Shown here in pieces: positions 1 through 64,000 of a stretch of DNA of 64,000 nt. Within the stretch, counting starts at the first letter, position 1, and the number at the start of each line of letters is the position of its first letter. The notes beneath the pieces were generated by a model. That model did no database searches. It had not been told where the DNA came from and saw only the letters and a list, made by a program, of their open reading frames with translations. The position numbers were made by a program, and so were the translations under genes. This stretch comes from Fimicolochytrium jonesii (lineage: Eukaryota), in NCBI RefSeq assembly GCF_025526975.1, contig NW_026515675.1:558001-622000 (forward strand), written 5' to 3'.

Positions 1-376
1 AGCAGAAAACCACGCGGAATTCCCGTGTTTCACGAGCTGTCATTGAGCCAATGGGAACATGTCTATAGATCATCAGAAGCTACGAAGGACTTGACTTCCG
101 CAGGAGCAGGTCAATTGTAATTGCAACGCATTAATAGTATTTATCTAGTCAGTGTGAGGCAGACAATGCCGGGGTCATTGATGGAGTGTGATGGTATGAT
201 ACAACGTGAAGGAGGCCAATGATAGAACATCAGCCGTGCGTCTATCGCCAGGATCTATGCAAGTGATGTTATGACGGGTGGCGTTACGTTGGAAATCCGA
301 TGAAGGGCTTTCACTGGTGAGCTGTAGGCTCCTTCGTTGCACCGGTCGGTTTGATTGATGATGACTCGCCTGTCGT

Positions 377-3037
377 TCAAGGCCCCGTCTTCTCAGACGT
401 CGCGGCCGGCTTGGGAGCAGGAATGGCAATCGAAGGCTTCGGGGTATCCTCATCTTCAACCTTCGTGGCCTCATGCATCGCAGCCAACTCATCCACCGCA
501 ACATTGTGCTGAATCTCCCTAATCTGCTCTACAGCCTCTTCCGCAACCTTCTTCCCACGGGCGGCAACCCGCTTAATAGCGCCTGCCGTCTCCCCGTGCC
601 CTTCCTTCTCGGCTTCCTCAGCCAAGAACAAAATTTCGCTCATGGCCACAACCCCATCGCCGTCCGCGTCAAGCTTCATGACGATCCGCTTGATCCTCTC
701 GTCATCAGGGTGGTCGCGAATGAGTTGGATCGCCTGTTCCAGTTCCGCGATGGTGATTTTACCCTGGGAGTCGGGTCGGACGAGGTTGAGATTCGATCCG
801 TGTTCCAAGTCGTATTTGGCACAATCGGCTTCGAGCCTGGAGACCATTTTGTCGATACGGTCCCCGATCTCGTTAGTTGATTTGGCGGTTTCTTTTTGCG
901 TCACCTGTTTTAGCTCCTCAACGTCCTTTAAGGGTTGCGTTAGATGCTTTCATCATGCGACCAGAAACCAAGCGCCCATCCCGGGATTTCCTACCTCTTT
1001 GTACTCCCTACGCTCTTCCTTCAATTGTGCAAGGGGAGCTCTGATGTCATCCACGGCGGACGGATTGGTGATAACTTTCAGTACTTGACTCAACCGTGTC
1101 AGTTCCTCGTCAGTCATATGAAGAGCGTCCTCCTCCTCAATGATGGTCTACAGAGAGTCCAAGTTTGTCAATGAAGAGCATAAAGCAGACAAGAATTTGC
1201 TGTATCACCAACCTGTGCCTGATGTTCCGTTTGTCTTGTGCGAACTTGCTCGACCAAAGGCAACTGCTCAGCAGCCTCTTGTTCTTCCTTCGCGCGCTTC
1301 AGAGCCGCTTCTTCCTCCTCTTTGGCCTTCTTGGCCTCAGCGATGGCCTGTGGAACAAGTGTGATATGTTTGTCAATAACGGTAACCCTCCAAACCGTCG
1401 AGTCACGTGGCAGTACTCACCGCTTCCTGCTCCAATTCGTCCTGTATCAGTTCTTCCTGTTCTTGCAACACGCTCAGCCTCTGCTTGTACGTGGCTGACC
1501 CTTCGGCCTCAGAAATATGCAACTGAGCCTCGTTCACCACTTGATGCGGCAAAGACGACAACGTAGCCTGCAAAGCTTCCGCGTTGCCCTTCAACGCCGC
1601 ATCTTTATCGGTCGGAATGCGATCGCTCAGTTGGAAAGCGCGGCTGAGGATTAAGAGAGACGAGGAGATGTTGTGGTTGACGTGAAGGTCAAGCCATTGT
1701 TCTAGCTCTGCCCTCATGCGAGCAGGTGACACGCCCGTCGTCCTGATACCGCGAGAGATGCAGACTTGCTGCAGTTCAGGTAGCGACAACTTCTCTGCTC
1801 CGCCTTCTGCAATAATGACTCGGTCGTCCTGCTCCAGGTAGTTGAGTCGTCGCTGAATTTGGTGGCGAAGGAAGCTGTCTGTGCCGAATGCTTGAATGTT
1901 CATATACTTGGCCATGCTGACGAGTTGTGGCCGAGACAGATTGCTGAGGGTCAACTCGTCTGGGAACTTCTTCGCAATTCGTAAAATCTCCTCGGATGAA
2001 GCCGGTTGTGCGCTTGTTCGGCACTGCAGGCAGATATCAGGCGTGAGTTATCAGGACGCTTTTCGTAAGTTTAAGAACGAATCGCACCTTGTTGAAGAAC
2101 TCAGTGAACTCCTTTGCGGCGGCAGCAGCAGAACTACCAGAAACCGTAACATCCTCAACGGTGTCCTGCAAGAAGCGCGCCATCTCCAGTCTCATCTTTA
2201 AGATCTTCTTCTTTTTCTCTTCTTCTTGGAACTTGCTCTCGAATGTACTGGGCAGCATATTGGGGAATAGCTTCAGTAGAATTGGAAGAGCGAGTTCCAT
2301 GAAAGGGATCAGGAGAATGATGATGAAAGGCACCAGTCGTAATAAGTCACTGGTCGTGCGCTTCAACTGAGGCAGTATAAGAGTTACGACCCTGAGCTTC
2401 AAATGCATTGTAATCAATGGCAATGTGGAGAGTGACATACCTGTCTGTGCTCTCTCCGGGACAGTCCTTGCCCATTCAACAGCTTCACCAGCAGCCTACT
2501 GGAGATTTTGATCTCTGTCCCGAGAAGCTTGGTTCCATGCCAGTAATGGAGCAGCTCTTCTTTTATTCGCACAGATATTGACTTCTTGGGAGCAGATTGC
2601 ACAGGTACTGCGGCGCCTTCCGTGGTGGGCCCTAGAGCATTGGACGCAGCAGCGAGCTGCTCGCTCTTTGCTTCCCGAATGGCCTTTTCGACCGGAGTCT
2701 CCTGTTTATGGGCCTGACTCTGACCAACGGGAGCCACCGTTTCTGGCTCCCGCAACAATCTCAAGGAGGTCGGTATAGTAAAAAGACTGCTTATTTGCGA
2801 AGCTGAGCTCCGGTCCCCCCGCGGTATCGATTCGACTCGGACACTCGACGCAAACGTCCGAACTGAAGCTGGGCCCCTCGTTTGGTGCTGTGCATAGAAC
2901 GCAGCTTCCCGGGCGAATGGCGAGGTTCGACCTATGCTAACAGCGTTTGCTCGCAGCGCCCGTCCAACAGCGGTTGCCACATGGCGACTTATAGCCGCGT
3001 CGGGCCGGCTTGAGAGTCCCATACGATACGAAAACAT
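377..3037 (-). CDS. MDM38: LETM1/Mdm38-family mitochondrial inner-membrane protein with C-terminal EF-hand (multi-exon)
   Basis: ORF pieces give HYWHGTKLLGTEIKISSRLL, LKRTTSDLLRLVPFIIILLIPFMELALPILLKLFPNMLPSTF, LSRPQLVSMAKYM and EF-hand DADGDGVV. The N-terminus is an Arg/Ser-rich presequence. GT-AG introns separate the pieces. Confidence 0.95.
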
Positions 3038-4214
3038 GCTGAATTTCGTTCCAAAAACAGTGAGGCTTTCGCGGGAAGAATAATGAGTCTCCAGTACACT
3101 CCAGTACAGGGGCTCGTCAAGTACAAGCTTCGCGAAACTGCGGTCGCTATAGTCGCTTTACGACTCGGCCGAAACTCTCACGAAATCCTTCCGAGATCAC
3201 GACTGAAGGGTAGCACGTATTTCCAAGCTAGCCTGTCCAGGTCTACAACGAGCCCGTTATCCTAGGTTATAGAAGCAGCCGCTGAAGGGTCGTCGGCGGT
3301 GTCCTCTGCTGAATGAAGTGCAAAATGTCAAGCGAAGTGGAACGTGGCGAAAACCTCGAAAGCCCAAACCGGCGACCTGCAATACATCATAGTCGTTCCA
3401 GTCCGTGAAATTCCGACGACCTCAGAGTCGTGACTCAAGATTGAAGACTGTCGCGACGCGTTTGGATCAAGACGTCTCAATTCATTCAATGGCGTTGGCG
3501 CGCTGGAAACCTGAGGGCTTCTAAGTGAATGTGCTTAGGATAGGCGCAGCGAACAACTCGTAATGATTAGGCGGTGCGTCGATCCCGTGAGTCCAGACGC
3601 TGTCCAAACGCTAAGGCTGGCACAGTCCACTATTCACAAGGGTCACCACAAGCGCAACTTGACCCTTCTCAGAAGGGGGTCCCCAACACTCTAAAGGAAG
3701 GGTGCTTCCCGCCAGAGACGGAACTTGTTTGCTATACAAGGTTGCAGGTCAGCGTCGTCGTTATGTCTGTCCAGTATATCACGCATACTAACTGATATAT
3801 TTGCCTGCTTACTCCCCGTTTTCAGGCAGCTGTCACGGTTGTTTGGAGATCCACCTCGAGAGTCGAACCATCTACTGGAGAAGCTTCTCCAGGTCGTCGA
3901 CCAGGACTGGGAACTGCTGTAGGACGGGCAGATTTTGGAAGGAACGGTCATTACGGAGAAACCCACGTGGTGGGGGACCTCTGCGCGAATCTTGGTGATT
4001 TGCTTCATCCGAACTCTCAACTCCTGCGGGCTGGGAAGCAAAAGACGAAGCCAATCAGCCCACCGCAAGGAATCCGAATCAGCTCGTGGAATTGGCGAAA
4101 GCGGCGAACGGGGTTTGTGTCTCACTCAGTAGGCTGTGCGGACTTCTTCCACCGGGCTTAACAGATTTACCCCGTTTCTAGGCGTTTGTCGGTCAGGACT
4201 CTTCTGCGCAAGCG

Positions 4215-7200
4215 ATGATTAGCCATCTCGAAACTTCGCCAACCGAAGAGCATATTCAGAACTTCCCGCCTGACATAGTTTACGGCGGATATCAGCAGCA
4301 GCTCATAGCGCGGCCAACGGGGTTGCAGGGAAGGCCGGTTCTTATACAAATGAGCGACCCGAGGGATCTCAGGAACTCTAGGAGGGAACTTGGCCACTAT
4401 CAGATTGTGAACGGCGTACCTGTTCTTTCCTCGCAGGGACAGGGGCCGTGGGCGCAACAGGGCTTCTACATTCGACAGTCTCAAATGGCAAATAGCGCCG
4501 GCTCTTCTACCTCGAGGCAACAGCAACCTCAACAACAACAGTCTTCCGCGGCCGTCAATGCTGCTCACAGAGTACGGGCTCAAGAGAGAAGTTTCAGAAG
4601 TTCCCCAGCACTGCAGCCAATTATGACAGGAGGGGCAACGCAGCGGTCATATCTGGACTCGGACTCGGATGTGTCTATGCTGTCGTCGATGACCTACTCG
4701 ACCTCTGGTTCGTCGTCAGGCCGACAGTCGAGCGCTAGTTTACCACAGGAAATGACTGGCGTACAGGATTGGAGGACCGACCCATTCGCAATGTACGCAG
4801 CTCAGCAGCAGCAGAACCGAGGCATCCCATGGGAGCAGCAGCAGGAGGGCCATCCGGCGTATCTGTCGCCAATTGACGTCGAGATGATGCGTCCCTACAT
4901 GATGTCTTCTCTGAGACATCCACAAAATATGCTTCCAAATGGCACTATCATCATTCAGGAAAGCCCTGCGGTTGGTGGTCAGCAGGTGAGGCATATGCAC
5001 ACCATGAGTCAGATGATCACTCCCGTCGCCCCTCCAACAATAAAAGCTCTACGAAAGCCGCTGCGAGTCAATTCTGCACCTGCACCGGGACCCAAAACAA
5101 CATCCATGCAACCACGTAGGGAGATCATGCAGGGTCCGACTCCTATCGAAAAGCCACCAATTCCAAGTCGCACCGCTTCTGAGACAAAGTTATGGAGAGG
5201 AAACCTCTCGGCTCCTATAGAGGGTGTCATCGATTTGACCGCAGATCCCTCGCAGAGTTTCCCGGACGGTTCGGTGACAGGGGAGAAGGCGGAACGGCCA
5301 TTACCAGCACCGCCACGGCCAAGGTCAGCACCCGTTCTCCAGACTTCCATAGCAGCGGATCCCACCATAGGGGTATTGTCGAGCCCGTCTATCCCGGCAA
5401 GCACTTCCACGACCACAACGCAGAAGCGGTCCCACAAGAAAAAGGCGAAGCCGACGGCGTCAAAACTGGACGCCCAACAGGCCCAGAGGGTCAATGGGGT
5501 TTACATTCCAGCCGGACTGGTAAATCCATTTTCAAAGAAGCCTGCAGCAGGCGGAAAGGAGGAGGCGGATTTGGCTGAAGATGTCCTCAGCATCCGCGAC
5601 GTGATTGCCACCGTACAACCAGCGGAAAGTGAAAGCGAAAAATCGAAAAAGTATGTACAATTTCTGTTAAGGATACCTTACATAGACGTTTGAAGCTGAA
5701 CCTGATGGTCAAACCTGCAGGTCTCCCATGGAAATCAACAAGCCATCGAATACGGAAAATAATGCGAGCAAAAGTGTCCCAAATCCAAGAAGCGCAGCCC
5801 GAACTGCCGGGCCTTCTCTCGCCAAAAATGTAAAAGATACCCGTAGCACCTCCCCGGTGAGGCCTACCACGCGTTCCGGCATTCCTAAATTCCAAATCCA
5901 CGAGGAGATCGATGATGCCAAGGTATGTTTCATTCCACACCGGTTGCTGTCATTCTGGTAACAAACCTCTGCGCTTTGACTTGGTAGAGCATTCAAAATG
6001 ACGACCATTGCTCCGCGTGTTTGGGTCGTGGCCGCTTGCTTTGCTGCGATTCATGCCCGAGAGCTTTTCACTTTCAGTGTCTGGAGGAAGGTTTTGAGAC
6101 CATCACTGATGTTGAGGTGGATACTTGGGATTGCCGATCTTGTCGAGCGCGAAAGGTAGGTCGAACGAACCGCAGATTCCGAATCATGCAGGAGGTATCT
6201 GATTTCGGGATTCATCTGTGTACGAGCAGATTCAAGCTGCAAGCAGCAGGAAGGGCAAACGGAAGGCAGCATCCCCCGCCACACCCGGGCAAGCCGCATC
6301 CGGTCTGTTCGACAGGCTTTTGGTGAACTTGGAGAGCCTGAACCCACGAGTATTTGAGTTACCAGGCGAAATCGTCAACGCATTCGAAAATGTATATATG
6401 CACCCAGCAACCGGGGCGTATATCGATACCCGGGAGATCGAGATCACCAGACCGAAGAGTCACAAAGCGGGGGCACGAAAAGGGAGTTCGGCCGCCGTTC
6501 TGGAGGGCATAGACGTGGCGAAGCTGACGACCGATCCGTCCGCCGTAACATGCCACCAATGCGGCAACTCTGGGTATAAGTTACGTCCGACGGCGCTATT
6601 GGCCTCTTACAGTATACCACAGCCGGAGAATTCGGCGGGTCGACCCCAAGCACTGCGAACGGATCTGGTGAAGTGTGACTACTGCCCCCTTCATTGGCAT
6701 CTGGACTGCCTGACGCCGCCATTGACCTGCATACCACCCGAACTGAAGGAAGAAGAAAAGGAGGTCGTCGATGCTGGGATGTGGCACGCGTTGCGACTGC
6801 GTACCTGGGGCGCGGATGACCGAGGGGAGCGAACGGATGCGAACGGTGAGGCAGAGACCGGGGTGGTCCATCTCCGACGGAAGTGGATGTGTCCGTGTCA
6901 TGCTGACTGGTCGATGCCGAAGCAACGCGTTTTTGCCCGACGACCCTGGGTGGAGATCAATGCTGAGAAGCCTGTCGACAAGGAGACGAACCCAATACCC
7001 TCGGAGCCAATTCTGTTTGTTAGCCAGAAAAGTGTTGGTCCAACAACGACTTCGAAAATGGATGCTGCTAGCAAGGATCTGAGGATCGATGCCACCCAAA
7101 GCAAACGGCGGCCCATCGACTCCGTCGAAGGCGGCACGCCCACCAGCGCCTCAAAGAAAGCACGCACGAGTGCTGGGGACGTACATGGTCGCAAGGAAGT

Positions 7201-8328
7201 CGTGCTCCCCAAGCCAAAATCTCCAACAGTTAGCGAGCCTCTCCCACCACCCATTCAGACCACCGAAAGCGCAAACAACGGCAACATCGAAGTCGTGAAC
7301 GACTCAGATACCACAACCTACTATTCAGCGAAATCCTCCGCCTCTAGAAAGCCTTCATTGAAGAAATCGCCGATGGAGGAGCTCGAGATTGGGGGGGTCA
7401 AGTACAAGCTCCCTGAGCGTCGCATCAAACTGGATTTCCTGGATCGAGTGCGGACCCTCGCTGAGCTGCGGGCGCTTGAGAAGGCGGAGACGGGTGGATC
7501 CAGCAGCAGCGATGGAAAGGACGCGGAGAAGGATCAGCGGGTCCCGTCGCAGTTTAGCCATGTTGGCGCGACATTCCGCAGCTGTGTCAACGAGCTGTAT
7601 GAGGCTGGGGAGCGCGGCGTTGATACGGGTTGCGGGCCGCTTCCTTATGCAGCTAGTGCGTTTGTGGATGGTGCTGCGCTGAGGCATGCTGGGAGTGTTA
7701 GGGCGACGGATAAAGAAGCGATTGAGGTATGTTCTTGGGTCTGATTCGCCATAAACTTTCAGATTGGTTCTGCGCACCTCATCGATTGACTTTTTCTGGC
7801 TTCGTACAGTGGCTGGAATCCGTAACCAAAATGCAATCCGAGTTGGCCTACCTTCTGCAAATGCGCATGGCAGCCAATGCCTATATACAATCTGGTCTTC
7901 CCGGCACTGCTGGGCCTTCCACGAACGCAACCAGCAACGACGAAAGGCCGGCGTCAGTCCCACAACCGGGCGGACAACAGAAAGATCCTGCTCCCGATGT
8001 CCCTCCCGCGGTAAAGGTGGCAGCGGTCAGCAAAACCGATACCCCTCCCATCGTAGCGGTGCCCGATGATATTGAGATTGCCGATACCGACTCCACGATA
8101 CCCCCTCGCATCACCAAGACCGCCGCACCGCAACAAACCGAACCGTCTGAAAGCAAAGATGACGTAGTCGTCCTCGACAAGCGAGACCCAGAATGGCTTG
8201 CGTTCTGCGCTTGGAAGGCACGGCAAAACACAACCGTGGCGGCAACGTCATCACCGCAACACGTTCACCAGAACGAAGAGTCGGCGGAAACACAGTTTGG
8301 AGTTACCTTACCGATACATGGAGCATAG
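4215..8328 (+). CDS. RCO1: Double PHD-finger protein, Rco1/Cph1/PHF12-like (Rpd3S/Sin3 HDAC complex subunit), multi-exon
   Basis: PHD1 is NDDHCSACLGRGRLLCCDSCPRAFHFQCL...WDCRSC, followed by NPRVFELP. PHD2 is CHQC...CDYCPLHWHLDCLTPPL...KWMCPCH, followed by NNGNIEV...YKLPERRIKLDFL. The start codon is uncertain; possible 5' UTR introns lie at about 3.75-4.18 kb. Confidence 0.75.
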
Positions 8329-8834
8329 CGAGCGTTGATTGGGAGAGCTCATGGAATGCAAGGGCGCAGATGACAGGAGATTTTGGCCTTTTGCCTCGGA
8401 GGACGGGGATGCGGGAGTGGTCCTATATATGCCTTTAATGTTGGACAATTATGCTATCGTGCGGGCGCGCTTGGTATCTGGGGAGGAGGGTATTTTGTCG
8501 CGCGGTGCTAGCTTGTTTGTATATTGGGCGCTTACTCTTTATTTTTTGAAATATGAGGTTGCCTTTTTGGCTTGAATCATGTTGCATTGCGTCTTCCGTT
8601 GGCGGACTGCTTTCTCTCGGCTACCATTGATAAATCAACTCGTGCCCACCTTGAATCTGCCCCCAGGAGAGCCAATGCTGTGGCTCCCAAGACCTTCTAC
8701 CTCTACATGCTGCTAATGCTACGACGCTCGCAACGGTACTCCGCCGCTGCTATCATCCGCTCCCCACTCCTAGGGGCCGCATACCTCCTACCAGCCGTCG
8801 ATCCAGGCCGATCAAACCCCAGAAGCCTTCCAAT

Positions 8835-10059
8835 CTATCTCTTCTTCGCCGCCTTCACCCCCCGCTTCGGGCACAACTCCTTCACGGGGCACGCCTCACA
8901 CGCGGGATTGACAGCCTTGCACAACACCTGCCCAAACCCGACCATCAGCGGGTTGATCGGCCCCCACAGCTCCTCCGGCACCTCCATCTGCAACCGTTTT
9001 CGCGTCTCTTCGGGCGTTTTGGTGGTTACCCAGCCGAGCCGGTTGGAGATGCGGTGCAGGTGTGTATCGACTCCTATGGCGACGTGTCTGTGTTTGCCCG
9101 AGGGCGGGAGGTGTGAGATTGGGACCATATGTGGACTACCAGGACCGACTTTCTTGGACCAGGTGGGGAGAACGACTTACGTACTTATGCCATGCCGCAG
9201 ACATCGTCAACGCAGCGATCTTTGGACCGACGCCTGGCAATAATAACAGCTCCTCGAAAGTGGTTGGAATGTCCCCGTGGTATTGTGTGCTGCATATTTG
9301 ACTTGTTCCTATCAAAGCCCTGCCATTGTCCATCGAAGGGCACGTCAGCCGTCTGAGCGTTTGAGGAGCACTCTGGGCATCCAAATGCCATACTCCATGT
9401 CGCTCAAAATGGTTTTCGTCTAGCCGAACGCAGCAGCCCTTACTTTGTCTTCTGATTCTGCATTCCTATCCATTTGAGGTGATCCCTGATGACCTCGGGT
9501 TTGGTTTCCAATATGGCATCGGGTGTAATGCCCATGGGAAACGCTTCTTGCAGCTTGCGGACCGCGGGCTCAAGTTTCAGGTCGGGCGTTTGCGCGGACA
9601 GGATAAGGGCGACCAGCACTTCGAACCTATAGACCTGGTACGAGAAGCAATCGTTCACATAGGGGGTCTGAGGGAGGAGTTCCCAGACAATATCGGACGG
9701 ACCTTATTCCCGAGATCCTTCCTTCCCAATTGTGCACATCCGCACCAGTCGACCGGCGCCGTTACGCTCTTCCGAAAGACCTCGATCACGTCGTACACTG
9801 CTTGACCCTTCCACGCGGTGCTGGGGACACTCGGAGCTTCAATATCCTCAAGCTTGGCATGTGCAACGCTCTCCAATTTCGCATCCTCAAGCTTCACGAT
9901 TGCTGCACCTTCCAGCTTCACTGTCGGCGCATCCTCGAGCTTGACACTTGCTACATTCTCCTGCTTTACTGTGTCCAGGAGCTTTGACATGCTCCTGAGT
10001 GGTGGCGACGTGAAAGCACTGCGGCACGCACGAATTGCGCTGGCGGGGGAATTCAGCAT
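8835..10059 (-). CDS. NTH1: Endonuclease III-like DNA glycosylase/AP lyase (multi-exon)
   Basis: [14 protein letters not shown], HhH motif [25 protein letters not shown] and 4Fe-4S motif [17 protein letters not shown]. The start is either 10059 ([14 protein letters not shown]) or 9990 (MSKLL). Confidence 0.92.
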
Positions 10060-10972
10060 GCCCCAGCGTCGAGAACTTCCAACTTTCCGTCGCGGAAGAC
10101 ACGCTCGCGTTTCGCAATTCATCGGCACTCCGCGCAGCACTCCGCCTATGGCCCACAGGTCCGCTAGCAATTACTATGGACCTGTAGTCCGTATCTGGGA
10201 ACACAGCAGGTCCTGTTGCTTTCTGGTCCGAGAAGTTAGTCCGAGAAGTCCGAGAAGTCCGAGAAGGAGGAAGACATGCTGATTTTTGCAAATGCTAAGT
10301 TTAAACGAAGCCACTTGGTGAAAATCTCGATGTGCCCATCCTGCAGGGTTACATCAATAGTGCATTCTTTGACGCACGCAAGCTCAAATGGAATCGATGT
10401 ATAGGCGCGGTGAGGCGGTGTGGTCATTACGGGACTGTGCTCGAAGGGAAGCTGTCGAAGGCCAACAGCAACAGTCCCGCAATCCTCTTTTGGTCGCAGT
10501 GTCATGTCAAACATGGGCTGGTTTCCACAGACCTCAGGGGAGTTTGCATCACGCCGACGTTTGGCCCGCTGCATCAGGCCAATGGCTGCATCCTCGACCG
10601 CAGAAAGAGAGGAGCGGAGAATTTTACAATTCAGGATGCTACTAGTATGGCAGCCTCGCCGCTTGGCACCGTGCGGCGTGAGGACAGGCTCCGACAGAGA
10701 ATGTGGAATTGCGAGCGCAGCCGCAGCCGCAGCAGACCCGGAATTTTGCAAAGGTAGCTACATGATACATCCCAGCCTGCACGTATAATCACAGTCTGAG
10801 AGCATGTGTGCATACCTCAAGACCAGTGAAAAGGCAAGAGGTTGAAAGACATGGCAAAGATCGAATGACGAACGGGACCCTTTCAATAGATACGTAGTAG
10901 CCGTCGCATTTGAGAGGGCGCTGGATATCCTTTCTCTTTGGAGGCATATTTGGCACCGATGTACAGTATGTA

Positions 10973-11289
10973 CAGTATGGGTCTATATGTCTGCGACCTC
11001 ACGTGACTAAGTCAGTGTCTATCGCGAGCTGCCATTGAATTGACAGCGTCGACCACGGCATCAGTCTCCTAATACTTTGTGCTTCCCCCGTTGGCAGCTA
11101 TCACCATTCTCCTCGGCATGTGCCAAGGCCGAGGTCAAGACGTCGGGGTCAATCTCGCAATGGCGAGTATCTCTTGTCTGCTTGCTTGGTAGTCGCCGGC
11201 AGAATCGCCTGGTAGTCGCCGGTCGCGTCCCGGGGGGGGGGGGCCGGCCTGGAAGTCACGTGAGGTCGCAGACATATAGACACATACTG
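10973..11289. mobile_element. 317-bp non-autonomous Tc1/mariner-type MITE
   Basis: 36-bp terminal inverted repeats CAGTATG(G/T)GTCTATATGTCTGCGACCTCACGTGACT at 10973-11008 and 11254-11289, with 1 mismatch. TA flanks both sides (10971-72, 11290-91). No transposase. Confidence 0.85.
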
Positions 11290-11876
11290 TATGTTGATAG
11301 ATTTGATCTGAGAGCAGGGAGGCTCACTGACGGAAGATTCCCTATATCTAACGGCGCATACGTCGTGTGATTTGATTAGCCACACGAAACCCCTACTTGT
11401 AGCGAGATAAGTCCCCCTTACTGAGGCTGAGAAAGCAGACTCGCTGCAAGAGGCAGGTCGTTGGCTAATGTGGATCCTTAAGTTATTGTCCACGGGAGAA
11501 GCTAGTTCCCATCAACGCGCGGACATAAATGGAAATATTTAATTCGGAAATGCGAACGCAATAAGGGCAATAAGGCCAATAAGGCGCACGACGGCGAGGC
11601 AGAACACTAGGCACAAGCGAGAGAGAAGCCGCCCGCATTCGCAACCTCACACAATCTCCCTACTGCCACGACGTTATTCAGGGGATAGCACCGCCCCGTA
11701 GAACGCAGGGGATATCTCCTACAACCGTCAACGAAGCGTCCCATTGTGGGGACAACCCCTCCCAAGCCGCTAGCCTCGCCCGTGCTGTACGGACGGCACG
11801 CCCCCTCTCGGACCTTCGGGCATAGCGCAGCAAACGGAAAAAGTTTTCGATATCTGCGGGCCCATCGACCCTTGGA

Positions 11877-14175
11877 ATGTCCTCGCTGCAGATGAACACC
11901 TCACACGGCGGCATGGACCCTTCCTCGCATAACGGGCAGTACGGCGGCGGCGGCGGCGGGCCTGCAGAACACCAGCCACGCGGCATGGCCGGCGATTCGG
12001 CAGGAAGCCACGTTCAGCACGTCCATCATGTTCAGCAGCCGCAGCACCATAACTCAATGCATCCCCCACACCCTCACTACCCTCAATATCAACAGCACCC
12101 CCAGCATACTCAAACCCACCAGCATCCCCAAACCCACCAGCACCCGCAAACCCACCCACACCCTCAAACACACCAGTTCCACCAATCCCAGCCTCAACCT
12201 CACACCCAGCATTACCCTCAGCCACAAAACCCTCACCCACAAAACACTAAACTCCAACACGTGAACCACAACCACCCACAACCGACCATCGCTATGCACC
12301 CACTTCCTGCCGTACCACCACCGCCACCACCCAAAACAACCACAAAGGGCACTGCACCCGATCTACTGAATCCCAATGTGGCTTCCGAGAAGAACGCTGA
12401 CGGTTTATTCGAGTGTACTTATGCAAACTGCAAAAAGGCTTTTGCGAGGAGGTTCAACTTGTCCACTCACTACGCAACGCACTTTGGAATAAGGGAATGG
12501 GAGTGTGAAGTTTGTGAGAGGAAGGTAAAAGCATCGAAGGAAGTGAGATAAAATGGTCGTTAGCGTGTCCGAACGAAGGGAGGATATGGCGAGCCTGCTG
12601 GCGAAGTGAGAGTGCGTCGGTAGTAGAAACTGCGCCGCCCAACATCTTCGTCGACGGCGGAGTGAGCGGGATTGCCAATTTCATGCATGGCTTCATACAT
12701 AGCCCTCAATTGTGTTGTTGATTGTTTGCTTCCCGTACTAACATCCTCTCATATAGTTCACCAGGCGGTATGATTTGACTCGGCACCAGGGAATTCGTCA
12801 CTCTGGCGGATCAACGGGACCCAGTTGCAAGAGCAAGCCATCGAAAGGCAAACGTAAAGCATCCTCTGCCGGCAGTGTGGAATCGGAGACCAGCCCGCAC
12901 CCAGCAGGGACCTCCGCTCCAGCTTCCAAACCCGCTGATGCAATCAGCACAATAACACCGTCGAACACACCGGGCGCCACTCCGACAGGCTCGGCATCGG
13001 GAACACCCGTGTACGATTCGCAAAGTGACCCAAACCATCCTCCTCGTGTGGCTGCGCGACTATTGGTAGGGGTGCCGTCGCCGGCGACGACCCCAACCAG
13101 TCCAGCCTCTTCTTACGGGGACATTCGCACGAAGAACGAGATGCAGCAGATTGTGAGAGGTCCCGTAGGGCTCCGCATGGACGTAACATCTGCATTTGTC
13201 GACTCGAACGAGGCGAGGAGACCGAATAACCAAGTTCAGCCAACACATTATACAACTGACTCACCACAACGAGCGTCCATCAATTCCATGCTCGGCGCAA
13301 GCATGCCAAACATACCCCAACAGCAGACTAAGTGGATCATGCCCGCAGCCGGCAATACCTATCCTGCCGCTGCCGTTCATCCTCAGCCCCAGTTCAATGC
13401 TGTCGCTGCTGAAAACCTTCCACCGTCCCACCATCGTTCTTCTCCCGCATACCCAGGGTACGTCAACCATCTTTTACAACACGAAAGTGGCGACAGTTCC
13501 CAATTTCTCATGGAAAATCGACCACAAAAGGGCAGGCTGTCCGACCGCATCCAACTACCCATCCCATCCATCCATATCGGCGATAACAGACCACCAGCGA
13601 CCATGGATGAACTGACACCTTCCTCTACAAAGCGGCGACGACGATTTCCCGCCCAGGAAGCCACTCCGCCGCCATCCGCTTCCTCCTCGTCACTGGCTTC
13701 CGCGCGACCACCCATATCCATGTCGGCCTCGTCGAGCATCAACTCATTGATCGACTGGCCGGTGCTTACCCCGACGTCCGCGCTGAGCCATGCCCCGTTC
13801 CCATACAGCAATGTCAACGGCGCGCTGCAGCACCTTACGCGAACCGTGCACCACCCCGTGGCGCGGCCAGAGTACGATATGACGACAGCCATGCAAGAGC
13901 GATACAATAAAGCGGTGAACCATCCCGCGGGCCCCACTCAAGCGTACAACGAAGCGGTGGCGCAACAACAACAACAACAGCAACAACAACAACAGCAGCA
14001 TGATCAACAAAACCAACAACAACAACAACATCAACTACAACAGCAAGCAGCAGCCCCTCTCCCGCCGCGGGTCGTCGAGAACGAGGAAGAAAGGCGCGCT
14101 ATCGCTGTTGCTATGCTGCTGGAGATTCCGGGCACGTCGCATCGGAGGGATGGGCAGCCGACGCAGCAACCATAG
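11877..14175 (+). CDS. C2H2 zinc-finger transcription factor (two fingers; His/Pro/Gln-rich N-terminus, polyQ C-terminus)
   Basis: FECTYANCKKAFARRFNLSTHYATH, then CEVCERK|FTRRYDLTRHQGIRH joined in frame across intron 12525-12756. Confidence 0.9.
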
Positions 14176-14740
14176 CCAACGCAGTTGCAGCAGTGGCATC
14201 GTCCTTTTGATGTGTGAAAAGCACACCTTTTTTGAGGGGATTGTAAAGGCCGCGGGGGGTGTTAGATAGCCCGAGCATCACCAGATATCACGGCGATTGA
14301 GGCCGCTTTCCCGCAATTGCACATCTTTGTACAGCACATATTCAGTATCCACCCCACCCGTCGCCCATTCATTGTAGAAAGACCACCCTCCCACCGTCAC
14401 ACGCCACAACACACCCACTTTCTTTCACTTGTTTGAAGAAAATCCTGCATAAGGCAAAAGCTACAAAATATATACACATCTTAATTGAGGAACAAAGAAC
14501 GGAGGCTGTAAACATGTGGACTTTTTTCGGGGGGGGGGGGATCGTTGAGTGCATCATTATCCGTATTCGGTGCGTGAGTATACGATCAGCGCCAACGGCT
14601 CACAGAGTGGTTTCATTATTGCAAAATGGGGATATATTGGTGTATATCAGAAGGCCGATGGTCGATCGTCGACAGCACGAGTAACGAGACGATTTGGGGT
14701 GGTGCGTTGATTATGAGGAATTGCGAAGTGTGATCCTTTT

Positions 14741-16390
14741 TTACGCTCTTGTGCCGATGACGATTTCGAGGAACATGTCGTCTGCGCGTTGGAATATTAG
14801 ATACGACGCCATGCATTGCTGAGAAGCAGTTGCAAAAGGGACTTACGGCTCATGTTGACTTTTCATGTGAGTGATGGGTGAGGGAAGAAGGAAAAAGTTA
14901 GAATCCGGCATGACATCGTACACGCCGTATATGTGTAGTGCATACCCCAGCCGTCCTATTGAGAGAAAGAAGGGGGGCGAAATCAGTCTCAAAAGTTACA
15001 AGGACCAGAAGGCATGCAAATTATGACATACCCGATCCTGATCATAACTCTGGAACGCCTCCGACAAATTCTTAACCGTAACACATCCACAGATGAACGA
15101 ATCGAAAGTAATATCTACTGCGCCTGTTAAAATCACGATTCAACGCACTCTAAGGCACTTTTCCTTTTCTCTTTTCGCGCGGGCAACACACACAGACAAC
15201 GCACAGATACGCCGTATGTGTCATCTCACTCACGCGACCGACGTACCTTTCTTTGCAAACTTCTTGACGACCACGTCCACGACGCGGTCGGAGACGTTGA
15301 AGCCGAAGGCGGATAGGGCTTGGCGGAGCTCGGCGCGGTTGATGGTGCCGGAGTTATCTCGGTCGAATTGTTTGAAGATGCGTTTCCAGTCCTCTGTTTG
15401 GTTGTGCGAGGTGTGAGTACTGAGAATATCGAAGCGTGGCGGGGTTGGCATCTACTCTGATCGCTGAACTCACCGATGTATTTCCACAAACTCACAAACT
15501 CCTGGAAACTGATGCTGCCTGAGCCGTCGCGGTCAAACAGCGTCATCATCAATTGCACCGTTTCCAGCGAGAAAGGGGACCAATCGCCGTTGATGAGAGC
15601 CCGCTGGATCTCTTGAGGATTGCACTCGCCAGATCGGTCCGCATCTACCGCCACGAACCATGACCATAACTAAATATAACAGATGGGCACGGGTCAACCA
15701 ACAAACCATCCATCAACCCATCAACCACCAACCCATCAACCGACAACCATCATCCACTTCCAATCAACCATCAACCATCAACCATCATCAACTATCCATC
15801 AACGACCATCACCCATCAACAACCGATACCCTGCTCGCTCCGCTCGCGACGAGGATGTTGGGTGGAGATGGGCGGAGCGTAGCTCGCTTCGCTCGCCAAG
15901 GCCTTCGTGGACCTATCGGTCTCCCAGACCGAAGTAACCCTGCACCTCGCTTCGCTTGTTGCAGTACAACACCCACGCTCGCTTCGCTCGTGTCGGGGCT
16001 CGCTCTCGCTCGGGATCGCCCCGCTCGGAACGCACCTGAGGGTCAGCACCTGGAGGAGGCACCTGACTTGGCGGAGCTTGTTGAGAAACGCCGTAAGACT
16101 GCTGTCCATATGGTTGTTGTGGTTGGCCATAGGCCTGTTGTTGCGGCTGACCATAGGCCTGTTGTTGTTGTGGCTGACCATATTGGGGAGGCGGGGCAGC
16201 GCCGCCGTACTGTTGAGGAGCGCCGTATGTTTGTTGCTGCTGCTGTTGTTGTTGTTGTGGGGGCTTGTAACCTCCCTGGGCTGGAGCGCCATATGGTTGT
16301 TGGTATGCTGTTTAGGGTGGGCATGGGAGTGAGACGTTCTGGATGGCATCACGGATTGGGCCAGTCGCGATAGAGGGAGGTCTTACCCAT
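14741..16390 (-). CDS. PEF1: Penta-EF-hand protein (peflin/ALG-2 family) with Gly/Pro/Gln/Tyr-rich N-terminus; includes 10- and 12-nt micro-exons
   Basis: Starts ATGG|gtaag at 16390 (MAYQQPYGAPAQGG). Contains LWSWFVAVDADRSG, LINGDWSPFSLETV, FDRDGSGSISFQEFVSLWKYI and FDRDNSGTINRAELRQALSAFGF. Ends HDMFLEIVIGTRA* at 14741. Confidence 0.9.
15671..16036. repeat. Low-complexity intronic repeat: CCAT/CAAC microsatellite followed by repeated GCTCGCTTCGCTCG-like motifs
   Basis: Visible directly inside an unusually long (about 365 nt) peflin intron. Confidence 0.7.
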
Positions 16391-16761
16391 GTCTGAGCTA
16401 GATAGGTTGCTCTTGCCAAGTAAGACCTGATATGGCGGAAGCGACGGCGGGAGTGTGGGAATGTGAACCTTTTGTGGCGACTTGCAAGTTGCGAGGGAAA
16501 GGCGGGAGGAAGAACGGGGCAGGCGGGAAGCCTCTCATCCCAGACACGACACAGAGGACACCCGCCCGCTTCTGACAACCCGCTTGTGACGTGCGCCATG
16601 TGGCTTGGCTCTCCATTTGCGAATGCATTGATTGATTGACTGATTGACACTGCTTTCGGACGCCGTCTTTCCCGAAGCCCATGAAGGCCATCAAGGCCAG
16701 CAGCTTGTTGGAAGCCAACCACACACAGAGTCGTAAAGAACAACTTTCAGCAGCTGGAATC

Positions 16762-19230
16762 ATGCGCATTCTCAGCTGGAACGTCAACTCCATAAGGACC
16801 CTCAAGGTACCTTCCCAGACAGCACGCTTGAAATGCGGATGCGGATGATCTTCGACCCCTCACACCCTTCATATCCGTGCAGCAATACCACCCATGGAAC
16901 GAGTATAAGAGCTATAGCTCACTGATGGATACACTGGATGCCGGTGAGAGCTGCCTTTTCAGCACCTGAAGCAGGCTATATGTGATTCTACCCAACTAAC
17001 TTTAGCAACTCCTTCGTCCAGATATTGTGTGCTTCCAGGAAATGAAAATATCTCGGAGCAACACTGACTCCGACTTGGCGCTGATACCGGGCTACGACGC
17101 CTTCTTTACATATCCAAAGGTGGGGTGCGAATGCATTGATTTAGTGGCGGGCAAGAGTACCCTTACTAACGGTGGTGTTCAGCGACGACACGGATACTCA
17201 GGAGTCACAACATATGCACGCTCAAAGTATACCCCAGTCAACGCAGAGGAAGGCTTCACCGGCACACTGTGCAACCCTGCCACCTGCAAGGACCCGATCG
17301 GGAGCTACGGCGATATGCTGCAAGAGTTGACACCTGAGGAACTATTAGAGCTCGATAGTGAAGGACGGGTCATGATCACGGATCATCGACTGTTTGTTCT
17401 CATCAATGTGCGTCGAGATGCGAGTGACATTCTGAACGAACGTTCCGACATGCATTACGGGTTTCGAACTGAACTCTCGGCATTCTTAGGCTTATTTCCC
17501 GGTGACGGATCCAGAGCGTGTGGAATTCAGGGCCAGGTCAGGAAGAACACATTGCGAGAGGGCCCGTCGTTGTGATCGCCCTTATTCACGTTCTGTATCG
17601 CAACTCAGAGCAGATTCTATGGAGCAATGAAACACCGAATCGAAGCGCTCCTCGCCGCCGGTCGGGAAGTCATACTTGTTGGCGATGTGAGTGTGTGATG
17701 GTATGAAGGTCGCTGGGGACTCTTTTCCCCCTTCTAACTATCATCTCGAACGGTAGATCAACGCCTGCTATAGTCCCATGGATCACTGTGACCCGAAAAA
17801 AAGTCTCCGAGAGAATGGAATCACTGAATTCCACGATACCCCCACTCGGCGATGGCTCTACGATTTCTTACATCCTAGAGGTCCACTGTACGATACATTC
17901 AGGGTGTTTCATCCGACACAGGAAAAGGCATTTACTTGCTGGAACACCTTACTGAATGCGAGGTAGGCGACTGGCTTCTGTAAAGAGCCCGAACGAAGTG
18001 CGAAGCCTAAAACGTTCCGTTTCATAGACCAGTCAACTACGGTTCGTGTAGCCGGCCGCTTGAGCGCCATAGATCGTTGCATTTCTAACACGGCAATGTC
18101 ACCTAGGAACTCGAATCGACTTCATCCTCTGCAGCAAAGGCGTTCTCCCATGGATCAAAGACAGCACAGTCGAAGCCACCATAATGGGCAGCGACCACTG
18201 CCCCGTCGCCTGCGTCCTCTACGACACTCACCCGACCACCGGCCAGTCACTAGCGGAAGCGATGAACCCGCCGGGTTGGACGGGGGAACGAGTCAGGGAG
18301 CCGGTCAAGCTTTGTGTGAAGTACTGGGACGAGTTTTCGGGGAGGCAGCAGAAGTTGAGCAGTTTTTTTGTGAAGAAGGGGGCTGGGGGGGTGGTGGAGG
18401 CGGCTGCGGGAAAGGCTGGAGTTGTGGAGACCTTTACAAAGGTCGAGTCATCCAATAGGGATGATGTGGCGAACGGCGATGTGGGTGCGGTCGGTGCGAA
18501 TGTGGTCGCTGCGCAAGAAGTTGCATGGAACGCATCAAAGGACTCAACACTTGGCCCGAAACCACCGATCACACTAGCGAGGAAGGTTCCCCGTCCGGAC
18601 AAGAAACCTACCCCACCAACAAGATCAGGGTCATACAAACCAATACCAAAAGGCCAAAAGACCATCGGATCCTTCTTCGCACCCCGCTCCACGCCCTCAA
18701 TACCACCACCACCAGAACCGGACGTCGCACCACCTTCTCAAGGCGCGGACCCCACATCCTCACAACCCTTCTCACAATCCCAGCTGTCAACAGACACGGA
18801 CGTCACATGCTATTCCTCCCCCGTCGACAGCCAAACCGACAGCCAACCCGACTCTCTCTCCCTCCTCGCAACCCCTGAAGCCGCAACCCAATGGCGCGCT
18901 CTCCTCAACCCCAAAGCCCCACCCACCTGCTACCACAACGAGCCCACGAAGCAATGGAAGGTCAATAAACCGGGACCTAACCACGGGCGCGCGTTTTATT
19001 TGTGTCAGAGGCCGATTGGTGCGGAGGTGGAGCCGGTTGTTGGGGCGGGGGATGAGGAGGAGGAGAGGGGGACAGGTCAGGAGAAGGATCCGAAGGTGGT
19101 GTGGAGGAGTAGGAAGAAGGTGGGGGAGCATCGATGTGATTTTTTTCAGTGGAAGAATCCGCCCAAGAGGAGTGGGAGAGGGGCGGTGGGTGAGGGGGAG
19201 GCGCCGGCGGCGAAAAAGTTTAAGCGGTAG
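16762..19230 (+). CDS. APN2: AP endonuclease 2 (ExoIII family) with PIP-box-like motifs and C-terminal GRF zinc finger (multi-exon)
   Basis: MRILSWNVNSIR, DIVCFQEMK, GYSGVTTY, LDSEGRV, FTCWNTLLNARPVNYGTRIDFIL, GSDHCPV, QKLSSFF and CYHNEP...VNKPGPNHGRAFYLCQRP...CDFFQW. Confidence 0.95.
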
Positions 19231-19516
19231 GGTTGAACGGTGGTGATGGGCTCCTGTTTAGATAGTTAGTAGCCTTTGGGACACAGCGGGTGTCGGGCGT
19301 GAATAGTCTCAGCTCCTGTATATGCACAGCCATGTCAGACGGTATTTTTAATAGCGGCCATGTCTAGATTCCGTAAAAACAATGTATATTCATCATACTA
19401 CTGATATTCTCTCGAAAGACAATCCGAGAACCATACATCCAAACACTACGAAATACAGATAACACAGAACGCCGCCCCACCTTAATAGGGCCATGCAAGA
19501 GATCTCTATACGACTA

Positions 19517-20989
19517 TCACTCAACCTTCTTAATTCCCGCCGCCTCCTCGAATCCAATAACGTGACTATGCAACTTCTCGCGCCGCTCATGCAGGGCTAA
19601 TCGCTGGCGGTCCAGATGCTGTTTGTGATTGCCGAGGCCCGTGAGCACGTCGGTGTAGAATGTGTCTTCTCCCCTGAAAATATGAAGGGATAAGTTGTGC
19701 ACATTGGAGGATATCGCAGGTGGAGGACAGTACAGACTCTAGGTTTTTCTGGAAGTCTGCGAGTTTTTTGGTGATGCGTACGGAAAGGTCTGTGAATTTC
19801 GAGCGGAGTTCAGAAGATGGATATGAATCAAGAGAGATGTACATATCCTGACCTCTAACCCTAAGCTTGATCTGCTCCGTCGTCCAACTATCAAAACGGG
19901 TCTCCTCCAAAGGCTGGCCCAACGAGGTGCTGGAAATCTGACCGTCGCCCATGGAATTCTGTGTCGCTCCCATTTCGGCGAAGGTAAGAGACGATTGCTG
20001 GTAAGATGATTGCTGGTTACTAGACGGCTCGTCTCCGGTGTGAGGGAGATGTTGACGACGCGAATGTACCGCGTGGGAATCATGAGGTTGAGTATCCTCG
20101 TGAACGTAGCTGAGGTGCTCTTCGTCTGGCAAGTTATCTGCGAGGAGATATGCGTAAGAGATCATGGCAACTTTAGGATGCAAGCGATAAGCGGAGTAGG
20201 TGCAGAGCCACAGCCACTCCTCACAACCTCCAATTACGACTTCGACGCTGGCTCTCCTCGATTCGCGGTAGTGCACGCTGTCGCCTTAGCAAGTGAATAG
20301 GTAAGAGACCCATAAAAATTGTAAGGAAAGCCCATGTTTTGCAGATCGCAAATCAGTTTACCGGGAAGTGGTGGTTCAGCCATAATCTGAACTGCACGAG
20401 CCCGGCTTTCATGAGGCGGGGAGAACCAAGAGTCGGCATTCGATGCCATCATGGGCGAAGTATGCATGCCCCCCTAAAGATCGATCAACATTGACACTTG
20501 AGCGCCACCCGCGAACCCGAAAGGAGCCTTTCCACCTACTTCATCGATCATCAAGGCTGGTAGGCCAAATGACTGGGTCCGGTTCTTCGTTTGGGTAGGC
20601 GTAGCCACGTGTGGCCTTATAGGCGCAGGGGGCTCAAGTCCATGTCGGACCCTCTTACTGCCCACGTCCTGAGCGCTCCACGACCTCGATCTTTTGGCTT
20701 GACTAACAACTTCCATGCTGTTCATCCCAGGGCGCGGCGAAGCTCCACTGTTTTCCTGCGAGGAGCGAACCACAGACTCTTCCAACGCTGTTTTCTTGTT
20801 CCTGGGCTGGCTGTACGGGTTGAATAAGCTCGCATTGGCGGCGATTGGTGGTGTATGTGGGGGACTGGGTTCGTTTGGTGCGCGGAAACGATCGAGGTTC
20901 TGCAAGCCGACAGGGAATTTCAAGCTGGCGGAGCGTGTAGAAGCGGGCGCCGACGGGACCTTGAAGGAAGATGTGTCTGGCTGGGACAT
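19517..20989 (-). CDS. Multi-exon protein with disordered N-terminus and C-terminal helical domain, possibly ECM11-like
   Basis: Spliceable ORF pieces run from MSQPDTSSFKVP to FDSWTTEQIKLRG...ELRSKFTDLSVRITKKL...FYTDVLTGLGNHKQHLDRQRLALHERREKL. The family assignment is by resemblance only. Confidence 0.5.
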
Positions 20990-21271
20990 GATTGCGGGAC
21001 ACTTCCGATTTTCTGGCTGGTGGGAACATGCCAATCTCCAAGATGGTGATGAGAGTTCGAACGCTGCTGAGCTTCGGAATCACAGCGTGCTCTGCATCAC
21101 GTGGCTGCGCGCCAAATTAAATGTCCCACATTCGTGTATGGATCCGACCTGATCTGAGACGGCGCTCTGTCCGACCGACATTGCGCCGACGATCAACCAC
21201 CACGATTACTCTTCGCCCGCCACCTGTTTCTCCCGTCTGGCGACTTCTCAAAAGCTCTGTTTCGACTAACC

Positions 21272-22763
21272 ATGAACGGCCACAACGTAAGAATTCGCCA
21301 CCACCCGTGATCTTCACCTCGCGTGTCAGAGTTGCTCACTTCCTTCGTTCGCAGGACGAGACTCTTGTGAAACCCGAGCGTCGGGCGTCGCGCTCAGTAT
21401 CCCGCTCTCGTTCTCGCTCACGCTCCCGTAGCCCCCGCAAATCAAGCAGCCGTCGTAGAAGCTACTCTCGATCTGTCTCCAGGGACAGGCATTCGTCAAG
21501 GAGAAGGTAAGCTGACATATACCACGTTTGGGATATTGGGGGAGGCCTGTCGGTATGGAAATGGATGCGTAGGGAGGGTTGGAGTTCACCTGAAGGCGGA
21601 GGCGGAACCCCCTGGGGAATAGCGAACCCGCGCATTGCTTGATGGTTCTCTCGTCTTCTGGTATTCTGGTCTGAAAAGTGTCTTTGGCATGAAAAAGGGA
21701 AGGAAAGATGTCAAGGCCGTAAAGTTTCATAAGGTCTTGCCAAGCAGACACGAAGCACGCCATTGAAGAGAAGTTGCGAGTGACGACGAAGAAGAAGACC
21801 AGGTGTCCATGGGAAGAGAAACTGGGCGGATCATGACAAGATTTCGGAAGACGCCCGCCTCCCCCTGCCGAATCAATGGCCTTATCATATCCTGAAGAAA
21901 TGTCGAAGTGTCTGAAACTGATTTCTTTCGCCATCTATGTCCTTCTTCGATACGTCTCTCAAGGTTCGGTCGGTGAGTAGACGCGGACCCTTTTCATTTC
22001 TCTTGTGTCGTTACTGAAAAGCTCGATTCTTTATTTTGTCGTAGATCTCGGTCGCGCTCGCCCTCTCCTCGGCGTGGTGGACCTCCTCCTCGACGTGGTG
22101 GTCCTCGAGCAGGCCAACCGGAGCCGGAGCCCAGCAAAGTTCTTGGCGTTTTTGGATTGAGCGTCCGCACGACTGAACAGGATTTGGAAGAGGTATTCTC
22201 CAAATATGGCGAGCTGGAACGTATTACTGTCATTTATGATAAGCCTGCGCATAGCGAGGACAGAGGCGTAAGTTGTGATCCTTATCGGCATTTGTATGAC
22301 ATGAACGTTCGCGGATCAAGGTCTGACTCGATTACATAGCCCACCAGATCTCGTGGGTTTGGCTTCATCACCTTTGCCAAACAGGAAGCCGCCACTGCCG
22401 CGCGCGAGGCGCTCAATGGCATTGTAAGTGAACGGCCCTTGGCATTTTACTTCATCGTGGATGACATCTCACACTGTACATGTACAGGAATTGCAAGAAC
22501 GTCAGATTCGTGTTGACTATTCTTTGACCAAGCGTGCGCATTCCCCCACTCCTGGTCGTTACATGGGCCGCGAGACGCGGGACGAGCGCCGAGGATACCG
22601 CGGTGGCGGTGGTGGCTTTGGTGGAGGGTACGATCGCGGAGGATATGACCGTGGGGGCTACAGGCGGGACTACGACCACCACAGTCGAGGCAGGGAGCGC
22701 TCTTACTCGCCTCCTCATCATTCATCGTCTCGCCGCCGTAGCCCAACCTACGACCGCCCTTGA
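21272..22763 (+). CDS. TRA2: Transformer-2 family SR-like splicing factor (RS-RRM-RS)
   Basis: MNGHN|DETL...RS repeats...[27 protein letters not shown]...[10 protein letters not shown]...[23 protein letters not shown]. The post-RRM TKRxHxPTPG motif is characteristic of Tra2. Confidence 0.9.
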
Positions 22764-23272
22764 GCTGTTGATTTGATTTGCATCAACCTTGGTGTTGGGC
22801 GTTCGATTTTTCATTCTTGTGCACCGGCCCGGCGATATGGGGGGTGGATTTCTCCACCGTTTTGGGATGGGAGTAGTCTAGGATATCATACGTTCGCCCC
22901 ATGATTCACACACCTTATTCTGGGACAAACTGCGTAGTGTAACATACAAAAACATACAAAAAACATGTGCTTATTGGTTTTTCTTTCAATTTTGCTCTGC
23001 GAAAGTCCAACTCCATGCTAGAGCGCAGGTGGGAACTGGGGAAGTCGGGAAAAGGTGGACGCGACTCGCTTCAGCGTTGACTCGGAGTGGGGATTCTGGG
23101 GAAGGCAAGACCTTCGGCTCGAAACCCACCACCCTTTTTGCATATAAATACAGTAGACCCTGTGGCGCGGAACCGAACCAGATCAACGTTCGGCCGCATA
23201 TCAAACGTTGTCTTTGTTGACTGGATATCATACTTGCACCTTCAGCAAACGCACTCGCCGGCCCGATCAGCC

Positions 23273-26200
23273 ATGGGGTAGGCACTGAAACAGCGAGAGT
23301 CAGCTCCACCCTACCATCACTAATCTTTCCTATCTTGATATCCACAGTGTCCCGGCCCTCTTCCGCTGGCTCTCGCAGAAGTATCCCAAAATTACTTCCC
23401 CCGTAGTTGAAGAGCAACCGCGTGAGATCAACGGCCATGTCATCCCCGTCGACCTCTCGAAGCCCAACCCCAACGAGGAGGAGTTTGACAATCTCTACCT
23501 CGATATGAACGGTATCATCCACCCCTGTTGTCATCCGGAAGGCAAGCCGGCGCCGACCTCGGAGGAAGAGATGTTTGTTGAGATCTTCAAGTACATTGAC
23601 CGTATCATGGGCATGATCCGGCCGAGGAAGGTGCTCTACATGGCCATTGACGGAGTTGCTCCGCGAGCGAAGATGAACCAACAGCGATCGCGACGGTTCC
23701 GCGCCGCCCAGGAAGCGCAGATATTGATTGAGGAGGAGGAGAAGATCCGACGGGAATGGGAAGCCGCGGGAGATGTCTTTCCGGAGAAGGATAAGAAAGA
23801 TCATTTCGATTCCAATTGCATTACGCCGGGAACTCCTTTCATGAGCAATCTGGCGACCGCATTGAGATACTACGTGGCTGATCGGTTACATACCAACCCG
23901 GGATGGCGAAATCTGAAAGTCATTATATCGGATGCTAGTGTGCCCGGTGAAGGCGAACATAAAATCATGGACTACATTCGACGTCAGCGGTCACAAACAG
24001 GATATGATCCCTTCACGCATCATGTCCTGTATGGTCTGGATGCGGATCTTATCATGCTGGCGTTGGCGACCCACGAACCATACTTCAAGATTCTCCGAGA
24101 AGACGTCTTCTTCAAGGACAACAACAACAAAGGTTGTTTCATCTGTGGGCAGTCTGGACATCAAGCAGCGGAGTGCACTGGTACGTTTACTATATCGTTG
24201 GGTTACTCCAATTCTGGGACATGTAACTCACTCGGCCCCACAGGAAAGAAGATGGAGAAGATTGGGGAGTTCGGGGAGAAAAGCACCGGAACGCCGTCAG
24301 ATGAGAAGCCGTTCATTTTGCTTCATGTTAGTGTTCTGCGCGAGTACCTCGAAATAGAATTGAAGGTCACGGATCTTCCGTTCCAATGGAGTCTTGAGCG
24401 GGCCATTGACGATTGGGTGTTCCTCTGCTTCTTCGTTGGGAATGATTTTTTGCCACATTTGCCATCACTGGAAATCCGAGAGGGGGCGATTGACAAACTG
24501 ATCGAGCTGTGGAAGAAGAATCTGTTGCATTGGGGCGGCTACCTTACCGATAGTGGCGAGATCGCCCTGGATCGGGTTCATGCCATGATGGCGGACCTTG
24601 GGAAGGTAGAGGATGAGATCTTCAGGGAGAGAAAGAAATCTGAGGAACGGCGTAAGGATGCTCAGGACCGTAGGAAACGAGAGCAGGCCGATAGGGATCA
24701 GGTCAAAAGCAGCGGTTACGATATGCTCGAGCGCAATAATAGCCACGTGGAAGGTGGCATTGCGGATTTCATGAATGCTGCGATTCCTCCTTCCGTCAAG
24801 ACGCCCGTCAAAAAGCCAGTGATTCCAACTGCCGACGTCAACAAAGCTGCCGCGAATGCTCTCAAAGCTTCGCTGAGGGCGAAAGCGGAAATACAAACGT
24901 CTCCGACGCATGGCACTAAACGCAAAGATCCCGAACCGGAAAACGGAGAGGCTGTCGCAGAAACAGCACCCGTTGAGGACTTGGAGCCAATATCAGACGG
25001 TGAAGACGAAGTTGAACCCGATATTCCTGAGGAAGAGATTGAGGAGACTATGACCGTCGCCGACGTACCCATTCGCCATCTTCCTGTAGTCAAGAAGGCG
25101 GAAGACGACGAGCCTTACGATGACGTGAGGTTGTGGGAATCAGGTTGGAAGCAACGGTACTATCTGAACAAGTTCAAAGTGGAGCCAACCGACGTGGGGT
25201 TCCGCCGCAGGTAAGCAGTTTCGCAAAAGGCATTGACATGAGATTGTTCTGATGTGGCTCTCCTCGACTAGTCTTGTCACATCCTACGTTGAAGGGCTGT
25301 GTTGGGTTTTGAAGTATTATTATCAAGGCGTCCAGTCATGGAAGTGGTTCTTCCCTTACCATTACGCTCCCTTCGCCTCTGACTTCGACTTCATCGATGA
25401 GCTTCACATCACCTTCGAGCTAGGCATCCCGTTCAAGCCCGTTGAGCAGCTCATGGGTGTACTCCCCGCTTTCAGTAAACAGCATATCCCGGCACCCTTC
25501 CGCCCCCTGATGACGGATCCCGAGTCGCCCATCATTGACTTCTACCCGGAGAAGTTCCCCATTGACCTTAATGGAAAGAAGTTTGCTTGGCAAGGTGTTG
25601 CCTTGCTCCCTTTCATTGAGCAAGACCGGTTATTGGAAGCTATGAGCACTCGGTATCACTTGCTGACTGAAGAGGAGGTTATTCGGAATACGAAGGGAGA
25701 GGAAGCCGTTGTTGTTGGCGGTGGTAACAAGCTTTATGAGCCATTCTGTACATTGTATGGACGGCAGACTGACGACGGGGTGAGTGTTCTTGTCATCCGC
25801 AGTTTTTGGTCATCTGCTAGTTTGACGGTGATGTACTAACCCGAAAAACGACTTTCAGCCAATGCCCATTGACCCCAAGAAAAGCCAAAAGTTCTTCGGC
25901 TCGGTATTACCGGACCCCCAAGCGTGTCTACCAGGAAGCACCTACGAGTCCCCACTCGTTGAATATGGCATGCCCGACATCAAGAACAACAAGTCTATAA
26001 GTGTTCTGTACTTCATGCCGGAGTTTGCCCCGGGGCACATCTTCAAAGCGGACCTACTGCCGAATGTGCAGATGCCTCGTCAAATCTTGACTGCCGATGA
26101 CGCTTACGCTGTGAGGATGGGCTATAACAGTCGCGGAAGAGGTCGTGGGAGGGGTCGTGGTCGTGGTGGGGGTCGTGGGACTGCAGATCGATTCATCAGG

Positions 26201-26985
26201 TATGCCGGTGACCAATAATTTGGTATTCCGCCTATTTCTTCCCTGCGTGCTGACAAAGGCAGTTTTCACAGACATGGAGTTGGCGGTGGACGAGATGACT
26301 CGCGCGACCATAACCGGCAAGATGACAGGGGCTCGGGCGGGTACGGACACGATTCCAAAAGGCCGCGTTATGACAATCGGTCACATGACCTACCATACAT
26401 GGGTATGTGCGCGGGATTGAGTTCATTTTTTTCGAACGGGTGACTAACTGCTGCTTTACAGGCGGAGGTGGTTACGAACGATACAACTCGGGGAGCAACT
26501 ACGAACAATCGGGCGGAAGTTATCAGTCGGTGAGTTGAATGACATCTTTTTGCTGGCAGTATCAAAAACCAACCGGCTCCCAACAGTATGGTGGTGGCTA
26601 CACTCCTAACACATATGGGAACCAGCCAGGCGGCTATCAGCAAGGCGGTAGCTACGGTGGTAGTTATCAGCAAGGAGGTGGCGGTTATCAAAGCTCAAGA
26701 GGAGGCGGCGGCTACTATCAAGGAGGAGGAGGGTACCAGGGCGGGAACCAAGGAGGTTACAACTCGTCAGGAGGAGGTTACGGAGGCGGCTACAGCAATT
26801 CACAGTACTCAAGAGATGGGGGACCTCCAGGCGCTGCGTCTGGTCAACAGGGCGGATACGGTAATAATTACGCTCCCGCGCCCCCGAACTTGGCATGGAA
26901 TAGGAACGTGTCTGCCGGTCGCGGGTCGTCGTCATCCCCTGCACAGCGAGGGAGAGGTGGCGGCAGGGGTGGTAGTTATAGATGA
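23273..26985 (+). CDS. XRN2: 5'-3' exoribonuclease 2 (Rat1/Xrn2) with zinc knuckle and RGG/Gly-rich tail (multi-exon)
   Basis: [84 protein letters not shown] and [14 protein letters not shown]. Confidence 0.97.
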
Positions 26986-27492
26986 GCAGTAGCCCTGTAG
27001 AATGTGTTATTGTTTTCCGTTCCCTGATTGGGTTCGGTGTGTTTGATTTCCGGTGAATTTATTCGCCGCCGCTGTGAACCAGGAAAAAATGTAGCAACCT
27101 GTGCAACAACCATGATACTGTACGTACGTTGAACATCGTGTCGGATTCTGTAAACCAGTGCCTGGGAAGGCGTTTCTGTCAAAAAAGCTGTCATCGGAAA
27201 ATGACAGCACCTCTCGCCAAGACCGGAAATGGGCCAGAAACACAAGCATAACCTGTAGTACTTTTCCTTTCTTACGCGTCATGGGGGAAAGGTGTGTTGA
27301 CCGTTAGCGGCCGACTTCGCCCACACAGGGCTTCAAACTCACACCCTCGGGGCATGGAAGATCTAACAACAGCGCGAGCCCTTAAAAGCCCGGGATTACA
27401 TTCTTCCTTCCTCTATAATCTTCCATCCCGCACGCAGCTTAGTCCCAAACACAAATCGAGACACTTAGCATCCGAATTCCTTATTTTCAATC

Positions 27493-28175
27493 ATGGGTCT
27501 TCCAGTCATCCTCTATCTCCTCGTCTCAGCAACAATCGCAGCAGCGTATCCGACCGGCGCCGGGATCTGCTACGCCAATGAATCCGCCATCGCCGCCGTC
27601 GGATCCATGGGCCCTTCCAACGACAATCTTGGCTACGCGCTGGTGGTCGGCGGCCAGGCTACCTCTTATTCACCGGGGAGGGCGCTGAATGTGACGCTGA
27701 CGGGCAACCAAAACTTCATGGGACTTCTGTTGTATGCCGCCAGCGCGATTGATGCTACCGCCCATGCCGGCACATGGAGTGGGTTGGATGCGGATAAGTT
27801 CATGGTGAGTTGGATGTACTCAGCAATTGTGGTTTGCTACCGGCTTGGACTCATCATCTCTGTTAATCTTATTACAGTTCCTCAACAACGACCAAGGCCC
27901 GGTGGATTGCAGCACGTATGGCATCAATGCCACGGTGACCCACGATAGCCCTATGTCCAAGTCCGTCCCTTTGACGTTTACTTGGTGAGCAAAGAAAAGT
28001 TTCACAATGGTTTGATTACAGTCCCCTTCTGACCCTATTCCTCTTGTGCATCCTTTTCAGGACCCCGTCAAGTACCACAATCGGAGATGTGCATTTCTAC
28101 AGCGTCGTAGTAGTCTCTGATACGGTCGGGTTCCAAGTGCTACAAAGTGCCAAGGCGCTGACCGCAGCAGCTTGA
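27493..28175 (+). CDS. Small secreted reeler-domain protein (3 exons)
   Basis: Signal peptide, then AYPTGAGIC...YSPGRALNVTLTG..FMGLLLYA...C...VTHDSPMSK..LTFTWTP....GDVHFYSVVV. This matches the reeler domain pattern, and the exons splice in frame. Confidence 0.75.
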
Positions 28176-28221
28176 ATCGTTCGTTCATGTGCAAACATGG
28201 GCTTATATTTGCTTATATCTC

Positions 28222-28318
28222 TACAAGTTGCCATCATCGGCGATGCCTCCGGCAGAGGTACAATGATGTGGATGGCAGATAACCACCACGGAAAATGGGA
28301 AGGGGTGAAAACTCTAGA
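28222..28318 (-). ncRNA. Candidate Fanzor omegaRNA scaffold (boundaries unknown)
   Basis: Lies directly 3' of the Fanzor stop. Nested stems on the minus strand: TGCC/GGCA, ATCATTG/CGATGAT and inner CCTC..GAGG. The position is typical of TnpB/Fanzor omegaRNA. Confidence 0.5.
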
Positions 28319-31300
28319 CTACCGGGAGAATGCGTCTGGTCTGCGGCCATTGCCAAGCACCACCGAACGCACAATCGAGAGGAAATTCTTGGTACTTAGG
28401 ACGTCCCGATTGTGCACTTTCATCCGTAGTTGTAGTGGTCGTCTTCCAGGAATCTCAAATGGCGTCCAGTCTTGGTTGATACATTCAGGGTTGGGGCAAC
28501 CCATCAATCCATGGACGAATTCCATTCTTCCCTTTCTAGCTTGCCATGGCCGAGAAGACAGCCGTCGTCGGATGTTTTTCTTCACACGACCGTGGCAGTT
28601 GGGGCACACAGACGACGTTCGATACTCATCTAGCAAGTAGCATGGAATGCTGTTTCTTGCAAAGAGTGTGCGGAATCTGATTTCCATGATGAGTTAGCAT
28701 ATTATAATACATAAAAAGCAATGATGGTCACTCACCCTTTGGTCTTCGATGACTCCTGAAAGCACATGGTTTTTCCAGCGTCGCTCCAATCACCCAAGAT
28801 GACCGAAAAATGCTTTCCATACAGGCGTCGCATGTTCTTGATGAGCTTGCTCTCAGACTTTTGCCGCAGTGAGAACGCCTTGAATCTGCGAGCAACGTGA
28901 ATCTCATCCCGGTAAAACTCATCCAGGGCGGGATCTGGGATATGGATGTCAGCCTATGTATTACCAAATTTGAAAATCAAAGTTGAAGTAGAACATCATA
29001 CCCGCATGTTCGTAATCCACGATGAACGCTGAGAACGCCTCGATGTTCATGCTCTTGTGCGACGGAATCTGTGATTCCATCTCAGCAACGCCGGCATTGA
29101 TCTTCCGCTCTGTCATGTCTCTTCGAAAGTACCGAGACTTTGTCTCGACCGCCTGTTGAGTGGATGTGTATCTGATATGGGGTGGTGCATTGTGAGGACG
29201 CTGCAACGGAATGTCGCCGCAATGGGGATGGTGGGCATAGGGGCGGTGGGAGCGGCAGCGGCGACGGGGGGCTGAGGGGCGGCGACGGGGGGCTGGGGGG
29301 CGGCGACGAGGGGCTGGGGGGCGGAGACGGGGGGCTGGGGGGCAGAGACGGGGATGGAGACGGAGACGGAGACGGAGACGGAGACGGAGACGGAGATGGA
29401 GACGGAGACGGAGACGGGGATGGAGACGGGGATGGAGACGGAGACGGAGATGGAGACGGAGACGGGGGGCTGGCGGGCGGAGACGGGGGGCTGGCGGGCG
29501 GAGACGGGGGGGGGGGGGGGGGGGGGTAGCGGGGACAGCAGGGCAGTAGTAATCAACTGAAACTTACCGAAATGGCTGCTCCTTCTTGTTGTCTCGACAG
29601 AATAGGAGGTCACGCTTGCCCGGATCAATGCAGACAATGTTTGGAGCCTCCCTTAAGTCGTCAATGTGGTACTCAAAATACAGCTGCTTGACTTCTTCCC
29701 GCATTTGGGCCTTGCTGCGCTTCCGGGCCCGATACCCATACTTGAGCCCTGGCTTCTTGAAGTGGATGGTAACGGAATACCCGTCGGTGCTAATTGACCC
29801 ATCGAACTTGAGACCAAGCTTCTTTCGATGTTTGAAGACCTTGTCCTATAATCCGTCATTCAGCGAGGTGATTGAAATAAAGGATACAGACTTAACTTAC
29901 ATTCACATTGAGAAACTGCCCCCACAGCTCCTGCTTGCGTTCATCAGTGAGTTTCCCCATGCGACATCGGCCAACATCCAGGATATGAATGGCTAGGATC
30001 GTCGTGTCAATCTGAACAGATGACTGGATTCGAGATTTGCGCAGCGGGATAGCCGAAAACAGCCGCATTCCACGGCGCTCATAGAGGCGTGAGAGCTCAC
30101 AATAGGCACCTGTGATGTGAGGCGGGTGCGGACCATGATTAGACAAAAGAGGAAGCCGCGGGGGGGGGGGGGGGGGAGCGGAAATATACTAACTCACCTA
30201 AATATGGCATTGCGTCCACCGCAAGGCTGTACGCAAGGGGCTCATCCTGGGGAGAAAACAGAGCCCATAACTTGTCAAGGACGGTCCGCTCAAGGCTTGT
30301 GAGGTGGCCAAACTCCTCTTCGATTGGGTACTCTTCAAACGTTGCGTACTTTGTGAATTGACGGACACGCCGATAACGCTGTTGGCGCTGCGCTTGGCTA
30401 ACTCCGGCTCTCCGAAGATGCAGTACGACTTGCTTCAAACCAAGCCTTTCATTGACATAGCGCAGAAACATTTGCATAAAATGCTCCTGTACGTTGACTT
30501 TGAGGTTGGTGAAGATGCTTGTAGCTGTGTATGCTGCGGTCTGTTGGCTATTTCGCATGCGGATGGGGGCAAATCCGTGAACATTACGGTACTCTTGAAC
30601 CCGTGGACGCAACTCTTGCGCTATGACCGGATTGCCGTTATAGCCCGGATTGTTTAGTAGCTCAAATATCACACTAATGTGCTTGTCGGTGATGTCCGGG
30701 AAATCGTGTAGAGGATGATCAGCTGTGGTGGGGTGGGCAGATGTAGCAGTTAGGACATTGTTATGGGAAATATTATGGGAAATATACAGTGTACCTCAAA
30801 AACTCACCAAGGTAGTACTTGAGGAAGAACGTGGTGTGGCGCGCAAGGACGTGAACATTGCCGAGGAAGGTTGTCAGGCGCTCCCTTTGCACTTGATTGT
30901 GATTACGGACTCGGTGAAGGGAAACCTTCGTGCTGGCATGCGTCTGCGGGCGGGGTCGTTGAATTGGTGGTAGAGGCGGGGGTGGTGGAGGCGGGGGTTC
31001 AAGCACCAGGGATCCACCCGGTGTGCTGGGAAAACGAAAAGGGATGGGAGCGGGGAGGTTCAAAGGGCGCTGAAGACCCCTGTCGACAGGTGAAAGCCCT
31101 CGCTGCTGGTGCTGTTGCCCGTCTTCATCGCCAGAACTCTCGCTAACCATGTCCGCGATTGCTTGGGGCAAGTGGCGTTGGACAGATGGTGGGAACTTGA
31201 ATCGAGGGCGCGGGGGCTGCAATGGCGTCTGTACGGCGGGTGGCAGACGTATGGGCAACCACGGGGTAACTGGAGCAACCTTCCTCCTCTTCCGCCGTGG

Positions 31301-31363
31301 TGTGGTTACTCCGGTGAAGATGCCACACCACAGGTGCCCCTGGAGCGCCTGGTGTGATGACAT
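28319..31363 (-). CDS. Fanzor1-type RNA-guided DNA endonuclease (TnpB/Cas12 relative), 7 exons, 764 aa, apparently intact
   Basis: Exons 31363-30808, 30722-30198, 30109-29901, 29845-29568, 29171-29002, 28934-28736 and 28676-28319 total 2295 nt with consistent phases and GT-AG introns. Motifs: FDGSISTDGYSV, RuvC-I VCIDPGKRDLL, ILGDWS, RuvC-II LLDEYRTSSVCPNC, VHGLMGCPNPEC and RuvC-III HNRDVLSTKNF. Confidence 0.92.
29236..29535. repeat. G-rich mini/microsatellite (about 21-bp GGCGGCGACGGGGGGCTG units, (GGAGAC)n, poly-G) in Fanzor intron 4 (29172-29567)
   Basis: Tandem repeats visible directly. Confidence 0.9.
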
Positions 31364-31385
31364 GATGGCTGTGCTGTGCCTAGAG

Positions 31386-31922
31386 TGTTATGATCTCGAC
31401 GACAGGGCGGAAGCGAAGTAGAGAAGACAGGGCGAGTGTGATGGGCGACAAGAGATTGTATTGGCGAAACAAGAAACAAGGATTAGAACAGGAGATGAGA
31501 AGAACTGGTGTTGATCTGCTGGGGAGGAAGGGAATAGACAAAGAGAGGCCAGCTATTTATAGATAGGCAACCCAGCAGATCAGAGAACAACAACAACAAG
31601 AGGGGACTGGGGGGCGCCAGCTATGCTCCTAGAGCGTGCGTGGCGAGCGTAGAGAGCATTGCTACAGCTGCTGGCTATGGGGAAGCAGTGGGGGGTGTGG
31701 AGAAGCCGAGGGGGGATTGGCGAAATGAGAGGAGAGAGGAGGAGTGGCGATATTGCAAGAGGATTGGCGAAATGAGAGGAGAGAGGGGGAGTGGCATTGA
31801 CATTGACATCGACACTGACATTGACACTGACATGGACATTGACATTGGCGTTTGACATTTGGCGGTTGACATTGGCGGCTGTCAGTAGGTAAGCTTATGG
31901 TATGGGCGCGTCGTCCATAACA
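31386..31922 (-). repeat. 3' LTR of element A
   Basis: TGTTATGATC...CCATAACA, near-identical to 47099-47635. Minus-strand TATAAA at 31561-31556. Contains a GACATT-type hexamer tract. Confidence 0.95.
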
Positions 31923-31934
31923 TCACCCCTCTCT

Positions 31935-34900
31935 TTAGCGGTGGCGGCGGCGGCGTCGAGTTTGGTGTGGCCGCAGAGGAGGTGCTACGGGGACAGAGGA
32001 AGGCTTGTTGGGGTACGCGCTGTGGAAGTCCTGGAGGAGTGCGTCGGTATGGGTGAGGTGTTCCACGGGCTCCCAGGTGTTCTCGGAGTCAGGCCAGCCC
32101 TGCCATTTGACCAAGTACTGAAGGCGACGACAATGGATGCGAGAGTCAAGGATGGCTTCGACAACCCACTCTTCTTGACCCTCAACGGTCTCTGGGGGCG
32201 CGGGTTCGGGTTCGTGTCGTTCGGGGATGGTGAAGCGGGGTTCGAGGAGCGAGACATGGACAACATCGTGGATTTTGTACGTAGGCGGGAGCTTGAGCCG
32301 GTAGGCGACGGGATTGATTTTTTCAACGATGGGGAATGGCCCAATCTTGCGATGGTCAAGTTTCTGAGAGGGCCGGGTTGTCTGGAGGTTTTTGCGGAGG
32401 AGCCAGACGTGGTTGCCAGGCTTGAAGTCCGGTCCAGGAATTGGTTTAGCGTCGGCGTAGCGCTTCATTTGATCTTGGGCTTCCTTGAGCTCGAGGGCGA
32501 GCTGTTCATGGACTTCCCTGATTTGTTTAGCGCGGGCTTCAGCGGCAGGGTTGACGGATTCGGAGGTAGCGGAGGCCGCGAAACTGAAGCGGGGGTGGAG
32601 ACCCTTGTTGGCGTAGAAGGGGGTGGCCTGGGAGGCGGACTGGTGGGTGTTGTTGTAGGCAAACTCGGCGGACGACAGAAGCTGTTTCCAGTTGTCCTGC
32701 TGGTGGGTGCAAAAGCATTGGAGATACTGCTCCAGGATCTGGTTGGTGTGTTCCGTCTGGCCATTGCTCTGGGGGTGGAAGGCCGAGGAGAGGTTGGCTT
32801 TTGCCCCAAGGAGTTCGAGAAGTCGACGCCAGAACCGGGACTTAAACCGGGGTCCTCGGTCAGAGATGACGTCGTCGGGGAGGCCGTGGAGACGGATGAT
32901 GTTGTGGAAGACTAGGTCGGCGGTGGATTCGGCGGATTCTGACTCGCTGCAGGCGATGAAGTGGGCCATCTTGGTGAGGCGACAGTTGACGTTCAGGATG
33001 GAGTTGTACCCGTCCACAGGAGGCAGACCGGTGATAAAGTCCAGGGACCAAGATCCCCAAGGGCGGGTAGGGATACTGTTGGGCTGGAGTAGGCCATATG
33101 GTTTGTGTCGACTGGATTTCGCTTGGCTACAGGTATCGCAGGACTTGATGTAGGCCTTGACGAAGGGCCACTGGCTGGGCCACCAGTAGTTGCGGGAGGC
33201 GAGTTCGAGCGTCTTGGACATCCCAAAGTGGCCGGCTAGGGGTGTATCGTGCATGTCGTGGCAGACTTCAGCTCGGAGCTCGTTGGTGGGGACATAGACC
33301 AGTTTATCGTGCAGCAGGATCCCATCTTCATCTGAGAACCGCTTGATACGATCTTGGGTTTCCTCGGTTCGTTGGGCGAGGGGTATCTTGAGCTTTTCGC
33401 GAATGGTCTTAGCGAGGGGATCAGAGGCCTGGGCGGCCTTAATCTTGTCAAGCAGCGTGGTATCCATGGGTGTGAGGTAGGCCGCGGCGAGTTGAAGGCG
33501 TTCGGGAGTCAAAATTGTGGTTGCCTGGGAGCGGAACGCTTCTTCCCCCTCTTTTAGCTCATGTTCGGAGCGTCGGGAGAGGGCATCGGCTTGGTGCTGC
33601 TGGGAACCGGGGCGATAGGTAATGACAAAGTCAAAATCCGAGAAGAATATCGACCAGCGGGCTTGACGGCGGTTCAGGGTGCGGGTGGTCATGAAGTACT
33701 GAAGGTTTTTGTGGTCGGAGTAAACGGTGATCGTGTGACGGGCGCCAATGAGATGGTGGCGCCACTGGGCAAAGGAGTCTTGGATGGCCAGAAGTTCCTT
33801 GTCGTAGATCTCGTAGTTGATCTCTTCGGCCGTGGATTTGCGAGAGTGGAAGGCCACGGGGTGGAGCTGATTGTCCTGGTCAGGTTGGAGGAGAACTGTG
33901 CCAAGAGCGAAGTCGGAGGGGTCAGTTTCGACGACGAAGGGCTTCTCTGGGTCAGGGTGAGCAAGGATGGGGGCGGTGGTGAATGCTTTCTTCAGGTTCT
34001 CGAAGGCAGTGTTTGCGGCGGGTGTCCAGGCGTACGGGATGTCTTTCCGGGTCAGGGCTGTGGGCGGGGTAGCGATCTTGGAATAACCTTGGATGAATCG
34101 GCGATAGAAGTTGGCAAAGCCGAGGAACCGCTGGACGCCTTTGACATTCTTGAGAGGTTCCCAATCCGTGATGGCAGCGATCTTCTTGGGGTCCATCTGG
34201 ATGCCTTTCTTGGAGATGATGAAGCCTAGGAACTCAACGGATTCGCGGTTGAATTTGCACTTCTCTGGTTTGGCGTACAACCCATGCTGTCGGAGGCGCG
34301 ACAAGACTTCGCGGATATGTTTGGGGTGATCTTCGGGGTTCTTGGAGAATATCAGGATATCGTCGAGGTAGGCAACAACAAACACATCGAGAATGTTGCG
34401 GAAGATGTCGTTCATCAGGTACTGGAAGACGCCAGGAGCATTGCTGAGTCCAAAGGGCATTGTATTCGAATAGGCCGTAGCGGCAGCGGAAGGCGGTCTT
34501 CCATTCATCGCCCGGGCGCATGCGTAAAAGGTTATAAGCGCCGCGAAGGTCGATCTCCGTGAGACGGCGGGCGCCGCGCAAACGATCCATGATACCGTTG
34601 ATCAGGGGCAGGGGGTAGCGATTCTTCACCGTGATGCTGTTCAGGCCTCGATAATCCACGCAGAGGCGGAGAGAACCGTCCTTTTTCTTCACGAATAAGA
34701 CTAGCGCACCGGCAGCGGACTTTGAGGGTTTGATGAATCCTTTGGCGAGGTTTTCTTCGAGGTATTCGCAGAGTGCCTTCATTTCTGGTTCGCTGAGGCT
34801 GTAGATCGGGCCGAAAGGTGGCTGCTTGCCTTCTTCCAGATCGATTGGACAGTCGTAGGGCCAGTGCTCGGGGAGAGTGTCAGCATTTCTCTTTTCGAAA

Positions 34901-35655
34901 ACGTCGGCTAAGTCTTGATACTTGGGGGGCAGGAAGTCTTTGATGTCTTTCTCGGGTGTCGGGGGGTTACTGGGGCTAGGCAAGGGCGGGAGATCGGGTT
35001 TCGCAGGGTTGGCGTAGGCGACAAAGACCTGGTCATGCCTTGCTGCGACCCGGAAGGCTGGGGCGGAGATGAACGAGACTCGGAGCGGCGTGGGAGCCGG
35101 TTCTGGGGTGCTGGAGCGAGATACCTTGGGTACTGGAATCGACCATGTTTCGTCGACGGGGACTTCATCCTGGGGGATGTGGATCAAGGGCTCGGGGGTT
35201 CTGGCGTGTGCTGGGCTCGGGGGTGCTGGAGAGTTGTCCCAATTCGCAAATTCAAGGTACTGACAGTCGCAACGGAAACCGACCGAAAGGTTCTTGAAGT
35301 CAAGGTTAATGTCGTGGAGGCAGTGCCAGGGGAGACCAAGGAGGATTGGAGCATGGGGTGATTTGGTGACATGGAAGACGAGTTCTTCGAAGTGGTCGTC
35401 GACCCACATGCCTACTGGTTGGGTGTGATGGGTGATTGGCCCAGCAGAGCTGGGTTGACCGTCAACGAGTTCGATCGTCAGTGGACGCTGATGCGGGACT
35501 AGAGCGATGCGGTGTTTGCGGGCAAAGTCTCTGTCGATGAAGCAGGACAGGGCACCGTTGTCGATCATGGCTGAGGTAGGTATCGGGGCGCGGCTGGATG
35601 ATACCATGATGGTAACGGGGTAGTTGAAGGGTTCGAGGGGACCCAGCGCAAGCAT
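31935..35655 (-). pseudogene. pol: pol of element A (PR-RT-RH-IN-chromo), frameshifted in RT near 34460
   Basis: IDNGA protease, [27 protein letters not shown]...SDRG...QSNGQTE and chromodomain EWVVEAILDSR...YLVKWQGW. The frame breaks at YGLFEYN/MPFG. Confidence 0.9.
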
Positions 35656-36979
35656 GGCGCGGGGGTTAATTTCGGAGTTATCGACATGGGCAGCGGCTAG
35701 GAGGGTTGTGTCGGCTCTAACGGAGTCCGGAACCAGGGGGGTGGCCTCTCCCGTTGCAGGAGCTGCGAGGTTAGGAGGCCCGGGGCGGTGTGTGTTGTCC
35801 AGTCGCTGGGGCTTTACTGCGGCTGGACTTTGGGAAAACCCTGTTTGGTGGAGGGTTCTTTGATGTCGACGTTGGCGGCACGGGTGGTGGTCTTGTTCTT
35901 GACGGGGCAGACTTTTGCAATGTGCCCCGCGCCACCGCAGTAAAGGCAGAGGTTGTTGGAAATGCGGCGTTGGCGTTCCTGAGGGCTCAGAGGGCCGCGG
36001 AGACGAGCGGCGTCAATCTGCATAGGCTCGCTGTGGTCGCCAGTGGTGGTAGTAGTAAACGAGGTGTGGGGAACCGGGAAGGTCTGGCGGCTTCTGTTTC
36101 GCTCCAGGCGGCGCTCAAACAGCCGGTTATCGCACTGGATAGCCTGCTCCATCACCACATCAATGGTGGCCGCAGGGGGCATTGTGAGCATCAGGTCTTT
36201 GACGTCTTCTTTGAGGCCACGGCGGAAGGTAGCAATCAGGGCCTGGTCGTTCCAGGAGACATCGCATTGTAGCTGGCGGAACTCAGCGACGTACTCGGTT
36301 GCTGCACGGGTTTGGCGAAGGTTCTGGAGCTTGTTTTCAGAGGTGCGGACCCTGTCGCTGTCTCCGAAGACCGATTGCAACTGACTGATAAAACTATTGA
36401 AGTCCTGAAGGCTGTGATCTGGGCGTTCGACTAGGGGTGTTATGAATGGGCAGAGCCGATGGAAATAGAGGCGACTTGTGGTGCAGGTTGTTGACAGGTA
36501 ATGGTATTCAGACCGAAACAAGAACTAGAACAAGACTAGGAAGAACTGGTGTTGATCTGCTGGGGGATCAGGAAGTGGGGAGCTCAGGGGAGGCGGCTAT
36601 TTATGTTTTTCTGGGAAGGCTGGGGAAGCGTGGGGAAGCAGAAGGGTACGGAATGAGAGGGAAGCCAAGAGAAGCGCCAAGGGTGGGGAAGCATAGAAAC
36701 AGAAGACTGGGGATGGGGTGGCTACGCTGAGGCTGTGGGCGGGTACGTGGGGAAGTATGGAGAAGGGTTTGTAAGCGCCGAGTGTTGGGAGGTGTGGCTA
36801 CGTGCGGCTGCGTGGGGAAATGAAGGCAGTGGCAGGTGTGGGGTAGCGCGGCTGCGTGCGGCTGCGAGGTTTGGCAGATGTCAGGTTTTGACAGGGAACT
36901 GACATTGACTGACTGTTGGGATGCTGTCATGAGGTAAGCGCATGGTATGGACGCGTCGTCCATAACATCACCCCCTCCT

Positions 36980-39900
36980 TTAGCCACGGCGTCCGGATGT
37001 TGTTTTGATGTTGGCAGGCTTTGGTTGGGGTTTGTCGGGGTACTTTTGGTGGAACTGGGCAACAAGCTCTTGACATCGGGCAAGGTGTTCCACTGGCTCC
37101 CATGTGTTCTCCGAGCTTGGCCAACCCTGCCACTTGATGAGGTACTGAAGGTGCGTGCGTCGAACACGGGAGTCAAGAATGTCTTCCACAATCCATTCCT
37201 CCTGTCCTTCGACTTCTTCTGGTGGGGTGGGTTCTGGCTCAGTTCGCTCCGGAATGGTGAAACGTGGTTCAAGAAGGGAGACATGGAAGACGTTGTGAAT
37301 TTTGTAGGATGGGGGAAGCTTGAGGCGATATGTGACCGAGTTGATCTTCTCCGTGATTGTGAAGGGGCCAATCTTACGGTGATCAAGTTTCTGGGAAGGT
37401 CGGAGAGTCTTGAGATTCCGCTGTAAGAGCCAGACACTGTCGCCGGGTTTCATGTCTGGGCCAGGTGCCCTCTTAGCATCGGCAAAGCGCTTCATGCATC
37501 CTTGGGCCTCCTTGAGCTCAGTGGCAAGCTGTTCATGGATTTCCTTGAGATGGTTGGCACGAGCTTCGGCTGCAGGATTAAGGGATTCGGTTAGTGGTGG
37601 CGGAAGCCAGACTGAATCGAGGATGGAACCCATAGTTGGCGTAGAAGGGGGTTGTCTGGGTGGCGGAGTGGATGGTGTTATTGTAAGAGAACTCAGCAGA
37701 AGACAAGAGTTCCTTCCAGTTATCTTGTTGATAGTTGCAAAAGCAGCGAAGGTATTGCTCAAGAATCTGATTGGTCCGCTCGGTTTGTCCATCGCTCTGG
37801 GGATGGAACGCCGATGAGAGGTTGACCTTGGTTCCCAGGAGAGCGAAGAGACGTTTCCAGAAGTGGGAGTTGAACTGTGGGCCACGGTCAGATACAATAT
37901 CGTCGGGGAGTCCATGGAGCCGGATGACATGGTGCCAGATCAGATCTGCAGTTGACTCAGCGGTGGCAGTTTTCCTGCACGGTACAAAGTGCGCCATCTT
38001 GGTGAACCGGCAGATGACAACGAGCACAGAATCAACCCCATCACTGGCGGGTAGATCCGTGATGAAGTCCATGGAAATTGACCCCCAGGGGCGGTCAGGG
38101 ACCTGCAGGGGTTGGAGGAGACCGTAGGGCTTGTGTCTGCTGGTCTTGGCTTGAGCACATACGTCGCAGGACCTGATGTAGGACTTGACAAAACGCCACT
38201 GGCTAGGCCACCAGTAGTTGCGTGAGATGAGCTCCAGGGTCTTTGACATGCCGTAGTGTCCTGCCAAACGCGTGTCATGCATGTCCCGGCAGATCTCAGC
38301 ACGGAGCTTGTTGGTGGGGACGTAGACAAGGTTGTCGTACAGCAGAACCCCATTTTCCTCGGAGAATCGCTTTATCCGTTCTTGGTCTTCTTGAGATTGC
38401 TGGGCAATGGGGGCCCTAAGCTGTCGCCGGATGGTTTGCGCAAACACATCGGATGCCAGGGCAGCTTTGATTTGGTCAAGGAGCGAGGAGTCCAGTGGGG
38501 TCAGATAAGTGGCGGCCAGGCGGAGATGGTCAGGGGTGAGGATCGTGGTTTCCTGGGAGCGGAATGCTTCTTCCCCCTCCCTTAGCTCGTATTCAGAGCG
38601 ACGAGAGAGGGCGTCAGCTTGGTGTTGCTGGGTACCAGGGCGGTATGTGATGACAAAGTCGAAATCAGCAAAGAAGATTGACCAGCGGGATTGGCGGCGG
38701 TTGAGGGTACGGGTAGTCATGAAGTACTGGAGGTTCTTGTGGTCACAGTAAACGATGACCTTGTGGCGGGCACCAATGAGGTGGTGTCGCCATTGAGCAA
38801 ATGAGTCTTGGATAGCCAGGAGTTCCTTGTCGTAGATCTCATAGTTGATTTCCTCAGGAGTAAATTTGCGGGAGTGAAAGGCCACGGGGTGGAGTTGATC
38901 TGTGTCATCGGGTTGAAGGAGGACGGCGCCAAGGGCAAAGTCGGAGGCATTGGATTCGACAATGAAGGGCTTGTCAGGGTCGGGGTGAGTCAGGATAGGT
39001 GCGGAGGTGAAGGCTTTCTTGAGGGTTTCAAAAGCTAGGTGTGCAGCGTGGGTCCATTTGAATGGCAAGTCTTTGCGAGTGAGCGTGGTCAGGGGTGCAA
39101 CGATCGCAGAGTACCCTTTGATGAATCGCCGGTAGAAGTTGGCAAAACCAAGGAAGCGCTGGATGCCTTTGACATTCGTCGGGGGTTCCCATTCGGTAAT
39201 GGCAGCCGTCTTCTTTGGGTCCATGGAAATGCCTTGCTGGGAGATGATAAACCCCAGGAACTCAACAGAGTCACGGTTGAATTCGCATTTTTCCGGTTTC
39301 GCATACAGCCCGTGCTGGCGGAGTCGTGAGAGCACCTCTCGGACGTGGTTGGGGTGGTCTTCTGGGTTTTTTGAGAAGATCAGAATGTCGTCAAGGTAGA
39401 CCACAACAAAAACGTCGAGAATGTCACGGAATATGTCGTTCATGAGGTGTTGGAATACTCCAGGGGCATTGGTGAGCCCAAACGGCATGACATTATACTC
39501 GAATAGGCCGTAGCGACATCGGAACGCTGTCTTCCATTCATCCCCTGGCCGGATCCGAAGAAGGTTGTAGGCTCCCCGGAGGTCAATCTTGGTGAGCCGG
39601 CGTGCCCCTCGAAGACGATCCATGATGCTGTTAATCAAGGGCAAGGGATAGCGATTCTTGATGGTGATATTGTTGAGTCCACGATAGTCGACGCACAGAC
39701 GGAGGGAACCGTCCTTTTTCTTGACAAAGAGGACTGGGGCACCGGCGGGAGACTTGGAGTGCTTGATGAACCCCTTAGCTAGGTTCTCTTCAAGGTAGTC
39801 ACAGAGTGCCTGCATTTCAGGCTCGCTGAGACTATAGATCGGGCCGAACGGTGGCTGTTTGCCCTCTTCTAAGTCGATGGGACAGTCGTAGGGTCGGTGC

Positions 39901-40649
39901 TCTGGGAGGGTATCCGCGTTCTTCTTGGCGAAGACGTCCGCAAAATCTTGGTATTCTTCAGGAATGATGGCCTTCGGATCTTTTGGAGGAGTGGTCGCCA
40001 GGGCTTGGGAATCTGACTTGGTTGGATTGGCGTAGGCAATGAATGCCTGGTCATGCCTTGCCGCCACACGGAAAGCTGGGGCGCTGATAAACGATACGTG
40101 GATCGGTGTGGGTGCTGGGTCCAGTGTGTTGGGTGTCTGGGCCAGGGAGACTGAAATCTCGTCTTGATGGATACGGATCAGAGGTTCAGGGGTTCTTGAG
40201 GGCTTCGGGCTAGGTTCTGTTGGCAGGGCATCCCAGGAGGCGTATTGTCCAAAACCGCAATGGCAGCGGACGCAAAGGGTGCGAGTCTTCCAATGTAGCT
40301 CCACATCATGGAGCTCAAACCAGGGAAGCCCCAGGATGATTGGCGCATGCGGGGAACATGTCACATGGAATACCACCTCCTCAAAATGGTCGTTGACCCA
40401 CATGCCCAAAGGTTGGGTGTGATGGGTAATGGAGCCCGCATGGCTGGGACATCCGTCAACCAGTTCAAGCGCAATGGGGCCCTCCTTCTTGACAAGTGGG
40501 ATGCGGTGCTTGCGGGCATAACTTTCGTCGATGAAGCACGACATCGCACCGGTGTCGAGTAGTGCTGAAAGCTGAACTGGAGCTCGCTGGGCCGATATCT
40601 GCAGGGTAACAGGGTACTCGAATGGTGAGGATGGGCCCAAAGTCCGCAT
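36980..40649 (-). pseudogene. pol: pol of outer B, with a frameshift near 37590 separating the IN C-terminus/chromodomain
   Basis: 1023-aa ORF (LLDTGA, YLDD, IN core) that ends ASATTNRIP. The expected continuation ESLNPAAEAR...EWIVEDILDSR lies in another frame. Confidence 0.88.
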
Positions 40650-40807
40650 GGGTGAGGGTATCTCAGATAGGAGATTGACATTGTTGGTGGTCAGGAGAAG
40701 GGTGTTGCTGGAGATGCCAGGATCGGAGCAAGGTTTTGTGGCTTCTCCCTTGGCAGTACTTGCGTGGTGAGAAGGCCCAGGACAGGTGTTGCCCAGCTGC
40801 TCGGCCT

Positions 40808-43800
40808 TTACTGCAGCTGGACTTGGGCAAAATCCTGGATGGGTGGAGGTTCCTTAACCGCGACAATCGCCGTGCGTATCTTGTTCGGGCAGAGTTTGGC
40901 TATGTGGCCGGGTTTACCACAGTAGAGGCAAAGTTTGTTTGTGATGCGGTGTTGGCGCTCTAGCGGTGTGAGGGGTCCTCGCGGACGAGCAGCGTCAATG
41001 ATCATAGGGTCGTCTGGGCGGTTGTCGGGGCTCATGAGGGTGGGGCTAGTGGTAACTGGCACATATGGCTGTCGGTTCCTGCTTCGCTCTAGACGGCGCT
41101 CAAACAATCGGTTGTCACATTGGATGGCCTGTTCCATCACGGTGTCGATTGAGGCGGTACGGGGCATCGTGAGCATTAAGTCCTTGACGTCTTCTTTGAG
41201 GCCGCGACGGAAGGTGGCAATCAATGCCTGGTCATTCCACGACACATCGCATTGCAGCTGTCGGAATTCAGCTACATACTCTGTTGCTGCACGGGTTTGT
41301 CGAAGGTTCTGGAGCTTGGTTCCCAGGAGAGCGAAGAGACGTTTCCAGAAGTGGGAGTTGAACTGTGGGCCACGGTCAGATACAATATCGTCGGGGAGTC
41401 CATGGAGCCGGATGACATGGTGCCAGATCAGATCTGCAGTTGACTCAGCGGTGGCAGTTTTCCTGCACGGTACAAAGTGCGCCATCTTGGTGAACCGGCA
41501 GATGACAACGAGCACAGAATCAACCCCATCACTGGCGGGTAGATCCGTGATGAAGTCCATGGAAATTGACCCCCAGGGGCGGTCAGGAACCTGCAGGGGT
41601 TGGAGGAGACCGTAGGGCTTGTGTCTGCTGGTCTTGGCTTGAGCACATACGTCGCAGGACCTGATGTAGGACTTGACAAAACGCCACTGGCTAGGCCACC
41701 AGTAGTTGCGTGAGATGAGCTCCAGGGTCTTTGACATGCCGTAGTGTCCTGCCAAACGCGTGTCATGCATGTCCCGGCAGATCTCAGCACGGAGCTTGTT
41801 GGTGGGGACGTAGACAAGGTTGTCGTACAGCAGAACCCCATTTTCCTCGGAGAATCGCTTTATCCGTTCTTGGTCTTCTTGAGATTGCTGGGCAATGGGG
41901 GCCCTAAGCTGTCGCTGGATGGTTTGCGCAAACACATCGGATGCCAGGGCAGCTTTGATTTGGTCAAGGAGCGAGGAGTCCAGTGGGGTCAGATAAGTGG
42001 CGGCCAGGCGGAGATGGTCAGGGGTGAGGATCGTGGTTTCCTGGGAGCGGAATGCTTCTTCCCCCTCCCTTAGCTCGTATTCAGGGCGACGAGAGAGGGC
42101 GTCAGCTTGGTGTTGCTGGGTACCAGGGCGGTATGTGATGACAAAGTCGAAATCAGCAAAGAAGATTGACCAGCGGGCTTGGCGGCGGTTGAGGGTACGG
42201 GTAGTCATGAAGTACTGGAGGTTCTTGTGGTCACAGTAAACGATGACCTTGTGGCGGGCACCAATGAGGTGGTGTCGCCATTGAGCAAATGAGTCTTGGA
42301 TAGCCAGGAGTTCCTTGTCGTAGATCTCATAGTTGATTTCCTCAGGAGTAAATTTGCGGGAGTGAAAGGCCACGGGGTGGAGTTGATCTGTGTCATCGGG
42401 TTGAAGGAGGACGGCGCCAAGGGCAAAGTCGGAGGCATTGGATTCGACAATGAAGGGCTTGTCAGGGTCGGGGTGAGTCAGGATAGGTGCGGAGGTGAAG
42501 GCTTTCTTGAGGGTTTCAAAAGCTAGGTGTGCAGCGTGGGTCCATTTGAATGGCAAGTCATTGCGAGTGAGCGTGGTCAGGGGTGCAACAATCGCAGAGT
42601 ACCCTTTGATGAATCGCCGGTAGAAGTTGGCAAAACCAAGGAAGCGCTGGATGCCTTTGACATTCGTCGGGGGTTCCCATTCGGTAATGGCAGCCGTCTT
42701 CTTTGGGTCCATGGAAATGCCTTGCTGGGAGATGATAAACCCCAGGAACTCAACAGAGTCACGGTTGAATTCGCATTTTTCCGGTTTCGCATACAGCCCG
42801 TGCTGACGGAGTCGTGAGAGCACCTCTCGGACGTGGTTGGGGTGGTCTTCTGGGTTTTTTGAGAAGATCAGAATGTCGTCAAGGTAGACCACAACAAAAA
42901 CGTCGAGAATGTCACGGAATATGTCGTTCATGAGGTGTTGGAATACTCCAGGGGCATTGGTGAGCCCAAACGGCATGACATTATACTCGAATAGGCCGTA
43001 GCGACATCGGAACGCTGTCTTCCATTCATCCCCTGGCCGGATCCGAAGAAGGTTGTAGGCTCCCCGGAGGTCAATCTTGGTGAGCCGGCGTGCCCCTCGA
43101 AGACGATCCATGATGCTGTTAATCAAGGGCAAGGGATAGCGATTCTTGATGGTGATATTGTTGAGTCCACGATAGTCGACGCACAGACGGAGGGAACCGT
43201 CCTTTTTCTTGACAAAGAGGACTGGGGCACCGGCGGGAGACTTGGAGTGCTTGATGAACCCCTTAGCTAGGTTCTCTTCAAGGTAGTCACAGAGTGCCTG
43301 CATTTCAGGCTCGCTGAGACTATAGATCGGGCCGAACGGTGGCTGTTTGCCCTCTTCTAAGTCGATGGGACAGTCGTAGGGTCGGTGCTCTGGGAGGGTA
43401 TCCGCGTTCTTCTTGGCGAAGACGTCCGCAAAATCTTGGTATTCTTCAGGAATGATGGCCTTCGGATCTTTTGGAGGAGTGGTCGCCAGGGCTTGGGAAT
43501 CTGACTTGGTTGGATTGGCGTAGGCAATGAATGCCTGGTCATGCCTTGCCGCCACACGGAAAGCTGGGGCGCTGATAAACGATACGTGGATCGGTGTGGG
43601 TGCTGGGTCCAGTGTGTTGGGTGTCTGGGCCAGGGAGACTGAAATCTCGTCTTGATGGATACGGATCAGAGGTTCAGGGGTTCTTGAGGGCTTCGGGCTA
43701 GGTTCTGTTGGCAGGGCATCCCAGGAGGCGTATTGTCCAAAACCGCAATGGCAGCGGACGCAAAGGGTGCGAGTCTTCCAATGTAGCTCCACATCATGGA

Positions 43801-44137
43801 GCTCAAACCAGGGAAGCCCCAGGATGATTGGCGCATGCGGGGAACATGTCACATGGAATACCACCTCCTCAAAATGGTCGTTGACCCACATGCCCAAAGG
43901 TTGGGTGTGATGGGTAATGGAGCCCGCATGGCTGGGACATCCGTCAACCAGTTCAAGCGCAATGGGGCCCTCCTTCTTGACAAGTGGGATGCGGTGCTTG
44001 CGGGCATAACTTTCGTCGATGAAGCACGACATCGCACCGGTGTCGAGTAGTGCTGAAAGCTGAACTGGAGCTCGCTGGGCCGATATCTGCAGGGTAACAG
44101 GGTACTCGAATGGTGAGGATGGGCCCAAAGTCCGCAT
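40808..44137 (-). CDS. Chimeric Pol(PR-RT-RH-partial IN)::Gag C-terminus ORF, 1109 aa
   Basis: ...FALLGTK|LQNLRQTRAATEY...CLYCGKPGHIAKLC is fused in frame. Confidence 0.8.
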   Translation of the reverse strand: MRTLGPSSPFEYPVTLQISAQRAPVQLSALLDTGAMSCFIDESYARKHRIPLVKKEGPIALELVDGCPSHAGSITHHTQPLGMWVNDHFEEVVFHVTCSPHAPIILGLPWFELHDVELHWKTRTLCVRCHCGFGQYASWDALPTEPSPKPSRTPEPLIRIHQDEISVSLAQTPNTLDPAPTPIHVSFISAPAFRVAARHDQAFIAYANPTKSDSQALATTPPKDPKAIIPEEYQDFADVFAKKNADTLPEHRPYDCPIDLEEGKQPPFGPIYSLSEPEMQALCDYLEENLAKGFIKHSKSPAGAPVLFVKKKDGSLRLCVDYRGLNNITIKNRYPLPLINSIMDRLRGARRLTKIDLRGAYNLLRIRPGDEWKTAFRCRYGLFEYNVMPFGLTNAPGVFQHLMNDIFRDILDVFVVVYLDDILIFSKNPEDHPNHVREVLSRLRQHGLYAKPEKCEFNRDSVEFLGFIISQQGISMDPKKTAAITEWEPPTNVKGIQRFLGFANFYRRFIKGYSAIVAPLTTLTRNDLPFKWTHAAHLAFETLKKAFTSAPILTHPDPDKPFIVESNASDFALGAVLLQPDDTDQLHPVAFHSRKFTPEEINYEIYDKELLAIQDSFAQWRHHLIGARHKVIVYCDHKNLQYFMTTRTLNRRQARWSIFFADFDFVITYRPGTQQHQADALSRRPEYELREGEEAFRSQETTILTPDHLRLAATYLTPLDSSLLDQIKAALASDVFAQTIQRQLRAPIAQQSQEDQERIKRFSEENGVLLYDNLVYVPTNKLRAEICRDMHDTRLAGHYGMSKTLELISRNYWWPSQWRFVKSYIRSCDVCAQAKTSRHKPYGLLQPLQVPDRPWGSISMDFITDLPASDGVDSVLVVICRFTKMAHFVPCRKTATAESTADLIWHHVIRLHGLPDDIVSDRGPQFNSHFWKRLFALLGTKLQNLRQTRAATEYVAEFRQLQCDVSWNDQALIATFRRGLKEDVKDLMLTMPRTASIDTVMEQAIQCDNRLFERRLERSRNRQPYVPVTTSPTLMSPDNRPDDPMIIDAARPRGPLTPLERQHRITNKLCLYCGKPGHIAKLCPNKIRTAIVAVKEPPPIQDFAQVQLQ

Positions 44138-45803
44138 GGGTGAGGGTATCTCAGATAGGAGATTGACATTGTTGGTGGTCAGGAGAAGGGTGTTGCTGGA
44201 GATGCCAGGATCGGAGCAAGGTTTTGTGGCTTCTCCCTTGGCAGTACTTGCGTGGTGAGAAGGCCCAGGACAGGTGTTGCCCAGCTGCTCGGCCTTTACT
44301 GCAGCTGGACTTGGGCAAAATCCTGGATGGGTGGAGGTTCCTTAACCGCGACAATCGCCGTGCGTATCTTGTTCGGGCAGAGTTTGGCTATGTGGCCGGG
44401 TTTACCACAGTAGAGGCAAAGTTTGTTTGTGATGCGGTGTTGGCGCTCTAGCGGTGTGAGGGGTCCTCGCGGACGAGCAGCGTCAATGATCATAGGGTCG
44501 TCTGGGCGGTTGTCGGGGCTCATGAGGGTGGGGCTAGTGGTAACTGGCACATATGGCTGTCGGTTCCTGCTTCGCTCTAGACGGCGCTCAAACAATCGGT
44601 TGTCACATTGGATGGCCTGTTCCATCACGGTGTCGATTGAGGCGGTACGGGGCATCGTGAGCATTAAGTCCTTGACGTCTTCTTTGAGGCCGCGACGGAA
44701 GGTGGCAATCAATGCCTGGTCATTCCACGACACATCGCATTGCAGCTGTCGGAATTCAGCTACATACTCTGTTGCTGCACGGGTTTGTCGAAGGTTCTGG
44801 AGCTTGTTTTCGGACGTGCGGATCCTGTCGCTGTCTCCAAAGACTGCTTGCATTTGCTGGATGAAATCATCCAGGTTCGTAAGGGAATGATGGTCTTGTT
44901 CGACAAGGGGCGCCAGCCAGGCCTGGGCGGTGCCAGTGAGGTAGGTGCCAATAGTTCGTATCTTGGTCTGATCGTTGGGGTAGCGCCTGGGTTGGAGGGC
45001 GAACATGAGCCGGATCTGGTTGAGGAACCCACGGAACTTGCTTCGGGTGCCATCAAATTTGTCTGGGAGACTGATTTTGGGTTCGGGGGCGTGGGTGGCA
45101 GGGGCAGTGGTCTGGGTTTGCGCTAGTTCGGCTTGTAGGGTGGTATTCTGCGCTCGAAGTTCGTCAATCGCATTGCACATGGCTTGCCAGGCTTTGGCCG
45201 TGAGGGGAAGGGCGTCGGACATGGTGATTTGGCGTGGAGGTACAGCGGCTGGGGGTTGTTGAGCAGATCAAACTGTTATGAATGGCGGAGCCGATGGAAA
45301 TAGAGGCGACTTGTGGTGCAGGTTGTTGACAGGTAATGGTATTCAGACCGAAAACAAGAACTAGAACAAGACTAGGAAGAACTGGTGTTGATCTGCTGGG
45401 GGATCAGGACGTGGGGAGCTCAGGGGAGGCGGCTATTTATGTTTTTCTGGGAAGGCTGGGGAAGCGTGGGGAAGCAGAAGGGTACGGAATGAGAGGGAAG
45501 CCAAGAGAAGCGCCAAGGGTGGGGAAGCATAGAAACAGAAGACTGGGGATGGGGTGGCTACGCTGAGGCTGTGGGCGGGTACGTGAGGAAGTATGGAGAA
45601 GGGTTTGTAAGCGCCGAGTGTTGGGAGGTGTGGCTACGTGCGGCTGCGTGGAGAAATGAAGGCAGTGGCAGGTGTGGGGTAGCGCGGCTGCGTGCGGCTG
45701 CGAGGTTTGGCAGATGTCAGGTTTTGACAGGGAATTGACATTGACTGACTGTTGGGATGCTGTCATGAGGTAAGCGCATGGTATGGACGCGTCGTCCATA
45801 ACA
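41315..45803 (-). mobile_element. Inner, 3'-truncated copy of element B inserted in the gag of outer B
   Basis: A third B-type LTR (45274-45803) interrupts the outer-B gag at DQTKI. It is followed by a PBS, a complete gag and a pol that ends in integrase at a CTTG microhomology junction (41315-41318). Confidence 0.8.
44296..45222 (-). CDS. gag: Intact Gag of inner B (capsid-like region plus CCHC knuckle)
   Basis: 308-aa ORF with LPDKFDGTRSKFRGF, LRQTRAATEYVAEF and CLYCGKPGHIAKLC. Confidence 0.9.
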   Translation of the reverse strand: MSDALPLTAKAWQAMCNAIDELRAQNTTLQAELAQTQTTAPATHAPEPKISLPDKFDGTRSKFRGFLNQIRLMFALQPRRYPNDQTKIRTIGTYLTGTAQAWLAPLVEQDHHSLTNLDDFIQQMQAVFGDSDRIRTSENKLQNLRQTRAATEYVAEFRQLQCDVSWNDQALIATFRRGLKEDVKDLMLTMPRTASIDTVMEQAIQCDNRLFERRLERSRNRQPYVPVTTSPTLMSPDNRPDDPMIIDAARPRGPLTPLERQHRITNKLCLYCGKPGHIAKLCPNKIRTAIVAVKEPPPIQDFAQVQLQ

Positions 45804-47098
45804 GTATCTTGGTCTGATCGTTGGGGTAGCGCTTGGGTTGGAGGGCGAACATGAGCCGGATCTGGTTGAGGAACCCACGGAACTTGCTTCGGGTGCCATC
45901 AAATTTGTCTGGGAGACTGATTTTGGGTTCGGCGGCGTGGGTGGCAGGGGCAGTGGTCTGGGTTTGCGCTAGTTCGGCTTGTAGGGTGGTATTCTGCGCT
46001 CGAAGTTCGTCAATCGCATTGCACATGGCTTGCCAGGCTTCGGCCGTGAGGGGAAGGGCGTCGGACATGGTGATTTGGCGTGGAGGTACAGCGGCTGGGG
46101 GTTGTTGAGCAGATCAAACTGTTATGAATGGGCAGAGCCGATGGAAATAGAGGCGACTTGTGGTGCAGGTTGTTGACAGGTAATGGTATTCAGACCGAAA
46201 CAAGAACTAGAACAAGACTAGGAAGAACTGGTGTTGATCTGCTGGGGGATCAGGAAGTGGGGAGCTCAGGGGAGGCGGCTATTTATGTTTTTCTGGGAAG
46301 GCTGGGGAAGCGTGGGGAAGCAGAAGGGTACGGAATGAGAGGGAAGCCAAGAGAAGCCCCAAGGGTGGGGAAGCATAGAAACAGAAGACTGGGGATGGGG
46401 TGGCTACGCTGAGGCTGTGGGCGGGTACGTGGGGAAGTATGGAGAAGGGTTTGTAAGCGCCGAGTGTTGGGAGGTGTGGCTACGTGCGGCTGCGTGGAGA
46501 AATGAAGGCAGTGGCAGGTGTGGGGTAGCGCGGCTGCGTGCGGCTGCGAGGTTTGGCAGATGTCAGGTTTTGACAGGGAATTGACATTGACTGACTGTTG
46601 GGATGCTGTCATGAGGTAAGCGCATGGTATGGACGCGTCGTCCATAACAAGGGGCGCCATCCAGGCTTGCGCAGTGCCGGTGAGGTAGGTGCCAATAGTT
46701 TGGATCTTGATGATGTCGCTGGGGTAGCGGTCGGGCTGGAGAGCAAACATCAACCGGATGTTGTTCAACCACCCACGGAATTTGCTGCGGGTACCATCAA
46801 ACTTCTCGGGCAAGCTGATTCTTGGCTCCAGAGCAGGGTTGGCGACTTGGGGACGGGTGTACGTATCGGCTTGAACCTGGGCGGCGATGCTCTGGGCAGC
46901 TTGTGCGGCGGCTTGGGCTTGCGCTAGGTTGGCCTGCAAGTTGGCGTTTTGGCTTTGCAAGGCGGTGATGGCTTGGCACATATCGTTCCATTGCTTGGCG
47001 GTGAAAGGTACGGATTCGGGTTGGGACATGGCGAAAAAGGTTTGTCGGATGCAGGGCTGGACAGGTTCTGAACTTCGCAGTGTTGGAGCAGATCAAAC

Positions 47099-47635
47099 TG
47101 TTATGATCTCGACGACGGGGCGGAAGCGAAGTAGAGAAGACAGGGCGAGTGTGATGGGCGACAAGAGATTGTATTGGCGAAACAAGAAACAAGGACTAGA
47201 ACAGGAGATGAGAAGAACTGGTGTTGATCTGCTGGGGAGGAAGGGAATAGACAAAGAGAGGCCAGCTATTTATAGATAGGCAACCCAGCAGATCAGAGAA
47301 CAACAACAACAAGAGGGGACTGGGGGGCGCCAGCTATGCTCCTAGAGCGTGCGTGGCGAGCGTAGAGAGCATTGCTACAGCTGCTGGCTATGGGGAAGCA
47401 GTGGGGGGTGTGGAGAAGCCGAGGGGGGATTGGCGAAATGAGAGGAGAGAGGAGGAGTGGCGATATTGCAAGAGGATTGGCGAAATGAGAGGAGAGAGGG
47501 GGAGTGGCATTGACATTGACATTGACACTGACATTGACACTGACATTGACATTGACATTGGCGTTTGACATTTGGCGGTTGACATTGGCGGCTGTCAGTA
47601 GGTAAGCTTATGGTATGGGCGCGTCGTCCATAACA
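47099..47635 (-). repeat. 5' LTR of element A
   Basis: Near-identical to 31386-31922. On the minus strand it is followed by the PBS-position sequence TTGATCTGCT. Confidence 0.95.
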
Positions 47636-48353
47636 TCGAGATGAGGTGTTGCAGGTGATTGCCGTGATGGATTGCCGGGAAGGAAGGGGGTTGAAGGAGT
47701 AGAGTGGGGATCCCCACGTTTTTTACACGCGTGTAATGGACTCCGTTCGGAGGTTGCTTAGTAAGCTTCTCTATTTTTCTTCTCGAGTGAATAAATAACA
47801 GCAACCTCCTCCTCGTCCATACACTCTAGAGGACTACGTTCCTCGTCCAGAGCAGAAAGGATGTGGGGTAGCTTCCAGGCTGGCTTCCAGGGCAGCTAGC
47901 TGGGCGAGTGACGGCGAGTGACGGCTATGGCAGCAAAGTACAGTATGTCAAGTTGGCAAGCGCTACACTGCGCTATATACTAACCCTCCCTACGTACGCA
48001 GTCCAACCACAGTGATTCGCAAAAAGCTAAGCTATGTAAATGTGGGAATCAATATGCGCTTATAGGGAGATTGATGCATTGCACGCATTTTTTCACCCAT
48101 AATCATCGGATCTCAGCAGAGATGGAGGTGTGTGGGCGGCGTGAAGTAATGGAAGTCTTCTTCAGAAAGCAGATCCATCATGGTTGTGGCTTCATCACCG
48201 GTAGCGTAGTGCCGCTAGACCAACGTATTGCTAGAGCAACATATTGGATGCTTACCGCGAGACTGCCCCTATTCCGGGCTGCCCCAAGCGATTGCGGACA
48301 GACTGGGGAATCTTCATCTTGAAGATGACTTGAAAAGCGATATGATAGCGTAT

Positions 48354-48466
48354 TGCGAGTGCCCATATCCAGGCTACACCTCAAGCGATAGGGAAGTCGA
48401 AAGAACGAATGCGAGTGCCCATATCCAGGCTACACCTCAAGCGATAGGGAAGTCGAAAGAACGAAT
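48354..48466. repeat. Perfect 56-bp tandem duplication
   Basis: TGCGAGTGCCCATATCCAGGCTACACCTCAAGCGATAGGGAAGTCGAAAGAACGAA starts at 48354 and again at 48410. Confidence 0.9.
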
Positions 48467-49450
48467 CGCGAGTTGGCGACTCAAGCGATCGTGACTTGAA
48501 GGTGACTTGAAGAGTGAACCGCGAGCCCGGCGACTATTCCTCGCTGGACTCAAACGATCGCGGAAGTTGAGAGCGGAACGTTCCATGAGATCAGAATGCA
48601 GAGCTACTGCAAACGGCAACGGCGACGGCGACTGCGACTGCGACGGCAACTGAAATTCGATCTGCAGTCTGAGAGGGAGTGTTGTAAGACAACCTGTTTC
48701 AGCCACAGCTTCCCTTTATAGTACCGTACCCCCTTTTCCTTCTCGGGATAGAATAGCTGGTGTGGTTGTGTGCAGACCGTCCGATCAAATGTCTTATAAA
48801 ACGAGTGGTGTGTGTGAAGGGGAATAAAAAGTAACGAGTTCCACAACACAGATGTGGTAGGAAGGTAAGAAGGAATCAGACGGAATATGCGGTCACGTGG
48901 GGGGACACGGACGTCGCGGACATGGATCAGAGTAAAGAATGAGGATGTAAATACGCTACGATGAGTAATTAAACCGTCCGCCTTTTCCTTCCTTCCTCTT
49001 CTTTCCACCTGGCCGCCTAGCCTGAGCCCACTGAACAGATGGGATCTTTTGCTAGCCTCCTCGTCCTGCTCCGCGTTCTTGGGCGTCTCGAATCTCGATC
49101 CACCGTGTGCAGCACCGTGTGTGTCACCACATTTGCAGCGTCGCGTCCAAGTCTCTTTTTTCGGTTTCGGACTTCGCCTCCTCTGACGCATCTTCCCCAC
49201 ACCCGTAGCCCCCGACGACCATCCACCAAGAATAAGCTTAACCGAAAAAGATGTTCTGTCCGCTGACACACGGCCTCGACCATGGGTTGCGGGAGTGGGT
49301 CAATGGCGCAAGAGCGTCTCGTAAAGCAAACTGTAATCGGACTGCTATTGCTAGTTTCAGGGTTCCACACTTTGATATCGGGAGGTCGCTTGAGCTCTGT
49401 TGACTCCAGTTTTCCCATAAATACCCCAGGGGAGAAGCTTGTTATCCATA

Positions 49451-52400
49451 ATGGGTACGTCTGTGAACTGCCAGTTATGTGTGCCGGACTTTGCGTGGAA
49501 GGCTCATGTCTGTCTGTTTCTATGCAATGTAGCGGGGACCGTAGAGGACATGACGACTCTGTCGGAGTTATCGGAAGAGGCCATCATGGAAAACCTGCAG
49601 AAACGATATGAGCTCAGGCTTATATATGTATGTACCCTTTCCCATTGACGTTTGAGCTGGCGAAGTGGTCGCCTCCTAAACGAGGTGGGTTCGCAGACCT
49701 ATACAGGCTCCATTCTGGTAGCCATGAATCCTTTCGAAAAGATGGATATATACAATATGGTCAGTACTTTCATGCCTTGCTGTCTTCCCCCGATGCATCC
49801 TTTCCCTAATGAAATGAGAATCATTATTCACAGCCCACCCTCAAACACTATATGGGAAAGCGGCACAACGAGAATCCGCCACATATCTTTGCTATCGCAG
49901 AGGCTGCTTACTCGAATGTCCGGAACAGAAAAGTGAATCAATCCGTCATTATCAGCGGAGAGTCGGGGGCAGGAAAATCAGAGAGTACGAAAGTCATTCT
50001 ACAGTACCTGACGACTGTAACATCGAAAGAGAATCAGGAGTCTTGGGTGGAGCAGCAGATCTTGGAAGCGAACACCGTTCTAGAAAGTTTCGGTGCGTTG
50101 TTGAGGGTCCTTGGGCACGCTTAGTCGTCGGTCGCTGACTTCCGCGAATGCACAGGAAATGCAAAAACCGTGCGGAATAACAACTCCTCCCGGTTTGGAA
50201 AGTTCATACAAGTGAACTTCAATCGGAATTCACAGATCGTTGGGGCGTCCATCATCAACTACCTATTGGAGAAGTCTAGAATAGCAAAACAGGCTCCGGA
50301 TGAGCGAAACTACCATATCTTCTACGAGCTTGTCGCTGGAGTGAACGATGAGGAGCGGGAAAAGTACCAGCTGGACAGCGCAGAGAGTTATTACTTTCTG
50401 AATCAAAGCGGCTGCGTCGACATCCCTTACGTTGATGACTCGAAAAACTTCTCAGATCTCAAGCTCGCTTTGACGGTTCTGAAGATGACACCCGCCGATC
50501 AGGAGTCCCTTTTCCGAGCATTATCTGCCATTTTGGCCATCGGGAACATTGATTTTTCGGAGGATGGGAGCACTGAGACCGTCTCAGTCGCGGAAGCGGT
50601 GGCCGTGGACAAAGTGGCTGAATTGTTGCAGATCGACGCGAAACAGCTGACCCAATGCCTGCTGTTCAGGAAACTGGTCATTCGCGGGGAAACATCGCTG
50701 GTTCCGTACAAGCTTCAGCAGGCGAAAGACACCCGGGACTCCTTTGCGAAAGGGATCTATGACAATTTGTTTCAAAGGCTGGTGGAGTTTATCAACAAAT
50801 CCTTGACATCCAAGGAGAAGCCGGCCAACTTTGTCGGAGTATTGGATATCTTCGGATTCGAAGTCTTCAAAATCAATAGCTTTGAACAGTTCTGCATCAA
50901 TTACACAAACGAGAAGCTTCAGTCGTTCTTCAACCAGTTCATCTTCAAATTAGAGCAAGAAGAGTACGACAAGGAGGGCATCAAATGGGACAAAATCGAT
51001 TTCAAAGACAACCAGCAATGCCTGGACCTTATCGAGGCGAAACCAGCTGGCATTCTCTCGTTACTCGATGAGGAGACAAAGTTCCCGAAAGGAACCGACG
51101 ACTCATGGCTAGCTAAGTTAGACAACGCCCATGCGAAACAACCTTTCTACATCAAGGCTCGAACCCAAAAGGGCGTTTTCGGGGTTAGACACTACGCGGG
51201 CGACGTAAACTACACCGTCTCGTCATTCTTGGACAAGAATAGGGATCAGATTCAGGAGGAGTTGCTGGATATCATGCGGTCCTCGAAAGTTCCGTACATT
51301 TCCAAAATCTTCCCGAAAGAGGAGAAGGAAGAGCAGGCGGGTAAAGGACCTCGGGGTGGGAAGACTACTGCCAGTACCGCTTTCAAGACACAGCTCACTT
51401 CGTTGGTTACGACCCTGGGCGCAACCACACCGCATTACGTGCGATGTATCAAACCGAACCAGGAGAAGGAGGCTTTCCTCTTTAGCGTCGAGATGGTTCT
51501 GTCGCAACTACGATACTCTGGAATGCTGGACACCATCCGGATTCGAAAAGCGGGATACGCTATGCGATTGCCCTATGATGGGTTCGTTCGCGATTTCAAA
51601 TGCCTCATTCCGGAAGGATTGACATACATGAAGGACGATCCGAAGAAGATCAGTCCCGCAATTGCGCAAAAGGCAGATCTGCCTGCAGGTTCCTGGCAAG
51701 CGGGAAAAACGAAATTCTTTATCAAGCAGGATGCTTTTGCTGCACTGCAGGACCGGGCGAAGGAGGTCCTCAAGGCAAAGGTCGTTCTGATCCAAAAAGT
51801 GCTGCTCGGAAACTTGTATCGCCAGAAATATCTGCGAATGCAAAAGTCCGCCCGCTTCCTCGAAACTTTCGTCCTTGGATTCGTATACCGACGTAGGTAC
51901 AAGAGGACGACCAGATCCATCGTCAAAATCCAGGCTACCGCCCGTGGTTGGTTTGCGCGCGATTATTACAAAAAGGTGCTCGCGGAGAAGAAAGCTGAAG
52001 AGCGTGCTGCAGCGAAAGCTCGGCAGACAACTGAGCAAGCCCCTGTACAAGGGGAGGAGCTTACATCCGCAGAGGCGCGCACAAGCATTCCTACTGGTGC
52101 TACTCAGCAGCTACCACTTCCCAAGAAGGAGAAGGAAGTCACGGAACCCAAAGCCGCTCCAAAAGCGAAGATTGCCACCCAAGGAAAAGCATCTCAACAA
52201 ACAGAGGAAGGCGTCTCCCCTGCGTCTGCCGTCCCTGCGTCTGCTGTCGTCAAGAAGCAAGGGCGCGATATTGACAATCTGTTCGCATTCTTGGGCGATT
52301 TCGATACGGGCAAGACTTCGGGCACATTCAGGGGAGCCGATCTGCTTGCAGAAATGGCGGCCGCCATTACGGCTGAGATCGATGCTATGTTTGATGAGCC

Positions 52401-55400
52401 AATCGCGAATGCCAAAGCAGCCATCTCCAAACCAGAACAGCCGTCCTCTGGAGCGGCGGTTATCGAAAAATCCCCCAGCGTGCCACTACCAGCGATGCAA
52501 CAGAAAGTGGACAGCGATGCGTCGCTGCCTGCTCCGATGGTAACAACCACATCAGGAGCTAGCGTGTTGTTATCACATGCCAGCTCGAGAAGCTTAGAGG
52601 ATAGAAACGATACCGAAGATATCGCCACTGGAAAACTGATGAAGCATAACCCGATCATGAAGGAAGTGGAGAGATCGCAAGATAGTCTTGACAAATTCGA
52701 CATCAACTCGAAGGACGTCACAATGGAAACCTACGCCTTGAAGCACTTCGAGCAGCACTTGAAGTCGGGCGGGTTCGCCACGATAGCGAAGAAGAAGGCG
52801 TTTGTACCTATGCAGGAGATGCTATCATACAGCAAGGTGCCGATTGCGGGAAGCATAACGAAGATACCTCATAAGAACGAAGCTCTGGACGAAGCGGCCG
52901 TCGAAGCCTTCAAGACTCTTTTGCGAGCCTCTGAAGTTGGTGGCAAACGGTCTGAAGAGGCTATCCAGGCGTATCTGCACATTGGTATACATACGCCAGA
53001 GCTCCGTGATGAGATTTTCGTTCAGCTGGTGAAGCAAGTCACCGAACCGAAAGAGGGAGGAGTGCCGAAGCAGTGGGACCAACTACAACTAAATACATGG
53101 CAGATCTTGACCTTGGCTGCCGCCACGTTCCCGCCGTCCAAGATCTTGGCGAAGTTTTTGTTGGCATTCCTGAAGCGCACCGCCGCAAGCCTGCAAGAGT
53201 CCAGTCCCATCAAGAAGCTGAACGTTGCAGCCGAGCAAGCTTTGAGACGCACACTGTTGAACGGGTCACGCAAAAATGCCCCATCCTTGCTCGAAATCAC
53301 TACTCTTAAGTCTGGGGGAGTACTGCCGTGTCGCTTCAGTCTTCTGGACGGCCGGGAGATGGATATTCCCGTCGGGCTTACTACAATTGCCGGAGACATT
53401 GTGAAGGAGATAGCGAAGAAGATCGATTTGAAGGATCCATCAGGGTGGTCATTGTACGAAATCAACCCTCGCAGCGAACGCGCCATCAAGGCCTCCGATT
53501 ACGTCTCTGATACCTTAGCAGCATGGGAAAAGGACAAGGACCCCAAGAAGAAAGATCAATCTGCCACTCTCAAAAAGGGCAAAAAGGGCGAAAGCCCGGC
53601 GTTAGGCGTAGCTACCAATCTGGACGCCAGCCTGGTCTTGAAAAAGCGGGTTTTCCGTGACGTGACTGAGGAAATTGTTGACGGCGTGGAATACAACCTT
53701 CTGTACGCTCAAGCCGTTGATGGTGTCATCAAGGATATGTACCCGATGACCGAACTAGTCGCCATGCACCTGGCCGCTTTAAGGGCGCAAATACTTCTTG
53801 GCGATTGCGATCCACGCGCGGCTGAAACGCGTCTGGTCAACGAGCTGAACTCGTGGATCGTGGCTAGGCTTATTCCCAACCAGCCGCGCGAGGCCTGGGT
53901 ATCTGGAATCGTTAAGCACTATCTGAAACTGCATGGAACCAGTCCGGACAGTGCGAAGTCTCAATATCTGCAGACTGTTCGCTCCCTGAAACACTACGGC
54001 GCGGGCTTATTCTCTGTCAAGCACAAAGGGATGTGGGCCTTCAGTGAAGAAATCGCGATCGCCGTACACAGCACTGGTATTGACTACTTGCAGTCACGAA
54101 CGCACGAGACTCTCTCAAGCTTCCCTTACAAGGATCTGAAGAGTTACGAGCATGAGAATGGCTTGCTCACGTTGATGGCCGTGACGCCGAATGAGGACGC
54201 GGCTTTCGAAGCGACGGAGGTTTATCAGTTTTTTACCTCGCAAGCCGAAGAGATTGTCATGCTCATTCGCGAATACTGTCCAACGACTGAATACACGAAG
54301 AAGGTCAAGGAGCAAGTGCAGGATGTCGACATCAAGAAGCTGCACCGCGACGTCGACAAATGCCGATTGGCCCTCTTGGAGCACAACATCATGAGGCGCC
54401 CAGGTCCTGAAGGCGGGGTTAAGAAGAAGCAAGGGGGCATTCGAAGACTTTTCACCACGACGACGAAAGGAAAGCCGCAGGTGCAGGCAGTGGCTGCGGA
54501 AAGCCCTTCAATGCAGAGGCGTTTGAGTTCTTCTAGTATGAAGAGTACCCGTAGCGAAATGAACAAAGATTCCCCAAGCTCCGATGAGTCTGTGAAAGGC
54601 ATTGGAGTCGCGGGAGAGGAAGCGTATGCAGACGACTACGGTCTTGCAGACTTTTCATTCTCATCGAAAGTCCTGGTCTCATCGCTCATGGCCCTGGCGG
54701 ATCCTGATTTCCCTACCTGGGCGGCCGAGACCTCTCTTGTTCTGTCAGAGTTCGCGGGGCTGCAAGGTGCACCTCCTCCGGAACTGTCCGAGTGGCCCAT
54801 CCAGGCTTTGCAAGGGGTCATCGACAAGTGTCTGGACTCGCCATACCTGATCAATGAACTATATCTGCAGTTGATCAAGCAAACGACCAATCACCCTGAA
54901 CCTGACAGCTTGTCTGTCCTGAACATGTGGCGAGTCCTGACTGTGGTTGCAGGCGCTTTGGCACCAACTGGGTGGATATTGGAGTATGCGAAGGCCCATC
55001 TGCGTCTATATAGCGCGGTTGACCCAAGGACTCGGAAAGCACGGACGCAAGAAGCTCAGCACGCCCGGCATTGCTTGCGGACGTTACATAAAACGATACC
55101 CGCGGCTCCCCGCAAGTTCCCCCCTTCGACTGACGAAATTATGCAGACCGCAAAACTTGTCCCTCTCCGAATTCGCTTCCATCTATTGGATGGGCAGACC
55201 ATCGCAGTGCCCGTTGAACCATCCGATACGGGCGATGCGATATATCACGCATTGTTGGAGAAGCTCAAGCTGCCCTCGCTTACCGGCTTTGCCATTTACG
55301 AACGTTTCGGGGTGTTTGAGCGAGCGATCGCACCAGAAGACAAAATCACAGATTCGTTGTCGCGGTGGGAAAAGTACACAAAGCAGGAGAGGACGATGGA

Positions 55401-56310
55401 CAGAGTGAGCTTTGTTCTCAAGAGGAGGCTCTTTTTACATCCGAAGCAAGACAGCACCAGCGCAGCGGAAAACAAGCTTGTACGGGCACAGGCCCTCACC
55501 GACATCGGGCGAGATCTGTTCCCAGTCAGCGAGGACGATATTGTGGTTCTTGTTGCTCTGTGGGCGCAAGTGCAGCATGGCGACGTTTCTTACGATCGAC
55601 CGGTCAATTACGACAACCTCTGCAGTGCGTATATCCCCAAGCGGTTGAACACTCCGGGCACAGGGAAAAAGGTTGCCGAAAAGCATATGGAGTACTTGGG
55701 AACAACCTCGGCGCAAGCACAGGCGGAGATTTCTCAAATCCTTCGGGCGTGGCCACTTTATGGGTGCACAATTTTCAACGTGGAGGTGAGTGTAGTTCTG
55801 GGACAAGTCTGATGCTGCCTGGGACTGACCGCATTCGCCGTTTTTGTAGCAAAATACAAACAAGAGTATGCCAAGTGCATGCTGGCTTGCCGTTGGAGTC
55901 GGCAACATACACATTCTTGCCCAACATCAAAAGGTAAACGCCATCGAAGTGCAGGAGCTTTCCCGAATCATCTAACCTCAATCTGCTTCCAGACGCCTCT
56001 CTTCACCTACTCGTATCAAGATATCGTGAGCTATAGCCCGTCCTTGAATAGCATATTACTGATTATTGGCAACAACGCCACCGGTGAGTTTTGCTCTGAT
56101 GTTGTTGCTTGATTCCGTTACTGAACGGTTATCGCATATATCTTTTCTTCGTCTTCCGCAGGTCAGAAGTATATCTTCAATACCGTTCAATCGCATGAAA
56201 TCGCGGAGCTCATCAAGGAGTATGTCCGGAACTCGCAACCGAAAGAAAGATTCGCCGGCCCGGGATCGCGGCTGGACTTGCGAGGTTCCCACACCATGCT
56301 GTCGATGTAA
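49451..56310 (+). CDS. Unconventional myosin with IQ motifs and two MyTH4-FERM tail modules (class XXII/VII-like), multi-exon
   Basis: [47 protein letters not shown] and IQ repeats ([11 protein letters not shown]). MyTH4 segments are [12 protein letters not shown] and [17 protein letters not shown] segments are CRFSLLDG and IRFHLLDG...WPLYGCTIF. Confidence 0.92.
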
Positions 56311-56802
56311 TGGCATGATGCGTTCATGTATGAAGTCTTTCTGCCTCCCAAGGCTTATATCACCTTGTATCTGGATCTTGGACTATGGCGATGCTTCCTG
56401 GTTGGAGCTGAAACCACAAAAAGCGATATCGCTGCGAACAATGCTGCCATCGTCAGATCACAGCGCACGACAATACTGACGTTGACGACCGGTTGACCCA
56501 GCGAAACTTTATATTATCATAATGAATTTATGTTCACTGTAACATTAATGAAAGATACGGGGCATCTTGGGGAGAACCCGCTCTGTCGTTGTGTGTCCGA
56601 GGAGATGGACAAGCACGACGCGTCGAATCATCGGGACGATTCTGTGTGTTTTCCCAGACATTTCCCAGGCCGACGCACTCCTGAGAATATATGTACTGTA
56701 CAGTACATCTACTTGAGTGGGCATCAGCACCTGCCCTTTGCAGGTTTGTGCTTTATAGGCCTTTCGTACTGTAGTGAACGATAGGTCAATGTGCATGTGA
56801 CA

Positions 56803-59800
56803 ATGGACTCGGATCTTTTCGACCCGGAAGAATTTGAAGCCTCCGCTGCGTCCCAGAATACTATAGACGACTATAGCCTGCATGGTGCTGCACAATACGA
56901 TGAGGTAGTATAATAGAAGATGTCCCCACTTCTTGACCTTGCCGGCGCTGATTGTTTTCTTCATGCATAGTTAAAGCAAGGTGCGAAGATGGTCCGCGAC
57001 GTTATCTCGGGCGACTTTAACTCCGGCGCCGGCAAGCAAACAGAAACCGGCGTTTCGTCCTTGATCATCAATCGACCGCCGGTAGTCGCTACTGTCGTGA
57101 AACTGCTTGCCTCGGAAACGGCCCTCTCTCTCCCCGTAAGCTACTTTGAGTAGTGTCGCCGGCGCCATCTTTGACTAACTATGCGGGAAACTCCAGCAGA
57201 CTCCGAAAGTCCGTGCAGACGAAAATGGTAGAAGTCCAAAGCGTCGTAAACTGCACCGGGATACCTCTTCGGACTCGCGAAGAAAAGTGGATGAGAAGGA
57301 TGGAGTGGACAGCGGGGACGAGAAGATCGGGCATGAGCCAAGACCTACGAGCCAAAGCACTTTGAGAAGTGCCCTTCCAATCGATGCTCCGAAGCCGAAG
57401 CCATCGAAACGAAATCCGTTATACCCCTCGTGGCCTAATGAAAACTGCCATACCGGTGCAGGTACTCAAGAGTTCATTAAAGGAGGCATTCGGCTCCGAA
57501 AGGGATTTTCGTTCAAACGCGTATCGTTTGATAAAAGCTGCTCACCGCCCACCTTCGTGAATGTCAAGAAATGGTTAATACCGACGGAAGGGAAGCTTCC
57601 AGCTCCCAAGGTCATCGAGAACACGGAGGCACACACATCCGCAACTTTGGACATTTTTCCGATGACTCCGTCTTCCCTCTTCGAGTACCTGCAGCAATTG
57701 TACGATTCACCAACATTACAGTGTGCCCCTTGCAAGTCTCTATACGACTGCATCCCGAGCTGGCAACCGCAAAGTCAACCCTCTTCGGACTTCCTTGATA
57801 CTGGTTCGACCACCTCCTTTTTTCCGAATCCTGGCTCCGGCTCTGACCCAACAGTCACTCTGGCAATGTGGTTAGATGAGTGGAAAACAGCGAAGGGGTG
57901 TGATCGAGATTCGCGGGAACAGAGCAAACAGCGTTCAATCAAGAGGCATCGTTCGGATTCCACAGGCCGTGACTTCGCTTCCTCTGATGAGGAGTACTAC
58001 GATTCAGACAGCGATGGAGGTGGACAGCCAACCTCACCGGAGCACTTGATGCTGATTGGCCCACCCGGGGTAGGTAAAACATCGTTAGTCTACGCCATAG
58101 CGGGCGAAAAAGATTTCGACATTATCGAGATCAACGCGGGACAGCGACGGAATGGAAAAGACATTCTCATCGCTGTCGGAGAAGCCGTTAACAATCAGAA
58201 CATTGAACAGCTTGGGAAGGTGGCGGAGGGGATAAACATCCAGCGCATGTTCGCAGCAATCAGTGATGCACCACCACCTACCTCCAAGCGGAAAGGAAAG
58301 GATGCAGCAGCCAAAGGGGCAGGCGCCAAACGTACCGGCCGAACTAAAGCACGGGCAACTGGCAAATCGCGGAAGCGGAAATCTCGCCAACAGGCCGGCG
58401 CAGTTGAGAATTCAGGGCGTAATCTCCGTAGCTTCTTCACGCCAAAGAATTGTGAGGGAGCGGAGACCGAGTCTGAAGAGCCCGTTTCATTAGAAAGTGC
58501 CAGCGAGGACGTGGACATTGATGTAGAAGGCCTTGGCGACACCTCGAGAGGTCTTCCGCCAGCGATTGACGCCGCCAGCGATCTTCCTTCGCCTCCATCG
58601 ACCAAAGGAACACTAAGAAAGAGGCTCGTCCTCCTCGACGAGGTGGATGCTCTATGCGAAGCTGATCGTGGTTTTTGGGGGAGTGTGCTTACATTGCTTC
58701 ATAAAAGCAAATGTCCTATCATATTCACCTGTAACTGTAAGTACAACCACTGCTGTACTATTCCGAAACTTGGACCTTATCTCACTCTTCTTTATGCCCA
58801 GCGAACCCATTGACTCCAAGTAATCAAATGATTCCCAATGGCATATTGTCGGGGCTCGTCAATCTGATTCGGCTGGTCCAAATACAATGGCCAAGCACAA
58901 AACAAGTCGCGTGCTATCTACACCTAAAATGCTTGGCAAGCGGATACTGGTTGACTGACACGAAGCCTCTCGCGCTCATCGCCCAAGCATATCGCGGAGA
59001 CGTGAGGAAGTGTTTGACCCATTTGGCACTATATACGAGAAGCTTGTCGGGCGAGGAAGGCAAGCCGGATGCAGCCTCCGCCGAATCCACCTCAGAAACT
59101 CTCCGTGGTTTCAAGGTCATTTCTCTCGGGGTTCCTTTCATAGGAGGATGTCATCGGAACACCGTGGGCCAACTTGCGAGTTTGCCTCTTCCTCAAACGA
59201 ACGGAATATCCCGCATGCCTACCAAAGCACACCTTCCTGCTGGGGCTCTTTTGGAGTTACTCACGCCATATATCAAGGAGGCCGATGCACTGGCGCTTTA
59301 CGACATTCTCGCCAATAGTAGGGTCAAGAGCTTCAATGGTTTACTGGTGGGTCTTTGCGGCGTTTCACCGGGAACACGCCAAAACTGCGTGCGTTTTGCT
59401 GAACTCAACTTCAGCACGCAGAACCTGAAGTAACTGGCCAAACCCAAGATACAGATGCTGATGCATTTTTTGGAAGCTGTCCCATCATAACGTCCTGGCC
59501 ATCTGGGAATAGCTGGCAGGATGCTGAAGGCATTGACTCGTACGCAGATTTCTTCGCGCACTCAAAACCTCTTGATGAAAGGCGCAGCTTATCCGCGTTC
59601 GAAAGCCCCTATCTCGTTCATGAACCATCACTAGCGTATAGAAGGTATGTTTCATGAAGCAGCCTTCTGAACGGAGACCACCTGGTTGAATGGATGTCGC
59701 ACAAGCTAACGTGGAAATCTCAATCTCAGACCAATCCATGCGATACTGCAGAGAGCACTGAGCCATTCGTCCGCGACATGGCGAACTCGCACACTCGTCA

Positions 59801-60117
59801 CCGAAACGGGACCATGGCTCGCAATGATGGCGCGTCTGGATCTCGCTCGATTGCCTGCCGATACGAACGCCTTCGCCGCCTACGGCTCAGCGACAGCGCG
59901 TCGAAGTCGTCGCAATGCCGATCAAACGCGACGGTGGTTCACGGACATGTTGTCCGAGGAAGACACGGTGATACTCGCTGGATCTTACTTCTTTTCAGCC
60001 TTCCGAGAACGCATGCTTTCTTCACAAAGGCCTCCCAAAGAGCCAAGTCCACCACCGAAAAGCTGCACGGGAGATACTCATTCAGATGTAAATATAAGGC
60101 GATCTCGATGTACATAG
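56803..60117 (+). CDS. ELG1: ELG1/ATAD5-like RFC-family AAA+ ATPase (PCNA unloader large subunit), multi-exon
   Basis: GPPGVGKTSLVYAIA...IEINAGQRRNGKDI, LLDEVDALCEADRGFW...KCPIIFTCN and GDVRKCL. Upstream exons from 56803 splice in frame; both ends are approximate. Confidence 0.75.
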
Positions 60118-60307
60118 CAGTCATAGATGTGAGAACACCTTAGAGCGTGTCCGCGGCCACCCATACGTACTGTAGTCACCCATCCCCCTGATTCTATATG
60201 TACATGTTTCCGCGAAACAGCGCCGATGCTTTCCCATCCGTAACACTTATTGGCGGTCCGCTCTTCGCCCGCCAACGGACTCCATCTAGGAAATGCGCAG
60301 CTCTACT

Positions 60308-61053
60308 TCACTTGGGATTTTTACCCATCCCCATTAACTTCAAGAATTTGTTCTTTCTCTGGCCGGTTTCATCATCATTGAACGTCGTGGCCTCCCATTT
60401 ATTTGCGGTCAAGGCAGCGGACTAGGAAAGAGAAAGTGCGAGTCGGAAAAAGCGAGGAAGCAAGGAGAAGTTCGGTGTATGACGATCATATAATCGAAAC
60501 TTCCGATTGTGATGTTCTGAGAGGTAAGACTTACCTCTTGAGTCTCTGTTGCCGCTGGTAGTGGAACTGCGGCTTTACTTCCCCACAATAACTTCTTCTT
60601 TTCAGCAACGTTGGATGGCGAGTGGTAAGACGTAGTCATTGTACTCGGCGTTGCTGACCCCTGGACCACTGTTCCTGCAAAGCGCGGTGGCGCACTGGCC
60701 TGTTGAGCGGCGGCAGCAAACGCAGCTAGAACAGCTGCAGACGGCTGCGAAGACCTCCGAGGCGATGAGATAGAACGAGACCTGCGTCCCGAGGATGATG
60801 AGGACCGTGAATAGTTCCGCGGCTCGCCGCGGTGACGGGAGCGTTGTGGCGACCTAGATGAGCGCCGATATGACTTCCGTCGTGAAGCGTATTCATCTCG
60901 ACCTGAGCTGCGACGAGTATCCTCCTCCTTATCACTGCTTCGCCGTCGCCGTTGTATGTCTTCAGAGCCCCTGCTTTCGCCCCGCAGACTCCTTGATCCT
61001 TCGGTCTCTCTGTCGCTCTCCTTGCTCCGTCCTCTTCGTTCCGATTGAGCCAT
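60308..61053 (-). CDS. RSRC2: RSRC2-like RS-rich protein with small-acidic-protein-type C-terminal motif (2 exons)
   Basis: RS-rich N-terminus and AEKKKLLWGSK, then after an intron WEATTF...KNKFLKLMG. Confidence 0.7.
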
Positions 61054-61424
61054 TTCGCTATGCCTCGACGTTGTATTTCGCGAGCCCACGGGAGTCCACA
61101 CGCGTCAGAGTTACGACATCAACGACTCTTTCACAGACGGAATGGGGACGACTCGAGAGTCGAGGTGTGAGCTAAACAAGGCTGTCCTCAAACCCAGGCC
61201 TGGACCGGCTTGTCCTATCCTGCGTTGAGCGTTGCCCTGCTTCGATAAAACTTCGGCGTGGGATTGCCAGTCAATTGTCAGTCCCGGACGAACGCGGTGC
61301 GATCGATGTCCGAAGGAGCAGAAGTCGTTCAAAACTCGGCTCAGCCTTAATTCCTGTCGTTCAACTAATACATGTCCAAGCAGTAACTCTACTGTATATC
61401 CACTCGACGCTTCCAACGAGGACA

Positions 61425-62852
61425 TGGCAGGGCCTCCTATCCAGTCCTACCTGATATCAAGTGCCGAGGAGAAAGTTGCCCCATGCTTGAACCAGGGCCG
61501 TGCTTTCCCCGCTGGGTACACAGACTTGGTGGACACCTTACTTGAGGACTCGGAAAGTATGACTGTCAACCTTCCAGTTCTTGTGTCCCAAAAACATCGT
61601 CTAAAGCGATACGTTCCTCACCGCCTGCAGATGCTTCCGCGCTCTCCGTCCTCGACTCACTAGTTTCTGAAAACCTATACCCGCCTCCGTGAGTCAAAAG
61701 CCGAAGCACTGTCACTCGATGTTTGTAGCACTTACGAATGGAATAGCGGCATCCTCCAGATCCTCCTGCAGTCGCCTCTCCACCCAAAACAATTTCCAGA
61801 TGTCACACCACTTCATGCCCTTGCAGTCCTGCATCGAACGCTAAAAACTCACGGGAGCGGGCCTTTCCGAGATCTCTTCCCCAGGCGTTACGACTCGACG
61901 GCGAAACCTATTGAAGTATGGGTGTATCTGCGCGACTTATGGACAAGCGCTGTGGGGAATGGGGAAGATGGCGTCCATCTAGGAGGATGCGACATCCGGT
62001 TGCCATTCATACAGTTCCTGCGGATGCTGCTGAAGGACGACATAAGTAGAACAGGTATGGTTTTGCGTAAGAAGCGCGACATTTCCTTGGGAGAAGTGTT
62101 GAACTCGATCCTCAGAACCATTAGAGAACAGCATACTGGGGCAATCGCTAGGCCTTCATCGACGACTCAATTTGAAAGCACCCCTGGATGTTTTTGAGGA
62201 GATTTTAGAAGAGACTGACCCGAAAGGGACCATCACGGTTGAAATTGGCGAGTGGATCAGTGAGGTGGGTGTTTCCACATCCATGTCCATTGAAACAGCG
62301 AATGAGACTGACTATGCTGGTGCAAGATAGATATCGTCACTATCAAAATCTGGTCAATTTGACCTTCTCACATATTGGAGGGAAGTGTGCTCCATGTTCA
62401 ACCGGATTGATGACACCGCGGCGTTTTTGATGATTGAGGTGAGAACCATACTGCATCAAGTGTATCGCGTTCCACAACCAAACAAGACAATGCATTTCCC
62501 TCTCACCTAGAGCATTGAGCCAGCAACCGCTCGTTTTGCCATATCCGACATCCTACTCAGCCGGCTCTCCTACGTCTCTCGCAAATCCAATGGTCAAACA
62601 CGGCTTAGTGCGTCCAACTTCCCCACGAAAGCGCGGAAGCACCTGGAAGCTGTGCCAATTGATCAAAATTGGGAGGCATACATTACTTTGATCACCATAA
62701 TACTGGGAACAATTGACGTCGAGCTGAATGAAGACACAAAAAGAGCGTTGCACGATGGTGTAGAGTTCATCCGTGACCGAGCGCCAAAGAAGGCGAAGGT
62801 TCACACTCAGACGTTGGTCGATTTTGTGGATTTGATTTGGCCCACGGCGTAG
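61425..62852 (+). CDS. Uncharacterised multi-exon protein
   Basis: Protein-like ORF pieces (DLFPRRYDSTAKPIEVWVYLRDLW; WEAYITLITIILGTIDVELNE...DLIWPTA*) are separated by intron-like gaps. No family recognised. Confidence 0.45.
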
Positions 62853-63213
62853 ACGTGCTGCTCTGTATTCTCCCGCAGAGGAAGCGAGGGTCCTGCGGTG
62901 GTAAATCGGTGGAACTACGCTTTTAAGAACGGGTCGCTGCTCTTTTTGCTGCTTGTTAACCGTCGGATGGGCAGCAATAGGGCACGATCATCGTTGTTTG
63001 ATATAGAATAGACGAACTGTATATGGACAGATATTAATGAAGACATCGATGAATGATTGGCAGCACGTTTGGAACATCTACTTTGAGATTATGTGTACAT
63101 GAAAGAAGCAATTAGACCGCTGATGGGACGGTCTGTGAGTGGTAGCTGTGGTGCACATAAGATGGCACCGGATATATATACATGTAGAACGTAAGGAGCA
63201 CCGGCTCCTTGGA

Positions 63214-64000
63214 TCAACATCCAACCGCCTCTCGCATTTCTCGGAGTACAGCGATCCGGTATTTGTCTCGCAGAGTGTGCATGTAAGATAAGTACCGAGC
63301 TGGTGCAAATACGTCATCATCCCCAGAGTTTTTCCCATGCGTTCCCTCCTTCTGCTTTCCTGCCGTCGAGATGTGTGGAATGCCATCTGAGGCGCCAACC
63401 ACTCGAGATGGATCCCCCAAGAACGCCACCAGCCCGTGATCTCTGGTAGCTATCAGCACTGCAGGTTGAATGTGCTTCAAGAGGGCGATGCAGAAGTATA
63501 TCTGGTAATCGATCCCAAAGACAGTCGCCAACAGAAGGTATGTTCCGATTGACGAGAGAGGTAGATGTGTCCAAAAGAGTTCGCGGAACCAGCGCTGGGT
63601 GAGCTATTCATTGATCAAGAGTTATTATCCCGAGCAAAGACGGGTGGAATTACTGTTGGGGAAACCTACCTGACTCGGCGTACAACCGCTCAAGGTGAAA
63701 GCAGAAAATAAGGCCGGCAGCTCGGTCTCCAAAATCGCCTCCACAAGATGGCAGCACGTCGAGTACAGCAGCGGCACATCATATCGCTGTGGGTCAAAAA
63801 GCCGAGAGCGATGGGCTCGCTGGGGCCACATATACATAGAAGGCAGGTACGGTAACAGTGAGGTAAGGTACGTCAATGTCCGCTGCTTATCGCCCTGTAG
63901 TAATATGAAGGCGGTGCTGAGGAACCAATCAAAGCCGGGGAATGTTGAAGAGAGCTCTTGTGCAGTTTCTCTCGCTTCGGAAGGCTGCTTCTGATGAGGC
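63214..64000 (-). CDS. TBC1D32: 3' end of a TBC1D32/BROMI (broad-minded) ciliary protein; continues beyond the window
   Basis: HLVEAILETELPALFSAFTLSGCTPSQ...FGIDYQIYFCIALLKHIQ...YMHTLRDKYRIAVLREMR closely resembles the TBC1D32 C-terminus. Confidence 0.85.

Follow-up and report, generated by a model that had tools for sequence, protein, structure and literature searches.

The question raised by this locus was whether a minus-strand gene at 31363-28319 in the window (the whole 64,000-nt stretch of Fimicolochytrium jonesii DNA analysed) encodes a Fanzor1 nuclease, and whether this copy is active, on the way to domestication or decaying. The gene had seven exons, and the spliced sequence of 2295 nt encoded 764 aa followed by TAG. 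The coding sequence had no internal stops, the intron phases were 1,1,0,2,1,2, and all six introns had GT...AG ends, exactly as an earlier note on this DNA had described. Introns 1-6 were 85, 88, 55, 396, 67, and 59 nt in length. A CTRAY-like branch sequence lay 18-33 nt from the acceptor in four of the six introns, and retention of any one of the six produced a premature stop. Intron 4 (29172..29567) was 71% GC and full of 6-, 12-, and 21-nt repeats; if retained, it gave a stop codon at its start.

Residues 72-764 were identical (100%, 693/693) to a public F. jonesii model, P0080 (KAI8822135.1), which had the same junctions. The gene is already annotated publicly, from a later Met, but not by name: the record reads "uncharacterized protein" and gives the order Spizellomycetales. 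The six junctions were in register with the intronless SpuFz1 of Spizellomyces punctatus (Saito et al. 2023, PMC10432273; PDB 8GKH, 9CEU) in one continuous alignment, with no gaps at the junction residues. The 9-mers at junctions 1-6 (at least 7 of 9 letters) recurred in 15, 13, 20, 28, 41, and 65 of 109 proteins, P0080 among them; P0080 and the paralog entries are automated gene models. Because of the identity to P0080 and the junctions in register with SpuFz1, the gene model is not a product of chance, and the gene is presumably spliced in this way in vivo.

The domains were distributed over the exons as follows (all minus strand). Exon 1 (30808..31363) contained the ATG, a Pro-rich N-terminal extension of about 123 aa with a basic PRRKRRK stretch (predicted NLS), and the start of WED/REC. 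Exon 2 (30198..30722) encoded the REC domain, and exon 3 (29901..30109) encoded WED with R408 (SpuFz1 R291) and R393Q, a change private to this copy. Exon 4 (29568..29845) encoded the end of WED with Y466 (SpuFz1 Y345) and RuvC-I with D504. RuvC helices were encoded by exon 5 (29002..29171), GDWS and the RuvC lid by exon 6 (28736..28934), and RuvC-II with E663, the C4 zinc finger, RuvC-III with D737, and the stop by exon 7 (28319..28676). The N-terminal extension is absent from SpuFz1, whose alignment began only at aa 124, and all of its matches (15/15) were paralogs of the same species. Residues 72-136 had a pLDDT under 50 in an AlphaFold model of P0080.

When three exons were searched separately against the PDB, SpuFz1 was the first match each time, with E values of 4.2e-17 (exon 4), 5.6e-21 (exon 2), and 5e-29 (exon 7). 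The locus protein and SpuFz1 shared 42.6% identity over 652 columns. The five motifs quoted in the earlier note were all found: CIDPGKRD at 502, GDWS at 627, DEYRTSSVCPNC at 662, VHGLMGCPNPEC at 700, and NRD at 735. The catalytic triad D504/E663/D737 corresponded to SpuFz1 D383/E541/D606; the C4 finger was retained, as were most of the SpuFz1 residues that contact the omegaRNA. The C-terminal motif of Fanzor and TnpB proteins is D-X(125,275)-[TS]-[TS]-X-X-C4 zinc finger-X(5,50)-RD according to Bao and Jurka (PMC3627910). It was present as D504, T666-S667, C670/C673/C706/C711, and R736-D737. The Fanzor1 hallmarks given in that paper are G500 and E536 in SPu-1-1p. The hallmark G and the rearranged E before the zinc finger were present as G627 and E663, which aligned to SpuFz1 G505 and E541.

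The AlphaFold model of P0080, for which the input alignment included SpuFz1, had a pLDDT of 83.9 and a pTM of 0.80, and it contained the WED, enlarged REC, RuvC, and TNB fold. Its top Foldseek match was SpuFz1 9ceu (E 5e-52), with a TM of 0.89 over the target and 0.78 over the query; SpuFz1 structures overall gave E values of about 1e-51 and TM of 0.86-0.89 over the target. Ranks 1-7 were all Fanzor1. Cas12f and others appeared only from E 3.5e-6 or weaker, and TnpB was far behind. Fanzor1 identity and the RuvC D/E/D arrangement, both claimed earlier, were thus borne out by the sequence match, the aligned triad, and the structural comparison with SpuFz1 and TnpB. The sequence and the modelled fold together place the locus protein in the SpuFz1 lineage of Fanzor1. 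No Pfam family passed the cut-off for the individual exons, for P0080, or for SpuFz1 itself, and exon 7 had a weak TNB match (E 0.009). The precomputed label was PF26935, which is nameless.

Other characterized Fanzor1 proteins were more distant. PpFz1 (Parasitella parasitica, 9CF0) and GtFz1 (Guillardia theta, 9CER), described by Xu et al. (2024, PMC11423790), have the Fanzor1 fold and D-P-G at RuvC-I like the locus protein, but the identity was only 16-20%, and the Foldseek E values were 1.6e-31 for PpFz1 and 2.1e-18 for GtFz1. In the published descriptions, an additional RuvC insertion domain occurs in PpFz1, and the third catalytic residue of GtFz1 is N.

The copy number of the gene was investigated by homology searches and a cluster look-up. 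At the protein level, the search for paralogs proposed earlier yielded 64 gene models in F. jonesii, most of them 80-95% identical. The 62 models examined lay on at least 32 contigs; some models are halves of one locus, so the loci are fewer than the models. Only two of the 62, the locus copy and P0079, covered at least 95% of the core (aa 140-764), and the partial ones may reflect either broken copies or faulty annotation. In a FastTree tree of 38 of the 109 proteins, which had no Fanzor2 or TnpB outgroup and returned long-branch warnings, all 11 F. jonesii rows formed one clade with short branches. A Gaertneriomyces protein was the sister, and the group included SpuFz1. Sequence ranking and the tree both placed the locus protein with eukaryotic Fanzor1, namely SpuFz1 and Mucorales homologs. 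The sister protein, Gaertneriomyces sp. HDU85_005947 (P0017), was the nearest outside relative found, with 51% identity over 640 columns; it differs from the locus protein in having no N-terminal extension and in keeping the residue at SpuFz1 N385. A metagenome scan with a single-protein query found no relatives among 232 pattern matches, and a scan with an alignment query found 10 related loci. A viral scan gave five distant matches (20-25%). The family is likely a set of young, selfish, non-autonomous elements of one species. In being multicopy and in having no transposase between its ends, it resembles Spu-1 as described by Saito et al.

The region downstream of the stop codon was compared with the SpuFz1 omegaRNA. 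A putative scaffold of 83 nt (75 nt in SpuFz1) with two stems was predicted at 28214..28296 on the minus strand; its TA end is the predicted right end of the element, with an alternative end at 28222. The predicted scaffold started 22 nt past the stop codon (21 nt in SpuFz1). Its 5' end was similar to that of SpuFz1: by eye, 14 of the first 19 nt matched, including U5, C6, C7, U16, U18, and C19, which contact the protein. Of the five mismatches, those at positions 9, 11, and 12 fell in stem 1 and were compensated on the opposite side, by eye and with one bulged base allowed. The fold of 28296-28214 comprised stem 1, a 5-nt linker, a long stem 2 closing with U35-A and G36-U, and the TA end as in SpuFz1. 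Its z was -2.0, with 9 of 200 shuffles equally good, for ends picked after earlier folds (z -0.6 to -2.1). A similar 5' motif and stem occurred in two metagenome relatives (three sequences compared in all), and Rfam gave no match above the gathering score. The ends of the omegaRNA are putative. From the SpuFz1 layout, a 15-nt guide from the host flank would lie at 28199..28213 (minus strand). The coding sequence of a convergent Reeler-domain gene ends just short of the predicted guide, which had no second match within the 64-kb window.

Spu-1 has terminal inverted repeats (TIRs) of about 30 bp with TA ends. The predicted right end of the locus element also finishes in TA, but no left TIR matching it was found in the window, a difference from Spu-1 that counts against the reading proposed below. 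The best alignment of the right end with 47636-49500 scored 20 (shuffled mean 23), and the right-end pattern matched only itself in the window; looser matches numbered four, where 4.1 would be expected. Five related loci showed no evident TIR pair. The DNA at 47636..47860 (minus strand) is likely the original upstream part of the element, displaced by a retrotransposon block, since 47856-47797 and about 47760-47736 recur beside Fanzor exons in P0043, in the opposite order (18/20 and 8/8 aa in translation).

This block was a nested Ty3/Gypsy chromovirus of 16.25 kb at 31386..47635 (minus strand), and it ended 22 nt before the Fanzor1 ATG. LTRs, target site duplication (TSD), gag, protease, RT, RNase H, integrase, and chromodomain were all present. 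The outer element had 537-bp LTRs at 47635-47099 and 31922-31386, with 4/537 differences and a TSD matching at 4/5 positions. Its LTRs had TG...CA ends; the downstream LTR was preceded by a purine tract, and the upstream LTR was followed by a gag ORF. Because the outer TSD has a mismatch, the sequences on its two sides may not have been adjacent originally. The inner element lay within the outer gag and had 530-bp LTRs at 46649-46120 and 36967-36438, with three differences and an exact 5-bp TSD. The earlier statement that no transposase lies nearby was correct for DNA transposases, as no such Pfam family was found in seven ORFs of 47.6-49.6 kb, and non-autonomous status was supported; the statement did not cover the large LTR-retrotransposon block adjoining the gene. 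Ty3 insertions are a likeness to Spu-1: Saito et al. report 11 SpuFz1 loci with embedded genes, Ty3 included (PMC10432273).

The state of this copy was assessed from its substitutions. N527T, in exon 5, replaces N of SpuFz1 N405, which was present in 32/33 paralogs and 42/43 outside homologs; one of the 33 paralogs shares the change. R529Q, in the same exon, is private; R was present in 31/32 paralogs and 38/43 outside homologs. R637C, in exon 6, is also private, with R in 45/45 paralogs and R or K in 36/36 outside homologs. R529 corresponds to SpuFz1 R407, a reported contact to the backbone of the heteroduplex DNA (PMC10432273). R637 corresponds to SpuFz1 R515 in the lid (residues 506-522), which Xu et al. 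(PMC11423790) describe as crucial for activity. Their "R514", which holds the unwound strand, we infer to be R515, because their neighbouring numbers run one below the 638-aa sequence.

In total, 21 positions deviated from the paralog consensus (at least 75%), each change being common to at most one paralog. A CpG transition fitted 8 of these 21 near-private changes, versus 4% of all possible single missense changes; the ancestral codon was assumed in this count, and the assumption favours the excess. Bulk CpG depletion was not seen, with an observed/expected ratio of 0.92 in the coding sequence versus 0.91-1.02 in six host-gene regions. The conserved D451 was kept by this copy, with N in 24/29 paralogs, so the copy ranks among the better-preserved family members. 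The earlier description of the gene as catalytically intact therefore held for the reading frame and the triad, but not for N527T, R529Q, R637C, and the Ty3 block close to the ATG.

The locus holds a six-intron Fanzor1 gene related to SpuFz1, in a likely selfish, non-autonomous family, and this copy is probably a recently isolated, slowly decaying passenger. The near-private changes at conserved sites and the Ty3 block 22 nt from the ATG support decay. The whole frame, the intact splice sites (12/12), and the rarity of a full core in the family (2/62 models) count against it. In this proposal, transcripts of intact family members would be spliced into an mRNA, and the same copies would also yield an omegaRNA of about 98 nt (the 83-nt scaffold and about 15 nt of flank). 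The protein would bind the omegaRNA from the right end of the element and cut dsDNA beside a short motif. The ribonucleoprotein would cut empty alleles matching the flank, repair would copy the element back, and a transposase acting in trans would move the element; cutting of empty sites would probably help the element to persist. Cleavage and homing by the family are suggested by analogy; Saito et al. describe the biological role of Fanzor as unproven in general. For the locus copy itself, reduced activity or silencing would be expected, and the odds that the unmodified protein is active in vitro are roughly even.

The rival that survives best holds that this copy encodes an active nuclease, that the 3' LTR of the recently inserted retrotransposon now promotes its transcription, and that the private substitutions are tolerated. 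This LTR (31386..31922, minus strand) has the same orientation as Fanzor1 and carries TATAAA at 31561, and the 198 nt upstream of the Fanzor1 start contain no ATG, so read-through expression from the LTR is possible. The reading frame and the triad are undamaged, as is the predicted scaffold. However, 3' LTRs normally terminate transcripts, R529Q would lose the backbone contact, and R637C alters the lid, which makes this rival rather unlikely. A bolder version appears more doubtful still. It combines a lineage-specific family, with six introns at novel positions, a disordered N-terminus, and dozens of loci without Spu-1-like TIRs, with a fresh chromovirus 3' LTR that here drives expression of an active nuclease, which uses a new TAM and an 83-nt omegaRNA. 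If true, one mobile element would be switching on the RNA-guided nuclease of another.

A distinct TAM, proposed in the earlier note, is plausible apart from this version. SpuFz1 recognizes CATA. Its TAM contacts Q129, Q130, R291, and Y345 were kept (Q245 and Q246 in exon 2 for the first two), but N133 was replaced by A (A249), and the loop at R96 was 5 aa shorter. These two changes suggest that the TAM may differ from CATA. The changed TAM-contact residues make it reasonable to regard the family as a candidate source of a compact genome editor whose TAM differs.

The introns were compared with those of relatives. The SpuFz1 coding sequence is a single exon, an intronless ORF of about 2.1 kb, in contrast to the six introns at the locus. 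In metagenome relatives, introns were located after aa 275 (L001, L002, L004, L005, L007), at aa 705 (L002, L003, L005), and near aa 656 (L004). Wherever one of the 10 loci spanned any of the six locus positions, no insertion of intron size was present. As the positions differ between the F. jonesii family and these relatives, the introns were probably gained independently in each lineage. The Chlamydomonas reinhardtii elements CRe-1/2/3 (PMC3627910, PMC10530073) are, as described there, also multi-exon Fanzor1 genes in non-autonomous elements. Noncoding RNA comes from their 3' region, as is predicted for the locus, but they belong to a green alga and lie within Helitron2 elements, and no Helitron features were seen at the locus. 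Published Chlamydomonas Fanzor1 genes have five and ten exons (PMC3627910), and published Fanzor1 intron densities reach about 9.6 per kb (PMC10530073). Therefore, of the earlier phrase "heavily intronised", the six introns stood, but 2.6 introns per kb is not exceptional.

This comparison bears on the earlier suggestion that the gene is on the way to domestication, of which its introns and NLS could be read as signs. The six introns and the basic stretch near the N-terminus would agree with that suggestion, as would the lack of a transposase and of a left TIR and the position of the Fanzor/Ty3 block between host genes, in a Reeler-myosin interval. However, the introns and the N-terminus are common to many dispersed paralogs and so predate this copy, and introns are frequent in mobile Fanzor1 in the published accounts (PMC10530073, PMC3627910). 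Private missense changes at conserved sites and the retrotransposon in the 5' region also oppose it. Given a young family of 64 models, most 80-95% identical, of which 2/62 have a full core, the suggestion was abandoned as highly improbable.

It is equally hard to credit that the whole family is a weak or non-cutting RNA-guided DNA binder with altered metal and omegaRNA contacts: N385 to G, N480 to L, W603 to H, and R572 to A (SpuFz1 numbering) are fixed in the paralogs, and N385 helps to coordinate Mg in SpuFz1 (PMC10432273), but the triad is kept in 33/34, 46/46, and 40/40 of the paralog models spanning each site, and the active GtFz1 and PpFz1 carry D-P-G at RuvC-I. The G at the N385 position (G506 in exon 4, and G in 33/34 paralogs) was also considered as a mark of inactivity and rejected; GtFz1 and PpFz1, both reported DNA cleavers, have G there too, which also agrees with an active, LTR-driven copy.

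The locus is a further member of the known Fanzor1 family; intron-rich Fanzor1 genes and Ty3 insertion in SpuFz1 loci are already published, and the current picture of Fanzor is unchanged. It belongs to a previously unlabelled Fanzor1 family that is close enough to SpuFz1 (43%) for residue-level reading of the published structures. A literature search found no paper on the F. jonesii Fanzor1 family, and Fanzor appeared alongside Fimicolochytrium only in a reference list. Term searches of the Saito and Jiang supplements did not find the species or the accessions; the Jiang files also lacked "Spizellomyces" and the Saito files were covered partly, so absence from the mined sets does not follow. 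The locus gene is a modest nuclease-mining lead, and this copy is perhaps not the best one to test. The dozens of recent copies in one genome are a natural data set for the host role of Fanzor (homing and transposase help in trans) and are informative on the rate of intron gain in mobile genes. The LTR family found at the locus also interrupted the paralog P0052 (10/11 aa in translation). The Fanzor gene and the Ty3 block together were flanked by host genes on both sides.

The nested Ty3/chromovirus block at 31386–47635 on the minus strand consisted of an outer and an inner element. The pol of the outer element was broken across two frames within the RT (34234–36012 and 31935–34601). The inner element contained two tandem duplications, one of 37824–41318 and 41312–44806 (99.8%) and a second of 44958–45803 and 45804–46649 (98.9%). 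Both duplications could be genuine or could have been introduced by the assembly. A gene model on another contig of F. jonesii, P0052, represented a further Fanzor copy and passed from exon 2 into the LTR family of the window in the opposite orientation. The P0052 model thus indicated a second Ty3 insertion into this F. jonesii Fanzor family.

The Ty3 block was removed in silico by joining 47636–47825 to 31364–31380 on the minus strand. In the joined sequence, the Fanzor frame was open for about 70 codons before the ATG, without a Met. This open stretch could be due to chance or could be a piece of a longer upstream exon. Farther upstream, a perfect 56-bp tandem duplication (48354–48465) was located within a repeat region at 48280–48720, together with several short related repeats, and a TATA-like site was found near 48720 on the minus strand. 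This region may mark where another element ends, or may be a section of the left arm of the Fanzor element.

On the other side, a spliced gene for a Reeler-domain protein (27494–28176, plus strand; Pfam PF02014, 22.8 bits with a cut-off of 21) was convergent with the Fanzor gene, and its stop was about 38 nt from the predicted end of the Fanzor element. The protein is small and apparently secreted.

P0043, a gene model of F. jonesii on another contig, fused a tyrosine-recombinase-like ORF with a Fanzor copy, of which it included the upstream motifs and the exons. The match of this ORF to PF00589 (E 5.6e-4) was below the cut-off. The ORF could belong to a neighbouring DIRS/Crypton-like element, or could be a candidate mobiliser. 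Distant Fanzor-like ORFs with 20–25% identity were present in viral contigs (loci L011–L015), two of them in a single 259-kb contig.

Host genes at 377–3157, 17006–19230, 23289–26985, and 49509–56000 were ordinary-looking; from sequence features, we take them to be LETM1-like, AP-endonuclease-like, XRN2-like, and a MyTH4-FERM myosin, respectively. A 38-bp inverted repeat (10971–11008 and 11254–11291), with arms 97% complementary and 245 nt apart, has the appearance of a small non-autonomous element such as a MITE.
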